Assembly: GCA_965243135.1 (NCBI GenBank)
Contig: OZ251539.1
Coordinates: 5,056,001 to 5,120,000 of the forward strand
Direction of reading: 5' to 3'
Length of the DNA: 64,000 nt
DNA from: Alphaproteobacteria bacterium
GTDB taxonomy: Bacteria; Pseudomonadota; Alphaproteobacteria; MPNO01; UBA830
Part shown: positions 1 through 64,000 of the stretch, piece by piece
Position numbering within the stretch: position 1 is the first letter of the stretch
Layout: the number at the start of each line of letters is the position of its first letter
Made by a program: the position numbers and the translations under genes
The notes under the pieces: generated by a model
Seen by the model: only the letters and a program-made list of their open reading frames with translations
Database searches by the model: none
Told to the model about the DNA's origin: nothing

Positions 1-499
1 CCCCGACGATTCCCCGGGCGACGCCGCTTCCGCGAACGGCGCATAATCGCGGCCTCCCGGAATGCGTCGGGCTCCTCGGTGCAACGCAAGCGCCCTTCGG
101 GGAGTCGCCGTGCGAAGAAGTCGGCTTGAGTCGGCGCCGACGCCTCCACCTAGGTCCGCGTGGCTTCTGCGGCGAAATTAGGGCATCCAAGGTTTCGAAA
201 AGGGATGATTTGCGCGTTGCGATATGCCATAGTCGCGTCGCTGCGACGTTAAAGAATGGAGCAGGACGGACCTTTGACAGCCGTTTCGAAGGGTGCGCGC
301 CGCAGTCCGCGGGACGGAATGCCTGTCCCTTGGCGAGCAACGGCATTTTCCGGAGGAGAGGAATGAGCTTTCCCGCCTCGCGCCATTCCGCGCCTTCGTC
401 GAAAGAACGGGCTGGAGCCGCCGCGCCCGTCTTCGCGATCCGCCTTGCCGGTCGGAAACCGCGATCGAACCGCCGTTCGGCTTGCGAAGAGGCCGGCCT

Positions 500-922
500 A
501 TGAGCGGAAATCTCTCCCTGCGGGTTCGGACGGAGATCGAGGAACTGCGCCGGATCGACGAGGCGGTGGAAAAATTCGGAGCGGGGGAAGACTGGCCTCC
601 CAATCTGCTTTTTCAGGTCAAGCTCGCCCTCGAGGAGTTGGCGATCAACGTCATGAACCACGGGCACGACGACGACGGCGAGCACGAGATGGAAATCACG
701 CTGACTTCGGAGACGGACAAGCTGACCATCGAGTTGAGCGACGACGGCCGCGCCTTCAATCCGCTGGACGACGCTCCCGAGCCGGATCTCGATGCGGCGC
801 TCGAAGACCGCCCTATCGGCGGGTTGGGCGTTCACATGGTGCGCACCTTCATGGACGAGATGAGCTACCGGCGCGACGAAGGCAAAAATCATCTGACGCT
901 GATCAAGCGACGGGACGGCTGA
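500..922 (+). CDS. Anti-sigma regulatory factor, RsbW-like HATPase_c Ser/Thr kinase
   Basis: ATG at 500 inside ORF 293..922; motifs LALEELAINVMNHG, DDGRAFNP, GGLGVHMV. Confidence 0.85.
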   Translation: MSGNLSLRVRTEIEELRRIDEAVEKFGAGEDWPPNLLFQVKLALEELAINVMNHGHDDDGEHEMEITLTSETDKLTIELSDDGRAFNPLDDAPEPDLDAALEDRPIGGLGVHMVRTFMDEMSYRRDEGKNHLTLIKRRDG

Positions 923-1086
923 AAAACCCGGTCCGGCGCGACAGCCCGACTTTGGCGAACGCCGGAGCCTTGCACGGGGAGCCTCTCGTGGACACGCGTC
1001 GCCTCGGACGCGGGAAGGCGAATTGAAACCCGGGCGCCGCCGGGCTACGCTCGACCGCGTTCGAACATCCGGAAAAGGAGAATGAA

Positions 1087-1536
1087 ATGACCAAGCGGTA
1101 CCTGGGGGCGGTGCTGGCGACGCTGCTGATTTCCCTGCCGGCATCCGTACAGGCCCATTGCCAAATTCCGTGCGGCATCTACGACGACAACGCCCGGGTC
1201 GCGTCGATGCTCGAAGACGTCGCGACGATCCAGAAGGCCGTTTCGCAGATCGCGAACCTCGCCGGCAAGACCGATGCGCAATCGCAGAACCAGCTCGTCA
1301 GATGGGTCGTGAACAAGGAGCAGCATGCCCAGCGGATCATCGCCACGATCAGCGACTACTTCTTGACCCAAAGGGTCAAGGCGTCGCAGGCGGACTATGC
1401 CGAGCGCCTCCGGAAGCACCATGCGGTGATCGTCGCCGCCATGCGCGCGAAACAGAACGCGGGCGCGAAAATGGTGGCGGAATTGAAAACCGCCGTCCAG
1501 GCGCTCGAGCCGTACTACCCCGGACACAAACATTAG
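1087..1536 (+). CDS. sodN: Nickel superoxide dismutase precursor with Sec-type signal peptide
   Basis: Ni-hook HCQIPCGIYD directly after hydrophobic leader ending VQA; AAGGAG RBS upstream. Confidence 0.92.
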   Translation: MTKRYLGAVLATLLISLPASVQAHCQIPCGIYDDNARVASMLEDVATIQKAVSQIANLAGKTDAQSQNQLVRWVVNKEQHAQRIIATISDYFLTQRVKASQADYAERLRKHHAVIVAAMRAKQNAGAKMVAELKTAVQALEPYYPGHKH

Positions 1537-1550
1537 GAGCCGCGCCTCCT

Positions 1551-1631
1551 CGCTGCCTTCTGCAATTTCGAGCCTCCGGCGTCGTATGCAAAATCGTTCT
1601 TGCAAACGACGCCGGAGCGCCGCAGGCAGCG
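1551..1631 (+). terminator. Long imperfect hairpin 3' of sodN (terminator or RNA stability element)
   Basis: ctccggcgtcgtatgcaa (1574) pairs with ttgcaaacgacgccggag (to 1617) with one mismatch; outer cgctgcct/aggcagcg arms; no clear U-tract. Confidence 0.45.
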
Positions 1632-1721
1632 GGCGATCATCCTCGAAAAACAGAGGCTTTGAGTGACTTTTTCGCCGCAACGGACGGAGCCTGAGCCGTC
1701 CTCCCCGACGCCAAGCTCCCC

Positions 1722-2117
1722 ATGAAGGACTTGCGCCCGCCGCTTCGAGGCGGCCTGCCCGCATTCCAGACAATTGGTGACGAAGGGACCGCTTCTCTCG
1801 TTGAAGCAACAGATGTTGTGGAAATTCACGAAAACTGGATCGAAATGAGAAAATTCGAGTTCGACGACAACCTATATATTGCCGACCCTCCATTGCATTT
1901 TCGGGTGAAATTTGATTTGGAAAGTAAACTGTACGATCTTCGAGGCGAATTCGGAATTATTTTGGGTTCTCGGTCGCGGATTGAATTAATGAAGGACTTG
2001 AACGATACGCTTCGCGTGCTGTGGAATGAATATGCCAAGGAAAACCCTGAAAGATTGTCCGGAGATGCTCGGGATTTGCGAGACGAAATAAATAATAGAT
2101 TTCGAAAATGGTCTTGA
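1722..2117 (+). CDS. Hypothetical protein, probable HicB-like antitoxin partner
   Basis: Low-GC ORF overlapping the start of a HicA-like gene; beta-beta-beta-alpha-like pattern FRVKFDLESKLYDLRGEFGIILGSRSRIELMKDL; true start uncertain. Confidence 0.5.
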   Translation: MKDLRPPLRGGLPAFQTIGDEGTASLVEATDVVEIHENWIEMRKFEFDDNLYIADPPLHFRVKFDLESKLYDLRGEFGIILGSRSRIELMKDLNDTLRVLWNEYAKENPERLSGDARDLRDEINNRFRKWS

Positions 2118-3159
2118 AACGTAGAATGGTTCAATCTTCAATCACCGATTGAACGAAAAGAATTTGTAAAGGAAGACGACGGACACAAATACTTCATACA
2201 CAATAAATTTGACGAGATAATTACGTCGGCACGAACCATGATATCTCAGTGTGCCGTGGCAAGGCGCTTTCGTGGGTGCGAATCCCACCCAACAACTGTC
2301 GTTCCGGTCAGCTAGGGCGGTTTACGGAGGTAACGATGTAGATTGAAGCACTCTGGAAAAAAGGGCGGCGAAGGCCGCCCAGTGAACATGCGGGCCGAAA
2401 CGAGCAGTGAACCAGGCCTCGAAACGGGTAATGTGGGAGCTGACCCTCCTGAGATTAGGGGAATGACGGTCGGGAAGAGAACGACGGAAGCACCGACCGT
2501 TTCCGCCGGGGTAGTGATGTCGGCACGCATGGAAGATGAAGGAAGCAGCAACACAGGAAACTCTGCCGGTGACGCGCACGAGTCAACCGGAACCCCGCGA
2601 GGGGCAGGCCGGGCCGGCGGGGTGGCGGAGAGGCCCGTAGTGTAAGGCCGGCGGAGGAAAAGGGCGCGAGGAAGGGCACCGCAGGGGAGAAGGGGCTATG
2701 CCTAACAACCGACTACATGTCAGAGATCCCGGAAGCGCCGCAAGCGAAGAAACCCGGTCGAGAGGCCGGGGCCGTCGAGGCGTAAACAAGCTTGGCGACG
2801 GAAAGCGGGAACAGGCGTAAATGGGAGACGGTGCGACTCCCGGGTCTGGAAGACCGGCCGTTCCGGGAACGCTGCCAATTCATCCGTGGGCGAGACGCAT
2901 GGCTGGAGGCGCGGGAAACCCGCACGTCCGGTTCGGAGAGCGGGGACTGGAAACGTGGCCACGGAAGCCGGACTGAGGCCCGGAGCGAAAACGACGGAAC
3001 CCGGACCCTAACGCTAACGCGCTAGTCCTCGACTCTACCGGAAGAGGGAACGCAGATATCGGTGATGGTCGGATGGTAATATTGGAACCAGAAAGATATT
3101 TGAATGCAAAAATAGACGAGGATTTAGATTTGCCTATATCATTCTGTACAACAGATTAG
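2108..3159 (+). pseudogene. HicA-like toxin gene, frameshifted near 2150 and interrupted by a group II intron
   Basis: MVLKRRMVQSS, then after a +1 shift ERKEFVKEDDGHKYFIH...ARTMIS; joining 2248 to 3039 gives SH-GRGNADIGDG, a HicA-like SHG..DIG motif. Confidence 0.65.
2249..3038 (+). mobile_element. ORF-less (IEP-deleted) group II intron, 790 nt
   Basis: 5' GTGTG; EBS1 TGAGAT (2450-2455) in a stem loop complementary to exon end ATCTCA (2243-2248); DV-like gcgggaaacccgcacgtccggttc at ~2900-2934; DVI stem ggggactgg/ctagtcctc with bulged A at 3032; 3' end ...ctcgactctAC. Confidence 0.88.
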
Positions 3160-5650
3160 GATCGGCTTCTTCGCCACGGTATATCGCAAGAATTTCATCC
3201 GATATTTTTGCCATTGTCTTCATTTTACCTTTTTCCCATGTGCCGTTACTTTTGCAATGATCTAATCTCTTTATTATCTCTTGAGTGATTTCCGAATCGT
3301 CGTCCAGAGCAATATTTCCCATCGATTTCACTCGGGCCAACCCGCCAAGCAAGAGAAGAGCATACCGCATTTGTAGATGCGCTTCCATTTTCCATCTGTC
3401 CGGCATAATTGGATCATCCTTTATTTCCGATATCTTTTTCCACGCTATCTCCGCGAGCTTCTCGATCCAATCCGTGCGCCGGTTCAGAAGCTCTCCCGCT
3501 GTTCGTCGGCGAGCAAGAAGGTGGCTAAGGCACGCGAGCGCGTCGCACTCGAACGGTTTGTCCTCGTCGTCAAGAGCACCCCGGATCGCTCGCCGCATTC
3601 TTTCTTCATCAACAACTGCTCGCCCTAGACCATGCAGAATCGCCCTGTGTGCCGCTTCGTGCGTATATTCCACCGTGCGCCGAGCGCTCTCGATTCCCCA
3701 AACCGCATCAAGCAATAGATCCAGAAGCTCACCGGGACATTTCGCAAAAGTCCAGCTCGGAACGGTGTGCAACCGGTTTCGGGCCTTTATTCCAATATCT
3801 TGATCAAATCCCTGCCTGTACCACCTCAACAAAGTGCGCACCCCTACTATCATCACCTCATTCAGATCCCGTTCCGCTAGCACCCGCTGTTCGGCGGTCC
3901 ACCCTGACGATTCGTTCGCTGGCGGGAGATCACCATCCGTTCCCACAGCATACCGTTGGTTTACAGGAGGTTTCCCACGCGGCTTGCACAACCATTTGTA
4001 CAAGTAGTCCCGTTCTTGATCGGTAATCGCATCTTGCCCGCTCTTTCTGCAACGGTTTGCAGCATCCTTAAGCATCGTGGCATGAGCCGTTAATTCTCCA
4101 TTTTCCCACCACGCTTCTTCCGCAGCTCTATAGTGCACAAGGTGAGGAACAACGGACATGATATCTTTCGCCTTTGGACGGAACACTATTTTTTTCGGTT
4201 CTTCACTCCATGGCCTGTAGGTTCGCGAGGTGATCTCTATTCTCGCGTATCCGGTAGCGGGCTGTTGCACGGCGACGATCATAACATCGTGATCACGTTC
4301 GGTCGTCTCGATCTCGATCCGCTCACTGTACCTAGTCGCACCTTTTCGGAGCGGAACCATAAGTTCCGATTTCCCTTTCTCTAATTTGAGACCTTCACTC
4401 ACTTTCTTCGCTCTGTCAGCTGGTGTTCGGTAAGGTTCGCCCGCCCGTACAACTTCATTCTCACAAATAAGAGACAATTGTTTTTTCCGCCTTTTCTTTC
4501 CTTGAATGACCGTAAGGGAAAGCCCTTCCAAGTGATCAAACCACGGTGTTTCACCCTGTTCAATCGACCTTGCGGCAAGGAGCGCACCCCGGCTTCCCGC
4601 ATAGGGGGGCGCATTCAGCGGCTCTCGTCCATCTTTCCTCAAACTCTTCTCTAGCGCCTCCGTAACGCTCTTCCCAATGGGGCTCCATACAATTACCGTA
4701 TTCACATCCTCTAGGTTTTCGGCAGCATCTGTTGGCTCCTGCGCGTTATCCACGGTCCCCGGTGCAACCATTTTAATCCACTTTCCGCCTTCGTTGCGGA
4801 TCCACGCGTCCTCCGACCCGCCGCTTGCCCAGTGTTCGATCGCCCGGGTTTGTTGCTCCACCTTGTCCGCGTCGCGCCATGGAGTGATTTGCATCCGAAT
4901 CGTCTCGCATATCCAGTTCCACCCAGTCAGCCATGGGCGGATATCCTGGGGGCCTTTCCTTACTGGCAAGATGCGTCCTGTTTTCTCGTCTTTTTTCAGA
5001 CGAAATACATGCGTTCTGATCTCATTTCCGTAGCTAACGATGACGCCTACGCTCTCCTTTTCCATCAATGCCGGCATTCTTTCGAGCATTGCCAACGCTA
5101 CGCTCACCGAATCCCACACCAAATGAACTTTCGTCCCTCCAAGCGCTCTCCTGCCAAGCGCTTCTAACACCCTCGCTTGAACGACCTCGGTCATCTCTAA
5201 ATCGTCTGGAATGCAAAATCCCGCATTTCTCGTGATGCTTCGCGCTCCCTCCCTGCAACCGATAGCGCTTTGCACGCCCGCAAGGAGCACATCGCTAGCG
5301 GAAATTTTTTGCTCTTCGTCCTCTCCTGTGTCCTTTATCAGTAGATGATCCGACTCGTTGGCAACTTCTTCGCTCTCGACCTTCCTGATCTCGCGCCAAG
5401 CGTCCGCCGTTTCACGCCGTCTCGCCAGATTTCCTTTCTCTCCAAATTCTGATCCCCGTCCAAAAATGGTGGAGATCGCCCCTAAGCCGGCAACTAGCTT
5501 TGTCTTTCCGTCTTTCGCTCTGTCGGCCCGTACAGTGACACTTCGGGGACCCTCGTTACGTTCCCTACGTTGTGCGTCCATGGCGTCGCCTTCCGTCGCC
5601 ACGTAGTCCCATAACCCATTAAGGTCTATTCCCGCGATTTCGCGGCTCAT
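3134..5650 (-). CDS. 838-aa hypothetical protein; N-terminal actin/Hsp70-like ATPase fold and helical C-terminus; last gene of McrBC-variant operon
   Basis: ATG at 5650 overlaps upstream stop (ATGA); GIDLNG resembles Hsp70 phosphate-1 GIDLG; FCIPD and HLVWDSVSVAL resemble Hsp70 ITVPA and connect-1 segments. Confidence 0.6.
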   Translation of the reverse strand: MSREIAGIDLNGLWDYVATEGDAMDAQRRERNEGPRSVTVRADRAKDGKTKLVAGLGAISTIFGRGSEFGEKGNLARRRETADAWREIRKVESEEVANESDHLLIKDTGEDEEQKISASDVLLAGVQSAIGCREGARSITRNAGFCIPDDLEMTEVVQARVLEALGRRALGGTKVHLVWDSVSVALAMLERMPALMEKESVGVIVSYGNEIRTHVFRLKKDEKTGRILPVRKGPQDIRPWLTGWNWICETIRMQITPWRDADKVEQQTRAIEHWASGGSEDAWIRNEGGKWIKMVAPGTVDNAQEPTDAAENLEDVNTVIVWSPIGKSVTEALEKSLRKDGREPLNAPPYAGSRGALLAARSIEQGETPWFDHLEGLSLTVIQGKKRRKKQLSLICENEVVRAGEPYRTPADRAKKVSEGLKLEKGKSELMVPLRKGATRYSERIEIETTERDHDVMIVAVQQPATGYARIEITSRTYRPWSEEPKKIVFRPKAKDIMSVVPHLVHYRAAEEAWWENGELTAHATMLKDAANRCRKSGQDAITDQERDYLYKWLCKPRGKPPVNQRYAVGTDGDLPPANESSGWTAEQRVLAERDLNEVMIVGVRTLLRWYRQGFDQDIGIKARNRLHTVPSWTFAKCPGELLDLLLDAVWGIESARRTVEYTHEAAHRAILHGLGRAVVDEERMRRAIRGALDDEDKPFECDALACLSHLLARRRTAGELLNRRTDWIEKLAEIAWKKISEIKDDPIMPDRWKMEAHLQMRYALLLLGGLARVKSMGNIALDDDSEITQEIIKRLDHCKSNGTWEKGKMKTMAKISDEILAIYRGEEADPNLLYRMI

Positions 5651-7197
5651 CGTTTCCCCGCCCGGGCTTGGAGGTGATCGACAGCCTTCTGGATCGAATT
5701 CAGAACGCACCCCAGACCGCTCTCAGGTCTCATTCGTTCCGCAAAGACGCGACATTCGTGCCGTTTCCCACCAGTGCTCATTCTCCGGGGATTTTCTTGC
5801 GGCATCCTTTCCTGCACAGTGAGAACCCCAATGTCATACGGTATCTCTTCACGTTCATTTCTGCTAGCGAGTTCCTCCATTCGATCAAGGTATCGAAGCT
5901 CTCCCTGCCCCGTTCCCAAAACATAGAATGCTAACTTTGCTTCCTTTTTGGACGCATTTTCAATCATACCCAGCGTGATCGCACAACAAGAGCCAGATGG
6001 CGCTTCGCTGTTCGGCTCTACCCCGCTGGCTTGTATCTCCATCCACCATCCCGTGTCGGGCTGGATAAGCAAACAGAACGGTTTCTGTTCCAACGCAAGC
6101 CAGCGTCCTTTTTCCTGTCCTGTCCGAAGAACCACTGGCGGCTTCACCACGGGCGTCCAACTTTCAAAGTTCATCACCGCGACGCTCACGGCTAGCAACC
6201 CCAACTCGTTCCATGCCTCCGCTTGCCAGCTCCAAAGCTCATCTTCGAGATCCATTCTCTGAATCAGTTGTTCCCTAGCTGTCCAGATCCGTCGGTAGTC
6301 AGGGTTCATCCTCAGAACTTGATTGGGTTCCGCTCCCGCCTCAAGCTTTCTGACCCCCGCTTCCCTCAACGCCGCCGCAACGTTTGTGCACTCTCTCCCC
6401 CACTGAATGAGCTGTGCATCTATGCTCCATCCTTGCGAGAGCCGCTGGACTTCCCGCGCGGTCATCTCCGCGAAATCTCGCACCACTCGGTTTTCGCGGG
6501 TGTTGTGGTTCGTTATCCGCATTTCCGTGAGAATGCCCCGCTTGGCGCGCTCCTCTATTGTGCGGCCGGGTTTCCCTGCTAGCCATTTGATGCTTTTTCG
6601 GCTGGTTCGTTCCACGCGCTCTGGAGCTACGATCCGTTCCTCCCGCGCAAGCACTGTTTTCGGATTTCGCCCGATTCGGCGAAGCACCAGCGGCAGTTCC
6701 CGTGCATGCTGTTTCAGTACTTCCGTCCTTGGCTCATAATCACCAGAGAGTTCGCGTTCAAACGCCGCCTTAGCCTGCGCCCATTCTCTACCCGCTCCCC
6801 AAGCCCTCGTTTCCTCAATCTGGCGAATCCGCGCCGCCACGTCGATATGTGCTCCTCTTTTACAACCTGCATCGTTGAAGTCGTCTTCGCTCCACCTGAT
6901 CGTGTCAACGGAGCCGTTCGCGCTCACATGCTGCACAGGGGGCGTTCTTGGCCGGGGAAGCGGAATCCGCCAAGCCGTTCGTTCTTCGTCATCACTCGTC
7001 GCAACCCATTCGGGTTGGAGCGCTCGGAATCCGTTCAGCCGAGGTTTTGCGTCTGCAGCCGTAACCGCGAATACTCCAGTAAGCGCACTGTTTTCTGACC
7101 CGTCGGCCTCTGTTTCCGGCCCCGCGTTCGCCGGCCTACCCGCGAGTGCACGTGTGAGGTTTCGCAGTCCCCTCGTAACCTGAATATCTTGGGGCAT
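5647..7197 (-). CDS. DUF2357-domain McrC-like protein
   Basis: HNTRENRVVRDF and PNQVLRMNPDYRRIW are typical DUF2357 motifs; abuts the McrB-like gene. Confidence 0.75.
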   Translation of the reverse strand: MPQDIQVTRGLRNLTRALAGRPANAGPETEADGSENSALTGVFAVTAADAKPRLNGFRALQPEWVATSDDEERTAWRIPLPRPRTPPVQHVSANGSVDTIRWSEDDFNDAGCKRGAHIDVAARIRQIEETRAWGAGREWAQAKAAFERELSGDYEPRTEVLKQHARELPLVLRRIGRNPKTVLAREERIVAPERVERTSRKSIKWLAGKPGRTIEERAKRGILTEMRITNHNTRENRVVRDFAEMTAREVQRLSQGWSIDAQLIQWGRECTNVAAALREAGVRKLEAGAEPNQVLRMNPDYRRIWTAREQLIQRMDLEDELWSWQAEAWNELGLLAVSVAVMNFESWTPVVKPPVVLRTGQEKGRWLALEQKPFCLLIQPDTGWWMEIQASGVEPNSEAPSGSCCAITLGMIENASKKEAKLAFYVLGTGQGELRYLDRMEELASRNEREEIPYDIGVLTVQERMPQENPRRMSTGGKRHECRVFAERMRPESGLGCVLNSIQKAVDHLQARAGKR

Positions 7198-9099
7198 CTA
7201 TCCGATCTGCCGTCCAGTCCAGGCGAACGTACCCACGCTGTGCATCGTGTTCGTCGCGTTCGAAACCGCGTTTGCCAGATCCTGATCATCGAGATTCTGA
7301 TCGCAGATCTTGCTCAGCCGGTCCAATGCGTCCGCCGCTCCTTGATTGGCACCGTCGATTCCGGTGAGCTTCGGTAGCACCCTCATCTCGACTTGGTCCA
7401 CAAGGGCATTCCTCCAGTCCTTTGAAGGATAGCGCTCAATGTATCGCGCCATCGCCTGTCCCATCCGGTGACCGAAGGGCCGACCAACTCTTTCCATCAC
7501 TTCTTCGTTAATCAAAGTGATTGTCTGCCGAGCTTCACTTTCCATTTCCCGCCCTTCGCACCATCTCCGCCAATTCTCATCTTTGAGGGCTTTCTCTCCT
7601 CCCTCTCGTCCGTTCTTATCCAAGCCAGTCCCCATAGCTGTAAATTGGATCTCCTGCGGCCTGGGAAATCGGATAACGTTTGAGCGGTCAATCACCTTGT
7701 CCGAAAGCGTCTGCGTGCTTTCGTCCTCATTCATCGTGCCCACCCACAGGATTCGCTCCGAGGGATAGATTCTTTCCGCTTCTTCACCTTCTCCATGCGG
7801 CACGTCGAGCTCGATCATCGTCTCTGGACGTGGTCCGCCTTCTTTAAATTCTTCTCGCGCCTGCCTCAGCTCCAAGCGACTCAAGAAGTCTGAAAAATAG
7901 TACTCGGTACGAGCTAAGTTCATTTCGTCTAGCAATACCATCGCCATACGGCCGTCTTCTTGCTCGTTCTTCCGTCCTTGGTCGAAGTTCCACAAGAGGC
8001 GCGCAAGCTCTGTAGCCTGATACCTTCCATGCATGTAATCATACGAACCAACCAAGTCGATCGGGCTATCCCACCGCGGTTGCACAGGCACAACCAATAA
8101 ATACATTCCCATCGCCTCGGCATACGCCCGCGGTAGCTGCGTCTTCCCCGTGCCGCTAATTCCAGCAAGAACGGTAAGCGGCGACACCTCCGCTATTTTG
8201 AGCGAGGTATGCAACCTCCACACCATTCTTTGGTTGAACTTGAGGCCCCATTGACGAATGAGGCTTATCGCCTCGTCTAGCGCTTCGTTTTCGTCTTGAA
8301 TTGGTTTGTCTGATCTATAGCCTCCTACACAACCCGGTTGTCTGGTAAGGTTTCCTAGGCGGGTTTTACCTTGTTTATTTTCACCTAATTTTCCGCCCAT
8401 CTCTCCTTTCATCTTCTCCACCTCTCTTTCGTAACTTTCTTTTCTGACTTCCGCAGACCGGGCTCTATCTTCCGCTTCATTGGCTCTTTTTTCCGCAGAT
8501 TCTGCTACTTCCTTTTTCCGTTCCAATTCCGATTCAATAGAAGCCAATTCTTTGCTTTTTTCTGCTATTTCTTTTGCAAATTTATTGATTTCATCTTCTA
8601 GAATCTTCTTTTCTTCCTGAGCCGATTTCTTCCATTCGATAAACTGTTCTTTTTTGGGATCGAATTCTTCCACATACTTTTGAAGTCTATTCTTCTTTTC
8701 TTCCATCTCGGCCATCTCCTTTTCCATTCGGTCCCGCTGTTCCTGAACCATTTCACCCTTCCTTGCGATCTCCCGAATCTTCAATTCTTCTTCTTTCGCA
8801 AATTGGTCGAGCGCTTTGCGCTGTTCGCCCAGACCAGAATATTCTTCCTCGATCTCTTTTATTTCCCGGGTAAGTTCTTCAATTTTTTTTGCCAAATTTT
8901 CGCTTGTCTCGGCCTTTCCTCGAACTTCCTCGTACTTCTTTTCGGCCTCGTTAATGCGTCTCGCCGCCTGATCGTATCGATCCTCCATTGACGAACCATT
9001 TCCACTTCGTCTGTGGAAGGTGAGCCATGCTACGGTCCAGCCTCCTGCCAATGCGGCCCCTACGACACTCGCCACAGTCCACGGGATTTCCCAGATCAT
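7198..9099 (-). CDS. McrB-like AAA+ GTPase with N-terminal TM helix and long coiled coil
   Basis: Walker A GISGTGKT, Walker B MVLLDEMNLA, GTMNEDEST (NxD variant), KVIDRS arginine finger; hydrophobic residues ~5-27; E/K-rich heptads ~35-230. Confidence 0.85.
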   Translation of the reverse strand: MIWEIPWTVASVVGAALAGGWTVAWLTFHRRSGNGSSMEDRYDQAARRINEAEKKYEEVRGKAETSENLAKKIEELTREIKEIEEEYSGLGEQRKALDQFAKEEELKIREIARKGEMVQEQRDRMEKEMAEMEEKKNRLQKYVEEFDPKKEQFIEWKKSAQEEKKILEDEINKFAKEIAEKSKELASIESELERKKEVAESAEKRANEAEDRARSAEVRKESYEREVEKMKGEMGGKLGENKQGKTRLGNLTRQPGCVGGYRSDKPIQDENEALDEAISLIRQWGLKFNQRMVWRLHTSLKIAEVSPLTVLAGISGTGKTQLPRAYAEAMGMYLLVVPVQPRWDSPIDLVGSYDYMHGRYQATELARLLWNFDQGRKNEQEDGRMAMVLLDEMNLARTEYYFSDFLSRLELRQAREEFKEGGPRPETMIELDVPHGEGEEAERIYPSERILWVGTMNEDESTQTLSDKVIDRSNVIRFPRPQEIQFTAMGTGLDKNGREGGEKALKDENWRRWCEGREMESEARQTITLINEEVMERVGRPFGHRMGQAMARYIERYPSKDWRNALVDQVEMRVLPKLTGIDGANQGAADALDRLSKICDQNLDDQDLANAVSNATNTMHSVGTFAWTGRQIG

Positions 9100-10244
9100 T
9101 GCTCCGTTCCCCCGCTAGGCACACTCGTTCGCTTGTCTTCCAAACGCTTGAGCGTTATCTCTAATTTTGTACTCGCCTCTGAAAGTTCTTCCATTATCTT
9201 CATGTATTCGCGTTCCAGACGTTCGACATCGTCCTTCGCAGCCCGGCCGATTCCTTGTAGACGTTTCAATTTCGACTCGATCTCCCGCCTTTCACTTTCG
9301 AGGCGCGCAACCTCTTCGCGAACCGCTCGTAACTCTCCTTTGGCATCGTCCAACTCACGCTCAGTTATGTCGAGATCCGCCCTTGCACGCTGGTTTTGTT
9401 TCACAAGACGTTCCCGTTTCAATTCCAGACGTTTGACGTCACCTGCTTTAGTTTGCGCTTCCTGTTCTGCGTTCTGTATTCGAGTTCGCAATTCTTTCTC
9501 GCGCACCGACAGATCGTTGACGCGCGCATTCCGCGTGTTCTCCTCTGTCTTGAGGTCTTCCACCGACCTCAAGAGGCGTTCTTTCCGTTCGTCTAGCACC
9601 TTCGCATCGTCAATCGTCTTGCGCGCTGTTTCGGCCCGTATTCTCAGGTCTTCTTCCTCTTGCCGCAGCGACGGTAAAACTTCTTCAAATCTCCGTTTTT
9701 CCGAATTGAGATCTTCAATTTGTCCTCTAACACGTTTTTGCTCCAATTTTAGACGTATGACGTCATCTGCTCTGGTTTGCGCTTCCTGTTCTGCGTTCTG
9801 TACTTGAGTTTGTATTTCTCGTTCGCGCGCTATTAGGTCGTTGATACGCGCATTCCGCGTGTTCTCCTCTGTCTTGAGGTCTTCCACCGACCTCAAGAGG
9901 CGTTCTTTCCGTTCGTCTAGCACCTTCGCATCGTCAATCGTCTTGAGCGCTGTTTCGGCCCGTATTCTCAGGTCTTCTTCCTCTTGCCGCAGCAATGGTA
10001 AAACTTCTTCAAGTTTTCCCCTATCTGATTTCAGCCCTTCTACCTGGGTCAGCAGCTCGCTGCGCTGAACCTCAAGCGCATCAATCGCAGCACGCTGCCG
10101 GGCAGCGTCGATACTCTCGCTTACGACAATGGTTGCGGGGATGCCCACGAGCAGCAATCCCAATGCGGCACCCAATCCAACCCTGACTCGGACTTTCTTC
10201 ATGTCCTGGCTGACGTGCTTGAATATGTCTGCGTCACTCATCAA
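9096..10244 (-). CDS. Membrane-anchored long coiled-coil protein with internal 108-aa duplication
   Basis: VGLGAALGLLLVGIPATIVV hydrophobic segment followed by E/R/K/L heptads; stop overlaps the next start (ATGA). Confidence 0.8.
   Translation of the reverse strand: MMSDADIFKHVSQDMKKVRVRVGLGAALGLLLVGIPATIVVSESIDAARQRAAIDALEVQRSELLTQVEGLKSDRGKLEEVLPLLRQEEEDLRIRAETALKTIDDAKVLDERKERLLRSVEDLKTEENTRNARINDLIAREREIQTQVQNAEQEAQTRADDVIRLKLEQKRVRGQIEDLNSEKRRFEEVLPSLRQEEEDLRIRAETARKTIDDAKVLDERKERLLRSVEDLKTEENTRNARVNDLSVREKELRTRIQNAEQEAQTKAGDVKRLELKRERLVKQNQRARADLDITERELDDAKGELRAVREEVARLESERREIESKLKRLQGIGRAAKDDVERLEREYMKIMEELSEASTKLEITLKRLEDKRTSVPSGGTEQ
9410..10012. repeat. Two-copy in-frame tandem duplication, 324-nt period
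   Basis: ~9520-9688 is nearly identical to ~9844-10012 (EEVLP.LRQEEEDLRIRAETA.KTIDDAKVLDERKERLLRSVEDLKTEENTRNAR); looser similarity extends beyond. Confidence 0.9.
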
Positions 10245-11037
10245 GTGCCTCCTTGATTTTCATTATGCATCCTGCGGGATCCTTTCGAATTTCGTGATCC
10301 CAGAATCGCAGCGTCTTCCATCCGGCGGCTGCCAAGCAATCGTCACGCCAGCTATCCCGATCTACCCGCTTACCTTCTTCGTCCGTGTGCCATATTTTCC
10401 CATCGGCTTCAACGCAGAGCTGGCGTTCTCCCTTCGTCAGTGCGAAATCTATCCGGTAACGTCCGACCTGCATCTGCCGTTCAGCGTGGAGGCCGGCTTG
10501 TTCCATGGCTTCGCTGAGCTCGTCCTCCAGTCCAGATTCCGTGACCGGTCCGCTCCTTCCTTTGAGAGCGTCCAAGAAAGCGCGGCTTCGCCAATCCGCC
10601 GGCTTCTGGAAGAGGCTCGGGTTTCCAACGCAAATGAGAGCATGGGTTGTAGCCCGCCTCGCGTCCCACATCCGTTTGGCGAACTCGCGAGGATCCGTGA
10701 TTACATCAGGAAGGGCTATATACCGAACGCCGACAACATTTCGCGCCATCGCCGTCCCGACAGTTCCGATATATCCGGCCCACTCCCGTCGGCGCTTCTC
10801 GCGCTCGCTATCGTGTTCTTCCCGATCTACGAAGTAGAGTAGTGGTTTACGCACCCACGGAACTACCTCCTCTGCCGTCCATGCCTCGTTTTGCCGCCAG
10901 CGCCCAGTCGGGCCATAGCGCACCGGGCCTTGGCCAGTTGCCGGCTCCAGTCCTTCATACCACGGCCTCTGCGGCGCCTGCCGCTGACGTCTACGCCGGA
11001 GTTCACTCGTCCTTATTCCAAGCGGCGTGAGTTTCAT
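10234..11037 (-). CDS. DUF559/Vsr-like PD-(D/E)xK endonuclease with a degenerate helicase-like N-terminal part
   Basis: ESGLE...QMQVGRYRIDFAL...VEADGKIWH...RDDCLAAAGWKTLRFW; ATG at 11037 chosen because the longer ORF overlaps the neighbouring gene. Confidence 0.8.
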   Translation of the reverse strand: MKLTPLGIRTSELRRRRQRQAPQRPWYEGLEPATGQGPVRYGPTGRWRQNEAWTAEEVVPWVRKPLLYFVDREEHDSEREKRRREWAGYIGTVGTAMARNVVGVRYIALPDVITDPREFAKRMWDARRATTHALICVGNPSLFQKPADWRSRAFLDALKGRSGPVTESGLEDELSEAMEQAGLHAERQMQVGRYRIDFALTKGERQLCVEADGKIWHTDEEGKRVDRDSWRDDCLAAAGWKTLRFWDHEIRKDPAGCIMKIKEALDE

Positions 11038-11059
11038 TTGATTGCTGAATTCAAGCGCG

Positions 11060-11446
11060 TCAGGCTTGACGGCCGCCCTTGGCGAGCCAGTCGAGTCTGA
11101 GGTCGAGCCTGTCGCCGAGCCACAACGGATACCAGGCATGATCCTTCCATGCGTCCCCCGCTTCGGGGTGAACGAGAATCACGAGCCCGTCGCGATTGAA
11201 CATTAACCAGGGAACGATCTCGGAAAACAGATCCTGATCGAACTCGATCTGGTACATGTCCACCGGATGCGGACCGACGGGCCGGTCGCGAAAACGTCCC
11301 ATGCGCACCCGTTCCGGCCACTTGCTCCATACCTTTTCCCGAAGCCGCGCCGCCTTCTCCCGCAAGGCGTCGTCGTCCCCGTAATAGACATGCGCATGGT
11401 AGCCCCGAATTTTCGTCTCGTCGCCATTTTCGAACCGTTCCGTCAT
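11060..11446 (-). CDS. DOPA 4,5-dioxygenase family protein
   Basis: GYHAHVYY, RPVGPHP, LVHP...DH..PLWLG motifs. Confidence 0.88.
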   Translation of the reverse strand: MTERFENGDETKIRGYHAHVYYGDDDALREKAARLREKVWSKWPERVRMGRFRDRPVGPHPVDMYQIEFDQDLFSEIVPWLMFNRDGLVILVHPEAGDAWKDHAWYPLWLGDRLDLRLDWLAKGGRQA

Positions 11447-11510
11447 CTTCGCGTTCCCCGCCGTCGTTCGCGGATGGACAGGCCGGCGGCTCCCATGCCT
11501 GACCGCTTCC

Positions 11511-12932
11511 CTACAGGACGCGCTCGTCCCGCACCCTTTTCGCCTTGAACTCGGTCTTTGGCAACGTGCCCGGCGCAAGCACCTCGACGCCGGCCCGCAC
11601 CTCGCAACGCGCCCGGATTTCTCCCGCAACGGCTTCGGCGACGGTCTCGCCTTCGTTCCCGTGCTCGACCCGAACCGTCATTACGTGCAGTCCGTCGGCG
11701 CCGGTCGTCAGCAGAATCTCGAACTCGTCGCCGATGCCGTCGACGGCGCGCACCGCCTGCTCCACCTGGCTCGGAAAGAACTTGATCCCGCGCAGGTTGA
11801 TCAGGTCGTCGGCGCGTCCGGTGAACGAACCCATCGCGCGCACGTGGTTGCGCCCGCAGTCGCAGGTCGCGGTGTTGAAGACCGTATAGTCGCCCACCAG
11901 AAACCTGAGCTGCGGCGAGCTTTCCGAATTCAGCGAGGTGCAGACCGTCAACCCGCGCTCGCCTTCGGGAACGACCTCTCCGGTATCCGGATCGACCAAC
12001 TCCCAGATCTGGATGTCCTCGGTCAGATGCGTAAAGACCTGTTCGCCTGCGGTCGAGTAGGGACAGGTGAATCCTCCGGCGTGGGGCGAGACTTCCGTGC
12101 AGCCGTAGAACTCGGCGGTGCGGCAACCCCATAGCTCCTCGATCCGTCGGCGCGTACGATCGATGCCCATCGCCGGTTCGCCGCCCGTGAACAGCGCATG
12201 AACCGAGCTTGCAGCCGGATCCAGCCCGGCTTCCTGCATGACGCGCCCGAGGTAAAGCGCGTAGGAAGGCGTACAGGCGATAACCGTAGGCTTGAAACGG
12301 TCGATGACGTTGGCCCGCGCCCGAGCGTCCATCCCGCCGCCCGGGATGACGGCGATTCCGAGCCGGTCGGCGGCGACCGTCACGCCCCAGATCCATACGT
12401 GCGGCCCGAATCCGACCATCGGGAACAGCACCTCGCCCGGCCGGATGTCCATGGACCACATCGCGCGCGCGTTCGCCCACTCCCAGTATTCCCGGTCCAG
12501 ATGCGTGTAGCGGAATACGCGAGGCGCGCCGGTGGATCCCGAAGAAGAGAACAACATCCAGCCCCGGTTTGCCCAATCCTCGTCGTCGATGGCGCAATAG
12601 GTGCCGTAGGGCGGATTGGCGGCCGCGTCCTCCATCATCTCCGATTTGCGGATTACCGGCCATTTCGAGAGATCTTCCACCGATGCGATATCGGTCGGCG
12701 CAAGGCCGAGCCGATCGAACCGCGCCCGGTAGAAGGCGCTGTTCTCGTAGAGATACGGCGTGACCGCCGCGAGTTTCTCGTTCTGAATGGCGGTAAGTTC
12801 GTCGCGCGACGCCGCGTCGAGCGACGGCGACCAGTATCGCTCGTTCGCCGGCGCGTCGAAATCGCGCCGGTATTTTGCCAGAGTCTCAAGCCACTCCTTG
12901 CGCGTCCGAACCTTGCGATCGTTTCCCGCCAT
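11511..12932 (-). CDS. Phenylacetate--CoA ligase family protein (PaaK-like)
   Basis: SSSGSTG P-loop, YGCTE, GRADDLINLRG, LPKTEFKAKR. Confidence 0.85.
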   Translation of the reverse strand: MAGNDRKVRTRKEWLETLAKYRRDFDAPANERYWSPSLDAASRDELTAIQNEKLAAVTPYLYENSAFYRARFDRLGLAPTDIASVEDLSKWPVIRKSEMMEDAAANPPYGTYCAIDDEDWANRGWMLFSSSGSTGAPRVFRYTHLDREYWEWANARAMWSMDIRPGEVLFPMVGFGPHVWIWGVTVAADRLGIAVIPGGGMDARARANVIDRFKPTVIACTPSYALYLGRVMQEAGLDPAASSVHALFTGGEPAMGIDRTRRRIEELWGCRTAEFYGCTEVSPHAGGFTCPYSTAGEQVFTHLTEDIQIWELVDPDTGEVVPEGERGLTVCTSLNSESSPQLRFLVGDYTVFNTATCDCGRNHVRAMGSFTGRADDLINLRGIKFFPSQVEQAVRAVDGIGDEFEILLTTGADGLHVMTVRVEHGNEGETVAEAVAGEIRARCEVRAGVEVLAPGTLPKTEFKAKRVRDERVL

Positions 12933-13117
12933 GGATGCTTCCCCTTGCTTCGCGTTCGGGATCTCCTCCCGCGCATGCGCCCGATATTCCGGGGATCCGC
13001 GCATCGGCACAACCCCCCTCGCGTCGAGCGCGGGCTGCCGGCCGCCCGAAGCGGGATGCGCAACCCCGCATATTCGGTTAGGTTAACCCGAACGAAAACC
13101 GGAAACGGAGTTCGCGG

Positions 13118-14224
13118 ATGCCCGGCGGCCCGCCATTTCATGCCGAACATATCGGGAGCCTGCTGCGGCCGAAATGGCTCATCGACGCCTTCCGCGAGCG
13201 CAAGGCCGGCAAGATCGGCGACGGGGACTTCGAACGGATCCGCGAGGACGCGATTCGCGACGCGGTCCGACTGCAGGAAGGCGCGGGGCTGCAGGTCGTG
13301 ACCGACGGCGAGTTTCGCCGCACCACCTACATCTCGCATTTCGTCGAGTCGTGCGACGGCCTGGATTTCCGCCCTTCCTCGTTCAGGTTCTACGATTCGG
13401 AGGGCGGAGACCACGAATTCCTGGCGCCTCGCTGCGTCGGCAAGGTCAGGCGGACGCGCGCCCTCTCGGCGGAAGAATTCGGATTTCTGGAAACGGTCAC
13501 CGACCGGACGATCAAATATACCTACCCGTCGCCCGCGACCATGCACTTTCTCGGCGGCGCGCCCGACCCGGATCCGGAGTTTTACGTCACCGAGGACGAG
13601 CTCTTCGCCGACATCGCGGCCGCCTACGATGCCGATATATCCGACCTCGCAAGCCGGGGAGCGCGTTACGTTACCCTGGACGACGTGCCGTTCCCGATGC
13701 TTTGCGACCCCGCCATCCGGGCGCGGGTGGAAAGAAGCGGCAAGGACCCCGAGCGGTTGATCGACCGGTACATCGACCTCACCAATGCGAGTTTCGCGAG
13801 CGCGCCGAAGGATATGACGGTCGGATTTCACATGTGCCGCGGCAACCTGAAGGGGACATGGCTTTCGGAAGGCAGCTACCAGGCGGTGTCGGAAAAGCTG
13901 TTCGGCCGCCTGAAGGTGGACGCGTTCTTTCTCGAATACGACACCGAACGGGCGGGCGGCTTCGAACCGCTTGCCGCCTTGCCCGAGGACAAGATGGCCG
14001 TTCTCGGCCTCGTCAGTTCGAAAGTTCCCGAACTGGAATCGAAGGATGCGCTCAAGTCGCGCATCCGCCAGGCCGCCGAGTACGTCGATCTCGACCGGCT
14101 CGCGCTGAGCCCCCAATGCGGATTTTCTTCGGCCGTGGTCGGCAATCCCGTGACGGTCGAGGATCAGATCGCCAAGCTCGGGCTCGTCGTCGAGACGGCG
14201 GCCGAAACGTGGGGCGAGGGGTAG
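13118..14224 (+). CDS. Cobalamin-independent methionine synthase II family protein (core MetE-like)
   Basis: HIGSLLRP, VVTDGEFRR, HMCRGN, LEYD, LSPQCGFSS zinc-ligand motifs. Confidence 0.88.
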   Translation: MPGGPPFHAEHIGSLLRPKWLIDAFRERKAGKIGDGDFERIREDAIRDAVRLQEGAGLQVVTDGEFRRTTYISHFVESCDGLDFRPSSFRFYDSEGGDHEFLAPRCVGKVRRTRALSAEEFGFLETVTDRTIKYTYPSPATMHFLGGAPDPDPEFYVTEDELFADIAAAYDADISDLASRGARYVTLDDVPFPMLCDPAIRARVERSGKDPERLIDRYIDLTNASFASAPKDMTVGFHMCRGNLKGTWLSEGSYQAVSEKLFGRLKVDAFFLEYDTERAGGFEPLAALPEDKMAVLGLVSSKVPELESKDALKSRIRQAAEYVDLDRLALSPQCGFSSAVVGNPVTVEDQIAKLGLVVETAAETWGEG

Positions 14225-14595
14225 GAGACGCCCGAAGGCGATGGAATCGACCGGTCTCGATTCGGCCGATGGGTGGACGCCTGCGGATTTTCGTCCTTCT
14301 CTCGCTTCCCGTCCCGCTCGGGACGCGGTTCGCCGAACGGAACCGTTCGGCGTTCCGCCGCCAGTCGGAGCGTTTCGAGCGGAAGCGGCGTCGCATTTGT
14401 CCCGACGACCGGACATGTGCTTGAAAAGTCTGCAAACGCGTCGCAAAGACACCCGCTCGGAGAAAGCGGCGACCGTAGACCTACAGGAGGCGGTCAGCTT
14501 GCGGCGCAGCGGTCTCGGCGACGAGGGTATAAAATGCTCTGGACGGCGAAACGCAGGCTCTCCGTGCCTCGGACGCTCGTGAGGAAGGCACCGGA

Positions 14596-16179
14596 ATGGC
14601 GCAAGGACGACCAGCGCACACGGACCCGGACAACGGCGGCTCCGCGACCGAGGCTCAGCTTTGGAAAATGTCCGACGCGCTGCGCGGCCCCATGGATGCC
14701 GCCGAATACAAGCATGTCGTTCTCGGTTTGATTTTTCTGAGGTGCATTTCCGCTGCCTTCGAAGAAATTCGCGCACGCTTGAAAAACGAACGAGCGCAGG
14801 GAACGGATCCGGAAGACCCGGACGAATATCGCGCAGAGAACGTATTCCGGGTTCCCGAGGAGGCCCGCTGGACCCACCTGCAGTCGCAAGCGCGACAACC
14901 CGACATCGGACAAATTGTCGACGCCGCCATGGCAAGCGTCGAACGCGATAACCCGGGGCTCAGGGACGCGTTGCCCAAGGGCTACGCCAGACCTGCGCTC
15001 GACAGGCAGCGCTTGGGGCAACTCATCGATCTTGTCGGGACGATAAGGGCAGGAAACGAAGAGGCGCGTTCCGAAGACGCGCTCGGTCGCGTCTACGAGT
15101 ATTTTCTCTCGCGCTTCGCGAGCGCAGAAGGAAAGAAAGGCGGAGAGTTCTACACTCCCCGGTGCGTCGTCAAGCTACTGGTCGAGATGCTGGAACCGCA
15201 TCAAGGCCGTGTGTACGATCCTTGCTGCGGATCGTCGGGCATGTTCGTGCGGTCGATTGAATTCATGCGCGCGCGCGCCGTCGACAACAGGGCAACGCCT
15301 TCGGCCGGAACCGACATCTCAATCTATGGTCAGGAGCTGGATCATGCGACATGGCGCCTGGCCCTGATGAACCTCGCCATCCGCGGCATTGCCGGGCGGA
15401 TCGAACGCGGCGACAGCTTTCACGATGATCGGCACCCCGACCTGAAAGCGGATTTCATCATTGCCGCTCCCCCGTTCAACGTCTCGGACTGGGGCGGCGA
15501 GCGCCTTGCGGACGACCGGAGATGGCGATACGGCGTGCCGCCTGGGGGGAATGCCAACTTCGCTTGGGTTCAGCATATAGTTCACCATCTGGCGCCCGGC
15601 GGAGCGGCGGGTTTCGTGCTCGCCAACGGCTCGATGTCCTCAAGTCAGGCGGCGGAGAGCCTGATCCGCAAAAACCTGATCGAGGCGGATATCGTGGACT
15701 GCATGGTCGCGTTGCCCGGCCAGCTATTCTACTCGACGCGGATTCCCGTATGCTTATGGTTTCTGCGGCGCGGACGAGGCGACGATGGGCGCGGTAGCCG
15801 AACGAGGCGAATCCTGTTCATCGACGCTCGCAAGCTCGGCCGCATGGTAAATGGCGCGAACTTCACCCGCCGCGAGTTGACGGACGAGGACATCGCCCGC
15901 ATCGCCGACACCTACCATGATTGGGCCAAAGCCTCGTCGACGGACTACGCCGACGTGCCCGGGTTCTGCAAAAGCGCGGATTTGAGCGAAGTGCGCGAGC
16001 GCGATTATTCGCTCGCGCCCGGACATTACGTCGATACGGACCCTGAAGAGCGAGACGGAGATCCTTTTGACGGCAAGATGAAACGATTGGTGGTTCAGCT
16101 CCGTGAACAACGGGCCGAGGCCAAGAAGCTGGATGCAATCATCGAGGGCAACCTGAAAGCCATGGGGTTCCGCCTCTGA
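14596..16179 (+). CDS. hsdM: Type I R-M methyltransferase subunit with altered catalytic motif (APPF)
   Basis: [42 protein letters not shown]; motif IV reads IIAAPPFN. Confidence 0.9.
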
Positions 16180-16825
16180 AGAATTCCCGACGAATTTTCA
16201 GAGGTATGGAACGGCGAAATGCGTGTATGGAAGATTTGAGATAACGCTTGGGCATCGGCGAGAACGTCATGATAATTTTTGGACGATCGACGCCGGCATG
16301 CCGAAAACCCTCCAAGAAGCCGTCGCCGAATCCGGCGTCCGCCGTTTCGGAAAGGAGGCGACGGGAATGGCGGAAGTCGTCGCCTTCGCTTCGCATGCGG
16401 GTGCGCGGGACCGGCCAACGTTCCGTCGGGACCGCATTGCCGACGCCCCGACAGACATGCCGCCGACATGTCGTCGCTCAACCGTCAAGGCAGTGCGGCG
16501 TCCCGGATTTCCTCTTCGCGCCGGCCGCGATGACCGTCGTTGATCGCAACTCTCTGCGCGCGCCCCGCGACCATGAACGCCGGGGACTGTGCAGCCGGCG
16601 TTGCGCAAACCGACGCCGGCCGGTCAAGGGATGGCGCAGGGTCGAGACCTACGACGTAAATCGTTTCCGCGACTTGACCTCAGACATGTTTTTGCCCTAT
16701 TTTGCTGTCTTGTGCACGGAGTAAGGCGGCGTCGGTTCGGCAAAGGACGGAATTTTCTTGGGCTCGCCCATCAAGAGTCAGGAACCGTCCGGCTGAAAAT
16801 GCGAATCTCAGGGAACTCTTCGAAA

Positions 16826-17254
16826 ATGAACCTCGATTACTCGTCTCTCGAAAAAGCCGTATCCCAGTTAAGGAAGAGTTTCGAATACGTCCATTCGGAC
16901 CTAGCCAGGAATGATTCCGATCTGCGAGATCAATTCCGCGGCGCCACCGTTCAAGCGTTCGAGTGTAGTTACGAATTGGCGATCAAGATGATCCGGCGCC
17001 AGCTCGCGGGAATCGTCGCCAATCCCGATGAGCTGCGCGCATCGGATTTCGCCGACGTGATGCGGCAGGCGGCGGACGCGAAGATTATCCGGGACGCTCC
17101 GTCCTTCATGCGCTATCGCGAGCTGCGAAACCTGACTTCCCATACTTACAATGCCGATCAGGCCGAAGCGACGGTCGCCGCCGTGAATGATTTCCTGTCC
17201 GATATGGCTTTCCTTCTGGAGAATCTGGAGAAAAGAAATCGTGAGGCCTGTTGA
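16826..17254 (+). CDS. HEPN-domain toxin (HI0074-like nucleotidyltransferase substrate-binding family)
   Basis: QAFECSYEL and intact RNLTSHTY (R-X4-H-X-Y); ATG at 16826. Confidence 0.88.
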   Translation: MNLDYSSLEKAVSQLRKSFEYVHSDLARNDSDLRDQFRGATVQAFECSYELAIKMIRRQLAGIVANPDELRASDFADVMRQAADAKIIRDAPSFMRYRELRNLTSHTYNADQAEATVAAVNDFLSDMAFLLENLEKRNREAC

Positions 17255-18338
17255 TATCGCCCCTGGAGATCTTGAAACGGTTCAACTCATTCTTCGCAAA
17301 CATGTGCCGGATTTCGAGGTGCGGGCATTTGGATCGCGCGTTTCCTGGACCGCTCGCGATACTTCGGATCTGGATCTGGCGATAATTTCCGACGAACCGT
17401 TGGAAATTGCGGCTTTGGCCGAAATAAGGGAAGATTTTATACAATCGAACCTCCCGTTTCCTGTAGATGTCGTGGATTGGTCCACCGCGTCCGACGGTTT
17501 CCGGAAAATCATTGAAAGCGATTCCGAAATTCTTCGCCCGGGCTGCAATGACAAAACCTTTATTGCAGAAACGTGCGCTTCTCTTAAGCGCAAGCTGGTA
17601 TTGAACCTACGGATGAACGGAACGCTCGAAGCGATATTGCGCACGGCGTTCAGCGACTGGTTTGTCGATTACGGCCCGGTCCGCGCAAAATCAAACGGCG
17701 AGTCGGCATATCTTCCCGCGCGGCTCTGGTCGCTTTTCCCGGATCGCTTTGAGGACTCTGAAATCGGAGAGGCGCCGGAGGAATGGCGGCTGAAGTCTAT
17801 AGCGACCGTTGCCGATTGCATTGACGGCATCGTCGATTCAAGCGAAGTCGACGAAGGTCTCCCGTATATTGGGCTTGAACATATGCCTCGCGATTCGATG
17901 TTTATCTCGGAATGGAAAAGCGCGGGAGAAGCGACAGGAACGAGATTGAAATGCAATGCCGGAGATTTTCTTTTTGGAAACCGGGAACCCGGTTTTCGTA
18001 ACTTTGGAATAGTTCTAGTCGATGGAACTTGTTCGGCGGATTTAGCAATTGTCGCGCCAAAAACGAATTATTTTGATGGAATGATGTCATCCCTCTTTTT
18101 GGCTCACAAATTGATCGAATTTACAGACGGAGAAGTCGCGATGGCGAAGGATTTGCGTGCAAATTGGGAATCGTTCTCTCGACGAGAAATTGCTGTCCCT
18201 ACGTCGTCTTTGATGGCCGAATTCGGCAAATTTGCGCAGCCAATACTAGACCTGATCGTTGCGAACGTTAGGGAATGCCATTTGTTGAATGAAGTTCTCC
18301 GCACGAGGACTTTTGAAATGCGAAGCGCCCTTTCTTGA
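17241..18338 (+). CDS. MNT nucleotidyltransferase antitoxin fused to a half HsdS (single TRD)
   Basis: GTG start overlapping the HEPN gene; AFGSR...SDLDL...VDVVDW MNT motifs, then HsdS conserved region LNLRMNGTLEAI...WFVDYGPV...LFPDRFEDSEIGEAPEEW and TRD-like PYIGLEHMP...GDFLFG. Confidence 0.82.
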   Translation: MRPVDIAPGDLETVQLILRKHVPDFEVRAFGSRVSWTARDTSDLDLAIISDEPLEIAALAEIREDFIQSNLPFPVDVVDWSTASDGFRKIIESDSEILRPGCNDKTFIAETCASLKRKLVLNLRMNGTLEAILRTAFSDWFVDYGPVRAKSNGESAYLPARLWSLFPDRFEDSEIGEAPEEWRLKSIATVADCIDGIVDSSEVDEGLPYIGLEHMPRDSMFISEWKSAGEATGTRLKCNAGDFLFGNREPGFRNFGIVLVDGTCSADLAIVAPKTNYFDGMMSSLFLAHKLIEFTDGEVAMAKDLRANWESFSRREIAVPTSSLMAEFGKFAQPILDLIVANVRECHLLNEVLRTRTFEMRSALS

Positions 18339-18682
18339 TTCCGCTTGGAGCGGCGTATTTTTTGCGTATCGGCGAGAGCCAAGTCGGCGTGCCCGCCGAC
18401 TCTGAAAGCCCGGCGCGCCTCTGCGGCAAACGGCGGGCGCGGAGTCTCCCAACTCACCGACCGCCGCCGGCCGTCCGCCTGCGCCCGCCTACGAGTTTGA
18501 CACGCCGGCCGGGTTCGGGAAATCTCTTCGTGAACTCGTCACGGCTTCCCGTCACGAATATGCCTGTCAGTGCGCCTTGGCGCGGGCGTCGAGAACGCGG
18601 CCGTTCAGCGCGCGACTGCGCTGGGGCCGGTCCCGAAGCGCGGCGGAGACCGCGAGCCTGCCGCGTTGCGCCGCGGCGAATC

Positions 18683-19672
18683 CTATTCCATCAGCAAAAC
18701 CGACTTGCCGACGATCTTTCGGTCCTCGAGCGTCCGGATGCCGTCCATGTACCGGTCGAAAGGCAGCCGGTTCGTCACGTTGGGGTCGATCTTGCCGGCG
18801 CGGAGAAGGTCGTACAGCGCCTCCTGCGCTTCGCCCACCAGAGGCGACGCGCCCTTGATGTAATAGTTCACGGTCGAACCCATGATCGAAATGTTCTTGA
18901 GCAGCAGATAGTTGGTCCTGACCGATGGGATGACGCCCGAAGTGAACCCGGAAACCACCACGCGCCCTTCGCTGGCGATGGCGCGAAGCGTCGCGTCGAA
19001 CACCGCGCCGCCGACCAGATCGAAAGCGAGGTCGACGCCGTGGCCGTCCGTGGCCGCCATCGCCTGCGCGCGCAGGCCGTCCTTGAGATCCTCGACCGAC
19101 AGGTCGATCACCGCATCCGCGCCCGCCTTCGTTACCGCGCCGGCCTTGGACGGCGTGGTGAGCCCGGCGAGGACGATGCGCGCGCCGAGCGCGCGGGCGA
19201 CGTTGATCGAGGCGAGCCCGACGCCGCCCGACGCGCCGTTGACCAGAACCACGTCGCCGGCTGTCATGCCGCCGCGCCGGGTCAACGAAAGGTAAGCCGT
19301 AAGATAGGCGAGGCCCATGCCCGCAGCCGCGTCGAAGCCGACGTCGTCCGGAACCGGGAAGGCCAGCGCGGCCGGACACGCGACCTTTTCGGCCATGGCG
19401 CCGTGGATCACGTGCGCGATGACACGGTCGCCGACCCGGTGCCGGGTCACGCCGTCTCCGACCGCCGAGACGACGCCGGCCGCGTCCTTCCCCGGGGTGA
19501 ACGGCGCCGGCGGGTTGTTCTGGTACTTGCCGTCGAGCGACAGCAGGTCGGTGAAATTGACGCCGCAGGCCCGCACGTCTACGATGACCTCTCCTTCCCT
19601 CGCCACGGGGTCCGGAACTTCGTCGATCCCGACATCCCGGTTTTCGGTGTTTCTTATGACGACGGCACGCAT
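18683..19672 (-). CDS. NADPH:quinone oxidoreductase family (MDR)
   Basis: GVNFTD, PFTPG, NGASGGVG motifs. Confidence 0.85.
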   Translation of the reverse strand: MRAVVIRNTENRDVGIDEVPDPVAREGEVIVDVRACGVNFTDLLSLDGKYQNNPPAPFTPGKDAAGVVSAVGDGVTRHRVGDRVIAHVIHGAMAEKVACPAALAFPVPDDVGFDAAAGMGLAYLTAYLSLTRRGGMTAGDVVLVNGASGGVGLASINVARALGARIVLAGLTTPSKAGAVTKAGADAVIDLSVEDLKDGLRAQAMAATDGHGVDLAFDLVGGAVFDATLRAIASEGRVVVSGFTSGVIPSVRTNYLLLKNISIMGSTVNYYIKGASPLVGEAQEALYDLLRAGKIDPNVTNRLPFDRYMDGIRTLEDRKIVGKSVLLME

Positions 19673-19851
19673 CTTTTCTCCTTCCGCTTCGTCAAGGCCC
19701 GCTCGGGGAATCCGCGGGCGCTGCTGGGCCTCGACGCCCAGCGGCGACGGCCGGCGGCAGGATAGGGCATGAACGGCGCGGCGACTATCCCCGGCCGGCG
19801 CGGCGAAGTTCCCGTCGCGGCGGCGGCGCGCCGATTGCGGAAACGGACGGC

Positions 19852-20733
19852 GTGAGCGGCGTCGTCGGCGATATCGTCTGGCGCCGGGTCGTCGAATCGG
19901 AAGGCCCGGAATTCGAGGTCGGCTTCCTGTTGCCCGACGCGGTCCCGGCCGCGGTGGACCCGCATCGCGAATGGATGGAGCCGCACTTCCTCGAACCCGG
20001 CACCGGCCGCCTGGTCATGGCGATCCAGTCCTACGTTCTGAAGACGCGGCATCACACGATCCTGATCGACTCCTGCGTCGGCAACGACAAGGAGCGCCGT
20101 TTCTACCCGCCATGGTCGGGGCGCACGGGCGGCGGATACCTTGAAGGGCTCGCGGCCGTCGGGGTCGTCCCGGAAGACGTGGATTTCGTCATGTGCACGC
20201 ATCTGCACGCCGACCACGTGGGCTGGAACACGCGGCTGGTGGACGGACGCTGGACGCCGACCTTTCCCAATGCGCGATACGTCTTCGCGAAGCCCGAGTT
20301 CGACTTCTGGTCCGATCTCAACAGGAAAGGCAAGAAATACTCCGACGGTTGCATCGACGACAGCGTGCTGCCGGTGGTGGAAGCCGGCCAAGCGGAAATC
20401 GTCCCGGAAAACTACGCGTTCAACGACGAGATCTGGTTCGAACCGAGTCCCGGACATACGCCCGGCCACGTGTGCATCCGGCTTCGCTCGCGCGGCGCCG
20501 AGGCGGTGATTTCCGGCGATGTCGTCCATACCCCGTTGCAGTGCCGCGAACCCGGGTGGAGCGCCGTCGGCTGCGCGGACCGCGTCCGGTCGGCCGCGAC
20601 CCGAAAGTCGTTCCTCGATCGCTATTGCGAAACCGGCACGCTCGTGATGACGGGGCATTTCCCGTCTCCTTCGGTCGGTTTCGTGCGGCGCCGCGAGGAC
20701 GCGTTCGACTTCGCGTTGGCGGCCCCGTCGTGA
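19852..20733 (+). CDS. MBL-fold metallo-hydrolase
   Basis: THLHADHVGWN, PGHTPGH, SGDVVH. Confidence 0.88.
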   Translation: MSGVVGDIVWRRVVESEGPEFEVGFLLPDAVPAAVDPHREWMEPHFLEPGTGRLVMAIQSYVLKTRHHTILIDSCVGNDKERRFYPPWSGRTGGGYLEGLAAVGVVPEDVDFVMCTHLHADHVGWNTRLVDGRWTPTFPNARYVFAKPEFDFWSDLNRKGKKYSDGCIDDSVLPVVEAGQAEIVPENYAFNDEIWFEPSPGHTPGHVCIRLRSRGAEAVISGDVVHTPLQCREPGWSAVGCADRVRSAATRKSFLDRYCETGTLVMTGHFPSPSVGFVRRREDAFDFALAAPS

Positions 20734-20845
20734 ACCGGTCGCCCGAAAACGGCGCGTGGAGGGGCGGCGCCGACCGTCCGCCGTCGTCGCGGCGGCCCGT
20801 CGTCGCCCTTCGGCGCGCGATGCCCGCCGGACGCGAGCCCGCGCC

Positions 20846-21595
20846 GTGACGGCGGTCTTCGAACCGGGGAGCTACCGCTACGCGCCGGGTCCCTTCCAGT
20901 ACTCGGCCGGCGTCGCCGCCGAGCCGGGTTTCACGATCGAGCGCGCGCGGTTCTCCGAGCCGGTCCCTCTCGAAGAAGGCTTCCGGGCCGTCGAACGCCT
21001 GCTGGCCGCGGCCGGACGGCCGCTGACGGCGTTCTGCGCCTGCGAGCTTCGCTCGCCCGCGCCGTTCACGGAACGGGGTTTCGCCGAATTCAACCGCGTC
21101 TATGCGGAAACCCTGGCGCGCTGGGGCCTCCTCGCGGACGGGAACAATCCCGTCGCAAGGTCCAACGTCTGTCCGGAGATCGACCCTCCGCCGACCCCCA
21201 GCTTTCATGCGTTTTGCTACACGGTTCCGGCTTCCGGCGGCGTCCCGGGGTTCGTCGTGGCGGGCTCGGCGGAAGCGCCGGAAGGCCGCGGCAACTACCG
21301 CGACCACATCGTCCGCCGCGGCGAGACCGCGCCCGGCGCCCTGCGCGAGAAGGCGCGTTTCGTCCTGAACGCGATGGAGACGCGCATGGAGGCGCTGAAG
21401 GTCGGCTGGCGGCACGCGACGGCGACCCAAGTCTATACCGTGCACGACGTTTATCCGTTCCTCGCCGACGATATCCTCGCCCGCGGCGCGGCGGTCGGCG
21501 GCCTCGTCTGGCATTACGCCCGTCCGCCGGTCGAAGGCCTCGAATACGAAATGGACGTCCGCGGCGTGCCGGTCGAACGGGTCGTCCGCCCGTAG
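20846..21595 (+). CDS. CnbZ-like (aminomuconate deaminase-like) hypothetical protein
   Basis: [42 protein letters not shown]; GTG start inferred. Confidence 0.65.
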
Positions 21596-21624
21596 GCGTT
21601 TCCCCGCTCCGCCGGCCGCCGCTC

Positions 21625-21654
21625 CTTGCAATCGTTCCTCCTCTCCCCATATCT
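21625..21654 (+). promoter_or_regulatory. Sigma-32 (RpoH) promoter of clpB
   Basis: CTTG-N17-CCCATAT(CT) about 90 nt upstream of clpB, matching the heat-shock consensus. Confidence 0.7.
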
Positions 21655-21743
21655 GCCGCGGGCGCCGCGACGCGGGCCCGCGGAAGGAGCCTGCCGGTCG
21701 TCGGGGGCGAAGGTCGCAATGTCTGAATAGGGAGTTGCGGACG

Positions 21744-24323
21744 ATGGATTTCGACTCGTACACAGAGAGAACTCTCGGGTTCATCCAGGCGGCGCGAGCG
21801 GCGGCTGCCGCGAACGGTCACCAGCACATTCGCCCCGAGCACCTTCTCAAGGTTCTTCTCGACGACGAGGAAGGCCTCGCTGCGGGCCTCGTTTCCGCCG
21901 CGGGCGGCCACCCCGGGACAGCGCGCGCTCGGATCGACGCTTCCGTCGCCGGCCTGCCGAAAGTCGAGGGCGGAACGCAGGGGCAGTTCGCGCCCGAGAC
22001 GGCGCGTTTGTTCGAAAGCGCCGAAGAAATTTCCCGCAAGGCCGGAGACCGGTACGTGACCGTGGAACGCCTGTTGCTGGCGCTGGCGATGGCCGCCGGC
22101 ACGCCGGCCGCGGAGGCGCTGTCCGCCGCTGGCGTGACGCCGCAGTCCCTGAACCGGGCCATAGACGACATGCGCAAGGGACGCAGCGCGGACAGCGCCA
22201 CCGCGGAGAATTCTTACGACGCGCTGAAAAAATACGCCGTCGACCTCACCGAAAGGGCCGCCGGCGCCAAGGTCGATCCGGTGATCGGACGCGACGAGGA
22301 AATCCGTAGGACCGTGCAGGTTCTGTCCCGCCGCACCAAGAACAACCCGGTGTTGATCGGGGAGCCCGGCGTCGGCAAGACCGCCATCGCGGAAGGCTTG
22401 GCGCAGCGCATCGTGAACGGCGACGTGCCGGAGAGCCTGCGCCGCAAGCGGTTGATGGCGCTCGATCTGGGCGCGCTCCTGGCGGGCGCCAAGTTCCGCG
22501 GGGACTTCGAGGAGCGGCTCAAGGCGGTTCTGCAGGAAATCCAGGCCGAAGAGGGCCGGATCGTCCTATTCATCGACGAATTGCATACGCTCGTCGGCGC
22601 GGGGGCGACGAGCGGAACGATGGACGCCTCGAACATGCTCAAGCCGGCTCTGGCGCGAGGCGAACTGCACTGCATCGGCGCGACCACGCTCGACGAGTAT
22701 CGCAACCACGTCGAAGCGGACGCCGCCCTCGCCCGGCGGTTTCAGCCGGTGTTCGTGTCCGAGCCGACGGTGGAGGAAACGATCTCGATTCTGCGCGGCC
22801 TGAAGGAGAAATACGAGGTCCATCACGGCGTGCGAATCACCGACGGCGCGATCGTGGGAGCGGCGACGCTGTCCGACCGCTACATCTCCGACCGCTTCCT
22901 TCCCGACAAGGCGATCGATCTGGTGGACGAGGCGTCCGCGCGCCTGCGCATGGAAATCGATTCCAAACCCGAGGAAATCGACGAGCTCGACCGCCGGATC
23001 ATCCAGATCAAGATCGAACGCGAAGCGCTGAAGAAGGAAACCGACGCGGCGTCGCGGGACCGGCTGGAGCGGCAGGAGAAGGAACTCGCGGAACTGGAGG
23101 CGAAGGCGGCGGATCTGACGCGCGTCTGGAAAGAGGAAAAGGAGCAGATCTCCGACGCGCGGCAACTCAAGGAAAAACTGGAAGAGGCGCGCATCGAGCT
23201 GGGGCAATCCCAGCGCGAGGGAAATCTGGCGCGCGCCGGGGAACTCGCCTACAGCATCATCCCCGAACTGGAGAAAAAGCTGGAAAGCGCGGCCGGAAGC
23301 CAGGGGCGCATGCTCGACGAGGAGGTCTCGGACAGCGATATCGCCGCCGTCGTTTCCCGATGGACCGGCGTCCCGGTCGAAAGAATGCTGCAAGGAGAAC
23401 GCGAGAAACTGCTGCGCATGGAAAGCGTTCTCGGCCGGCGCGTGATCGGTCAGGACGAGGCGATCCGGGCGGTCAGCAACGCGGTGCGCCGTTCCCGGGC
23501 CGGCCTGCAGGACCCCGGTCGCCCGCTCGGCTCCTTCCTGTTCCTCGGTCCCACCGGTGTCGGCAAGACCGAGTTGTCGAGAGCGCTCGCGTCTTTCCTG
23601 TTCGACGACGAAGCGGCGATGTTCCGGCTCGACATGTCCGAGTACATGGAGCGGCACGCCGTCTCGAGGATGATCGGGGCGCCGCCCGGCTACGTCGGTC
23701 ACGACGAGGGCGGAGCGCTTGCCGAGGCGGTGCGGCGCCGCCCCTACCAGGTGATCCTGTTCGACGAAATCGAAAAGGCCCATCCGGACGTCCTGAACAT
23801 CCTCCTTCAAGTCCTCGACGACGGACGCCTCACCGACAGCCACGGACGCGTCGTGGACTTCCGCAACGCGCTGATCGTCATGACCTCCAATCTCGGAAGC
23901 GAAATACTGGCGGCCCGCCCCGACGGCGCGGACGAGGTCAGGGACGCGGTGATGGAAGCCGTGCGCGCTTCCTTCCGTCCGGAATTCCTTAACCGGCTCG
24001 ACGAGATTTTGCTGTTCCGCCGTCTCGAGCGCGAGCACATGTCCGGCATCGTGGAAGTCCAGCTCGCGCGCCTGCGCCGGACGCTGGCCGACCGCGAGAT
24101 TGCGCTGGAGGTCGACGGGTCGGCGGTGGAATGGCTGGCGGACCGGGGCTACGATCCGGCCTACGGAGCGCGGCCGCTCAAACGCGTGATCCAGAACGAA
24201 CTTCAGGACGCGCTCGCGACGATGCTGCTCGAAGGCCGAATCGAGGGCGGCGACGCCGTGCGGGCGACCGCCGGTGCCGGCGGACTCGTCATCTCCGGAC
24301 CCGCGGCGCGGGCCGCGGCGTAG
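21744..24323 (+). CDS. clpB: ATP-dependent chaperone ClpB
   Basis: Two AAA modules ([16 protein letters not shown]), middle coiled coil, YGARPLKR. Confidence 0.97.
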
Positions 24324-24378
24324 CCGGCGGGAGAAGCGGAACGCCGGGGAGGAAAACGGAGGCGCGGTCCGGGGACGC

Positions 24379-25743
24379 TCAGCGGGGCGCGGCCGCCGCC
24401 CCCGCGACCATGCCGTCGATCCTTTCGCGCTCCCTCTGGAAGCGAGCGAGCTCGTCGCCCGCCAGCACCTTCCCGGAGGGCATCTTTACCGACAACGGGT
24501 TGATTTGCCTGCCGTTCCTGTGAATTTCGTAGTGAAGATGGGGCCCGGTCGACAGTCCGCTGCTGCCGACGAAACCGATCACCTGCCCCTGGCGAACCCG
24601 GCTGCTTTTCGTGACGCCGCGCTTGAAGCTGCTCAGGTGAGCGTAGGCCGTCGAGTACCGCGAGTTGTGCCGGACGAGGATGTATCTGCCGTACCCGCCC
24701 TTGTTTCCGCGATAGACCACCACGCCGTCGCCGGCGGCCATGATCGGCGTTCCCGCAGGCGCCGCGAAGTCGACGCCGCGATGCAGTCTGGTGAATCCGA
24801 GAATCGGATGCTTCCGCTTTCCGAAGGCGGAGCTCAGGCGGGCGCCGTCGACCGGCGTGCGCAACAGGGCGCGGCGCGCGCTCCGCCCGGAGGCGTCGAA
24901 GTAGTCGGCGCCCGACGGCGTCTCGAAGCGATAGAGTGGTTTTTCGTCGCCCGACAACGTCAACCGCGCGAAGACGATATCGCCGTGCCGCAGCGCCTCG
25001 CCGTCGGCGCCGAGGAATTTTTCGTAAGCCAGATGAAAACGGTCTCCCGGCTGGATCTCGCGCTGGAAGTCCACCTCCCAGCTGTACAGGCGGATCAGCT
25101 CGGCGACGACCGGCGCCGGCACGCCGCCGCGGGCGGCCGCCTCGTACAGGCTCGACCGGATTTCCCCCTTCGCGGACGCCATCCGGGCCACGACAGGCTT
25201 CTCCTTGCGGAACGCCCGGTAGCGTCCGTCCTGCCCGCGCCGCACTCCGACGTTCCGAAGGCCGAGGTCGAGATCCATCGCCTCCAGGTCGTTTTCCTTC
25301 GACAACGTCACGTCGATGCGCTGCCCGATCTGGAGGTTTCGCGGATCGAAGACCTTCTTCAACGCGGCGGCGGCGTCGTGCGCCTGTCGGCGCGATACGT
25401 TGGCGGTCGCCAGGACGGCGGCGAGAGTGTTGCCCTTGCGCACGGTGAAAGTGCGCCGTTCCGGATCGACGCCCTTCGCGGCCGCTGTCTCGTCCGTCCG
25501 AACGGGCGGATGCTCTCCCGCCAAGGGCGGGCGCGGTTCGGGAAGCGCCGCGACCTCTTCTCGTTCTTGCGCCTGTTCGGCGTTGCGTCCGGCCTTGCCG
25601 AACTCTCCCGCCATATACGCCGCCAACAGCAGGAGCGCGCCGAGCGCGGCGCAAAGCGCGAACCTTGCGTCGAGCGCGCGCCGGAACCGGCCCGGTCCAG
25701 CCAGCCCCTTCGAAGAGAAACGCGGAACGATGCGAGCTGACAC
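24379..25743 (-). CDS. M23 family peptidoglycan DD-metalloendopeptidase
   Basis: HRGVDFAA, YAHL, STGPHLHYE; N-terminal TM; start uncertain. Confidence 0.88.
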   Translation of the reverse strand: MSARIVPRFSSKGLAGPGRFRRALDARFALCAALGALLLLAAYMAGEFGKAGRNAEQAQEREEVAALPEPRPPLAGEHPPVRTDETAAAKGVDPERRTFTVRKGNTLAAVLATANVSRRQAHDAAAALKKVFDPRNLQIGQRIDVTLSKENDLEAMDLDLGLRNVGVRRGQDGRYRAFRKEKPVVARMASAKGEIRSSLYEAAARGGVPAPVVAELIRLYSWEVDFQREIQPGDRFHLAYEKFLGADGEALRHGDIVFARLTLSGDEKPLYRFETPSGADYFDASGRSARRALLRTPVDGARLSSAFGKRKHPILGFTRLHRGVDFAAPAGTPIMAAGDGVVVYRGNKGGYGRYILVRHNSRYSTAYAHLSSFKRGVTKSSRVRQGQVIGFVGSSGLSTGPHLHYEIHRNGRQINPLSVKMPSGKVLAGDELARFQRERERIDGMVAGAAAAPR

Positions 25744-25884
25744 CCTCGCCCTCCGATACGAGTATGAGCGTTCTTATCAGGCGCCGGCGGAAATGTCCAT
25801 GCCTTTTCCGGTTCGAGGTCCTTTGCGCCGCGCCGCGGCAATTCCCGTCGAAACGTCAGGACGGAACGTCGAACCCGCCCGGCA

Positions 25885-27426
25885 TCAGGCGGTTTCGAAC
25901 TCGAACCCGACGATGTTGCGCTCCTCCCGGCCGAACTCCATGCCGATCAACCGGATCGGCACCCCGAGATGCCGGTACTTGTCCGCGTAGCCGCGCTGCC
26001 GCATTTGCGCCAGCGCCCGGCCCTCCTGCCCCGGACCCACGACCTTGAACTCGTACAGATGCACGCATCCCGGACTCAGCACAGCCATGTCCAGGCGTCC
26101 GCGGGCGGTCGCTTCCTCGACCCGAACGTCCAGCCCCGCCGCCGCGAAGTGCGAGTAGACGAGGGCCGCCCAATAGCCCTCGTAGAGGTCGTTCTTCCGG
26201 TGCCAGTCGTGAGGAACGCTCGCGAAGAACGCCTCGAACAGCGTCCTCACCTTCTCCGGATCGTCCTCCGCCGTCAGCCTGGCAAGCTCCGCCTGCCGCA
26301 TCGCCTCCCCTCCCGTTGCCGGAGACATCGCGCGCAGCAGCCGCCCGTTCAGGCTGCACTTCACCTCGTAGTTCGGATAGTCCAGCCGGTACAGGCTCCG
26401 GACGCCGACGGCTTCTTCCCCGACGATGGTCAGATAGCCGGTCTGGAACAAAAGCGCTTCGATCGAGATGTCGTCGACGTCGAAGGCCGACAGCAACGAA
26501 TCGTCCGCGACCATGCTCTCCAGGGCCGGAGGCGCGACCCGCCGCCGCGACAGAAGATCGACGAGAAAGCGCGGCGTCCCGGTCTCGAACCAGTGCGCCT
26601 TGAATTCGCGCGTTTCGAAAAGAAGCAGGATGTCGAACGGGTTGTAGACCTTCTCCGCGCCGCGCCAGTTGTAGCCGTTGTACCAGCGGCGGATTTCGTT
26701 TCGGTCCAGGCCCTCGAGTTCCGGGGCGAAGACCGCGTCCAGCTCTTCGTCCGTGTAGCCGCAAAGGGCGCCGAAACGCGGATCGAGGGTGATGTCGGTC
26801 AGGTTGTTCAGGCCCGAGAACAGGCCCGCTTTCGAGAACTTGCTCACCCCCGTCAGGAAAACGAAACGGAGATGCTCGTCGCAGTCCTTGATCGCCCCGT
26901 ACAGGTCGCTCAGAAAATCGCGATTGGCTAGCGCTCGTTCCTGGTCTCCGAGCGCGTCCAGGATCGGCTTGTCGTATTCGTCCACCAGAACGACCGCCTG
27001 CTGTCCGGTGCGCTCGTGCAGGGCCTCGATCAATTCTCCGAAACGGTTCGACGCCTCGACAGGGCAAGGTTCGAGGCCGGCGCGCCTCTCTGCGGCCGCC
27101 AACTGCCTTTCCACGGTTACCCGAACCCCGTCCGGCGTACGGAAACTGCCCCTGCCGAAGCCGAGCCGCACGACCGGATGGCGCGCCGACCAGTCCCACC
27201 CGTCGTGTATGGCGAGGCCCCGGAACAGCTCCTCGCTTCCCTCGAACAGCTTCTGCAGCGTGTTCACCAGGAGGCTCTTGCCGAACCGGCGCGGGCGCGA
27301 CAGGAAGTTGTATTTGCCCCTCTCGACGAGGCGGCGCACATGCTCCGTCTTGTCGACGTAGTAGCAGTCCATCTCCCGGATCTCCCGGAGGGAGGTCATG
27401 CCGGTCGGAAGCATGCGTTTTACCAT
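25885..27426 (-). CDS. AAA-ATPase-like plus PD-(D/E)xK nuclease (PDDEXK_9/DUF1703) protein
   Basis: YYVDKT, SRPRRFGKSL, VDEYDKP, FLTGVSKF, GRLD...EFK, Q...RGYADKY. Confidence 0.88.
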   Translation of the reverse strand: MVKRMLPTGMTSLREIREMDCYYVDKTEHVRRLVERGKYNFLSRPRRFGKSLLVNTLQKLFEGSEELFRGLAIHDGWDWSARHPVVRLGFGRGSFRTPDGVRVTVERQLAAAERRAGLEPCPVEASNRFGELIEALHERTGQQAVVLVDEYDKPILDALGDQERALANRDFLSDLYGAIKDCDEHLRFVFLTGVSKFSKAGLFSGLNNLTDITLDPRFGALCGYTDEELDAVFAPELEGLDRNEIRRWYNGYNWRGAEKVYNPFDILLLFETREFKAHWFETGTPRFLVDLLSRRRVAPPALESMVADDSLLSAFDVDDISIEALLFQTGYLTIVGEEAVGVRSLYRLDYPNYEVKCSLNGRLLRAMSPATGGEAMRQAELARLTAEDDPEKVRTLFEAFFASVPHDWHRKNDLYEGYWAALVYSHFAAAGLDVRVEEATARGRLDMAVLSPGCVHLYEFKVVGPGQEGRALAQMRQRGYADKYRHLGVPIRLIGMEFGREERNIVGFEFETA

Positions 27427-27739
27427 CCGAAGAGAGTAGGCCGCCGTGCCGGAGCCGTCAACGAGCGGCTCCAAGCCGGGCAATCAGGCGACCCGGGCAA
27501 AGACCGTTCCGCCGCCGCCCCGTTGTGGATTTCGGCGGCGGAGCGACGGGAAGGCGCCCGTCGAAAGGCGGCGTCCGGGCGGGCGGCCCGGGTTTCGAAA
27601 CCGGCCGCCTCGGCGCGGCGAATTCGCAGTTTTCCGAAACCGAAGCGGGGTAACGTTGTCTCCCCCTTGAAACTTGTCCGCAGGGGGCGCGGACAGCGCA
27701 GGCGGCCCGGTTCGCCGACCGGGCGAGCCGGCGGGAAGC

Positions 27740-28162
27740 CTAACCGACGATGTCGATCTCGCTGAAGAAGAAAGCGATTTCCCGCTGCGCAGTTTCCGGC
27801 CCGTCCGATCCGTGCACCGAGTTGGCCTCGACGGACTGGCCGAAGTCGCTGCGGATCGTTCCCTTTCCGGCATTCGCGGGATTGGTCGCCCCCATCACCT
27901 CGCGGTTTTTCGAGATCGCGTCATCGCCTTCCAGCACCTGAACGACGACGGGGCCGGACGTCATGAACTCGCACAGGTCGTCGAAGAACGCCCGATCCCT
28001 GTGCACGTGATAAAGTTTTTTCGCAAGGTCGGGGGTCAGCTGAATGCGGCGCTGGGCGACGACGCGAAGGCCAGCGTCTTCGAGCCGCGCGACGATCGCG
28101 CCGGTCAGGTTGCGCTGCGTCGCGTCGGGCTTGATGATGGAAAGCGTTCGTTCGACCGCCAT
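27740..28162 (-). CDS. ndk: Nucleoside diphosphate kinase
   Basis: [18 protein letters not shown]. Confidence 0.97.
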
Positions 28163-28253
28163 GAGTGACAGGCTCCTTTTGCGGAAATCGGCGCGCCTTA
28201 TAGACGCTCGCGGCCGACGGGGCAACTTGACGCGCGGCGGCCCGACGGGCGGC

Positions 28254-28703
28254 CTACGCCTTTTTCTCCCAGCCGCCGCCCGGAGTCTGCCGCCAATAGA
28301 CCGGCGCGTGCCCCTCCGACTTGCACCGCTTCCAGCGTTCGCGCGCGGCCGCCAAGGCGGCCGCGTCGCGGCCGTCGAACATGTCGAGGCAGCGTTCGAA
28401 CTCCGCCATGTCCGGCGCCGCGGCGCCGTCCGTCAGCACGAGAATGCCGGCACCGTTGGGATTGTCGCGATCCGGCGTGATCCATATGGGCTGCCGGTCG
28501 CCGCGGCCGTCGCGCGCCGTGCCGTGCGGAAGGAACGAGCCGGGATCGTACGTCCAGAGGACGCCGCCGAGGAACTCGGCCCGTTCCTCCGAGCCCGCGC
28601 GGACCACCGCCCGCGCGCCGCTGCGGTGGACTTTCTCCATCAACCGCGGCAGCGCCCGCTCGAGCGGCGTGTGGAGCAAATGATAGAAACTGACGTCGAC
28701 CAC
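28254..28703 (-). CDS. holC: DNA polymerase III subunit chi
   Basis: [25 protein letters not shown]; downstream of pepA. Confidence 0.9.
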
Positions 28704-28705
28704 GC

Positions 28706-30199
28706 TCAGCCTTCGTAGTGCTCCGCCACCAGACGGTCGAGGAGCCGCACGCCGAACCCCGTGCCTCCCTTCGGCACGGTCGGAGCGTCCTTGCTCGACC
28801 ACGTCACGCCGGCTATGTCGAGATGCGCCCATTTGACGCCGTCCCTGACGAAGCGCTTCAGGAACTGCGCCGCGGTGATCGACCCGGCCCAGCGGCCGCC
28901 GACGTTCTTCATGTCGGCGATATCGGATTTGAGCAGCTTGTCGTAAGCGTCGCCGAGCGGCAGGCGCCACACGGGCTCTCCGACCGCCTGACCCGCGGCG
29001 AGGAGCCTGTCCGCGACTTCGTCGTCGTTGGCGAACAGGCCGGCGTTCTCGTGTCCGAGCGACACGATCACGGCGCCCGTCAGCGTCGCCAGATCGATCA
29101 TGGTGTGCGGCTTGAACTTGTCCTGGCAGTACCACATGGCGTCGGCCAGAACGAGCCTGCCCTCCGCGTCCGTGTTGATCACCTCGACCGTTTGTCCCGA
29201 CATCGTGCGCACGACGTCGCCCGGCCGCTGCGCCGTGCCGGACGGCATGTTCTCGACCAGGCCCGCGATCCCGACCGCGTTGACCTTCGCCCTGCGGCCG
29301 GCGAGCGCCTTCATCAGCCCGAGGACGACGCCGGCGCCGCCCATGTCCCATTTCATGTCTTCCATGTTGCTCGCCGGCTTGATCGAAATCCCGCCGGTAT
29401 CGAACGTGACGCCCTTGCCCACGAAAGCGATCGGACTTCGGTCCCGCGCCGCGCCGTTCCAGCGCGCGACGACGAGCCGCGGGCTTCGAGCCGACCCTTG
29501 GGCGACGCCGAGCAGCGCGCCCATCCCGAGCGCCGCCATCCGCTTTTCGTCGAGCACCTGCAGCCGAACGCCGAGCTCGCGAAGCGCCTCCGCCCGCTTC
29601 GCCAGCGTTTCCGGATAGATCACGTTCGCCGGTTCGGACACCAGATCGCGCGTGAAAAAAACCGCGTCCGCGACCCTGTCCAGCGCGGCGAACGCCTTCT
29701 CCGCGTCCGCTTCGTCCCGCGACGACACGACGAGGCTTTCGAGCGCGGGCAGGGACTCGGCCTTTTCCGCGGTCCTGTACCTGTCGAAGCGATAGGAAGC
29801 CAGACGCGCGCCGTACGCCGCGTTCGCCGCGATGTCCGAAGCCCGGAGGCCCGAACCCTTGACCGAATCGGCGGCGACCAGAGCGGATTTGTCGCGGCCT
29901 TCGCAAATCGCCTTGTACGCAAGTCCGCCGTACGCCTGCGCGGCGAGAGCGTCGAAGGAATCCTCGTCTCCCACCCCGACGATCGCGACGCGGCTCGCGC
30001 CGATTCCGGCCGGCGCCGGAATGGCGAGGGACTGGCCGCGCTTGCCCTCGAAGCGACTCGTCTCGATCGCCCGCGAGAGGGCGCCGTCCATCGCCTTGTC
30101 CACGCGGCGCGCCGTCGCCAGCAAGGTCCGATCCGCCGACGCGGCGGCGACGAGGGTTCCCGCGCGGGGAAGAGCGGGAGAGGAAAAAGCGATCTTCAT
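28706..30199 (-). CDS. pepA: Leucyl aminopeptidase
   Basis: VGKGVTFDTGG, MKWDMGGA, NTDAEGRL, HLDIAG. Confidence 0.95.
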   Translation of the reverse strand: MKIAFSSPALPRAGTLVAAASADRTLLATARRVDKAMDGALSRAIETSRFEGKRGQSLAIPAPAGIGASRVAIVGVGDEDSFDALAAQAYGGLAYKAICEGRDKSALVAADSVKGSGLRASDIAANAAYGARLASYRFDRYRTAEKAESLPALESLVVSSRDEADAEKAFAALDRVADAVFFTRDLVSEPANVIYPETLAKRAEALRELGVRLQVLDEKRMAALGMGALLGVAQGSARSPRLVVARWNGAARDRSPIAFVGKGVTFDTGGISIKPASNMEDMKWDMGGAGVVLGLMKALAGRRAKVNAVGIAGLVENMPSGTAQRPGDVVRTMSGQTVEVINTDAEGRLVLADAMWYCQDKFKPHTMIDLATLTGAVIVSLGHENAGLFANDDEVADRLLAAGQAVGEPVWRLPLGDAYDKLLKSDIADMKNVGGRWAGSITAAQFLKRFVRDGVKWAHLDIAGVTWSSKDAPTVPKGGTGFGVRLLDRLVAEHYEG

Positions 30200-30428
30200 T
30201 CAACGACTCCACCGGATGGGTTCTGCCGACCTCGCGTCGGAAGATACACGGCGAAGCCCGGGCTTCGCAATCCCTCGCCTGCCTTCCGGCGCCGCGACGG
30301 GGGCCTCCGTCCGGGCGGAGCGCGGCCCGCGAACGCGCTCCCGGCGCCGCGCGCCTTCCCGGCGAAAACGACGCACGATCGATCGATCCGCTTGTGACAG
30401 CTAAGCTGCAAGCGACTATATTGCAGCC

Positions 30429-31526
30429 ATGGGCACTCTCCAAACCTACATGCTGCGGCAGTTAATTTGGGCGACGCTATTGGTTGCGGCGGTGCTGACG
30501 TGCGTCGTCTGGCTCAGCCAGTCGCTGCGCTTCGTCGACCTGATGGTCAATCGCGGCCTGTCGATCACCGCCTTCGTCGGCTTCACGCTGCTTCTTCTTC
30601 CGACCTTTCTCTCTCTGATCGGTCCGATCGCGTTGTTCGTCGCGACCCTGTTCACCTACAACAGGATGACGACCGACAGCGAGATCGTCATCATGCGCGC
30701 AAGCGGCCTGGGGCCGCTGTTCATCGCGAGGCCGGTCGTCGTGCTGGCGCTGGCGCTGACGATCCTCGGCTACGTCAACACCCTGTACCTGATGCCGTCG
30801 GCCTTCCGGTCCTTCAAGGATCTGCAGCACAGGTTCCGTTCGGAACTCTCGCATCTGTTCCTGCAGCAGGGCGCGTTCAACTCGGCGCTCGGCGGGGTCA
30901 CGATATTCGTGCGGGAACGCGACGACCGGGATCAGCTGTACGGCATTCTGGTGCACGACGAGCGCGAACCGGACAAGGCCGCCACCATGACCGCCCAGCG
31001 AGGCGCGATCGTGGCGGATCCGCCCCGCCTCGTGCTGGTCAACGGCAGCCGCCAGGAAATAGGCGGCAAGAGCGGTCGTCTGTCCGTATTCTATTTCGAC
31101 AAATACACCTTCGATCTCGGCCTGCTCGAAGGCGTGAAGGAGCGGCTCTGGCGCGAGCCGCGCGAACGCTACCTGAACGAACTGCTGTACCCGCCCGACC
31201 AGGCGAACGGCGTTCACCAATACCGGAAACTGCGAATGGAGGGCCTCTTCAGGCTGAGTTCGCCCCTTCTCTACCTTTGCTTCGGCCTTGCGGCGCTCGG
31301 ATTCCTGCTGAGCGGCGACTTTCGCCGACGCGGCCAGTTGTACAGGGTTCTTTCCGCCGTCGCCGTGGTCGCGGCCGTCGAGATCGCCGTCATGGGCGTC
31401 AAGAACCTGGGCGAGAGAATTCCGCAGATGGAAGCGCTGATCTACGTCGTCCCGATCGCCGTCACCGTCTTCTTCGCGGTCATGCTGACGGCGACGCGGC
31501 GGCGTCTCGCGGACGCGTCGCCATGA
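30429..31526 (+). CDS. lptF: LPS export ABC permease LptF
   Basis: YjgP/Q topology, DSEIVIMRASG; divergent from pepA. Confidence 0.88.
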   Translation: MGTLQTYMLRQLIWATLLVAAVLTCVVWLSQSLRFVDLMVNRGLSITAFVGFTLLLLPTFLSLIGPIALFVATLFTYNRMTTDSEIVIMRASGLGPLFIARPVVVLALALTILGYVNTLYLMPSAFRSFKDLQHRFRSELSHLFLQQGAFNSALGGVTIFVRERDDRDQLYGILVHDEREPDKAATMTAQRGAIVADPPRLVLVNGSRQEIGGKSGRLSVFYFDKYTFDLGLLEGVKERLWREPRERYLNELLYPPDQANGVHQYRKLRMEGLFRLSSPLLYLCFGLAALGFLLSGDFRRRGQLYRVLSAVAVVAAVEIAVMGVKNLGERIPQMEALIYVVPIAVTVFFAVMLTATRRRLADASP

Positions 31527-32617
31527 CGCCGTCCAGGACGCTGTCCTTCTATATCGGTCGCCGGTACCTCTTCTGGCTAACCAGCGTCTCGGCCGCGCTG
31601 ATCGCGATAATCATGCTGGCGGACGTCCTCGAACTGCTCCGGCGCGCCTCCGGACGCGACGACTACGAAGGAATATCGATCGTCATACGGATGACGTTGC
31701 TGAAGCTGCCGGCAATGTTCGAAAAGATCCTTCCGATCGCTGCGCTGCTCGGCGCCGTCTTCGCGTTCTGGAGCCTGAACCGCCACCACGAGTTCGTCGT
31801 CATCCGCGCGGCGGGCGTTTCGATCTGGCAGTTTCTGGCCCCGGCGATCCTGCTCGCGATCGCCGTCGGGGTGCTCAAGGTCGCCGTGTTCAATCCGTTC
31901 TCGTCGGCGATGCTTCTTCAGTACGAGATCCTCGAAGCCAAGCACCTTCGCGGCAAGGACAGCCTCGCCGCCGTCGCCAATCGCGGGCTATGGTTCAGGC
32001 AACGGACGGAAGACGGCTACTACATCCTGCATGCGCGTTCGATGCGGGACCTTCGCCTGAAGGACGCCGTGGTGTTCCGGATGCTGAACGACGACCGCCT
32101 GGCTGCGCGGATCGACTCGCCGAGTGCGCATCTTGAGGAGGGGCACTGGCGCCTCGACGAGGCGACGGTCCTCACGCCGGACGGGCGGACGGAACGCCGG
32201 GAAGCCCTGCGCCTGTCCACCAACCTGACGCGAGAAAACATCGACGAGAGTTTCGCGCCTCCCGAAACGATATCCTTCTGGGCCTTGCCGGCCTTCGTCC
32301 GCGCGCTCGAAAGCGCCGGGTTGAAGGGCATCCGCCACAAGCTGCAGTGGCATGCGCACCTTGCTCTGCCCCTGATGCTGGCGGCCGTCACCCTGTTGGC
32401 GGCGACCTTTTCGCTGCGTCCGGTCAGAGGCGGCAGAGGCGGATCGCTCCTGATCGTCGCGGGCTGCGGCCTCGGGTTTCTCGTCTATTTCCTGACGGAC
32501 GTGGTTCATGCGCTCGGGATCTCTTCCGGGATCCCCGTGGCGATGGCGGCATGGAGTCCGCCGCTCGTCAGTGCCTTCGTCGGCGTGGGCATTCTGCTGC
32601 ATCTCGAGGACGGCTGA
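31523..32617 (+). CDS. lptG: LPS export ABC permease LptG
   Basis: EFVVIRAAGVSIWQFL, PETISFWALP; ATGA overlap with lptF. Confidence 0.88.
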   Translation: MTPSRTLSFYIGRRYLFWLTSVSAALIAIIMLADVLELLRRASGRDDYEGISIVIRMTLLKLPAMFEKILPIAALLGAVFAFWSLNRHHEFVVIRAAGVSIWQFLAPAILLAIAVGVLKVAVFNPFSSAMLLQYEILEAKHLRGKDSLAAVANRGLWFRQRTEDGYYILHARSMRDLRLKDAVVFRMLNDDRLAARIDSPSAHLEEGHWRLDEATVLTPDGRTERREALRLSTNLTRENIDESFAPPETISFWALPAFVRALESAGLKGIRHKLQWHAHLALPLMLAAVTLLAATFSLRPVRGGRGGSLLIVAGCGLGFLVYFLTDVVHALGISSGIPVAMAAWSPPLVSAFVGVGILLHLEDG

Positions 32618-32618
32618 A

Positions 32619-34799
32619 TTGCGGCGACTTGCCCGCATCCTTCTTCTGGCGATGCTGGCCTGGCCGGCGCTCGGCCAGGTCCGCGACGGACAGCCCATCG
32701 CCTTCAGGGCGGACGATCTGCGCGAGGAGGGCGATCTCGTCATCGCCGCCGGCAACGTCGAATTCTCGCAGGGGGGACGGACGCTTTTCGCGGACGAGGT
32801 GACCTACGACCGGGGCGCCGCCACGGTGACGGCGACCGGCGACGTCGTTCTGGCGGAAGCTTCGGGGGACACCCTTTTCGCCGACCGCGTCGAGTTCAAC
32901 GACGACCTGCGCGACGGCATCGTCGAGAATCTGCAGGTTCGCTTGGCGAACGACGCGCGGCTCGCGGCCGCAGGAGGGCGCCTCGCGGGCGACGTGGCGG
33001 ATTACCGCAAAGCGGTCTATTCGCCGTGCAAGCCTTGCGAGGACGACCCGGAGGCCGTTCCGATCTGGCAACTGAAGGCCTTCGACGTGACGCACGATCA
33101 GGAGGCGAACGACATCGTCTACAGGGACGCGTTTCTCGAATTCGCGGGCGTCCCGGTTCTTTACGCGCCTTACTTTTCGCACCCTGACCCCACCGTCGAT
33201 CGCCGAACGGGCTTCCTTACCCCTTCGTACGGCAGCGACGACGATCTCGGCACCATCCTCAGAATCCCCTACTATATCGATATCGCCCGGAACATGGACG
33301 CCACGCTGACTCCCACCCTCACGAGCAAGGGCGGTTCCGGCGCCGCGCTCCACTTCCGGCATCTTCTCGGACAAGGCGAATACGACCTGAAGGGAAGCTT
33401 CATCCACGAGGACGAACACGACTCGGACGCCAAGGAAGGCTTCCGCGGGCATGTCCGGGCGCGGTTGAGGTACGACTTCGACGAGGTTTGGCGCGGCGGC
33501 GCCGACGCGTTCCTCACCAATCAGGACACCTACCTCCGAAGGTACGGCTTCGGAAACGAGAACACGCTCGAGAACAGGGCGTTTCTGGAACGTTTCGCGG
33601 GCCGCAGCTACGCGGCCGCCGACGCGTACTACTTCCAGGGGCTGCGCGAGGAAGACGAATCGGACACGATACCCCTCGCGCTTCCCGTTTTCGATTACAA
33701 CTTCGTCGGGGAACCGGAGCCGAACGGCGCGCAGTGGAAGCTCGACGCCAACCTTCTCGCCCTGACCAGGGTCCGCGGCCGGGACACGAGACGCGCGTCC
33801 GTCCGGGCGTTCTGGCAACTTCCCCGCGCGACTCCGGGCGGGCATCTTCTGCGGCTGTTCGGATCGCTTCAGACCGACCTGTACTGGACGAACGATCTGC
33901 ACTGGACGAAAGACCGCGTTCGAAAGGAGGAGCCCGGAGCGACGGAATTCGAGAGCCGCGTCTTTCCCCAGGTCGGAGCGGACTGGAGCCTGCCGCTGGT
34001 CCGCGCCTCCGACGGATTCGCGTTGAGTCTGGAACCGACGGCGGCGCTGATCCTCGCGCCCGCCGCGCCCGCCGCAAGCGACATTCCAAACGAGGACAGC
34101 CTCAGCGCGGAACTCGACGACACGAACGTCTTCTCCGCGAACCGCTTCGCAGGGATCGACCGCGTGGAAGGCAGTCCGCGCGTCAGCTACGGCCTGCGCG
34201 GCGCGCTGCACGGCTCGGGCCGTCGCTTCGGCTCCTTTCTGCTCGGCCAGAGCTACAGCGTCGCCGCCGACGCGGATTTCCGTCCGGGGAGCGGCCTCGA
34301 AAGCGAACTCTCCGACATCGTCGGGCGCATCGGCTTCTCCCCCCTGCCGTGGATCGACGCCGCCTACCGGTTCCGGCTCGACAGGGACAGCGGCGACGCC
34401 GAACGCGGAGAGCTTCAGTTGTCGGCCGGCGCGCCGCTGCTGCGCATCGACGCCAACTATCTGTCGATCAAGAAGCAAACCGGCAGGGCGACGCCGGAAA
34501 CGTTCGACGAAAGGGAGGAGCTGATCGCCGCGGTCTCCTCGAGATTCGCGGAGAACTGGCGGGTGGGCGCGCACTCGCACCGCGACCTTGCGGGCCGCGG
34601 GCGATCGCTGCAACATGGCGCGTTCTTGATCTACGAAAACGACTGCTTCCGGACTCGCCTCGACTTCTCCCGAAAGTTCACCGTCGACAGGGACCTCCGG
34701 CCGCGGGACACGATCTTCCTGCAGGTCGAATTCAAGACTCTCGGCGCGGTGAGCCTGTTCGGCGGCGGGGGCCAGGGCGTCCTTGGAGAAAACCGATGA
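32619..34799 (+). CDS. lptD: LPS assembly protein LptD
   Basis: YSPCKPC, PYFSHPDPTVDRRTGFL, PNEDS, Y.NDC; TTG start inferred. Confidence 0.9.
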   Translation: MRRLARILLLAMLAWPALGQVRDGQPIAFRADDLREEGDLVIAAGNVEFSQGGRTLFADEVTYDRGAATVTATGDVVLAEASGDTLFADRVEFNDDLRDGIVENLQVRLANDARLAAAGGRLAGDVADYRKAVYSPCKPCEDDPEAVPIWQLKAFDVTHDQEANDIVYRDAFLEFAGVPVLYAPYFSHPDPTVDRRTGFLTPSYGSDDDLGTILRIPYYIDIARNMDATLTPTLTSKGGSGAALHFRHLLGQGEYDLKGSFIHEDEHDSDAKEGFRGHVRARLRYDFDEVWRGGADAFLTNQDTYLRRYGFGNENTLENRAFLERFAGRSYAAADAYYFQGLREEDESDTIPLALPVFDYNFVGEPEPNGAQWKLDANLLALTRVRGRDTRRASVRAFWQLPRATPGGHLLRLFGSLQTDLYWTNDLHWTKDRVRKEEPGATEFESRVFPQVGADWSLPLVRASDGFALSLEPTAALILAPAAPAASDIPNEDSLSAELDDTNVFSANRFAGIDRVEGSPRVSYGLRGALHGSGRRFGSFLLGQSYSVAADADFRPGSGLESELSDIVGRIGFSPLPWIDAAYRFRLDRDSGDAERGELQLSAGAPLLRIDANYLSIKKQTGRATPETFDEREELIAAVSSRFAENWRVGAHSHRDLAGRGRSLQHGAFLIYENDCFRTRLDFSRKFTVDRDLRPRDTIFLQVEFKTLGAVSLFGGGGQGVLGENR

Positions 34800-34858
34800 G
34801 AAAGCCCGGCTTGGCTTGCGGCGAGGCGGCGTTTACAATGCACTGGGGACGGCGGACG

Positions 34859-36094
34859 ATGCAGCGGATCGCACTTCTTCTTACGGCGCTGGGGATTTGC
34901 GCGGCGGCGACGGCCGGTCAGGCCGCATCGTGGATCGCCGCCACGGTGAACGACGAGGTCGTTTCGGCTTACGACGTCGAAGCGCGGCTGCGGCTGGTTC
35001 TCTTTTCCACCCGGCTGCCCGACACGCCCGAGACTCGCCGACGCTATCGCGGCCAGGTCCTGCGGTCGCTGATCGACGAGCGGCTGCAGCTCCAGGAAGC
35101 CAAGCGCCGGAACGTCTCGGTGAGCGAGCGCGAAATTCGTCTGGAGACGGCGGACCTCGAGCGGCGGAACAACATGCCCGCGGGCAGGTTGAGCGAGTTG
35201 CTCGCCCGCAACGACGTGCCGCCGGACGCCTTCGCCGCCCAGATTCGGGCCGGAGTCGCCTGGCGAAAGCTGGTTTCCCGCCAGCTTCGCCCTCGGGTCG
35301 TCGTAGGCGACGAGGAAATCGACGAGGCGATCGACCGCGTCGCGTCGCGTCAGGGCCAGATGGAGTACCGCCTCGCCGAGATCGTGATGACGGCCGAGCG
35401 CCCCGACCGGGAGGCGGCGGTTCGCGAGGCCGCGGAGCGGCTCGCCGGGCAGCTTCGCCAGGGCGCGCAGTTCGGCGAAGTGGCGCGCCAGTTCTCGCAG
35501 AGCGCGACCGCGGCGGTCGGCGGGGATCTGGGATGGGTCCACGAGTCGGACCTCGACGAATCGCTGCGGCAGGTCGTTCCCGGCGCGAGCGCGGGCGCTC
35601 TGATCGGCCCGCTCAAGGCGCTTTCCGGGTACCGCATCGTCTTGCTTTCCGACGCGCGGAAAATCGCGGGGAGCGCCCGGCTGAACATGCGCCAACTGCT
35701 CGTTCCGATTCCTGCCGACGCGGACGCGGGCGAGGTCGATGCCCGGATGGCGAGGGCGACCGAGCTCGGGCGGGAAGCCGGCGATTGCGGAACGTTCGAG
35801 GCTCTCGCCCGCCGGCTCGAGTCGCCCGTCCCGCCCGATCCGGGCGAGATCGTGACGGACGGCCTCGCGCCGGAAATGAAGACCGTCGTGGAGGACCTGC
35901 CGGTCGGGCGCGTCAGCGACCCGGTCCGCACGCCGGCCGGCGCTCTGCTTCTGATGGTCTGCTCCCGCGACGAACGGGGCCTGCCCGACCGCATGATCGT
36001 CGCGAACGGGCTGCTCCAGCAGAAAATGTCGCTGATGGCGCGGCGCTACATGCGGGATCTTCGGCTGTCCGCGGTCATCGACGTGCGCAGTTGA
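34859..36094 (+). CDS. surA: SurA-like peptidylprolyl isomerase
   Basis: IAATVNDEVVS, LIDERLQ, FSQSATAAVGGDLGWV; synteny lptD-surA-pdxA; alternative start 34796. Confidence 0.88.
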   Translation: MQRIALLLTALGICAAATAGQAASWIAATVNDEVVSAYDVEARLRLVLFSTRLPDTPETRRRYRGQVLRSLIDERLQLQEAKRRNVSVSEREIRLETADLERRNNMPAGRLSELLARNDVPPDAFAAQIRAGVAWRKLVSRQLRPRVVVGDEEIDEAIDRVASRQGQMEYRLAEIVMTAERPDREAAVREAAERLAGQLRQGAQFGEVARQFSQSATAAVGGDLGWVHESDLDESLRQVVPGASAGALIGPLKALSGYRIVLLSDARKIAGSARLNMRQLLVPIPADADAGEVDARMARATELGREAGDCGTFEALARRLESPVPPDPGEIVTDGLAPEMKTVVEDLPVGRVSDPVRTPAGALLLMVCSRDERGLPDRMIVANGLLQQKMSLMARRYMRDLRLSAVIDVRS

Positions 36095-36098
36095 ACCC

Positions 36099-37082
36099 GT
36101 GGCGGACGGCCTGCCCATCGCGGTGACAATGGGCGACCCGGCCGGCATCGGCGGCGAGATCGCTCTCATGGCGTGGCGATCCCGCCGCGGCGACCTGCCG
36201 CCGTTCTTCCTGATCGACGACCCCGAGCGCCTTCGCCGGCTGGCGGACGCGACGGGAATCCGTTGTCCGGTCAGCCCGATCGCGGCCGCCGCCGCCGCCG
36301 TCGGCGTCTACGCCGACGCTCTCCCGGTCATGCCGATCGGCGCGTCGTTCCGCGGCGACGGAACGATCGAATCGATCGACCGCGCGATCGACGAGGCGCT
36401 GGCGGGGCGCGTCGCCGGCATGGTGACGAATCCCATTCGCAAGAGCGCCCTCTACGAGCGGGGTTTCGCATGCCCGGGGCATACCGAGTACCTCGGCGAA
36501 CGGGCCGGCCTGGAACGCCCGCCGGTCATGATGCTCGCCGCGCCCGCGCTGAAGGTGGTGCCGGTCACGATTCATCTCGCCTTGCGCGACGCGATCGCGG
36601 CGCTCACGACGGAGCGGATCCATCGCGCGCTGGCGGCGACGCGGGACGCCATGAAGACGGACTTCGGCCTGGACGAGCCGCGGATCGCGGTTTCCGGCCT
36701 CAATCCGCACGCCGGCGAGGACGGCCATATGGGCCGGGAGGAAATCGACGTCATCCGGCCCGCGATCGCCCGCATGCAGGCGGACGGCGCGTCGGTCGCG
36801 GGCCCGCTCGCGGCGGATTCCATGTTTCACGAAGACGCGCGGCGGCGTTACGACGTCGCCGTTTGCATGTATCACGATCAGGCCCTGATTCCCCTGAAGA
36901 CCCTCGACTTCCGCGGCGGGGTCAACGTCTCTCTGGGGCTTCCCTTCGTCAGAACTTCGCCGGACCACGGCACGGCCTGCGATATCGCGGGGACGGGAAC
37001 GGCCGACCCCTCGAGCCTGATCCAGGCGATACGCATGGCGGGCGAGATCGCGGACCGCCGCGCCGGAAAAGGCGCTTCCTGA
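36099..37082 (+). CDS. pdxA: 4-hydroxythreonine-4-phosphate dehydrogenase
   Basis: TMGDPAGIGGE, GLNPHAGE, MYHDQ, RTSPDHGTA. Confidence 0.95.
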   Translation: MADGLPIAVTMGDPAGIGGEIALMAWRSRRGDLPPFFLIDDPERLRRLADATGIRCPVSPIAAAAAAVGVYADALPVMPIGASFRGDGTIESIDRAIDEALAGRVAGMVTNPIRKSALYERGFACPGHTEYLGERAGLERPPVMMLAAPALKVVPVTIHLALRDAIAALTTERIHRALAATRDAMKTDFGLDEPRIAVSGLNPHAGEDGHMGREEIDVIRPAIARMQADGASVAGPLAADSMFHEDARRRYDVAVCMYHDQALIPLKTLDFRGGVNVSLGLPFVRTSPDHGTACDIAGTGTADPSSLIQAIRMAGEIADRRAGKGAS

Positions 37083-37126
37083 GCCGGAACCCGCAGCCCG
37101 GGCCGGCGGGCCGCGGCGCGAAGGCG

Positions 37127-37957
37127 GTGAGCGACTTGCCGCCGCTGCGCGAGGTCATCGCCGCGCACCGCCTGCGCCCGCGCAGGTCTCTCGGCCAGAA
37201 CTTCCTTCACGACCTCAACGTCACGCGCCGCATCGCGCGCGCGGCGGGACCGCTCTCGGGAGCGACCGTCCTGGAAATCGGGCCTGGACCGGGCGGGCTG
37301 ACCCGCGCCCTGCTGGAAGAAGGGGCGGCGCGCGTCGTCGCGGTCGAGCGCGACCCGCGATGCGCGGGCGCGCTGGAGGAAATCTCCGCGGTCGCGGGCG
37401 GGCGGCTGACCGTGGTCGAAGGGGACGCGCTGTCCTTCGACCCGGCGTCGATCGGCGACGGTCCCGTGCGAGTCGTCGCCAACCTGCCCTACAACGTCGC
37501 GACGGCCCTTCTGCTTCGATGGCTGAAGGAGCCGGGGCGTTTCGACCGGCTCGTGCTGATGTTCCAGAAGGAGGTGGCCGAGCGCCTGACGGCGGAACCG
37601 GGATCGCGGCGGTACGGCCGCCTGTCGGTCGCCGTCCAGTCGCGATGCGCCGCGCGCCGGTTGTTCGATCTGCCGCCCGCGGCGTTCGTGCCGCCGCCCA
37701 AGGTGCATTCGTCGGTCGTGGCGCTGCGGCCCGCGCCGTCCGCCGGCGCCGACCCCGAACTTCTCGAAGCCGTCGCGGCCGCGGCGTTCGCCCAGCGCCG
37801 CAAGATGCTCCGGACCGCGCTCGCGGGCCTGTTCGCGGCGCCGGACGAAACGTTGGCGAATTGCGGCATCGACCCGCGGGCGCGCGCGGAAGAAATCGAT
37901 ATCGACGGCTTCCGGGCGCTGGCGCGGGCGCTCGGAACCCTGCGCCGCGGCGCCTGA
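37127..37957 (+). CDS. rsmA: 16S rRNA m6,2A dimethyltransferase
   Basis: LGQNFL, EIGPGPG, ANLPYN, QRRKML. Confidence 0.95.
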   Translation: MSDLPPLREVIAAHRLRPRRSLGQNFLHDLNVTRRIARAAGPLSGATVLEIGPGPGGLTRALLEEGAARVVAVERDPRCAGALEEISAVAGGRLTVVEGDALSFDPASIGDGPVRVVANLPYNVATALLLRWLKEPGRFDRLVLMFQKEVAERLTAEPGSRRYGRLSVAVQSRCAARRLFDLPPAAFVPPPKVHSSVVALRPAPSAGADPELLEAVAAAAFAQRRKMLRTALAGLFAAPDETLANCGIDPRARAEEIDIDGFRALARALGTLRRGA

Positions 37958-37963
37958 AGCCCG

Positions 37964-38596
37964 CTATCCGCGCAGGCGCTCGACGAATTCCCTCAAGCCC
38001 GTCTGCCGCTCGCGCCGCAGCCGCTCCGCGGCCAGCACCGCCCGCACCTTGGCCACGCAGTCTTCGATTTCCTCGTTGACGACGACGTAGTCGTACTCCG
38101 GCCAGTGGCTGATGTGGTCGGCCGCACCCGCCATGCGTTCCCTGACCACGTCGGCGCTGTCCTGCGCGCGCAGTTTCAGCCGCCGGCCCAGTTCTTCCGT
38201 GGAGGGCGGGAGAATGAAGACGCTCACGAGGTCGCCGCTGACCTTCTCTCTGAGCTGCTTCTCGCCCTGCCAGTCGACGTCGAGCAGAACGTCCCGGCCG
38301 TCGGCGAGCGCCTTCCTGACCGCCGGGCGCGGCGTGCCGTAGCGGTGTCCGAACACCTCCGCATGCTCGAGCAGCTCGCCGCGGTCGAGCATGTCGGAGA
38401 ACTCGCCGGGACCGACGAAGTAATAGTCCCGGCCGTCTTCCTCGCCGGGGCGCTTCGGACGGGTCGTGGCCGAGATCGACGGAAAGAGGCCGGTTTCCGT
38501 TTCGAGCAGCCTCCTGGATACCGTCGTCTTGCCGGCGCCGGAAGGCGACGACAGAACGAGCAGCAGGCCGCGGCGGGCGATGACGGCGCCGTTCAT
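37964..38596 (-). CDS. gmk: Guanylate kinase
   Basis: SSPSGAGKT, SATTRPKRPGE, YGTP. Confidence 0.96.
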   Translation of the reverse strand: MNGAVIARRGLLLVLSSPSGAGKTTVSRRLLETETGLFPSISATTRPKRPGEEDGRDYYFVGPGEFSDMLDRGELLEHAEVFGHRYGTPRPAVRKALADGRDVLLDVDWQGEKQLREKVSGDLVSVFILPPSTEELGRRLKLRAQDSADVVRERMAGAADHISHWPEYDYVVVNEEIEDCVAKVRAVLAAERLRRERQTGLREFVERLRG

Positions 38597-38606
38597 CGCG
38601 GCCGCC

Positions 38607-39527
38607 TCATTCGACGTTCCGGATCTGCTCGCGCAGCCGTTCGATTTCGACCTTGAGGTCGATCCCGCGCTGCGTAAGCTCCAGGGCCGACGACTTGGCG
38701 CACAGGGTGTTGGCCTCGCGGCCGAGTTCCTGACAGAGAAAGTCCAGCCGCCGCCCTATCGCGCCGCCGCCGCCGATCAGTTCGCGAACCGCGTCCAGGT
38801 GCGCGCGCAGGCGTTCGAGTTCCTCGCTTGCGTCGCCGCGCGCCGCGATCACGGCGATTTCCTGCGCGAGCCGGTCTTCGGCCAGGCCGGTTTCCGTCAG
38901 TTCGCGCAATCGCGCGCGCAACCGGTCCGCGCTCTTCCGCGGCTCCTCCGCCGCGAGCCCGGACGCTTGCGACACGAGCCGCCCGATCTCGTCGAGATGC
39001 CCGTCGACCGCCAGCTTCAGCCGCGCGCCTTCTTCCCGCCGCGCCTGCGACAATTCGTCGAGAAGTTCGGCGAAGCCGCGCAGAACTCCGGCTTGCCGTT
39101 CCGGGGACGGCGCTTCGTCGCCGACCGTCTCGACGACTCCCCGGACCGTCAGCAGAGTCGCGATGTCGGACGCGCTGCCGTCTCCCGCCGTTTCGCCGCG
39201 GCATTCCGCGACCGCGTTCGCCAGCCGCCCGAGCAGGCCGCGGTCGATCTCGTAGCGGGCCGCCGCCGCCTGCAGCCGGCAGGTCAGCCCGAAGGCGAGG
39301 CTGCCGCGCGAAAAGCGCTCGGCCGCCAGCTTCCGGGCCGGCGCCTCCACCGGCTCGAAACCGGCCGCGAGCCGGAAACGCATTTCGATCCCGCGCGCGT
39401 TGAGGCTTCTGGCTTCCCAGGTCCAGCTGCAGCCCGAACCGGAGCCGTCGACCCGCGCGAATCCCGTCATGCTCGACATGCCCGCCTGACCGCTCATGGG
39501 CGGGCCGGACGCGCCGCGCTTCGTCAT
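38607..39527 (-). CDS. YicC/YloC family endoribonuclease
   Basis: SMTGFAR, EELERL, GRRLDFLCQELGREANTLCAKS, REQIRNVE; start may be 39497. Confidence 0.9.
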   Translation of the reverse strand: MTKRGASGPPMSGQAGMSSMTGFARVDGSGSGCSWTWEARSLNARGIEMRFRLAAGFEPVEAPARKLAAERFSRGSLAFGLTCRLQAAAARYEIDRGLLGRLANAVAECRGETAGDGSASDIATLLTVRGVVETVGDEAPSPERQAGVLRGFAELLDELSQARREEGARLKLAVDGHLDEIGRLVSQASGLAAEEPRKSADRLRARLRELTETGLAEDRLAQEIAVIAARGDASEELERLRAHLDAVRELIGGGGAIGRRLDFLCQELGREANTLCAKSSALELTQRGIDLKVEIERLREQIRNVE

Positions 39528-40486
39528 CGGTTCTTCATGCGCCGCCGCCACTCGGCGACGTTCCTGTTGTGCTCGCGGAGCGTGCGGGCGAACCTGTGGC
39601 CTCCGGAGCCGTCGGCGACGAAATACAGATCTCCGGTGCGGGCCGGCCTGACGGCCGCCCGAAGCGCGGCGCGGCCGGGGCTGGAGATCGGCGCCGGCGG
39701 CAACCCCCGCCGCGCATAGGTGTTGTAAGGCGAATCGACGGCTAGGTCGGCGCGCGTGAGCTTGCGTCCCAGCGGCCTTCGCCCGGCCGTGATCGCGTAG
39801 GCGACCGTCGGATCGGACTGCAACCGCATGCCGCGGCGCAGGCGATTGTGGAAAACGGCCGATATCCGGGCGCGCTCGGCCCCGACGCCGGTTTCCTTCT
39901 CGATCATCGAAGCGAGGACGAGCGCCTCCTCCGGCGTCCGGATGGAAAGGCCCTTCTTGCGAACGTCCCAGGCTTCGCGAACCGCCTCGGCCATCGCGGC
40001 CGCCATGCGCCGCAGGATCGAATCCCGCGTGTCTCCCCAGGAATAGAAGTAGGTTTCGGGCAGCAACGCGCCCTCCGCCGCGGGGGCGGAGACGCGGCCG
40101 GAAAGGCCTCCGGCGTTCTCGACCAGAGAGACGATCGCGCGCGCCGTCAGGCCCTCGGGAACCATCAGCCGCCGCGTCACGGTCTTGCCGGCGGCAAGAT
40201 GCCGCGCGACGTCCCGCATGCTCATCCTCGGCGCGAAGGCGAACTCGCCCGCGCGCAAGCTGCCGGCGAGGCCGGAGACGCGAACGCCGGACGTGAAAAG
40301 AAAGGAATCCCGGATAACTCCCGCATCCGACAGAAGGCGCGAAATTTCCCGCACGCCGTTCCCTTCGGGAATGACGACCACGGTTTCCGCGGTCAGCGGT
40401 CCGGCCCGCTCGAAAGCCCGCCACGCGGCCCCGGCCGCGACGGCGACGGCGATCGCAAGGACAGCTGCGCCCGCAAGCCGCGGCAT
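39524..40486 (-). CDS. mltG: Endolytic transglycosylase MltG
   Basis: LASMIEKET, NRLRRGMRLQSDPT, SPYNTY...GLPP. Confidence 0.93.
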   Translation of the reverse strand: MPRLAGAAVLAIAVAVAAGAAWRAFERAGPLTAETVVVIPEGNGVREISRLLSDAGVIRDSFLFTSGVRVSGLAGSLRAGEFAFAPRMSMRDVARHLAAGKTVTRRLMVPEGLTARAIVSLVENAGGLSGRVSAPAAEGALLPETYFYSWGDTRDSILRRMAAAMAEAVREAWDVRKKGLSIRTPEEALVLASMIEKETGVGAERARISAVFHNRLRRGMRLQSDPTVAYAITAGRRPLGRKLTRADLAVDSPYNTYARRGLPPAPISSPGRAALRAAVRPARTGDLYFVADGSGGHRFARTLREHNRNVAEWRRRMKNR

Positions 40487-40492
40487 GTTCCG

Positions 40493-41761
40493 TCAGGGCG
40501 CCTCTTTGAACAGGATGGAAGCGTTGGTGCCGCCGAAACCGAAGGAATTGGAGAGCGCGACGCGGACGGGCCTTTCCTTCGCCTGCAGGGGCACCAGATC
40601 GATGTCGCATCCGTCGGAGGGATTCTCGAGGTTGAGCGTCGGCGGCGCGACGCCGTCTCCGATCGCCTTGATCGCGAAGATCGCTTCCACCGCCCCGGCG
40701 GCTCCCAGCAGGTGTCCGATCGCCGACTTGGTGGACGACATCGACAGCGCGTATGCGTGGTCGCCGAAAAGCCGCTTGACGGCGCCCAGCTCGATCTCGT
40801 CGCCGACGGGCGTGGACGTGCCGTGCGCGTTGACGTAGTCGACCTCCTCCGGGTTGATCCGGGCGTTTCGCAGCGCGGCCCGCATCGAGCGGTAGCCGCC
40901 GTTTCCGTCTTCCGGGGGCGCGGTCACGTGATGGGCGTCTCCGGACAGGCCGTACCCCGCGACCTCGGCGTGAATCGTGGCGCCGCGCGCCTTGGCGCGC
41001 TCGTACTCCTCGAGCACCAGGACGCCGGCCCCTTCTCCCATCACGAAGCCGTCCCGGTCGCGGTCCCACGGCCGCGAGGCGCGTTCCGGCTCGTCGTTGA
41101 AATTCGAGGACAGGGCCCGCGCCGCGGCGAAGCCGGCGACGCCGAGGCGGCAGATGGCGGCTTCGGACCCGCCCGCCACCATCATGTCCGCGTCGCCGAA
41201 ACCGATCAGGCGCGCCGCGTCGCCGATCGCGTGCGCGCCGGTGGAACAGGCGGTCACCGGGGCGTGGTTGGGCCCCTTGAGTCCGTATCTTATCGACACT
41301 TGTCCGGACGCGAGATTGATCAGGCTCGAAGGGATGAAGAACGGGGAGATGCGGCGCGGCCCCTTCTCCTCCAGTTGCGCCGACGCCGCGGCGATCGTCG
41401 CGAGGCCGCCGATGCCCGAACCGATCATCACGCCCGCGCGCTCGGCGTCTTCTTCGGTCTCGATCTCCCATCCCGATGCGGCGAGGGCTTCCTTCGCCGC
41501 TGCCAGCGCGTAAACGATGAAGGCGTCCATCTTGCGCTGGTCCTTGGGAGGAAGCACTTCGTCGGGATCGAACAGGCCCGCCGCGGCGTCGCCGCGGGGG
41601 ATTTCGCAGGCGATCCGGACCGCGAGGTCGCCGACGTCGAACGACCGGATGGCGTCCGCGCCCGATTCGCCTTCGAGAAGACGCTTCCAGACGTTGCCGA
41701 CCCCGACGCCGAGCGGGGTGACGACGCCCATTCCGGTCACGACGACTCGCCTGAGTTCCAT
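40493..41761 (-). CDS. fabF: Beta-ketoacyl-ACP synthase II
   Basis: TACSTG, NAHGTST, GHLLGAAG, SNSFGFGG. Confidence 0.96.
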   Translation of the reverse strand: MELRRVVVTGMGVVTPLGVGVGNVWKRLLEGESGADAIRSFDVGDLAVRIACEIPRGDAAAGLFDPDEVLPPKDQRKMDAFIVYALAAAKEALAASGWEIETEEDAERAGVMIGSGIGGLATIAAASAQLEEKGPRRISPFFIPSSLINLASGQVSIRYGLKGPNHAPVTACSTGAHAIGDAARLIGFGDADMMVAGGSEAAICRLGVAGFAAARALSSNFNDEPERASRPWDRDRDGFVMGEGAGVLVLEEYERAKARGATIHAEVAGYGLSGDAHHVTAPPEDGNGGYRSMRAALRNARINPEEVDYVNAHGTSTPVGDEIELGAVKRLFGDHAYALSMSSTKSAIGHLLGAAGAVEAIFAIKAIGDGVAPPTLNLENPSDGCDIDLVPLQAKERPVRVALSNSFGFGGTNASILFKEAP

Positions 41762-41789
41762 GTTCAGCTCTCCGAGGCGGCCCGGCAGC

Positions 41790-42026
41790 TCAGGCGCCGC
41801 TCTCCTCGAGAAACGCGATCGCGTCCTTCACGGTCATGATCTTCTCGGCCGCGTCGTCGGGAATCTCGCAACCGAATTCCTCTTCGAACGCCATTACGAG
41901 TTCCACGGTGTCGAGGCTGTCCGCGCCCAGATCGTCGATGAAGCTGGCGTTCTCGGTCACCTTGCCTTCGTCCACCCCGAGATGCTCCACCACGATTTTC
42001 TTTACCCGTTCTGCGATATCGCTCAT
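41790..42026 (-). CDS. acpP: Acyl carrier protein
   Basis: [20 protein letters not shown]. Confidence 0.97.
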
Positions 42027-42158
42027 CTTTCTTCCCTGAATTCCGCCGGCTTCCGCGCATGCGGCAGACCGGACTGCGGTTCCGGCCGTCCGCGCGAGCC
42101 CTTTCCGGCGGCAGCCGGGGGTCCGAACGGAACGTCCGCTCGCCGTGCTTATATCACG

Positions 42159-42896
42159 CTATATCATGGCCATTCCACCGTTGACGTGCAGCGTCTGGCC
42201 CGTGACGTAAGCCGCTTCGCCGGAGCACAGGAACGCGACGCAGGCCGCGACGTCTTCAGGCGTTCCGGGCCGGCCGGCCGGTATCCGCCGGAACAGTTCC
42301 TCCCTGCGGGCGTCGTCCATCCCCGCGGTCATCGCGGTCTCGACGAAACCCGGAGCGACGCAGTTCACCGTGATGCCGCGCGTCGCGACCTCGGCGGCCA
42401 GCGATTTCGACATGCCGGCGATGCCCGCCTTCGACGCGGCGTAGCCGGTCTGGCCGGGATTGCCGGTGGTTCCGACGATCGAGGTGACGTTGACGATCCG
42501 GCCCCAGCGCGCCCGCATCATGCCCCGCAGGACGCCGCGCGAAAGCCGAAACGCCGCGGTCAGATTGACTTCGAGAACCTCCCGCCAGTCGTCGTCCCTG
42601 ACGCGCATCGCCAGGCCGTCGCGCGCGAGGCCGGCGTTGTTGACCAGAATGTCGACGCCGCCCATGGCGCCTTCGGCGGACGCCAGCGTCCGGTCTGCGC
42701 CCTCGGGTTCCGAAAGGTCGCTTTGGACCGCATGCGCCCGGTCGCCGAGCTCGGCCGCCAGCCCGTCGAGCGCGGCCCGGTTCCTGCCCGCGACGCATAC
42801 CGTCGCGCCCTGCGCGCAGAGCAGCCGCGCGGTCGCGCCGCCGATTCCTCCTGACGCGCCGGTGACCAGCGCGCGCTTTCCGGTCAGTTCGAACAT
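42159..42896 (-). CDS. fabG: 3-oxoacyl-ACP reductase
   Basis: TGASGGIG, NNAG, YAASK; ATG at 42896. Confidence 0.95.
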   Translation of the reverse strand: MFELTGKRALVTGASGGIGGATARLLCAQGATVCVAGRNRAALDGLAAELGDRAHAVQSDLSEPEGADRTLASAEGAMGGVDILVNNAGLARDGLAMRVRDDDWREVLEVNLTAAFRLSRGVLRGMMRARWGRIVNVTSIVGTTGNPGQTGYAASKAGIAGMSKSLAAEVATRGITVNCVAPGFVETAMTAGMDDARREELFRRIPAGRPGTPEDVAACVAFLCSGEAAYVTGQTLHVNGGMAMI

Positions 42897-43846
42897 TCGC
42901 CGTCTCCGATCAGCTCGAGCGCGGCTTCTACGTCGCCCGGCGCGCCGACGCTGATCGCCTTCAGTTCGGGAGCGATTCTCCGGGCCAGCCCGGACAGCAC
43001 CTTGCCGGCGCCGATCTCGATGACGGCATCGACGCCCATCTCCCGCATCTTCATGACGCTTTCCCGCCACCGCACCATGGCCGTCACCTGCTTCACGAGA
43101 AGGGTACGGATTTCGCCGGGATCGTCGACGGGTTCGGCCGTCACGTTGGCCACGAGCGGCGCCGACGGCGCGCACGGCGGCGTCGCCGCGAGGGCCTCCT
43201 CCATGGCCGCCGCGGCGGGCGCCATCATCTCGCAATGAAAGGGGGCGCTCACCGGAAGCTTCACGCTGCGGCGGACGCCGCGGTCCGCGGCGATCCGGAC
43301 CGCCCGGTCGATCGCGCCCGCCGCGCCGGACAACACGACCTGGCCCGGGGCGTTGTCGTTGGCGACAGCGCAGACCGACCCTTCGGCCGCCTGGTCCGCG
43401 ATCTCGCGAGCGAGCGCAAGATCCGCGCCGAGCAGGGCGGCCATGCCCCCTTCTCCGACCGGCACCGCTTCCTGCATCGCCTCGCCGCGCCTTCGCAACA
43501 GCCGCGCGGCATCGTCGAGCGCAAGGCCTTGCGCCGCCGCAAGCGCCGCGTATTCGCCGAGCGAATGTCCGGCCACGCACGCGCAACTCCGGACGACGTC
43601 CTTCCCGGCTTCCGTCTCGAGGACGCGAAGCGCCGCCATGCTCACCGCCATCAGGGCGGGCTGGGCATTCTCCGTAAGGGTGAGTTCATCCTGCGGTCCA
43701 GAGGCGATCAAGCCGCTCAGATCGCGGCCGAGCGCTTCGTCGACCGCCTCCAGGGTTTCGCGCGCAGACGGAAAGGCGGCAAGCAATTCTTTCCCCATGC
43801 CGACGGCCTGCGAGCCTTGCCCCGGAAAAACCAGCGCGCATGTCAT
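42884..43846 (-). CDS. fabD: Malonyl-CoA:ACP transacylase
   Basis: FPGQGSQ, GHSLGEY, VSAPFH. Confidence 0.95.
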   Translation of the reverse strand: MTCALVFPGQGSQAVGMGKELLAAFPSARETLEAVDEALGRDLSGLIASGPQDELTLTENAQPALMAVSMAALRVLETEAGKDVVRSCACVAGHSLGEYAALAAAQGLALDDAARLLRRRGEAMQEAVPVGEGGMAALLGADLALAREIADQAAEGSVCAVANDNAPGQVVLSGAAGAIDRAVRIAADRGVRRSVKLPVSAPFHCEMMAPAAAAMEEALAATPPCAPSAPLVANVTAEPVDDPGEIRTLLVKQVTAMVRWRESVMKMREMGVDAVIEIGAGKVLSGLARRIAPELKAISVGAPGDVEAALELIGDGECSN

Positions 43847-44104
43847 CCCGTCCCCCGCGTTCTCCACGCGGAACAGTCATAGACGGGGCGAGTCGCGTGT
43901 CAAGCCGGGAAGTCCGGACGGCTCGGCGGCGGGAGCCGCGAACGCTCTCGCCCGCCTCGCGAGTCCCTCCCGCAGACCGGCGGGGGAGGCGGCGAAGGTT
44001 CAGGAGCGCCGACGCCGGTCCCTTGCGCGGCGCCGGCGAACGTGTATATTGCGCCGGCCCGCGTTCGAGGCTGGCGCGGCGTCGATGCACATGGGAGTGG
44101 TCAG

Positions 44105-44794
44105 GTGTCGTTTTACGAAAGCGTATACATTGCGCGTCCGGACATTTCGGCGGCGCAGGTCGAGGCCCTTACCCAGAGCCTGACCGGGATCGTCGAGGAG
44201 AACGGCGGAAAGGTCACGAAGACCGAGTACTGGGGGGTCAAGTCCCTCGCCTACCGCATCAAGAAGAATCGCAAGGGCCACTACTCGCTCCTCAATCTGG
44301 ACGCGCCGCCGGCCGCGTTGAAGGAGATGGAGCGCAACATGCGGCTCAGCGAGGACATCATCCGTTACATGAGCGTCCGGGTCGATCAGCTCGAAGAAGG
44401 GCCGTCGATCGTGATGCAGAACAAGAGCGGCCGCGACGGACGGAATCGCGACCGGAGCGGAGGCTTCAGGGGCGGGGCGGCGAAAAAGGCGGACAATTCC
44501 GGCGGGAACGGGAAAACCGACCGGCACGGCGAGACCGGCAAGGCGCAGACGGGAGCCGCCAATGCGCCGACCGGCGCCGGCGGGCCGCAGACGGAAGCGG
44601 CCGGGGCGCAGGCCGAACCCGGCAAGGTGCAGACGGAAGGCGACAAGCCGCAGGCCGAAACTACCGGGGCGCCGACCGATGCCGCCAAGCCGCGGACGGA
44701 AGCCGCTGGGACGCCGACCGACGCCGGCAAGCCGCAGGCCGAATCCGCCGGGGAGCCGACCGCAACAACCACTGAGGCAGGAACCGAGACATGA
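44105..44794 (+). CDS. rpsF: 30S ribosomal protein S6 with long low-complexity C-terminal tail
   Basis: [30 protein letters not shown]; followed by rpsR. Confidence 0.93.
44537..44762 (+). repeat. Degenerate 21/42-nt coding tandem repeat in the rpsF tail
   Basis: Recurrent ggcaagccgcag/gccgaccgacgcc units encoding GKPQ(T/A)E-A-GAPTDA. Confidence 0.7.
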
Positions 44795-45018
44795 GCCGGC
44801 GACCCTTTTTCCGGCGGCCGAAGAGCTGTCCGTTTTCCGGGGCGAACGCGCCCAAAATCGACTACAAGAACGCCAAACTGCTGCAACGCTTCATTTCCGA
44901 ACGCGGCAAGATCGTGCCCAGCCGGATCACCGCCGTCTCGGCGAAAAAACAGCGGGAGCTGGCGAGAGCGATCAAACGGGCCCGCAACATCGCGCTGCTG
45001 CCGTTCATCGTCAATTGA
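44791..45018 (+). CDS. rpsR: 30S ribosomal protein S18
   Basis: IDYK...[14 protein letters not shown]...AIKRAR. Confidence 0.97.
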
Positions 45019-45944
45019 AGCCCGCAGGGCGGGGGGCGCAGTTGGTTCCTCTGGGCGCCGGCGCCGCGGCCGCCGCGCTGCATCTGTCGGCCATATCGGG
45101 CTTCCCCGCCGGGTTCCTGCTCGCGTATTTCGCGCAGGCGCCGTTGGCCGCGACGGGACTCGGGCTCGGCTTCATGCCCGCGGCGATCGCGTCCGCCGTC
45201 GCCGCGTTGATCGTGGGGTTGGCGTCGCCCGGCGTCGGCGCGCTCTCGCTGTTCTTGATCACGTCGGTCCTGCCGGTTCTGATCGTGGTTCGCCTCGCGC
45301 TTCAGAACCGCTCCGCGGAGAACGGCGCTCTCGAATGGTATCCGGCCGGTCGCCTGCTCGGCTGGCTGACCGCGCTGGGGATGGCCGCCTTCGGAGCCGC
45401 TCTCCTGCTCTTCGCCGACGGCGGGCTGACGAGCGCCGTGGAAGGGTACTTCCGGACGCTGCTCGACGGGCCGCCGCTCGACGGAATGATCGGCGCGATG
45501 ACCCGCTACTTCCCCGGAGCGGCCGCCACGTCGTGGATCCTGATGATCGCGATCAACTGCGCCGTCGCCCAGCAACTGCTGACGCGCGCGGGAAAGAACC
45601 TGCGCCCGAAACCGGACTACCGTTCGACGGAAGCGCCGGTCTGGCCGCTGGGCGTCGTCGTCGTCGGCGCGGTGATGTCGTTCTTCGGAGGATTCCTCGG
45701 GTTTGTCGGCGTGAACGCGATGATGATCGCCGGAATCCCTTTTTTCTTTATCGGGCTCGCGGTCTTGCATAGTATCTCCGCCGCTTGGCCCGCCCGACCC
45801 CTGATCCTGTCGGGGGGCTACCTGTTCGCGGCACTGCTGCTCTGGCCGATCGCGGCGATTTCCCTGCTCGGAGTCGGGGAAATCTGGCTGCGTCTTCGCG
45901 ACCGGGCGGGCCGCGCGAAGAAGGGAAAGGATCTATGGAAGTAA
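45015..45944 (+). CDS. DUF2232 family membrane protein
   Basis: Multi-[11 protein letters not shown] motif, typical position between rpsR and rplI; start uncertain. Confidence 0.75.
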
Positions 45945-46495
45945 TTCTGCTCGAACGCATCGAGAAGCTCGGACAGATGGGCGACGTCGTGGACGTCAAG
46001 CCGGGATACGCGCGCAATTTTCTTCTGCCGCAGCAAAAGGCGCTCAGGGCGACGGACGCGAACCGCGCCGCGTTCGACGAGAAGCGCGCCCAGCTGGAGG
46101 CGGAAAGTCTCGAACGCCGCGAGGAAGCCGAGAGCGTCGCGTCGGCGATGGAGAATCTTTCGGTCGTCATCGTCCGCCAGGCGAGCGACAACGATCACCT
46201 CTACGGCTCCGTCACGACGCGGGACGTCGCGATCGCCGTGTCCGAATCCGGCGTTACCGTCGACCGGCAGCAGGTGCGCCTCGACAGGCCGATCAAGACC
46301 GTCGGCCTGCACGTCGTGCGCATTACCCTGCATCCCGAGGTCGCGGTCGGGATCACCGTCAACGTCGCGCGGTCCGACGAGGAGGCGAAGATGCAGGCCG
46401 AGGGCCGGCGGCCCGGCGACGAAGACGAACGGGAAGACGAAGGCGGCCCGCCCGCGGAGGGCGCGGGACCGGAAACCGCCCCGGACGACGGCTGA
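45935..46495 (+). CDS. rplI: 50S ribosomal protein L9
   Basis: [30 protein letters not shown]. Confidence 0.97.
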
Positions 46496-46560
46496 TCTTC
46501 GCGGGCGACGGCCGCGCCGATGCGTTCCGCCCGCCAGGCGCTTCCGCCGGATTCCGGAAC

Positions 46561-47328
46561 GTGACCGTCCCGCGCATCGCGTTCGTGGCGGCGTCGTCGG
46601 AAAGCGCCCGGGACGCGCATGCGCGTCTTTCCGGCATGTACGACAGCGCGCCGCCGGACCAGGCGGACGTCGTCGTCGCCCTCGGCGGCGACGGGCACAT
46701 GCTGGAAACTCTGCACGCCTATCGGGACCGCGACGTGCCGATCTACGGCATGAACCAGGGAACGGTCGGCTTTCTGATGAACGAATACCGCGAAACCGGC
46801 CTCCTCGAACGCGTCGCCGAGGCCGGCGCCGTCCGGATAAGGCCGCTGGAAATCGCGGCGGAGTCGGTGAGCGGCGATAGCCTGTCCACGCTCGCGATCA
46901 ACGAGGTCTCCCTGCTGCGCCAGACCCGCCAGGCGGCCAAGATAAAAATCCTGATCGACGGGAAGGTGCGCATGCCCGAACTGATCTGCGACGGCGTTCT
47001 CGTGGCCACGCCCGCCGGCAGCACCGCCTACAATCTTTCCGCGCATGGACCGATCGTCCCCCTCGACGCGAAGCTGCTCGCGCTCACGCCGATCAGCGCC
47101 TTTCGCCCGCGGCGCTGGCGCGGCGCGCTGCTTCCCGACAAGGCGACCATCGCGCTCGAGGTCCTCGAGCCGCTCAAGCGGCCGGTCAGCGCGGTCGGCG
47201 ACTATACTGAGGTCCGCGACGTGCGCCGGGTGGAGGTGCGGACGTCGCCCGACAAGTCGTTCTGCCTGCTCTTCGACTCGGAGCACAATCTCGAGGACAG
47301 GATCCTGAACGAGCAATTCATTCCCTGA
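46561..47328 (+). CDS. nadK: NAD kinase
   Basis: [27 protein letters not shown]. Confidence 0.92.
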
Positions 47329-47347
47329 CGCCCGCGCGGAGAACGGC

Positions 47348-48415
47348 ATGCCGGTCATCGTCGCGGAAGACGACGTCATCATCCGCACCGCCCAGGCGAT
47401 CCTCGACCCCGACGCCGACCCGGAGCGGTACGCCGCGATCGCGGACTACTATCGCGTCGACATTCCCGATTTCGACCGCTGGGTCGGCGATCTCAGGGCC
47501 GAGTTCCCGAACCTGTTTCCGGCGGCCTTCCGGATGGTCCGGACCCAGGAAGAGTTCCGGAGCGGCCTGGCGGAAGCGGACGGCGCCGTGTGCCAGGACC
47601 TTGCGGTCGGAATCCCCGAACTCGACGCCGCGCCGGCGCTCAAGATCGTCCAGAAGTTCGGCGCCGACCTGCGGAACGTCGACCTCGAAGCCTGCGCGTC
47701 GCGGGGCGTCGCGGTCAAGCCGTTGCGCCGGCGCGTCAACGTCGCCGTCGCCGAGCACGCGATGGCGATGATGCTCGCCATGGCGAAGAAGCTTCCCCTG
47801 CTCGACCGGCGCATCGACGAGGCCAGCCTTCGCGCGGCCGGCTTCCGGCCCCGCATGTACGACCGCCGCCATGCCGCGGCGGCCAACTGGGGCCGCGTCC
47901 CGGGGCTGCGCACGCTGTACGGCGCGACGGTGGGTTGCCTGGGCCTCGGCGAAATCGGCCGCGAAGTCGCCGCGCGGGCGATCGCCTTCGGCGCCGAGAC
48001 GCTCTACCACCAGCGCAACCGGCTGCCGCCGGAAATCGAGGCGGGCGCGGTCTATTGCGGCTTCGAGGAGCTTCTCGAGCGCGCCGACTACGTCAGCGTT
48101 CACCTTCCCCTGAACGACTCCACCCGCGGCATGATCGACGCGGAGGCCTTCGCGCGCATGAAGGACGGCGCGTTCCTGATCAATATCTCGAGGGCGGCCA
48201 TAATCGACCGGACCGCTCTGCTGGACGCGCTGGAAGGCGGCCGGATCGGCGGCGCCGCGCTCGACGTGCACTACGAGGAGCCCTCGCCGGCCGACGAGCC
48301 GCTGAAGAACTTCGCGAACGCGCTGCTGACGCCGCATACGGCGGTCGCCTCGCGTCATTGCGCCGCGGCCGACATGCGGGAGCTCGTCGGCAATCTCGCC
48401 GCGGAGATCGGCTGA
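47348..48415 (+). CDS. D-isomer specific 2-hydroxyacid dehydrogenase family
   Basis: GLGEIG, NISRAAII, LDVHYEEP, TPHTA. Confidence 0.85.
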   Translation: MPVIVAEDDVIIRTAQAILDPDADPERYAAIADYYRVDIPDFDRWVGDLRAEFPNLFPAAFRMVRTQEEFRSGLAEADGAVCQDLAVGIPELDAAPALKIVQKFGADLRNVDLEACASRGVAVKPLRRRVNVAVAEHAMAMMLAMAKKLPLLDRRIDEASLRAAGFRPRMYDRRHAAAANWGRVPGLRTLYGATVGCLGLGEIGREVAARAIAFGAETLYHQRNRLPPEIEAGAVYCGFEELLERADYVSVHLPLNDSTRGMIDAEAFARMKDGAFLINISRAAIIDRTALLDALEGGRIGGAALDVHYEEPSPADEPLKNFANALLTPHTAVASRHCAAADMRELVGNLAAEIG

Positions 48416-48454
48416 CGGCGCTTCGCCGCCGGCACGGCGAAAAGAGGAACCGAC

Positions 48455-49234
48455 ATGGACGAAAAAATCCTGCTCCGCCGCGACGGCGCCGTCGCGACCG
48501 TGGTCATCAATCGGCCCGAGAAGCGGAACGCCCTGGATTCCGCGACCTGGCGCCTGCTGGGCATGACCGTCGACCGCCTGTCGGCCGACGAGACCCTCCG
48601 TTGCGTCGTGTTCGCCGGCGCCGGCGAAAAAGCGTTCGCGGCGGGCAACGACATCTCGGAATTCGAGACGGCGCGCTCCACGGCCGCGCAGGTCCGCGCC
48701 TACAACGAGATCACCGCGGGCGCCCTGCGGGCGATCGAGAACTCCCTCCATCCGACGGTCGCGCGCATCCGCGGCCACTGCCTGGGCGGCGGTCTGGAAA
48801 TCGCGTTGGCATGCGACGTCCGCGTCGCGTCGCGGGACTCGAGATTCGGGCTGCCGGTGCGGAACATGGGCATCTTTCTCGACCCGGCGCTGGCGAACAC
48901 GCTCGTCAACGCCGTCGGGCGGGCGACGGCTCTGGAAATGGTTCTCGAGGGCCGCGTATACGACGCCGAAGAGGCGCTGGAACGCGGCATCGTCACGAGG
49001 GTCGTCGACGTCGCCGGCCTCGACGCCGAAATCGAGGCGACGGCGCGTCGCGTCGCCGAGGGGGCGCCGCTCGCCGCCCGCTTCAACCGGCGCGTCGTGC
49101 GGGGCGTGTCGCCGGAGGCGTCGCCATCCGAAGAAGCGCTCGCGGAAGCGGCCTCCTACGGCGACACCCAGGACTACAAGGCTGCCTACGCCGCGTTCGC
49201 GGCCCGAACCAGACCGACGTTCAGGGGGCGCTGA
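48455..49234 (+). CDS. Enoyl-CoA hydratase/isomerase family
   Basis: NRPEKRNAL, FAAGNDI, CLGGGLEIALACD. Confidence 0.88.
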   Translation: MDEKILLRRDGAVATVVINRPEKRNALDSATWRLLGMTVDRLSADETLRCVVFAGAGEKAFAAGNDISEFETARSTAAQVRAYNEITAGALRAIENSLHPTVARIRGHCLGGGLEIALACDVRVASRDSRFGLPVRNMGIFLDPALANTLVNAVGRATALEMVLEGRVYDAEEALERGIVTRVVDVAGLDAEIEATARRVAEGAPLAARFNRRVVRGVSPEASPSEEALAEAASYGDTQDYKAAYAAFAARTRPTFRGR

Positions 49235-49289
49235 TGCGCGGGACGGCGCGCCTCGCGGCGTTCGCAAGCGCGCCGCCAGCCGCGACCGG

Positions 49290-50303
49290 TCACGGATCCG
49301 CCAGGAATTCCGCCCGGATCCGCTCGATCGTCGCCGGATCGAAGTAATCGTCGATCCGTTCGCGGACCGTTTTCGCGTAGCCGGCGTCGGCCGGCGACCG
49401 GCCGTATTCGACCCGCCACTTCGCGCACCACGTCGTCGTCCGCAACCATGTCAGCCTCCTCATGGCGGCGCACCAGGGACGGATCCGGTCGCCCAGCGCC
49501 GTCGGCGCCGCCGCGAAGTAAGCCGCGTAGAACGCCGACGACTGTTCCGGGGTCAGCGCCGCGCCGCAGTCCCACATGGTGGAAGTATAGACGCTGGCGT
49601 GGGCGAGATCGATCGCGGGCGACCCGTAGACCATCTTCTCGAGGTCGACGAAGATCGCCGCCCCCTCGCCGTTGACGATGAAATTGCCCGGATGCGTGTC
49701 GGTTCCCGCAAGCGCGACGGGATGCTCCGGCAGGCCGGAACCGCAGCCGCGCGCCCAGGCGAGCTCCTCGGAGAGCTGACGCGACGCGTCGGGATGCATG
49801 CCCGCGAGGTCGATATAGGCCGCCTGGACCTCGATGACGTCGACCGTCGCCCGGACGGGGTCGCGGTGACGCAGCAGCGGCGCGGGATCGTCGGGAACCG
49901 GCAGCTCGTGAATGGCCGCCAGCGACCGGGCGATCCGCGGCAGGTCGTCCGGCAGGACGGGCGACTCGCCCGCGATTTCCCGCACGACGAGCGCGCCCCA
50001 AGGCGCTCCCTTCGAAGGCTGGATCGCGCCGAGCAAGGCCGGGACCGCCCCGCAGGCCGCCGCCCGGCGGAAGCACGCCGCCTGGTAGGCGAGGTTTCGG
50101 GCGGGATCGAACCCGTAGGCGCTCAGGCGGGGAACGCGAAGAAGCGCGTCCGCGCCGCGAATGCGGACATGCGCGTGGTTCAGGCCTCTGGTTCGAAGTG
50201 GTTCGAGGTCGTCCGCCGCCGCGCGCGCGAAGGCGGGCAGGGCGGCCAGGCCCTCGCGCAGCGCCTGAAGATCCGCGCCGCCGGTCGTCCACGAGCCCGT
50301 CAT
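49290..50303 (-). CDS. Aminoglycoside phosphotransferase-like kinase
   Basis: TDTHPGNF and FVDLEK catalytic-loop-like motifs. Confidence 0.7.
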   Translation of the reverse strand: MTGSWTTGGADLQALREGLAALPAFARAAADDLEPLRTRGLNHAHVRIRGADALLRVPRLSAYGFDPARNLAYQAACFRRAAACGAVPALLGAIQPSKGAPWGALVVREIAGESPVLPDDLPRIARSLAAIHELPVPDDPAPLLRHRDPVRATVDVIEVQAAYIDLAGMHPDASRQLSEELAWARGCGSGLPEHPVALAGTDTHPGNFIVNGEGAAIFVDLEKMVYGSPAIDLAHASVYTSTMWDCGAALTPEQSSAFYAAYFAAAPTALGDRIRPWCAAMRRLTWLRTTTWCAKWRVEYGRSPADAGYAKTVRERIDDYFDPATIERIRAEFLADP

Positions 50304-50365
50304 GAGGCGAACGCCGAACGCGCGGCCGATACCGCATTCGCCGCCGATGCTCTAAACGTTGCCGG

Positions 50366-51277
50366 ATGAACGGCAAACCGTCGGCAACCCCATTTTGGCT
50401 CGCGCTCGCGTTTCTCGCGTTCAGCGCGCTCTCCTGGGCGGGCAGTTCCGTCGCGGGCCGCGCGGCTTCGGGAAACATACCGCCGTTCACCCTGTCCTTC
50501 GTTCGCTGGCTGTGCGTGTTTTTCTGCTTCCTGGCGATCGGCTGGCGCGACGCCTGGAGACAGCGCGGCGCGATATTCCGGCACTGGCGGATCCTTTCGG
50601 CGTTCGCCCTGTTCGGCGTCGTGGGATTTACCGTTCCGTATTACGTCGGCCTCCAGTTCACGGTCGCCGTCAACGCGACGCTGATGAACGCGTCGGGAAC
50701 GATCTGGATCGTCGCGACGACGTTTCTGATGACCGGGGAGACGATCAGTCGCCGCCAGGCCCTCGGCGTCGCGCTCGGCCTGTTCGGCACGCTCACCATC
50801 GTGCTTCGGGCCGACTACGCCCAGCTCGCGGAAATAGCCGTCAACGCCGGCGACCTGTTCGTGCTGGCGGCCTTCTTCTCCTGGGCGGTCTACACCTCCA
50901 TGCTTCGATGGCAGCCGAGCGGCGTCGGCGGGATTCCGTTCCTGATCGCGATCACGGGGATCGGATCCGCGATGATGCTGCCCCTTTTCCTTCTGGATCT
51001 CGGTCGCGGCGCCGTTTTCGAACCGACCGCGGTCAACGCCGGAATCCTCGCCTATTCGGTGATCTTCCCGTCCTTCCTGTCCTACATCTGCTGGAACAGG
51101 GCCGTTTCCGTCGTCGGCCCGAGCGTCGCGAGCATGGCCCAGTACATGATCCCGGTGTTCGGGACGGTCCTTGCGGTGCTGATCCTGGGAGAGATCGTGG
51201 AAACCTTTCATGTCGTCGGGATCGCAATAATTTTCGCCGGAGTATGGCTCGTGACGGCCGGCCGCGGAAGAACCTGA
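50366..51277 (+). CDS. DMT/EamA family transporter
   Basis: Ten TM-like segments in two EamA repeats, ILGE motif. Confidence 0.85.
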   Translation: MNGKPSATPFWLALAFLAFSALSWAGSSVAGRAASGNIPPFTLSFVRWLCVFFCFLAIGWRDAWRQRGAIFRHWRILSAFALFGVVGFTVPYYVGLQFTVAVNATLMNASGTIWIVATTFLMTGETISRRQALGVALGLFGTLTIVLRADYAQLAEIAVNAGDLFVLAAFFSWAVYTSMLRWQPSGVGGIPFLIAITGIGSAMMLPLFLLDLGRGAVFEPTAVNAGILAYSVIFPSFLSYICWNRAVSVVGPSVASMAQYMIPVFGTVLAVLILGEIVETFHVVGIAIIFAGVWLVTAGRGRT

Positions 51278-51419
51278 CGCCCCGGGACCCGCGACGGCGC
51301 CGCGGGCCGCCCGCGAACTCCCGGCTCGCGAGGTCCGCCCGCGGCCCGGGAAGCGGCGGCCGGCGGCGGCGCCACGATAACGGGAGCCGCCCGCGGCGGC
51401 AACGCGGACGCCGGGCGGC

Positions 51420-52658
51420 TTACGGAACGCGCTCCAGCGCGCGCGTCATCTCGTCGCGGCGCCGGGAAGCCCAGAACCACAGCCCGAGGCAGACGAGCGC
51501 GCCGGCGATGACCGGAGCCTGAAACCCGACCGCTTCCGCGAGCGAGCCCATCGCCAGCGCGCCGAGGGCGGGCGCGCCGCGACCCACCATGCCGTAGAAA
51601 CTCATCACCCGGCCGCGCATCGCGGGATCGACGGCGTTCTGCATGAGGGTCTGCTCGCCGACGCCGACGACGATCACGGAAAAACCCGTGACGACGAGGC
51701 AGACGAGGGCGAGACCGAAGAAATCGGTCGCCGCGAAACCGATCAGCGACAGCGACAGCGCGAGGATGCCGACCGCGACCCGGGCGGTCAGGCCCCGCAC
51801 CTCTCCGCGTTGGGCGAGCCAGAAGGCGCCCAGCATGGCCCCGACTCCGGTCATCGACACGAGCAGCGAGTAGCCTTGGGCGCCGCGGTCGAACACTTCG
51901 TCGGCGAATCCCGCGAGAAGCTCCATGTACGGCCGCCCGCACGCGGAAACGACGGCGAGCACGACGAGCATCGGGGCGATTCCGGGGTGCCGCGCGGCGT
52001 AACGGAATCCGTCCGCGATTTCGCGGGGAATTTCGCGGAGCCTCGTCCTCTCCTTGCCGCTGCGCGGATCGGAAATCCGGAGAAGGAAGAGCGAGCCGAT
52101 GAACCACAAATAGCTTGCGGCGTTGAAGGCGAAGGCGAAGGCGACGCCGTAGAATCCGATCAGGACGCCGCCGATCATGGGGCCGGTCGCGCGCGCCGAA
52201 TTGAAGATCATGGCGTTGATGCCGATCGCGGCCGAAAGGTTCCGGCGCTGGATGAGATGCGGCACGAGCGCGAGCCGGGCGGGCTGGTTGAAGGAAATGA
52301 CGACGCCGTGCGCCAGCACCAGGGCGACGAGAAGTTCCGGCGTCATGACGCCGGCGAGCGTAAGGCCGGCGAGCAGAGCCGACTGCAGGGCGGCGAGCGC
52401 CTGGGTGACCTTCATCATCGCGAGCAGGTTCAGGCGGTCCGCCAGCGCGCCCGCGAACGGACCGATGAAGACGACGGGCAACAGGTCCGCGGCGCTGGTC
52501 AGGCCGAGCCAGAAACCGGAATGGGTCAATTCCCACGCGAACCACAGCACGGCGGCGCGCTGCGCCCAGGTGCCGTTGTGAGAAAGGAGGTTGCCGATGG
52601 AAAACGTCCGGTAATCGCGGTCGGAAAGCGCCGCCGAAAGTGCGGATAGACCCGGCAT
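51420..52658 (-). CDS. MFS transporter (MFS_3-like)
   Basis: GALADR, FNSARATGP, MRGRVMS. Confidence 0.85.
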   Translation of the reverse strand: MPGLSALSAALSDRDYRTFSIGNLLSHNGTWAQRAAVLWFAWELTHSGFWLGLTSAADLLPVVFIGPFAGALADRLNLLAMMKVTQALAALQSALLAGLTLAGVMTPELLVALVLAHGVVISFNQPARLALVPHLIQRRNLSAAIGINAMIFNSARATGPMIGGVLIGFYGVAFAFAFNAASYLWFIGSLFLLRISDPRSGKERTRLREIPREIADGFRYAARHPGIAPMLVVLAVVSACGRPYMELLAGFADEVFDRGAQGYSLLVSMTGVGAMLGAFWLAQRGEVRGLTARVAVGILALSLSLIGFAATDFFGLALVCLVVTGFSVIVVGVGEQTLMQNAVDPAMRGRVMSFYGMVGRGAPALGALAMGSLAEAVGFQAPVIAGALVCLGLWFWASRRRDEMTRALERVP

Positions 52659-52783
52659 GACCGTCGGTTTGTAGCGCAGTTCGCCCGTCGCCGCATGCGC
52701 GCTCGCCGGAAACGTCGCGCTTGCCGGAAACGTCGCGAGTTGCTAGCCTTCTCGCCCATGTCGGCCGAAGACGGAGCAGGACG

Positions 52784-54115
52784 ATGCCGGATAGCGGATC
52801 TCTGACCGAGCGCAGCGTCAACACGCTCGAACCCTTCTGGATGCCTTTCACGAGCAATCGGCAGTTCAAGGCCGCGCCCCGCATGATCGTCTCGGCCAAG
52901 GACATGCATTACGTCACGGCCGATGGACGCAGGATCCTCGACGGTTCGGCGGGGCTGTGGTGCGTGAACGCGGGCCATTGCCGGGACAAGATCGTCGAGG
53001 CCGTTCGAACCCAGGTCGGCCGGATGGATTACGCGCCGCCGTTCCAGTCGGGCCATCCCGGCGCGTTCGAGCTCGCCTCGCGGCTCGTCAACATGTTCCC
53101 CGGCGATCTCGACTACGTCTTCTACGGCAACTCCGGTTCGGAAGCCGTCGACACCGCGCTCAAGATCGCGCTCGCGTGGCATCGCGCGCGCGGCGAAGCG
53201 CACCGCACCCGTCTGATCGGCCGCGAACGCGGCTACCATGGAGTCGGATTCGGCGGGATTTCCGTCGGCGGCATGTCCAACAACCGCAAGCAGTTCGGCG
53301 CCATGCTGCCCGGCGTCGACCATCTCCCGCATACCTACGATCGAGAGAAGACCGCGTTCAGCCGCGGACAGCCGGAATGGGGCGCGGAACGCGCCGACGC
53401 GCTGGAGGACCTCGTGTCGCTCCACGACCCTTCGACCATCGCGGCCGTCATCGTGGAACCGGTTGCGGGTTCCACCGGCGTGCTCGTACCGCCGAAGGGA
53501 TACCTGGAAAGGCTCAGGGCGATATGCGACCGCCACGGCATCCTGCTCATCTTCGACGAGGTAATCACGGGTTTCGGAAGGCTGGGCGAGAATTTCGCCG
53601 CGGACTATTTCGGAATCGTCCCGGACATGATGACCATGGCCAAGGGAATGACGAACGGAACCGTGCCCATGTCGGCGGTCGCCGCCCGCAAGGGCGTGTA
53701 CGAGGCTTTCATGCAGGGGCCGCCGGAAGCGATAGAGCTGTTTCACGGATACACCTATTCGGCGCACCCGGTCGCCTGCGCGGCGGCGCTCGCGACGATC
53801 GAGGTCTACGCGGAAGAAGGCCTGATCCAGCGGGCCCGGTCTCTCGCCGGGAAATGGGAAGACGCGCTGCACTCGCTCGGCAGCCTCGCCAACGTGGTCG
53901 ACGTGCGCAACATCGGCCTCATGGGCGCGGTTGAAATCGCGCCCCGGGACGGGGCACCGCGCACCTTCGACATCTTCCTGAAATGCTTCGAAAAAGGCAT
54001 GCACGTCCGGCAGACCGGCGACGTGATCGCCATGTCGCCGCCGCTGATCGTCACCGAAAGCCAGATAGACGAAATGGTGAACGTTCTTGGAGAAGCGATC
54101 CAGGAAACCGATTGA
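52784..54115 (+). CDS. Class III aminotransferase (omega-amino acid:pyruvate type)
   Basis: FWMPFT.NRQFK, GYHGVGFGG, FDEVITGFGR, AKG, HGYTYSAHP. Confidence 0.9.
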   Translation: MPDSGSLTERSVNTLEPFWMPFTSNRQFKAAPRMIVSAKDMHYVTADGRRILDGSAGLWCVNAGHCRDKIVEAVRTQVGRMDYAPPFQSGHPGAFELASRLVNMFPGDLDYVFYGNSGSEAVDTALKIALAWHRARGEAHRTRLIGRERGYHGVGFGGISVGGMSNNRKQFGAMLPGVDHLPHTYDREKTAFSRGQPEWGAERADALEDLVSLHDPSTIAAVIVEPVAGSTGVLVPPKGYLERLRAICDRHGILLIFDEVITGFGRLGENFAADYFGIVPDMMTMAKGMTNGTVPMSAVAARKGVYEAFMQGPPEAIELFHGYTYSAHPVACAAALATIEVYAEEGLIQRARSLAGKWEDALHSLGSLANVVDVRNIGLMGAVEIAPRDGAPRTFDIFLKCFEKGMHVRQTGDVIAMSPPLIVTESQIDEMVNVLGEAIQETD

Positions 54116-54139
54116 CGACATCCCGCTTGGAGATCGACC

Positions 54140-54967
54140 ATGAAAATTCTCATCGTTCTCGCGGCCGGCGCGCTGGCGGTCGGCTGCGCCGGCCCGCAAC
54201 TCCCGGCGGCGGAAAAAGCCGTTCCGAAGGGCGACGCGTTTTCCAAGGCGCTCCACGCCGAATACGTCGGCCTCTCGCGGAGCGAATACGCCGAAGGCGA
54301 CTATGCCGATTCCGACCTCTTCGCGAACCGCGCCATCGCGGCCGCCGGCGGCGCGCACGCGCAGCCGGAACCCGTTTCCTCCCGGAAGCAGGGCGAGAAG
54401 GAAGCGGCGGCGCTCGAGGCCGCGCGGAAGCGCCTCGTCGCGGCTCTTGCCGGAGACGCGCCGAAACGCCGACCTGCCGACTCGGCCCGGGCGCAGGCCA
54501 GCTACGAATGCTGGGCTCAGGAGCAGGAGGAGAATTTCCAGCCCGGCGACATCGACGCCTGCCGCATCCGTTTCTTCGCCGCGCTTGCCGCGATGGAGCA
54601 GAAACCCCCGCCTCCCCCCAAGCCGAAACCCCCGCCCCTGACTTTTCTGGTCTATTTCGACGTCGGAAAGTCCGGCATCGACGCCGCGGCGAAATCGGTC
54701 ATGGAAACCGCCGCCGGAGTTGTCGCCGACACCAAGCCGTCCGTCGTGTCCGTGGTCGGCCACGCCGATCGGGCAGGCGGCGAGGGATACAACATGGATC
54801 TGTCGGAGAGGCGCGCGAACATGGTGGCGAACGCGCTCGCGAAGGCCGGCGTCGCGGGCGGGCTGTTGTCGATCAGCGCGTTGGGCGAACACGCGCCGGC
54901 CGTGCCGACGGCGGACGGCGTCGCCGAATCCGGCAACCGCCGGGTGGAAATCGGGCTGCGCTATTAG
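54140..54967 (+). CDS. OmpA family lipoprotein
   Basis: Lipobox AVGC; GHAD...YN..LSERRA, NRRVEI. Confidence 0.88.
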   Translation: MKILIVLAAGALAVGCAGPQLPAAEKAVPKGDAFSKALHAEYVGLSRSEYAEGDYADSDLFANRAIAAAGGAHAQPEPVSSRKQGEKEAAALEAARKRLVAALAGDAPKRRPADSARAQASYECWAQEQEENFQPGDIDACRIRFFAALAAMEQKPPPPPKPKPPPLTFLVYFDVGKSGIDAAAKSVMETAAGVVADTKPSVVSVVGHADRAGGEGYNMDLSERRANMVANALAKAGVAGGLLSISALGEHAPAVPTADGVAESGNRRVEIGLRY

Positions 54968-55002
54968 GCGGGTGCCGCCGCGCCGCCCCTCGGAGCCGGG
55001 CC

Positions 55003-55836
55003 TTGCCGAAGAAGCTGAGCGCGAAAGATCTTCTGCGCGCGGAGCGCGACGGGTGCGTGTTCCCCGTCCGCGTCCTGTCGGCGGAACGGGCCGCCGCCTG
55101 CCGCGCGGTCTATGAAGACGTGGAGGCGCGCCAGGGCAGGGACGTCCCCGAAACCCTGTCCGTCAAGCCGCACGTCCTTTTTCGCTGGCTTTTCGAGCTC
55201 GGGACCACGCCGGCGCTGCTCGACGCGATCGAGGATCTGATCGGCCCCGACATCCTGATGACCACCTCGGCGATCTGGGCCAAGCGCGCGCGGGATCCGC
55301 GCTTCGTCACCTGGCATCAGGATTCCGCGTATTTCGGCTACGATCCGGTGGACGTGTGGAGCGCCTGGATCGCGCTCACTGACAGCAGGGCGGACAACGG
55401 CTGCCTGCGCTACCTGCCGGGATCGCACCGGAATCCCGAGATGGCGCACGAAGAAACCTGGGACAGGATGAACATGCTGTCCCGCGGCCAGCGCATCGTC
55501 GACGAATTCGACGAGTCGCGCGCCGTCGACGCGGAGCTCGATCCCGGGGAATGCGCGCTGCACCATTTCCGGCTGGCGCATTCGTCGGAACCCAACCCGT
55601 CCGACCGGCGGCGCATCGGCATCCTGTTCGTGTTCTGCCCGCCCCGCGTGCGGCCGACGCTCGATCTCGACGCCGCCTTGCTGGTGCGCGGCGAGGATCG
55701 GTACGGCCACTGGAGGCCGGACCCGCTTCCGGAGCGCGATCTCGACCCCGCCTGCCTCGACTATTACAACGCCTTTTTGGCCAGCTACGCCGATCCGGAA
55801 ACGCGCTCCGAGGTCGAACGCAAGACGGCCGGCTGA
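55003..55836 (+). CDS. Phytanoyl-CoA dioxygenase (PhyH) family
   Basis: WHQD, NGCL..LPGSH, HSSEPN...RR; TTG start inferred. Confidence 0.85.
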   Translation: MPKKLSAKDLLRAERDGCVFPVRVLSAERAAACRAVYEDVEARQGRDVPETLSVKPHVLFRWLFELGTTPALLDAIEDLIGPDILMTTSAIWAKRARDPRFVTWHQDSAYFGYDPVDVWSAWIALTDSRADNGCLRYLPGSHRNPEMAHEETWDRMNMLSRGQRIVDEFDESRAVDAELDPGECALHHFRLAHSSEPNPSDRRRIGILFVFCPPRVRPTLDLDAALLVRGEDRYGHWRPDPLPERDLDPACLDYYNAFLASYADPETRSEVERKTAG

Positions 55837-57243
55837 ATGGCGGATCTCCGCTCCTATCTGAAGGAAATCGACAACGCGATTTTCCGGCCCGCCGAACCGC
55901 TCTCGGTCGTCGAGGAGATCACCGCCCTGCAGCACGTGATGGCGGCCCGGAACGTCGACCCGGCCATTTTCGTCCGCCGTCCCCGCATGCCCGGAGGGGA
56001 GATCGGCGAAATCCCGGTGCTGACCAATCTCTTCGCCAGCCGGGAGATGGCGGCGAGGGCGCTCGGCATCGAAGACCATCGCCAGGCCGCGAAAATCCTG
56101 TCGAGGACGGCGTCGAAGTCCGTCGCGCCGGTCGCGGTCGCGCCTGACGGCGCTCCGGTGCGGGAAATCGTCGACCGGAATCCGGACCTCGCGAGTCTGC
56201 CCGCGCTTCGCCAGCATGCCGGCGACGCCGGTCGCTACGTCACCTGCGGGCACGTGGTGACCTTCGATCCCGACAGCGGCATCGACAACATGGGCATCCA
56301 GCGGCTGTGGATACGCGGGCCGCGGCTGATGGGCTGCTACATGCTGGAAACCTCCCACAACGCGATCAATCTCAGAAAGTTCTGGGCGCGGGGCGAACCC
56401 TGCCCGGTCGCCGTGTGGATCGGCCATCACCCGGCCGTCGAAATGGGAGCTCAGGCCAAGCTCGGTTATCCCGAGAGCCACTGGAAGGCGGCCGGCGGAG
56501 CGGCGGGCGAGCCGTTGCGCCTCGTTCCCACCGTGACCCACGGCGAGCGCATCATGGTGCCGGCGGACGCGGAAATCGTCATCGAAGGCTTCCTGCCCGC
56601 GGGACGCATCGAAGCGGAGGGGCCGTTCGCGGAGTTCACCGGGTATCAGGGACCGCAGATCCCGAATCCGGTGATCGAGGTCGCCTGCGTCACGCGCCGC
56701 GCCGACGCCATCTATCACGATTGCGGGTCCGGTCTCGCCGACCATCTGGTGCCGGACAACCTCGCGATGGAAGGTTATCTGTATTCCCTCGCGCGCACCG
56801 TCGCTCCGTCGCTGATCAACGTGCACGTGCCGGTATCGGGCCGGCGTTTCCACGCTTATCTTCAATTCGATTCGCCGAGGCCGGGAGAAGCGCGCGACGC
56901 GATGATGGCCGCGATCGCGTTCCGCCGCCTGAAGGCGGTATTCGCCTTCGACGAGGACATCGATCCGTTCGACGACCGTCAGGTGATGTGGGCGATCGCG
57001 ACGCGGGTGCAGTGGCATCGGGACTTCATGCGCCTCGACGGGCTGACGCTGGCGCCGCTCGATCCGTCCGCGCCGGCCGCGGGCGCGACGATCGCCAAGG
57101 CGGCGATCGACGCGACTCTTCCTCCGGCCGCCGGACCGGGGCTGCCCAAGCCGGTTCCGCCCCGCAATCGCGTCTCCGACGAGGCGCTGGCGACGGCCGC
57201 CGCCGCGCTCGACGGAATCGACGCGACGGAGTGGCCGCGATGA
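55837..57243 (+). CDS. UbiD family (de)carboxylase
   Basis: N.GIQR, AEIVIEG, EGPFAEFTGY, DEDID...VMWAIATR. Confidence 0.88.
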   Translation: MADLRSYLKEIDNAIFRPAEPLSVVEEITALQHVMAARNVDPAIFVRRPRMPGGEIGEIPVLTNLFASREMAARALGIEDHRQAAKILSRTASKSVAPVAVAPDGAPVREIVDRNPDLASLPALRQHAGDAGRYVTCGHVVTFDPDSGIDNMGIQRLWIRGPRLMGCYMLETSHNAINLRKFWARGEPCPVAVWIGHHPAVEMGAQAKLGYPESHWKAAGGAAGEPLRLVPTVTHGERIMVPADAEIVIEGFLPAGRIEAEGPFAEFTGYQGPQIPNPVIEVACVTRRADAIYHDCGSGLADHLVPDNLAMEGYLYSLARTVAPSLINVHVPVSGRRFHAYLQFDSPRPGEARDAMMAAIAFRRLKAVFAFDEDIDPFDDRQVMWAIATRVQWHRDFMRLDGLTLAPLDPSAPAAGATIAKAAIDATLPPAAGPGLPKPVPPRNRVSDEALATAAAALDGIDATEWPR

Positions 57244-57434
57244 CTTTCGAAAAAACCGGATCCGCCGTATGGACGCAGTGTCCCGCCTGCGGCCACTGGT
57301 TCCACGTTTCGCCCGCGCTGCTGCGCATGGAAACGGTCGACCTGATTTGTCCAGGCTGCGGCGGCGCGTTCCGGCCGGGCGAGGCAAACGCCATCGCCGG
57401 AGATCGCCGCTCCGGAACCGCAGCGGACCGGTAA
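57240..57434 (+). CDS. Small zinc-ribbon protein (64 aa)
   Basis: CPAC...CPGC; ATGA overlap with ubiD stop. Confidence 0.7.
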   Translation: MTFEKTGSAVWTQCPACGHWFHVSPALLRMETVDLICPGCGGAFRPGEANAIAGDRRSGTAADR

Positions 57435-58069
57435 GCTGGACCGGGGCGTCCGTCCGTTGACTCGCCCGATGCGGAGCGGAAAGAAGAATGACCCTAACCG
57501 GACAAACCTGCCCGTTCTTCGACGACAACCTCTATCGGAAAGGCAAAGCGCTGTCCCCGGAACCGCCCGGCGCATGACGTTTCAGAGTGCCAACCGCGGA
57601 GCGTGCAGGTTCTTCAAGCTCCGCTGCTCGGCGGCCGACTTGCGGCGGGTGCAAGGAATGCCGCCGGGATGCCAAGCGTGGTCCGCCCCCTGCCAATGGC
57701 TGCCCGCGCACAGTTGGTCACCTGGATCTGTGACGCCACGACCAGATATCCCTCTTTTGCTCTGGCGATTGATCGACCGGGCGCTTCTTGCGAACCTGCC
57801 GGCCAACGGACAGAGCGAACCACGGGATACCGACTGGCGGAAATTGCCGAAAAGCGGCATAGCGCCACCGCATCCTCGGTCTCTAGGGCAGTAAATACAA
57901 GATATTACGTTCCGATAAAAGTATCATGCAGAAGACAGTGTAGAATAGGCGTAGAATAGGCGTCGTGGCAAGCTCTAATGGTGCGGTAGCAAAACCCAAC
58001 ATAGGCTTTGACATTAGGTGTAAATCGAGATATGTAGAATGGTCGATCACGCCAAAGGGAGAATAATCG

Positions 58070-59050
58070 TTGTCTAGGGTTTTCAAGATTTTCTCAAAAA
58101 CGTTCGCGTTTCTGATCGAAGAAATCGATACCATTTGGTACGTTATTGGATTTATCTCCACAATCATTTGCTTTGGGATTGCTTATACATTACTCACACC
58201 TATCGGTCATGGAGTAGGAGAAGGCCTCAAGCCGCTTCCCGAGGTTACACTGTCTACTGGTATCTATTTTAGCGTTATTACGATTTCCTCGTTAGGTTAC
58301 GGAGACGTCCACCCCGTCGGATATTCAAAAATCCTTGCCAGCATAGAAGTTCTTATGGGTATCACGATTATCGGAATTTTGATTGCCAAAATCACATCGC
58401 GGCGCGTTTCTCATCATGTCACGCGCCTTTTTATTTCCGATTCTAGGAAACGGCTTGAAGATCTTGGAATAAAATTTGATAATTGTCGAAAAATTCTGAA
58501 TTTTCTTTCCTTGGAGTTCGAGAAGAACTTTGTGCAGCCCCCTTGGCCGGATTCGGAGTTTCAACACCGCTCATCCGCCCTTGATCCAAGTAGAAAACAA
58601 GAAATGAAATCGAAATTTCAGACAGCGCTTGATGATTTGCACACGGCTTCCGAAGAGATTTTTGATTATTTTCAAGCTGAAGTTCGTCAAGATAGCAAAT
58701 ACTTCAGGCTTATTCCATCAATTGTATTGGAGCGAACTGGAAAGGATATCGTAGAAGCGCTGTGGGCTCTCGGGCAATTAATATCGGAATTGCCAACGCG
58801 AGCTAGATCTGAGATTCTTGATTTTCGCAACAGACGAAGAATTTCGGAAACCATTGATTTACAAAAGAAAACATACGAGTTGACTAAGCAGTACGTTAAT
58901 GCTAATTCTGGCTTGAGCATCTTTCGAGAAATTATGGATACTTGCGATCATATTCCAAAAGGCTATTTCCAAGTGCCGGAGGAGGAGCAACCTGATCAAT
59001 TGTTGCCTGCTGTCGATGAACCTCAGGAGGTCGCAACTGAAGCCGAGTGA
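58070..59050 (+). CDS. Potassium-channel pore (Ion_trans_2) protein with helical cytoplasmic domain
   Basis: TM-pore-TM with YFSVITISSLGYGD; GGGAGA RBS before TTG; low GC. Confidence 0.8.
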   Translation: MSRVFKIFSKTFAFLIEEIDTIWYVIGFISTIICFGIAYTLLTPIGHGVGEGLKPLPEVTLSTGIYFSVITISSLGYGDVHPVGYSKILASIEVLMGITIIGILIAKITSRRVSHHVTRLFISDSRKRLEDLGIKFDNCRKILNFLSLEFEKNFVQPPWPDSEFQHRSSALDPSRKQEMKSKFQTALDDLHTASEEIFDYFQAEVRQDSKYFRLIPSIVLERTGKDIVEALWALGQLISELPTRARSEILDFRNRRRISETIDLQKKTYELTKQYVNANSGLSIFREIMDTCDHIPKGYFQVPEEEQPDQLLPAVDEPQEVATEAE

Positions 59051-59113
59051 TTTAAGTGTGAACGACCAGCGCTGTGATCTTACGTCACCTCACCGCAACT
59101 TTGGAGATCTAAA

Positions 59114-59464
59114 ATGCAACTGAACTGGATGAAATGTCGACGCGACATTTGGTGCAGATTGAATTTGGTCAATTTGGAGCATCGGCATTTTGAAAATAAA
59201 CAGGGAGTTTACATCATCTGGCACGGTGGCGAAAGATCAAGAGTGGTTTATGTCGGCCAAGGAAACATTAGGGAGCGTTTAGAATATCATCGGGCGAACC
59301 CGGAAATACAAAAATATGAAAATTTGGATCTTTACGTCACCTGGGCATCTGTAATAGAGAAATATCGTGATGGGATCGAAAGGTATTTGACGGACTATTG
59401 GCGGCCTTTGGTCGGCGATAATTTTCCAAATAGCCCTCCAATAGAGGTGAATTCTCCATGGTGA
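59114..59464 (+). CDS. Small GIY-YIG nuclease-like protein
   Basis: GVYII...VYVGQG.IRERL..H...E...P..N pattern; GGAG RBS. Confidence 0.7.
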   Translation: MQLNWMKCRRDIWCRLNLVNLEHRHFENKQGVYIIWHGGERSRVVYVGQGNIRERLEYHRANPEIQKYENLDLYVTWASVIEKYRDGIERYLTDYWRPLVGDNFPNSPPIEVNSPW

Positions 59465-59696
59465 AATTTCTACGCTAACAAAGCCGCCACTCCTTATCAA
59501 ATTTGAGGCCAACGGAAACTGTCTGCAATCCCTGCCGCGAGGGCAGGATGAATCGGCCGGTGATTCAAAATGCAACGGTGTCGGAGACCGTCGCCGCAGG
59601 GAATACGAGCCGGCTGACCCAAGATCGAGTTCATTGCATTCCAATCACGTCGAACGAGAAAGCCGAAAACCTTATCGTGATTAGAGAATCCCGCGA

Positions 59697-60173
59697 ATGA
59701 GCGCTGCGAAAAACCAGGAATACGAACCTAACATCGAGAAGCTCGCGTTCGGAAACTTGCTTTTCGACATCGCGAGAGCCGTGCGGGACATGCCCGGCGA
59801 TCAATACGGGAAATTCGTGAAAGGAGAGCTGCGCCTGACGATTTCCTTCGAGGAGAAAGATCGCCCGTCACGACCCGTCAAACCGGGATGCTCCTCCGCC
59901 GGTGTCGTTCCTGAACGGGAGCTGCAGCGCATTCGAGCAAAGTTGGACCTAGCGCAAAGTCGTGAGGACGGCCATCGAATCGTACTCGATGCTTTTCCCG
60001 AGAGAGAGCGGTTGTTCGCCTTTGCAGGATTTTTGGATCTGCCGGTTCGAAAAGGAGACAAAGCCGAAAATGTCCGCGAGAAAATCGTGGCGTTTACGGT
60101 CGGTCGGCGTCTGTCCGGTGAGGCGATACGCGGCGGCTTTACCGCCAGCTCTGGCCGGTTCGCGCGCGAGTGA
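59697..60173 (+). CDS. Hypothetical protein, possible C-terminal HeH/SAP-like motif
   Basis: Protein-like composition; RLFAFAGFLDLPVRKGDKAENVREKIV helix-loop-helix pattern. Confidence 0.5.
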   Translation: MSAAKNQEYEPNIEKLAFGNLLFDIARAVRDMPGDQYGKFVKGELRLTISFEEKDRPSRPVKPGCSSAGVVPERELQRIRAKLDLAQSREDGHRIVLDAFPERERLFAFAGFLDLPVRKGDKAENVREKIVAFTVGRRLSGEAIRGGFTASSGRFARE

Positions 60174-60531
60174 CGCAGATTTCGCGGGGCCGGGCCGCTT
60201 CGCGTCTTGCGCGGAACGGCGGGATGAAGCGCTTGCGTAGAGCGCATCAACGGCGCAACGGCAGTTCCCGCCTTCGATGCCCTGCCCAGTGCCGGACGGC
60301 CGGGAAACGCTCCATGACCTGCCAACCTAAATCCACCTTTGCAGTGGCGCCCTCGAAACGACAACGAAGGTTCCGGCCGACGGCGGCAGCTCCCGCGTTC
60401 GCCGGCCGCCGCGCCGCATTCCTTCGGCGCGGCGATTCCGGCAACGTCTACGGCCGAAATCCGGCGCGCCTTGCGGAACCTCGCGTCGCATGCTATCCGC
60501 CTGACGAAGGCACGCAGATCGGAGACCGGCC

Positions 60532-61539
60532 GTGAAGCTCGACATCTTCAACCATGTCTTCCCGGTTCCGTTCTTCGAACGGATGCAGGAAGTGCTGACC
60601 GACACCGGCCCGATCAAGCGCTGGTTGAACATCCCCGTGCTTTACGACATCGACGCCCGCATGAGAATGATGGACGAGTTCGGCGAGGATTACCGTCAGG
60701 TGATCAGCCTTTCGGCGCCGACCATCGAGTTCCTTGGAACCCCCGAAGAGACGCCGCTCCTGGCCCGGCTCGCCAACGACGGCATGGCGGACATCTGCCG
60801 CGCGCATCCGGACAGGTTTCCCGCGTTCGTCGCGTCGTTGCCGATGAACAATCCGGACGAGGCGGCGCGCGAAATCGAACGCGCGACCGGCGAGCTGGGC
60901 GCTCGCGCCGTGCAGGTGTTCACCAACGTCAACGGGGAACCGCTCGACCTGCCCAAGTACTATCCGGTGTTCGAAACCGCGGCGCGGCTCGACGTTCCGA
61001 TCTTCCTGCATCCGGCGCGCGGGCCGAACTTTCCCGACTACCTGACCGAGGACAAGTCCGAATTCGAGATCTGGTGGACCTTCGGCTGGACATACGAAAG
61101 CTCGGCCGCCATGGCGCGGCTGGTGTTCTCGCGGTTGTTCGACAAGCTCCCCGGCATCAAGATTCTCACGCACCATCTGGGCGCGATGATCCCTTATGTC
61201 GAGGGGCGGGTCGGCTACGGACAGGATCAGCTCGGTTCGCGCACTCCGGGCGACGCGCTCGTCCGGCTGCGCGAGAGCCTCGAAAAGCGCCCGATCGACT
61301 ATTTCCGGATGTTCTACGCCGACACCGCGACCTTCGGTTCGCTCGGCGCCATGCGATGCGGCATAGACTTCTTCGGACCGGAACGCTGCATGTTCGCGTC
61401 CGACTGCCCCTTCGACCCCGAAGGCGGCCCTCTCTACATCCGGGAAACCATCCGGTGCGTCGACAATGCGGGGCTCGGCGACCGCGCGCTGGCCGGCGTC
61501 TATGCCGACAATGCGCGCAAGTTTCTGAAGCTCGACTGA
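60532..61539 (+). CDS. Amidohydrolase-2 family (ACMSD/LigW-like decarboxylase)
   Basis: DIFNH, FLHP, HHLGAMIP, FASDCPF. Confidence 0.85.
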   Translation: MKLDIFNHVFPVPFFERMQEVLTDTGPIKRWLNIPVLYDIDARMRMMDEFGEDYRQVISLSAPTIEFLGTPEETPLLARLANDGMADICRAHPDRFPAFVASLPMNNPDEAAREIERATGELGARAVQVFTNVNGEPLDLPKYYPVFETAARLDVPIFLHPARGPNFPDYLTEDKSEFEIWWTFGWTYESSAAMARLVFSRLFDKLPGIKILTHHLGAMIPYVEGRVGYGQDQLGSRTPGDALVRLRESLEKRPIDYFRMFYADTATFGSLGAMRCGIDFFGPERCMFASDCPFDPEGGPLYIRETIRCVDNAGLGDRALAGVYADNARKFLKLD

Positions 61540-61552
61540 GGGGCGACGGATC

Positions 61553-63019
61553 GTGCGACCGCTATCCAATGCCGGCCAGAGATTCGCTTACGAGGATCTC
61601 CGCGAATGGATCGAACAGGCGGATCGCCTGGGCGAACTCAGGCGCGTCAACGGCGCCTCTTGGGAGAAGGACATCGGTCTGGCGGCGGAGGTGGTGATCC
61701 GCGACGAAAACGGACCTGCGGTGCTGTTCGACGAGGTGCCCGGCTGCCCGGCGGGATACCGCGTGCTCATCAACGTCTTCGGCGGCGTGCGGCGCAACAT
61801 GACGCTTGGCTTCCCGGACCATCTGACGCGGCAGGAACTGTCGGACGCCTGCTTCGAATCGTTCGTCAGGGACCGCCGGACGATCCCGCACGTCGTCGTC
61901 GAGGACGGACCGGTGTTCGAGAACGTCCTGACGGGCGACGACATCGACCTCATGAAGTTTCCCACGCCGCTCTGGCACCCGGGCGACGGCGGGCGCTACA
62001 TCGGCACCGGAACCTACACGGTGACGCGGGACCCGGAGGAAGGCTGGCTCAACTGCGGCGCCTACCGGGCCATGGTTCACGACCGCAAATCCGTCGGCTG
62101 CCTCATGGTGACGGGCAAGCACGGATACGTCCATCGCAACAAGTACTGGGCGGAGGGCAAGCCGTGTCCGGTCGCGATGGTCGTCGGGGGCGAACCGGTG
62201 GCCTTCTTCAACGGCGGAGCCGAAGCGCCCTGGGGGGTCTTCGAACTCGACATTGTCGGCGGCATCCGCGGAAAGGCGGTGGAATGCGTGGAGGGCAAGG
62301 TTACGGGCCTGCCCTTTCCGGCGAACGCCGAGATCGTCTTCGAGGGTCATCTCTATCCGGACAAGGTGAAGAACGAAGGCCCGTTCGGCGAATGGACGGG
62401 GTATTACGCGAGCGGCGAGCGGCCGCAGCCGGTGCTCGAGGTCGAGGCCGTCTATCACCGCAACGATCCGATCATCCTCGGCGTTCCGCCGATGGGCCGG
62501 GGGTCGGACGAAATGGCGCGGTACCGCGCCGTGTTGCGCTCCGCCATGCTCAAGCAGAATCTCGCCGATGCCGGCGTGCCCGACGTGACCGGGGTCTGGT
62601 GCCACGAGATAGGCGCGTCGCGCCTGTTTCACGGGATCTCGATCAGGCAGCGCTATCCCGGTCACTCGAAACAGGCCGGCCATATCGCGGCGCAGTGCCG
62701 CGCCGCCAACTACGCCAACCGTTTCGTCGTGATCGTCGACGACGACATCGACGTCACGAATCTCGACGAACTGATCTGGGCGATGTGCACGCGATGCGAC
62801 CCGGCGACCTCGATCGACATCGTCCGCGGCGCATGGACCTCGCCGGCCGACCCGCGCGTCGATCCCGTAGAAAAGGCTCGCGGAAACGTAACCAACAGCC
62901 GGGCGGTGATCGACGCTTGCAAGCCGTTTCACTGGAAGGACGAGTACGCGCCGGTCAACGCGCCCGACGCGGAAACCCTGCGCGAAGCGCGGGAACGATT
63001 CGGCTACCTGATGGAGTGA
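61553..63019 (+). CDS. UbiD family decarboxylase
   Basis: YEDLREWI, DGGRYIGT, EGPFGEWTGYY, VDDDID...WAMCTR. Confidence 0.9.
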   Translation: MRPLSNAGQRFAYEDLREWIEQADRLGELRRVNGASWEKDIGLAAEVVIRDENGPAVLFDEVPGCPAGYRVLINVFGGVRRNMTLGFPDHLTRQELSDACFESFVRDRRTIPHVVVEDGPVFENVLTGDDIDLMKFPTPLWHPGDGGRYIGTGTYTVTRDPEEGWLNCGAYRAMVHDRKSVGCLMVTGKHGYVHRNKYWAEGKPCPVAMVVGGEPVAFFNGGAEAPWGVFELDIVGGIRGKAVECVEGKVTGLPFPANAEIVFEGHLYPDKVKNEGPFGEWTGYYASGERPQPVLEVEAVYHRNDPIILGVPPMGRGSDEMARYRAVLRSAMLKQNLADAGVPDVTGVWCHEIGASRLFHGISIRQRYPGHSKQAGHIAAQCRAANYANRFVVIVDDDIDVTNLDELIWAMCTRCDPATSIDIVRGAWTSPADPRVDPVEKARGNVTNSRAVIDACKPFHWKDEYAPVNAPDAETLREARERFGYLME

Positions 63020-63072
63020 ACGGCGTCGCGGGCCCGCTCCGGCCGGCGCATTGAAAGGAAATCCCGGCGTTC

Positions 63073-64000
63073 ATGCAGTGGCGCACCCCCGCCGTAGCTC
63101 TCGTATGCGGCACCGTCATACTTTTCGTCAGCTTCGGCGGGCGGAACATATTCGGGCTCTTGCTGGATCCTATGACGGTCGATCTCGGCTGGACGGCCGA
63201 GGACTTCTCCTTCGCCGTCGCGCTTCAGGCGTTGCTGTGGGGATTGACGACGCCCATCACCGCCTCGCTCGCCGATCGATACGGCACCGCGCGCATGGTG
63301 GCCGCCGGCGGCGTTCTCTACGCCGGCGGCCTCGCGTTGATGTCGCAGGTCTCGACGCCGATGGAGATGAACGTCACGTCGGGCCTGATGATCGGCCTCG
63401 GCCTCAGCGCGACGGGCTTCCCGATCATTCTCGCGGCCGTCACCAAGCGCGTGGACCAGAAACGCCGCAGCCTGTTCCTCGGCATCGGCAGCGCGGCCGG
63501 GTCTTCCGGCCAGCTGGCGCTCGTGCCGCTCGGCCAGTTCTTCATCGACGGGTACGGATGGGTGATCGCGGTGCTCGCTTTCTCCTGCATCGCCGCGATC
63601 ATCGTGCCGCTGGCCGCGCCGCTCGCCGATTCCCGGCGCGCCTCTCCCGCCGCCGCGCCGCAGAAAATGGGCGACGCATTGCGCGAGGCGGCGACCCACC
63701 GCGGCTTTCTCCTGCTTTCCGCCGGCTATTTCGTCTGCGGCTTTCAGATCCTGTTTCTCGGCACCCATCTGCCCAAGTTTCTGGTCGAGGCGGGACAGGA
63801 TCCCTGGCTCGGGGCAACGGCGCTATCGGTGATCGGCCTGTTCAACATACTCGGCACGCTCGGCTGGGGAGCCCTGGGGGGCCACCTGCGCATGAAATAT
63901 TTGTTGAGCGCGATCTACCTCCTGCGTTCGGCGGCGCTGGTCGCGTTCATCCTGCTTCCGGTCACGCCGGTCGGAACCTACGTCTTCTCCGCCGTCATCG
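63073..64000 (+). CDS. MFS transporter, partial (runs off window end)
   Basis: Open frame from ATG 63073 with ADRYG, GYFVCGFQ..F.GTHLP and multiple TM segments. Confidence 0.8.
   Translation, partial: MQWRTPAVALVCGTVILFVSFGGRNIFGLLLDPMTVDLGWTAEDFSFAVALQALLWGLTTPITASLADRYGTARMVAAGGVLYAGGLALMSQVSTPMEMNVTSGLMIGLGLSATGFPIILAAVTKRVDQKRRSLFLGIGSAAGSSGQLALVPLGQFFIDGYGWVIAVLAFSCIAAIIVPLAAPLADSRRASPAAAPQKMGDALREAATHRGFLLLSAGYFVCGFQILFLGTHLPKFLVEAGQDPWLGATALSVIGLFNILGTLGWGALGGHLRMKYLLSAIYLLRSAALVAFILLPVTPVGTYVFSAVI

Follow-up and report, generated by a model that had tools for sequence, protein, structure and literature searches.

A five-gene coiled-coil McrBC-type locus with a shortened Vsr protein: a probable helicase-independent derivative of Type III-B CoCoNuTs

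The window analyzed here is a stretch of 64,000 nt from contig OZ251539.1 (GCA_965243135.1), and all coordinates are positions within it. Five minus-strand genes occupy positions 3134-11037, within a lower-GC insertion: (i) a short vsr gene (10234-11037; 267 aa); (ii) cnuA (9096-10241/10244), which encodes a transmembrane (TM) segment and a coiled coil; (iii) cnuB (7198-9099), which joins a TM segment and a coiled coil to an McrB-like GTPase with an NxD motif; (iv) cnuC (5647-7197), for a DUF2357-containing, McrC-like adaptor; and (v) cnuD (3134-5650; 838 aa from its ATG), the product of which has a putative, degenerate Hsp70-like nucleotide-binding domain (NBD). All five open reading frames were located where an earlier note on this DNA had placed them. 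The overlapping or abutting stops and starts that it described are also present, as the junctions across the operon either overlap by 4-11 nt or abut; the cnuA stop overlaps the cnuB start by 4 nt, as does the cnuC stop the cnuD start, and cnuB and cnuC abut. Likewise, its lower-GC block corresponds to a GC content of 0.50-0.59 in the operon genes vs. 0.60-0.65 in the flanking host genes. The insertion that carries the operon is approximately 10 kb long and lies at a variable site, as a genome of the same genus has the two flanks about 230 bp apart with no insert. Homology between the operon and its closest relative (L011) starts exactly at the vsr ATG and stops at the cnuD stop. Distribution across the class is sporadic (7 of 401 genomes at E ≤ 1e-10, the window's own genome counted), and 42 plasmid records contain CnuB-like genes.

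The start of vsr was taken to be the ATG at 11037, which matches the end coordinate given in the earlier note. A longer open reading frame, to 11139, was rejected because it would enter the host DOPA-dioxygenase gene that ends at 11060. The ATG is 22 nt past the stop of this host gene, it has no Shine-Dalgarno sequence, and no sigma-70-like promoter was detected on the minus strand; expression is therefore only putative. The protein was expected to be a Vsr/DUF559 nuclease, and Pfam bears this out (MTES_1575, E 1e-16; DUF559, E 8e-14). The Vsr/DUF559 domain, which is PD-(D/E)xK-like, covers approximately residues 166-267 (nt 10237-10542), and a Vsr profile (A2) matches an "endonuclease-like protein" of known structure (PDB 3hrl_A, E 2.7e-8). 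Asp197, Glu210, Asp212, and His217 are invariant or nearly so in an alignment of 10 sequences. The best matches of this domain in defense libraries are the C-termini of PDC-S37, Hhe, and ProA, which are large single helicase-nuclease proteins and not McrBC partners. Approximately residues 1-165 are predicted to be a degenerate RecA2-like part. In hhalign, residues 104-266 fall on CnuH 877-1051 (E 3e-30), and the profile of a sister family of short Vsr proteins spans CnuH 749-1051 (E 1.3e-29). Judged by these alignments, the 267-aa protein is a remnant of CnuH, which comprises the C-terminal RecA2 remnant and the Vsr domain, with the SF1 helicase missing.

CnuA agrees with its earlier description as a TM segment plus a coiled coil. 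An AAGGAGG Shine-Dalgarno sequence precedes its ATG at 10241. The TM segment (residues 22-42 counted from a TTG at 10244; nt 10119-10181) is clearly hydrophobic, with a Kyte-Doolittle 19-mer maximum of 2.22; a coiled coil of about 340 aa, with SMC/Rad50-type matches, comes after it. An N-terminal TM segment is present at the equivalent position in 57 of 60 CnuA relatives. A repeat search also detected a tandem duplication inside cnuA (9405-10028), in which two copies of 300 nt lie at an offset of 324 nt (108 codons) and are 87% identical, and the repeated peptide is evident in the translation.

CnuB was likewise recognized correctly as a TM and coiled-coil McrB with an MNED (NxD) motif. Its TM segment is an uncharged 24-residue stretch (residues 5-28; nt 9016-9087) followed by His-Arg-Arg; the hydropathy score of 1.3 is under the usual threshold, yet the segment aligns with strong TM segments of relatives. 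Such a segment is present in the CnuB of 75 of 80 loci, and the Lys/Arg bias, which is toward the C-terminal side in 74 of 77, points to an N-out/C-in orientation. Predicted N-terminal TM anchors on CnuA and CnuB are a family-wide trait, and are not particular to the window locus. The coiled coil of CnuB (approximately residues 35-250) has SMC/Rad50-type matches and precedes Walker A (Gly313-Thr320; nt 8140-8163), Walker B (Asp391-Glu392), and the NxD motif (Asn457-Glu-Asp459, within GTMNEDE; nt 7723-7731). NxD and Walker A are each conserved in 81 of 81 CnuB sequences. CnuB matches AAA_5 in Pfam (E 1.1e-4) and the model PDC-M26A of the PADLOC candidate system PDC-M26 (E 7.6e-37), and is the one gene product of the five with a PADLOC model; no paper text for PDC-M26 was found in a literature search. 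No solved McrB relative was found for CnuB with HMMER. Kinship with McrB is supported by an hhalign match between a profile built from 41 CnuB GTPase domains and E. coli K-12 McrB (probability 89.7%, E 1.8e-6), in which both Walker motifs (A and B) are in register and NED lies at the position of the McrB NTAD.

The assignment of DUF2357 to the fourth gene also held, as residues 160-302 of CnuC are over the Pfam cut-off (E 2.3e-6; 27.5 bits vs. 23.3). The match of CnuC to E. coli McrC is weak (hhalign, E 0.022), and HMMER found no solved McrC relative. The C-terminal region of CnuC has no conserved D…(D/E)xK, and an alignment of 68 sequences has no conserved acidic or lysine column past approximately residue 330. 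CnuC is thus without a nuclease motif, which leaves the short Vsr protein, with its conserved residues, as the one predicted active nuclease of the operon.

CnuD has the length and position that were claimed for an 838-aa Hsp70-like protein, and the Hsp70 part of that claim has marginal profile support. Its N-terminus is predicted to be a degenerate Hsp70-like NBD that begins with a G-x-D-L-N-G motif, and its C-terminus to be of helical-repeat type. The window CnuD itself has no Hsp70 match by Pfam, NCBIfam, or PADLOC. One CnuD-family profile (A7) matches Hsp70/Hsc70 NBDs in the PDB (best E 0.0023; 41 of 48 among the matches listed), and another (A3) has no Hsp70 match. Pfam HSP70 matches were absent from all 56 members of one CnuD-family set (A4) and all 58 of A7; a single family member (L084) exceeded the HSP70 cut-off, one of six further proteins scanned, two of them members of A7 as well. 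In hhalign, the CnuD profile matches DnaK at E 0.018-0.099, with probabilities of at most 2.5%. The label "Hsp70-like" is used here on the basis of these marginal matches together with the statement of Bell et al. (2024). CnuD is homologous to the gene at the cnuD position in related loci, and a search of 1.84 billion representatives retrieved 145 relatives.

Within McrBC-type (Type IV) restriction, CoCoNuTs make up the coiled-coil branch. The Type III-B group was predicted computationally by Bell, Sahakyan, Makarova, Wolf, and Koonin (eLife 2024, PMC11090510), who place it mainly in Alphaproteobacteria. The Type III-B-like identity proposed for the window locus agrees with their account in gene order and homology, apart from CnuH. 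Shared features are a Vsr-type nuclease gene in first position, a separate CnuA coiled coil with no other domain, a CnuB with an N-terminal coiled coil and NxD, a CnuC with DUF2357 and no PD-(D/E)xK, a separate cnuD gene, the lack of a TerY-P triad, and overlapping reading frames. On the other hand, the UPF1-like SF1 helicase CnuH that defines Type III-B (wHTH, RecA1 with Walker A/B, helical insert, and OB fold) is absent here, where only roughly its last 260-300 residues' worth, the RecA2 remnant and Vsr, is represented. The main text of Bell et al. (2024) calls the helicase association "nearly completely conserved," and has no mention of a helicase-less form or of TM helices for Type III-B. 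EcoKMcrBC of E. coli K-12 has in common with the window locus an AAA+ GTPase, with Walker A/B and N-x-(x)-D in register, and a DUF2357 partner. In contrast, the window locus has NxD for NxxD, a TM helix and coiled coil in place of the DNA-reading N-terminal domain, loss of the McrC nuclease motif, and three added genes (vsr, cnuA, and cnuD). CoCoPALM, which is named in Bell et al. (2024) with a detailed description still to come, also fuses an NxD McrB to a TM and coiled-coil N-terminus (FtsB-like in CoCoPALM). Its defining features are linkage to signal-peptidase/pilus-assembly genes and a coiled coil on McrC, both of which the window locus lacks, with cnuD and vsr present instead.

The locus was compared with 80 fetched related loci and with 400 other genomes of the class. 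Gene order is conserved elsewhere: it is shared by all three strong matches in these genomes, and a large majority of the 80 loci have a Vsr-bearing gene, a coiled-coil gene, cnuB, cnuC, and cnuD, in that order. The earlier suggestion of a reduced variant with no intact helicase also stands. A short Vsr form (272-330 aa) heads the same five-gene order in 7 of the 80 loci, and helicase HMMs have zero matches in these seven. The short proteins can be aligned over their full length from an equivalent start point; the longest Vsr open reading frame of L011 is 531 aa, with a GTG start at the position equivalent to the short form. The window's own type forms 8 database clusters, with gene calls of 267-269 aa, and the sister family (approximately 300 aa) forms 55. 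The short-type loci and the window lie within one CnuB clade of 11 (support 94/96), which includes two helicase-bearing loci too. In the maximum-likelihood tree a branch sets them to one side, a split recovered in 67% of the bootstrap trees. Support for a single origin of the short form is weak (68/24). CnuA is 43% identical to its L011 counterpart, and the other four proteins are 65-70% identical to theirs. The dN/dS vs. L011 is 0.124 for vsr (0.09-0.16 in each of three parts) and, in the remaining four genes, 0.10-0.37, values that are approximate because dS is near saturation (1.1-2.3). As the short form recurs in other bacteria, it looks functional rather than broken, and these comparisons identify it as a conserved, selected form and not local damage.

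The locus is quite probably a five-gene derivative of a Type III-B CoCoNuT, complete and maintained by selection, in which CnuH is cut to its RecA2 remnant and Vsr and which acts independently of a helicase. CnuB, an NxD McrB-type GTPase, is predicted from its sequence and Lys/Arg bias to be held in the inner membrane by its one N-terminal helix, with its coiled coil and GTPase in the cytoplasm. By analogy with McrBC, it presumably forms an McrB-like ring on which CnuC, the DUF2357 adaptor, acts as a stimulator, and the short Vsr protein may be the effector recruited to this CnuBC machine. The membrane-anchored coiled coil CnuA and the degenerate Hsp70-like CnuD could provide a scaffold and a sensor or target-binding module, as the account of Bell et al. 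(2024) would suggest. The function, we infer, is that of a membrane-tethered anti-phage or anti-mobile element nuclease machine, which would restrict the nucleic acid of incoming phages or plasmids close to the membrane, with no need for ATP-driven helicase activity.

The position of the vsr ATG, just past a host gene and with neither a Shine-Dalgarno sequence nor a promoter-like site, could also reflect a deletion at the island boundary that took the 5′ three quarters of cnuH and its promoter from a Type III-B CoCoNuT, the rest of which is now being lost. Damage to cnuH does occur in relatives: L014, L028, and L050 have a split gene, and in L016/L018 and an R. tropici plasmid it is interrupted by an IS21. 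However, a short protein with an equivalent start residue heads the operon in seven other loci in varied genomic contexts, its relatives are called at 267-269 aa next to a sister family of 55 clusters, all five frames are intact under low dN/dS (0.09-0.37), and the homology with L011 spans exactly vsr to cnuD; decay of this kind is very improbable. A helicase supplied in trans, on which five functional genes of a split Type III-B system would depend, is less far-fetched, but still unlikely. One candidate, approximately 1.4 Mb away in the genome, is a 1065-aa SF1 helicase that is 33% identical to CnuH over query residues 613-1046 (E 4e-43), in an alignment that reaches the Vsr region, and a RecA1-containing partner could dock on the RecA2 remnant. 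Yet this candidate is unlinked to the operon and closer to Mokosh-type proteins than to CnuH (its best PADLOC matches are MkoA, MkoC, and PDC-S37), and among the upstream neighbors of the short-type loci, the part of these genomes that was searched, the genes are heterogeneous and none is a conserved helicase gene.

A non-immune role has also been weighed, namely that of a housekeeping or envelope machine associated with the membrane, for instance one related to the pilus-linked CoCoPALM, or a chromosome or plasmid partitioning system. The fusion of a TM segment and coiled coil to an NxD McrB is a CoCoPALM hallmark too (Bell et al., 2024), and plasmid homologs are annotated as "chromosome segregation ATPase-like" or "ParA." These public names, however, are generic coiled-coil or P-loop transfers, and such a role, which we hold to be most unlikely, sits poorly with a sporadically distributed, lower-GC insertion at a variable site that has no signal-peptidase or pilus gene. 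The operon has a dedicated Vsr-type nuclease, and its relatives neighbor TA or defense-type genes, such as HipA and AbiEii-like AAA_21, which speaks against a non-immune role as well.

No paper with an experimental test of a Type III CoCoNuT was found in the literature search. Within the same superfamily, Obs, a Type II CoCoNuT-like locus of seven genes from Pseudomonas aeruginosa, is the sole member found with a measured phenotype. [quoted passage not shown]

The minus-strand locus at 3134-11037 is a conserved helicase-less variant of the predicted Type III-B CoCoNuT system, and not a plain member of it. CoCoNuTs are the clade with coiled coils among the NxD-motif McrB GTPases, and the main text of the study that describes them (Bell et al., 2024, eLife; PMC11090510) assigns to Type III-B: (i) CnuH, which joins an SF1 helicase to a Vsr-like nuclease; (ii) a separate coiled-coil protein, CnuA; (iii) CnuB, with a coiled coil and the GTPase; (iv) CnuC, with DUF2357, an inactivated nuclease and an N-terminal Ig-like beta-sandwich; and (v) a separate CnuD, with Hsp70-like nucleotide-binding (NBD) and substrate-binding domains and HEAT-like repeats. 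Type III-B systems are further said there to have no TerY-P module and to occur mostly in Alphaproteobacteria. The locus resembles them in its NxD CnuB with an N-terminal coiled coil, its separate coiled-coil CnuA and its lack of TerY-P (no VWA, PP2C or kinase gene was found in the variable segment that holds the operon), but differs in that the UPF1-like SF1 helicase of CnuH is absent, only the Vsr domain being kept in a protein of 267 aa. Because this one defining feature fails, the locus is filed as a variant. The earlier note, made from the sequence alone, had proposed a Type III-B-like reading; this stands on the features listed, the GTPase and the gene order, and stops short at the helicase, as the note itself had said; its observation and interpretation hold. 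CoCoPALM systems differ in two features: they are linked to signal-peptidase or pilus-assembly genes, none of which occurs within the operon or next to it, and while CoCoPALM carries its coiled coil on the McrC homologue, the window CnuC has no coiled-coil-type match.

ORF finding bore out five minus-strand genes with abutting or overlapping ends, namely vsr (10234-11037, 267 aa), cnuA (9096-10241; a 381-aa transmembrane (TM) and coiled-coil protein between vsr and cnuB), cnuB (7198-9099, 633 aa), cnuC (5647-7197, 516 aa), which abuts cnuB at 7197/7198, and cnuD (3134-5650, 838 aa). The lower-GC block described earlier is also present, as the operon genes have a GC content of 0.50-0.59 vs. 0.60-0.65 in neighboring host genes, and domain searches reproduced the domains listed for the first four genes. 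The vsr ORF as found automatically extends to 11139; since this extension overlaps the 3' end of the host DOPA-4,5-dioxygenase gene (11060-11443; Pfam E 1.3e-32), the ATG at 11037 is taken as the real start, which is consistent with the starts in relatives. Good Shine-Dalgarno sequences precede cnuA and cnuB, and none precedes vsr, which starts 22 nt past the stop of the host gene. A promoter and terminator scan returned no promoter-like site on the minus strand, with counts at or below shuffle expectation, and no RNA run is among the sequencing runs listed; any transcription of the operon may rely on read-through or on a promoter within the upstream gene.

An AAA+ McrB GTPase with an adjacent McrC-N (DUF2357) protein places the operon in the McrBC superfamily. 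CnuB carries a Walker A motif (GISGTGKT), a Walker B motif (LLDEMN) and GTMNEDE at residues 454-460, and the NxD pattern G[TSA]xNxD[ED] occurs in 81 of the 81 CnuB family members collected. The McrB kinship claimed for this GTPase was confirmed by hhalign, in which a profile of 41 CnuB GTPase sequences matches E. coli K-12 McrB (E 1.8e-6, probability 89.7%), the NED of CnuB standing opposite the NTAD of McrB. Sequence searches of the PDB retrieved no McrB with the GTPase domain alone or with the 41-sequence profile, and the Rad50 coiled coil was the sole match of the full CnuB profile. The other domain matches of CnuB are a coiled coil at approximately residues 35-250 (from SMC/Rad50/JetC coiled-coil models), AAA_5 and PADLOC PDC-M26A (E 7.6e-37). 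In the phylogeny, the window CnuB branches from within a set of loci whose architecture is the complete H-A-B-C-D; the tree is anchored on this architecture, and not on sequences labeled Type III-B by the authors, because the main text of Bell et al. (2024) gives no Type III-B reference accession.

The gene order is conserved elsewhere. CnuB matches at E ≤ 1e-10 were found in 6 of 400 other genomes of the class, and the three strong ones all show a Vsr-bearing gene, a coiled-coil gene, cnuB, cnuC and cnuD; in these three, the Vsr domain lies at the end of a 1047-1130-aa protein (two ORFs in one of them). A wider scan, with one genome per species, yielded 541 relatives, whose best 80 loci were kept and scored for content with HMMs built from four loci. 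A helicase-Vsr gene lies upstream of cnuB in 52 of the 80 (five split) and downstream in 4, and 7 carry a short Vsr gene; the remaining 17 are unclassed, most being ended by contig boundaries, and include one with a helicase without Vsr (L072) and three with nothing within reach (L054, L061, L070). Two CnuB trees were built, a careful one of 32 GTPase domains and a quick one of 81 rows. In the careful tree, the eight short-type loci (the window included) form a clade with L047, a short contig, and with the helicase-bearing loci L013 and L014 (support 94/96). Within the maximum-likelihood tree the short-type rows share one side of a branch that is weakly supported (68/24) and recurs in 67% of bootstrap trees, and they comprise two deep sub-lineages with stem lengths of 1.0 and 1.9 changes per site. 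L061, in which no Vsr was seen, was labeled with the helicase-bearing group; as its position is distant from the short clade, the count is unchanged. Other arrangements were seen among relatives: L079, L082 and L088 have a single fused cnuC-cnuD gene (977-1042 aa) with the helicase-Vsr gene downstream (partial at the contig end in L088), which resembles Type III-A CnuCD as the main text of Bell et al. (2024) describes it, here with a Vsr effector added. The helicase gene is also downstream in L041 and L068, where cnuC and cnuD are separate.

In the window, the short Vsr protein has no helicase HMM match and no Walker A or B motif, in agreement with the earlier remark that no intact helicase is present, and its C-terminus is a DUF559/MTES_1575 domain. 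The same short form, likewise without a helicase HMM match and followed by cnuA-cnuB-cnuC-cnuD-type genes, is found in all seven short-type relatives (L011, L012, L030, L036, L044, L057, and L066), at 272-330 aa, with L011 at 269 aa from the equivalent GTG start. All eight proteins align over their full length from equivalent start positions. In profile-profile comparison with 48 full-length CnuH sequences, the window-type short Vsr aligns with CnuH 877-1051 (E 3e-30), and the sister type, that of L036 (46 sequences), with CnuH 749-1051 over 260 columns (E 1.3e-29). The latter range takes in Vsr and the helicase's RecA2 half, the helicase motifs not being conserved in the short form, and the RecA1 part (Walker A/B), helical insert and OB fold of CnuH are without counterpart in the short proteins. 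Derivation of the first ~50 residues from the N-terminal wHTH of CnuH was considered and dropped, as the match is weak (E 0.023, probability 2%) and the deeper profile prefers a plain alignment on the C-terminal third of CnuH. At 90% identity, the L036 type comprises 55 clusters (mostly 285-340 aa, coverage at least 90%) and the window type 8.

A local 5' truncation of cnuH in this genome is overturned by the seven short-type loci, the sister clusters, the placement on the CnuH profile and the dN/dS values. The last were obtained against L011, the closest relative (CnuB identity 68% over the full length and 78% in the GTPase domain), to which nucleotide similarity begins exactly at the vsr ATG and stops at the cnuD stop; with dS near saturation, dN/dS is 0.124 for vsr (0.09 in residues 1-100, 0.16 in 101-165, and 0.125 across the Vsr domain), 0.37 for CnuA, 0.10 for CnuB, 0.175 for CnuC and 0.106 for CnuD. 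Judged from these comparisons, the absence of the helicase is inherited in the lineage and is not local damage. The five genes might still be served by a helicase encoded elsewhere in the genome. An SF1 helicase of 1065 aa that is unlinked to the operon (G000:C1 ~3629838-3633033; locus L139 4839-8036, plus strand) is indeed encoded in the window's genome. It is akin to CnuH, with 33% identity over query residues 613-1046, reaching into the Vsr region, and in PADLOC it matches Mokosh MkoA/MkoC and PDC-S37 best. No replacement helicase travels with the cassette, and the upstream neighbors of short-type loci vary (HipA, AAA_21, AAA_16, DUF4268, and unknowns). Judged from these linked genes and from the window's own genome, dependence on a helicase supplied in trans is regarded as improbable, and an inherited helicase-less form is the preferred reading.

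Damage to cnuH was also encountered outside the short-type loci. It is broken in 5 of the 52 upstream-carrying loci (L014, L016, L018, L028, and L050), through split ORFs, an in-frame stop (L028) or a 2.5-kb gap (L016/L018). On a Rhizobium tropici plasmid (locus L144 78-5728), an IS21 element (istA/istB) cuts cnuH, lying between genes annotated as a 317-aa "hypothetical protein" and an "AAA domain-containing protein," a pair with the layout of the cnuH fragments of L016/L018. These broken loci hint at repeated loss of the helicase or at selection against it.

The nuclease of the operon is predicted to reside in the short Vsr protein. Its domain profile matches a solved DUF559 protein (3hrl_A, E 2.7e-8), and D197, E210, D212, and H217 are invariant or nearly so. 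CnuC matches DUF2357 above cut-off, as the earlier note had it, and a 68-sequence alignment contains no conserved acidic or lysine column beyond residue ~330; the C-terminal region is shorter still in the second short sub-lineage, and a PDB search with the CnuC profile returned nothing. This accords with the Type II/III CnuC proteins, which according to the main text of Bell et al. (2024) are without a catalytic motif. Since CnuC has no conserved catalytic columns and the Vsr residues are conserved, no active nuclease other than the short Vsr protein is predicted.

CnuD is likely Hsp70-like, as judged from remote similarity. The family is rare (145 matches at E ≤ 1e-3 among 1.84 billion representatives), its orthology by locus position and HMM holds, and the protein itself has no Pfam, NCBIfam or PADLOC match. 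The Hsp70 assignment made earlier for this gene is supported by one profile, and other searches were blank: Pfam HSP70 matches none of 56 members of one family set (A4) and none of 58 of another (A7), and a 74-sequence profile (A3) has no relevant PDB match. On the other hand, the 58-sequence A7 profile, built from fetched loci with the window protein first, matches Hsp70/Hsc70 nucleotide-binding domains in the PDB; 41 of the 48 chains at E ≤ 10 are named heat-shock 70, the best being 4gni_A (E 0.0023; profile 99-349 vs. chain 120-400), with 1qqo aligned over the same range. One of six extra family proteins, from L084, passes the Pfam HSP70 cut-off (21.8 vs. 20.6 bits) in a match that spans the segment aligned with 4gni_A. 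Against 30 DnaK sequences, hhalign gives a collinear alignment of CnuD 2-439 to 1-440 (E 0.018), in which the N-terminal G-x-D-L-N-G aligns with the Hsp70 GIDLGT; the DLGGG phosphate-2 motif is not kept, a loss that fits the "degenerate" description in the main text of Bell et al. (2024). A six-frame PF00012 search of the window's genome found DnaK/HscA-type genes only.

Predicted membrane anchors are a family-wide feature. An N-terminal hydrophobic 19-mer in CnuB (Kyte-Doolittle at least 1.6, mostly above 2.4) is present in 75 of the 80 loci, the exceptions being four truncated ORFs and L011 (score 1.3); the window CnuB also scores 1.3, its segment being an uncharged 24-mer at residues 5-28. 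Lysine and arginine are richer on the C-side of the helix in 74 of 77 loci, and the tail before the helix (0-9 residues) has no K/R in the nine examples printed, which implies, from charge bias, an N-out/C-in topology with a cytoplasmic GTPase. CnuA, which gives coiled-coil-type matches only, has a hydrophobic segment in 57 of 60 loci, with an ambiguous K/R bias (of 58 loci, 34 are richer on the N-side, 14 on the C-side, and 10 on neither side). The main text of Bell et al. (2024) mentions TM helices for CoCoPALM, EssC, ShdA, and a four-TM protein, and none for Type III-B; relative to that text, the helicase-less form and the TM anchors are new, though its supplementary files 1 and 3 may include helicase-less Type III-B loci or TM predictions. 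Within cnuA, a repeat search detected a recent internal tandem duplication (9405-9704 and 9729-10028, minus strand; 108 codons, 87% nucleotide identity) for which Tandem Repeats Finder returned nothing; it lengthens the coiled coil, and CnuA length ranges from 280 to >600 aa among relatives.

A working model would have CnuB form a membrane-tethered ring that is switched on by CnuC as in McrBC, the anchor and GTPase motifs being the observed parts. CnuA and CnuD may act as scaffold and in target recognition, as Bell et al. (2024) propose in their main text, the Vsr protein would be the effector nuclease, and its dead RecA2 stub could serve for docking, not as a motor. The anchors allow a bolder version, in which CnuB (N-out/C-in) and CnuA (N-in/C-out, its long coiled coil extending to the periplasmic side) would sense envelope events at phage genome entry and relay them by TM-TM contacts to the cytoplasmic GTPase-nuclease. 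That both parts hold jointly, a bare nuclease for which a dead RecA2 stub provides the docking and a trans-membrane sensor built on two anchors, is improbable. If true, a relative of Type IV restriction would sense infection at the envelope, not by reading modified DNA, and the helicase-less lineage would mean that a CoCoNuT/McrBC motor is workable with a bare nuclease. Nearly all that is known of CoCoNuTs, a large family of McrBC derivatives, comes from prediction. This natural helicase deletion tests the dispensability of CnuH and the role of the RecA2 remnant in a compact cassette (7.9 kb, five genes, and one predicted nuclease) that offers a practical route to Type III function. The N-terminal anchors of CnuB and CnuA suggest action at the inner membrane, the entry point of phage and plasmid nucleic acids, and such a site would alter mechanism models for these systems.

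A defense role fits the sporadic distribution, the variable site, the carriage on plasmids, the TA- and defense-type neighbors and the phenotype of a Type II relative. In the literature searched, the Cnu names occur only in Bell et al. (two versions) and in a YprA preprint, no text was found for PDC-M26, and no Type III CoCoNuT member with a tested phenotype was found; the sole tested system, a Type II CoCoNuT-like locus, is reported to protect Pseudomonas from RNA phages and from one DNA phage (bioRxiv 10.64898/2026.04.06.716636). As to the site, ~230 bp separate the DOPA-dioxygenase gene from the homologue of window ~524-922 in a same-genus genome, from which it follows that window ~930-11059 is absent there; a second genome of the genus carries a different insert, of 3.5 kb, at the same site. 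The variable segment holds, besides the operon, a Ni superoxide dismutase gene (Sod_Ni, E 1.2e-37; 1087-1536, plus strand), a 131-aa ORF of GC 0.46 without a family match (1722-2117, plus strand) and an intron-derived element. No integrase, tRNA (window 1-30000) or direct repeat of at least 10 nt at the insertion boundaries was found, and a megablast search of the operon against plasmids gave no match.

CnuB-like genes are present on 42 plasmid records, conjugative ones included, under the names hypothetical, AAA, ParA, and "chromosome segregation ATPase-like." Among the plasmid matches H4-H15, those of Klebsiella, Enterobacter, and Raoultella are named "chromosome partitioning protein ParA," and those of Synechocystis PCC 6803 are named "AAA family ATPase" and adjoin a DUF2357 gene. 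Generic names probably hide CoCoNuT-type systems in these cases. Public labels such as "hypothetical," "AAA domain-containing," "ParA," and "chromosome segregation ATPase-like" mark an annotation gap.

The intron-derived element is an ORF-less group II type of ~0.8 kb (2242-3040, plus strand; Rfam RF02003, 51.1 bits, 2270-2405) on the strand opposite to cnuD, immediately beyond its stop. At least eight near-full copies occur in the genome at 84-87% identity, and in other copies the 5' and 3' parts are ~1.5 kb apart, presumably as full introns with a reverse-transcriptase gene. The R. tropici plasmid also has a group II intron reverse-transcriptase gene, immediately downstream of cnuD. At a distance of three host genes from the operon is an hsdM-type Type I restriction-modification methylase gene (N6_Mtase, E 8e-101), without an hsdR among the neighboring ORFs scanned; together with the nucleotidyltransferase/substrate-binding pair that follows it (NTase_sub_bind, Polbeta), it occupies 14596-18338 on the plus strand.

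Follow-up and report, generated by a model that had tools for sequence, protein, structure and literature searches.

In the HepT/MntA toxin-antitoxin system, the MNT antitoxin AMPylates the tyrosine of the RX4HXY motif of the HEPN RNase HepT, a motif that also provides the catalytic arginine and histidine (PMC7641770). HEPN genes cluster with restriction-modification (R-M) operons (Anantharaman et al. 2013, PMC3710099, Table 1), and these R-M-linked HEPN domains are found fused to nuclease, helicase or ATPase subunits (PMC3710099). In EcoprrI, a type Ic R-M complex keeps the anticodon nuclease PrrC in check until T4 Stp releases it. Ronin consists of hsdS and hsdM without hsdR, together with a tightly linked toxin. 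Its triggers are Ocr, ArdA and Aop1, and mutation of its NPPF active site has no effect (bioRxiv 10.1101/2023.04.06.535777). Lastly, half-size HsdS subunits (engineered M·½S, S. aureus CC398-1) dimerize into a complete S, leading to an active enzyme (PMC6158711).

Anatomy of the locus

The locus under study lies in a 64-kb window, i.e., the whole stretch of DNA that was analysed, and all its features are on the forward (+) strand. The first gene, hsdM (14596-16179), is a full-length open frame of 527 aa whose Pfam matches (HsdM_N, 6e-22; N6_Mtase, 8e-101) correspond to the N6-adenine methyltransferase fold of type I R-M. After a spacing of 646 bp comes the gene of a putative HEPN RNase toxin of the HI0074 family (16826-17254, alternative ATG at 16799; 142 aa). 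The third gene (17241-18338, 365 aa) encodes an MNT domain fused to half an HsdS and overlaps the HEPN gene by 14 nt from its GTG start at 17241, or by 68 nt if the alternative ATG at 17187 is the start. An earlier note had described hsdM, a HEPN gene with an intact R-X4-H-X-Y motif and an overlapping MNT::HsdS fusion, and all of them are present at these coordinates.

The HEPN protein matches NTase_sub_bind (2e-26), its one Pfam match, as well as the NCBIfam model HI0074 (1e-20) and PDB chain 1jog (5e-23). Its RNLTSHTY segment (residues 101-108; 17126-17149) contains the catalytic Arg and His together with the Tyr of RX4HXY, and 5 of 64 family-invariant columns are altered, every change being conservative. 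The MNT domain, of the HI0073 family, covers residues 1-99 of the fusion (17241-17537) and carries the GSX10DXD motif as G31-S32-X10-D43-L44-D45 (17331-17375). It matches PDB chain 1no5 (HI0073; 2e-22), on which its predicted model superposes with a TM of 0.96, and keeps 22 of 23 family-conserved residues; its score with the NCBIfam MntA model is 42 bits, under the cut-off of 60. By analogy with HepT/MntA, the HEPN protein would be toxic and would be silenced through AMPylation by MNT.

The hsdM-HEPN gap retains 41 aa from the N-terminal end of what was another HEPN gene (16226-16348), detected by tblastn with 44% identity to the HEPN of locus L081 (pairwise E 1e-10); at the matching position, locus L062 has two HEPN/MNT pairs. 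A promoter-like site (TTGACC-18-TATTTT, 16674-16703) lies 5' of HEPN but is weak, two such sites being observed for 1.1 expected from shuffles. Immediately 3' of the fusion stop codon is a terminator-like hairpin with a T-run (18341-18363); terminator-like sites overall show no excess (4 observed, 5.9 expected from shuffles).

Residues 100-365 of the fusion correspond to half an HsdS. This assignment is based on the PADLOC profile Specificity_I (8.5e-35, positions 147-419 of 446), on PDB chain 7vru_C (9e-9) and on a predicted helix-TRD-helix fold (pLDDT 84) that resembles the HsdS structures 1yf2, 3okg and 5ybb_D. Pfam Methylase_S gives no match to this half even at E ≤ 10, but the PADLOC, 7vru_C and structural matches rule out that it is something other than an HsdS. 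According to the alignment and the predicted fold, a long helix (fusion residues 104-142; 17550-17666) represents the central conserved region of HsdS; it is followed by a single TRD (17673-18200), counterpart of TRD2 in full-length relatives, and by the C-terminal conserved helix (18204-18332), whose usual LLPKLxSGE end is lost. Instead of the two TRDs of a type I HsdS there is thus one. TRD1 is absent from both alignment and model and, in agreement with the earlier note, is exactly the part that is missing relative to full-length relatives. In the remaining half, 36 of 81 conserved columns are altered, and the TRD has a net charge of -11 vs -9 to +16 in 94 relatives.

The MNT::HsdS operon family

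The fusion has 842 homologues among database proteins and, in the best 120 of them, the NTase and Methylase_S Pfam domains are both found in 112 (471-601 aa). In species-representative genomes, relatives of the family account for at least 592 stretches, distributed over many phyla. Among 79 fetched loci, 38 have an MNT match and 27 of these 38 encode full-length fusions, with an adjacent HEPN in 23 of the 27, an upstream hsdM in 24 and a downstream HsdR in 22. Where at least 8 kb of sequence was available, HsdR was found in 19 of 22 loci, and Pfam assigns 19 of 22 large downstream ORFs to HsdR. Judged by this gene content, the family is one of hsdM-HEPN-MNT::hsdS-hsdR operons that are normally complete type I R-M systems. 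We found no description in the literature of an MNT::HsdS fusion with an upstream HEPN, and the accessible text of PMC3710099 and of bioRxiv 10.1101/2024.01.29.577857 holds no mention of an MNT fused to HsdS.

The locus has the core of this family, i.e., an MNT N-terminal to HsdS with HEPN directly upstream and hsdM upstream, and differs from the full-length members by its one TRD and the absence of hsdR. The earlier note had stated that no hsdR flanks the locus; indeed none is present in the 64-kb window. The sole HsdR of the 6.1-Mb genome (C1:2785210-2787153) is more than 2 Mb away and is 30-32% identical to the HsdR of the MNT::HsdS operon family, while the HsdM adjoining it is 26% identical to that of the locus. 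At such identities it is part of another, unrelated type I family, leaving the locus with no cognate HsdR of its own. Further R-M fragments are found elsewhere in the same genome. The left and right flanks of the locus are in separate places in four other genomes of the genus, which marks a synteny break.

The short architecture is not confined to this strain, whereas the earlier note had regarded uniqueness to the strain as contrary to its proposal: it occurs in four other protein clusters (66-92% identity), and a ~95-97% identical relative has it at the same genomic place. Close relatives of the short form were found neither in JGI metagenome contigs (scan with the short-clade alignment), nor in 78 genomes of the order (protein queries), 400 sampled genomes of the class or the best 80 loci of the at least 592 species-representative matches. 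Locus L085 is an independent HsdR-less half-S form, and such derivatives arose at least twice. In five related genomes with the family, an HsdR frame of more than 1000 aa is kept at three loci; the HsdR of G060 is reduced to frames of 402 and 119 aa, and in G023 its domain is split across three frames. The MNT::HsdS fusion was already there in the ancestor of a large family of complete R-M operons, from which the locus derives by loss.

Relaxed constraint, open frames and the role of the locus

HsdM is ~70% identical to thousands of HsdM and is a fast-evolving member of a tight HsdM subfamily. Its motif IV reads APPF (IIAAPPF) instead of (N/D)PP(F/Y), the GCT codon at 15466-15468 placing Ala291 at the position of the Asn. 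This Asn is a catalytic-loop residue, whose replacement is reported to abolish EcoKI activity. Among the 107 readable of 120 homologues, 105 have NPPF, one has DPPF and this locus alone has APPF; NPPF is also found in 53 of 55 HsdM of the fetched family loci, and in the fast HsdM clade (n = 6) four members have NPPF and one DPPF. The "APPF-type HsdM" of the earlier note is thus a feature of this lineage only. At 15466/15467, the depth free of other letters in runs X1 and X3 is the same as that of the near-identical contigs, from which we infer that these near-identical relatives share Ala291. The region of the SAM-binding motif is kept.

In HsdM, 37 of 299 subfamily-invariant columns are altered, compared with on average 1.8 and at most 5 of 289 columns in held-out canonical members. 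These 299 columns are invariant within the tight subfamily only, and more distant but complete operons have 10-33 of them altered at 60-70% identity, so the count by itself is no proof of decay. The argument for decay is carried by the rate ratio and by the placement in the tree. The rate of change at invariant sites of HsdM is 0.33-0.57 of that at variable sites (0.032 for canonical pairs), and the family-invariant sites of HsdM and of the HsdS half change 10-18 times faster than in canonical relatives. The clade sits on a long stem (0.28) within the tight subfamily in a quick tree of 40 of 175 rows. Since only 12 deviations are common to at least five of the six clade members, the losses accrue separately in each lineage; the rate ratio is below 1, and some constraint therefore remains. 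The deviations are spread over all regions of HsdM and, at these small numbers, give no clear sign that any of them, e.g. the C-terminal helices, is spared.

The reading frames of hsdM and half-hsdS are open in 5-6 diverged relatives, and open frames persist to 34% protein divergence. Under simulated unconstrained substitution, the frame of the HsdS half stayed open in 2 of 400 simulations at the observed divergence of 38.5%, and that of hsdM in 6 of 400 at 18%. Between the locus and the X3 contig, 96 of the 1896 bases that span HEPN and the fusion (16717-18612) are different, compared with 2.3-3.1% in the flanks, which fits a dN/dS near 0.4 for the fusion gene as a rough estimate rather than a measurement. 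The earlier note had proposed AlphaFold-multimer as a check; a prediction of the complex with predict_complex brings the long helix of HsdS into contact with the C-terminal helix of HsdM with a score of 0.61 (best control, 0.00). Of 157 solved complexes, 116 attain this mark, as do 2 of 215 mismatched pairs. Contacts agree between runs to at least 77%, and the partner pLDDT is no lower than 74; since structures of similar complexes have been solved, the contact may come from the memory of the model. The earlier note had named neutral evolution of HsdM and the HsdS half as contrary to its proposal; constraint on both is strongly relaxed with lineage-specific losses, their frames are open and a contact between the two subunits is predicted.

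Based on the above, we propose that the locus is a non-restricting remnant held by a tethered toxin-antitoxin pair, which would be addictive rather than a working defence, a reading to which we give slightly less than an even chance. It descends, in reduced form and without hsdR, from an hsdM-HEPN-MNT::hsdS-hsdR operon. In this lineage, hsdR disappeared, an in-frame deletion removed TRD1 of hsdS and Ala took the place of the catalytic Asn of HsdM, so that no restriction and probably no methylation is left. What still works is most likely a type VII toxin-antitoxin pair, in which the MNT domain would AMPylate the Tyr of RNLTSHTY and silence the HEPN RNase, as in HepT/MntA. HsdS would depend on HsdM for stability. 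As the antitoxin is within HsdS, and HsdS assembles with HsdM via long helices, both remnants would be kept open as an antitoxin scaffold; the constraints of catalysis and DNA reading would have lapsed while this role stays, presumably with no benefit to the host. However, addiction alone is no obvious cause of the open frames because MNT is N-terminal, and the antitoxin could survive a stop in HsdS or the loss of hsdM unharmed. Ronin also counts against a remnant, in that by analogy an HsdR-less HsdM/HsdS can defend without methylation (bioRxiv 10.1101/2023.04.06.535777). The earlier note had itself mentioned a decaying R-M locus kept by toxin addiction as an alternative, and it is at least as well supported as the decoy that the note preferred. 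Even on the remnant reading, the locus would illustrate an ordered erosion path (HsdR first, then the TRD, then catalysis) along which the toxin pair and open frames persist, and this path matters for the annotation of "orphan" type I methyltransferases.

A Ronin-like decoy, the main idea of the earlier note, is somewhat less likely. Two HsdM and two MNT::half-HsdS would form a non-restricting, non-methylating look-alike of the type I methyltransferase core; binding of DNA-mimic anti-restriction proteins (e.g. Ocr, ArdA) would disturb the tethered MNT and leave new HEPN un-AMPylated, resulting in translation shutdown and abortive infection. Ronin is an experimental precedent, independent of methyltransferase activity (bioRxiv 10.1101/2023.04.06.535777), R-M-linked HEPN genes have been suggested before to follow the logic of PrrC (PMC3710099), and half-HsdS subunits dimerize to active cores (PMC6158711). 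The covalent fusion of the antitoxin to HsdS is kept across hundreds of species together with an inverted MNT-HEPN order, which suggests functional coupling and not mere linkage. The anatomy, the frames open in diverged relatives, contrary to neutral expectation, the predicted helix interface (memory or not) and the repeated origin of HsdR-less half-S derivatives also speak for this guard-like interpretation, which in this respect survives from the earlier note. It is weakened by the fusion being ancestral to complete operons and by the relaxed constraint: invariant-site changes in HsdM pile up per lineage with no new conserved state, and HsdS has lost its conserved end and many conserved positions. 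Furthermore, binding to DNA or to its acidic mimics would be awkward for such an acidic TRD. Plain decay also predicts the frequent erosion of HsdR in related genomes, and some HEPN relatives lack the catalytic His.

It is conceivable, if less likely than not, that MNT::HsdS defines a class of guarded type I R-M, present in hundreds of species and as yet undescribed, in which the methyltransferase core would also be the sensor of anti-restriction and a tethered type VII antitoxin would gate a HEPN RNase. In that case, the locus would represent the natural "masterless" decoy form of the class, a second and mechanistically different Ronin with an enzymatic antitoxin replacing simple sequestration. 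If functional, the tether would provide a concrete physical connection, open to testing, from a restriction complex to a toxin of abortive infection, the toxin-AMPylating enzyme being bolted to the subunit that anti-restriction proteins attack. It would carry the ideas behind PrrC and Ronin over to a large family present in many phyla, and would explain the frequent HEPN/MNT pairs in R-M operons.

It is improbable that the locus is a working orphan type I methyltransferase (two HsdM and a half-HsdS dimer with a palindromic bipartite site) with a stabilizing toxin-antitoxin, in which the motif IV Ala is tolerated or compensated. Half-HsdS dimers do give active methyltransferases (PMC6158711), the frames and the SAM-binding region are intact, and most HsdM of the fast clade keep NPPF or DPPF; but here the catalytic-loop Asn is replaced, the invariant HsdM sites and the TRD are heavily changed, and without HsdR there is no obvious selection for methylation. 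Similarly improbable is an inert young cluster of three functionless pseudogenes with frames open by chance and recent origin since, despite the relaxed HsdM and HsdS, the HEPN scar in the gap, the synteny break and the other R-M fragments of the genome, HEPN shares 98% identity with its counterpart in a relative that is 91-92% identical in the fusion protein, nearly all conserved residues of MNT are present, the catalytic motifs of both are intact, and the frames stay open at high divergence.

Comparison with described systems

HepT/MntA has the same RX4HXY HEPN and GSX10DXD MNT in overlapping genes, with HI0074/HI0073 and SO_3166/SO_3165 as structural prototypes; HI0074 and HI0073 are the closest solved relatives here. 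Whereas its antitoxin is a free protein of ~100-140 aa, MNT is here the N-terminal domain of a 365-aa HsdS fusion, and the pair sits inside a type I R-M operon. The typical pair consists of two small adjacent genes, MNT being almost always 5' (PMC3710099); the genes of the locus are adjacent and overlapping, but HEPN precedes MNT. The one-TRD helix-TRD-helix layout is shared with half-size HsdS (PMC6158711), from which the locus differs by the N-terminal MNT, the absence of the usual C-terminal end, the loss of many conserved residues and a partner HsdM without the catalytic Asn.

The nesting of a toxin module between hsdM and hsdS recalls the defence genes found inside type I R-M operons through "guilt by embedding" (Payne et al., bioRxiv 10.1101/2024.01.29.577857). 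In contrast to the fusions of HEPN domains in PMC3710099, the fused part is here the antitoxin, attached to the specificity subunit. As in PrrC/EcoprrI, a HEPN RNase is found inside a type I R-M operon and is thought to be R-M-controlled (PMC3710099), but PrrC is an ABC-ATPase-HEPN fusion that has no MNT and is masked non-covalently, whereas the HEPN of the locus is a single-domain protein of 142 aa accompanied by neither HsdR nor a complete HsdS. Ronin (hsdS-hsdM-ronA, E. coli ECOR55; Silas et al.) likewise combines HsdM and HsdS without HsdR beside a tightly linked toxin, which is HEPN here and not RonA; its function is independent of the NPPF active site, and the toxin is proposed to be released when anti-restriction proteins bind HsdMS. 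In the locus, HsdS is a half subunit, HsdM and HsdS look eroded and the decoy role is a prediction from sequence. The effectors differ as well: that of Ronin is a 61-aa membrane protein, and that of the locus would be a HEPN RNase whose enzymatic antitoxin is fused to HsdS.

Organization of the locus and of its neighbourhood

The locus consists of three co-directional genes on the (+) strand, flanked by genes for a MetE-like protein and a quinone oxidoreductase. The first, hsdM (14596-16179), has a 527-aa product in which HsdM_N and N6_Mtase domains are recognized and motif IV reads IIAAPPF, without the Asn of this motif. After a 646-bp gap comes the HEPN gene (16826-17254; 142 aa), of the HI0074/NTase_sub_bind family, whose nearest solved structure is HI0074 (1jog, E 5e-23) and whose residues 101-108 are RNLTSHTY. 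The fusion gene (17241-18338; 365 aa) overlaps it by 14 nt and opens with a GTG preceded by a GGAGAA motif. Residues 1-99 form an MNT domain of the HI0073 family (1no5, E 2e-22), with the motif G31-S32-X10-D43-L44-D45 present and a model that superimposes on 1no5 with a TM of 0.96; the remainder is half an HsdS. Pfam Methylase_S gives no match to the fusion, even at E<=10; the half HsdS is matched by the PADLOC Specificity_I model (E 8.5e-35, profile positions 147-419 of 446) and by PDB chain 7vru_C (E 9e-9). In the AlphaFold model of the fusion (pLDDT 84.1, pTM 0.67), two long helices (104-142 and 322-364) follow the MNT domain and enclose a single TRD; the model matches the HsdS structures 1yf2, 3okg and 5ybb_D. 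Domain, motif and structure matches confirm the gene content described in the earlier note, namely hsdM, a HEPN gene with RX4HXY, and an MNT fused to half an HsdS.

A promoter-like site upstream of the HEPN gene and a terminator-like hairpin with a T-run 3' of the fusion stop codon are both weak consensus matches. The G+C content over 16000-18500 is 0.53-0.58, compared with 0.62-0.71 in the surroundings. Within the hsdM-HEPN gap, 16226-16348 (+) still codes for 41 residues similar to the N-terminal part of a HEPN protein (44% identity to that of locus L081, pairwise E 1e-10), a scar of a second HEPN gene; at the equivalent position, between hsdM and hsdS, locus L062 carries two HEPN/MNT pairs.

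A candidate defence island precedes hsdM by 3.5 kb: a low-GC block (0.46-0.53) of five overlapping co-directional genes at 3134-11139 (-). It encodes an 858-aa protein without Pfam or PADLOC match, a DUF2357 (McrC-like) protein, a coiled-coil and AAA_5 McrB-like ATPase (PADLOC PDC-M26A, 7.6e-37), a 382-aa coiled-coil protein with an internal duplication and a DUF559/MTES_1575 nuclease-fold protein (PADLOC PDC-S37).

As the earlier note had stated, no hsdR flanks the locus. A single HsdR in the source genome (6.1 Mb, single contig C1) passes the family cut-off; its gene lies over 2 Mb away from the window, at C1:2785210-2787153. This HsdR shares 30-32% identity with those accompanying MNT::HsdS fusions elsewhere, the adjoining HsdM shares 26% identity with that of the window, and on these identities we take this HsdR to be part of an unrelated type I system. 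Because it has no cognate HsdR, the window locus cannot restrict. Elsewhere on C1, an HsdS-like fragment with a TAG stop (C1:2812727-2813439 (-)), about 20 kb from the complete type I system, is 81-83% identical to the central conserved region of the fusion family; an HsdM fragment (40-43% identity) and two further HEPN/MNT pairs are found at C1:716707-717085, C1:872569-873295 and C1:4482699-4483376.

The MNT::HsdS family and its reduced forms

The protein database holds 842 homologues of the fusion (E<=0.001). Among the best 120, 112 combine the NTase and Methylase_S Pfam domains, and with lengths of 471-601 aa they correspond to an MNT joined to a full two-TRD HsdS. One PADLOC Specificity_I model (PDLC03138) itself starts with an MNT, window residues 4-95 aligning with profile positions 2-93. 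Scanning a single representative genome for each species returned at least 592 relatives, the matches listed coming from Pseudomonadota, Chloroflexota, Acidobacteriota, Poribacteria, Nitrospinota and other phyla. An MNT match was obtained in 38 of the 79 loci examined, and 27 of these 38 are fusions of at least 450 aa. These 27 have HEPN directly upstream in 23 cases, hsdM upstream in 24 and a long HsdR match downstream in 22. When at least 8 kb of sequence extends beyond the gene, HsdR is present for 19 of 22 fusions, and HsdR Pfam domains occur in 19 of the 22 large ORFs located downstream, which indicates that the usual state is a complete operon, hsdM - HEPN - MNT::hsdS - (cargo) - hsdR, as at L068 and L083. 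The MNT::HsdS fusion is a family and not an accident. One full-length member, P0019, has DLA instead of DLD in its MNT motif.

Aligned to its full-length relatives, the window MNT runs directly into the 'PPL.EQ..IA' stretch that closes TRD1, so that the missing first TRD, already recognized in the earlier note, was lost by in-frame deletion. The architecture extends beyond this strain, since four other database clusters share the short form (358-376 aa; 92, 76, 73 and 66% identical); the C-terminal LLPKLxSGE end is absent from all five. A 3897-base contig from run X3 (equal in length to that of protein P0002) spans 15888-19500 and a 2592-base contig spans 13500-15912, both with the flanking genes of the window; a relative about 95-97% identical in DNA therefore has the locus at the same genomic place. 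When window 11500-21600 is compared with the four other genomes of the genus (G059-G062), the genes of the left and right flanks are located in different regions, G060 having them on separate contigs, so that the locus falls at a synteny break. Near-identical pieces of the locus also occur in four runs labelled sponge metagenome (X1, X2, X4 and X5).

Erosion is common in the family. Among five related genomes carrying it, three loci have, within 10 kb, an HsdR frame exceeding 1000 aa; G060 has only 402-aa and 119-aa HsdR frames, and in G023 the HsdR C-terminal domain is broken across three frames. An independent half-HsdS fusion of 389 aa is encoded in a Poribacteria MAG (L085:9998-11167 (+)), where TRD2 instead of TRD1 is deleted in frame and the canonical motifs are kept; HEPN and an NPPF-bearing hsdM are present and no HsdR is found within 10 kb, while the sister locus L059, also from a Poribacteria MAG, is a complete operon. 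Further short forms are P0091 (397 aa) and L078 (375 aa), and in three HEPN relatives (P0246, P0247 and P0249; 79-80% identical) the catalytic His of RX4H is replaced by Tyr. The same-genus genome G060 contains six HsdM genes of the window's subfamily and five MNT/HsdS loci (e.g. L014, L020, L027, L030 and L034), with one intact fusion only (a 581-aa frame); in its other loci the MNT lies in frames of 124-287 aa next to pieces of HsdS, and the HsdR frames are truncated.

Constraint on HsdM and the half HsdS

In the clade of short fusions, the MNT domain deviates at 0-1 of 23 family-conserved columns (background mean 0.8) and the HsdS half at 36-39 of 81 (background mean 3.6, maximum 50); identity to the window copy is 79-92% and 61.5-91.5%, respectively. 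The window HEPN deviates at 5 of 64 columns, always conservatively (background mean 0.9), and in the X3 relative the HEPN is 98% and the fusion protein 91-92% identical.

The window HsdM deviates at 37 of 299 columns, invariant only inside a tight subfamily, compared with a mean of 1.8 (maximum 5) of 289 for held-out canonical proteins; its five nearest relatives deviate at 35, 42, 10, 29 and 49. Since invariance is limited to this subfamily and complete operons at 60-70% HsdM identity also deviate (10-33 columns), we place weight on the rate ratio and the tree and not on the raw count. For pairs of HsdM proteins within this small clade, the rate of difference at invariant columns is 0.33-0.57 of that at variable columns, against 0.032 for held-out canonical pairs. 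Twelve deviations are common to at least five of the six clade members and nine are private to the window, all regions being affected. A quick maximum-likelihood tree, built from 40 of 175 rows, nests the clade (SH-aLRT 100) in the tight subfamily; its stem measures 0.28, versus 0.02-0.05 for neighbouring internal branches.

The motif is readable in 107 of 120 HsdM homologues, of which 105 have NPPF, one DPPF (P0122, the nearest relative) and the window alone APPF; NPPF is also found in 53 of 55 HsdM proteins of the loci. The 'APPF-type HsdM' of the earlier note is thus not a type. In runs X1 and X3 the depth without AA at 15466-15467 equals that of the near-identical contigs, from which we infer that the close relatives behind these contigs also carry Ala.

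The hsdM and HsdS-half frames have nevertheless stayed open. When unconstrained substitution was simulated on the window's own DNA (400 runs), the HsdS-half frame stayed open in 2/400 runs at 38.5% protein divergence and 16/400 at 28%, and the hsdM frame in 6/400 at 18% and 1/400 at 24%. The database contains called proteins within a length band only, and broken relatives are missed, a bias that can hardly account for five or six diverged copies being intact. A model of HsdM with fusion residues 100-365 scored 0.61 (best of three controls, 0.00); the mark used was attained for 116 of 157 solved complexes and for 2 of 215 mismatched pairs. At least 77% of contacts are common to the runs, the partner pLDDT is at least 74, and helix 491-523 at the HsdM C-terminus is placed against residues 107-139, the first long helix of the half HsdS. 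The model supports binding between the two, but complexes of like kind have been solved and the predictor may have reproduced them; the model shows likeness and not binding by the window copy.

A remnant or a decoy, and known systems

According to passages of PMC7641770, the antitoxin of HepT/MntA silences its HEPN partner by AMPylation of the motif Tyr. By analogy with that system (PMC7641770), the MNT domain would AMPylate Tyr108 of the HEPN protein and keep the RNase silent. We tentatively favour a reading, somewhat short of an even chance, in which the locus is a remnant kept by its toxin pair. Loss of HsdR would have ended selection for methylation and DNA reading, leaving HsdM and the half HsdS to drift while the toxin pair retains the locus; both frames would be kept as a scaffold for the antitoxin, since it belongs to the HsdS chain, which packs against HsdM.

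The earlier note preferred a decoy. On that reading the scaffold would itself be the functional part, and a DNA mimic binding the look-alike HsdM/HsdS core would stop AMPylation and free the HEPN. There is a precedent: in the parts of bioRxiv 10.1101/2023.04.06.535777 consulted, Ronin is described as hsdS and hsdM without hsdR holding a toxin; Ocr, ArdA or Aop1 set this toxin free, and the NPPF site is not needed for it. The window locus resembles it, on this partial description, in having an HsdM/HsdS scaffold without hsdR beside a toxin. Two points lean towards the decoy: the MNT is N-terminal in the fusion, so addiction alone protects neither the downstream frame nor hsdM, and the covalent MNT-HsdS fusion is conserved throughout the family. 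However, formerly invariant HsdM residues continue to be lost lineage by lineage, conserved HsdS residues have disappeared from the window half, and its TRD is very acidic (net charge -11, versus -9 to +16 in 94 relatives); all three lean towards the remnant. The decoy interpretation is partly supported, as the less likely of two live readings. Relaxed yet non-zero constraint together with open frames fits both.

Of greater value is the family itself. Passages of PMC3710099 and other papers already describe the clustering of HEPN and HEPN/MNT with R-M operons, and in PMC3710099 PrrC-like control was proposed for R-M-linked HEPN genes. The portions consulted of PMC3710099, PMC3632139, PMC4621449, PMC12839542, PMC7641770, PMC6158711, bioRxiv 10.1101/2024.01.29.577857 and 10.1101/2023.04.06.535777 make no reference to an MNT-HsdS fusion. 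The family is a large, apparently undescribed group of type I R-M operons in which a HEPN toxin is embedded and its antitoxin forms part of the specificity subunit. While the MNT is almost always 5' of the HEPN gene in the systems covered by the passages of PMC3710099, the order is reversed in the fusion family, with HEPN first, and this reversal makes the fusion of the MNT to HsdS possible.
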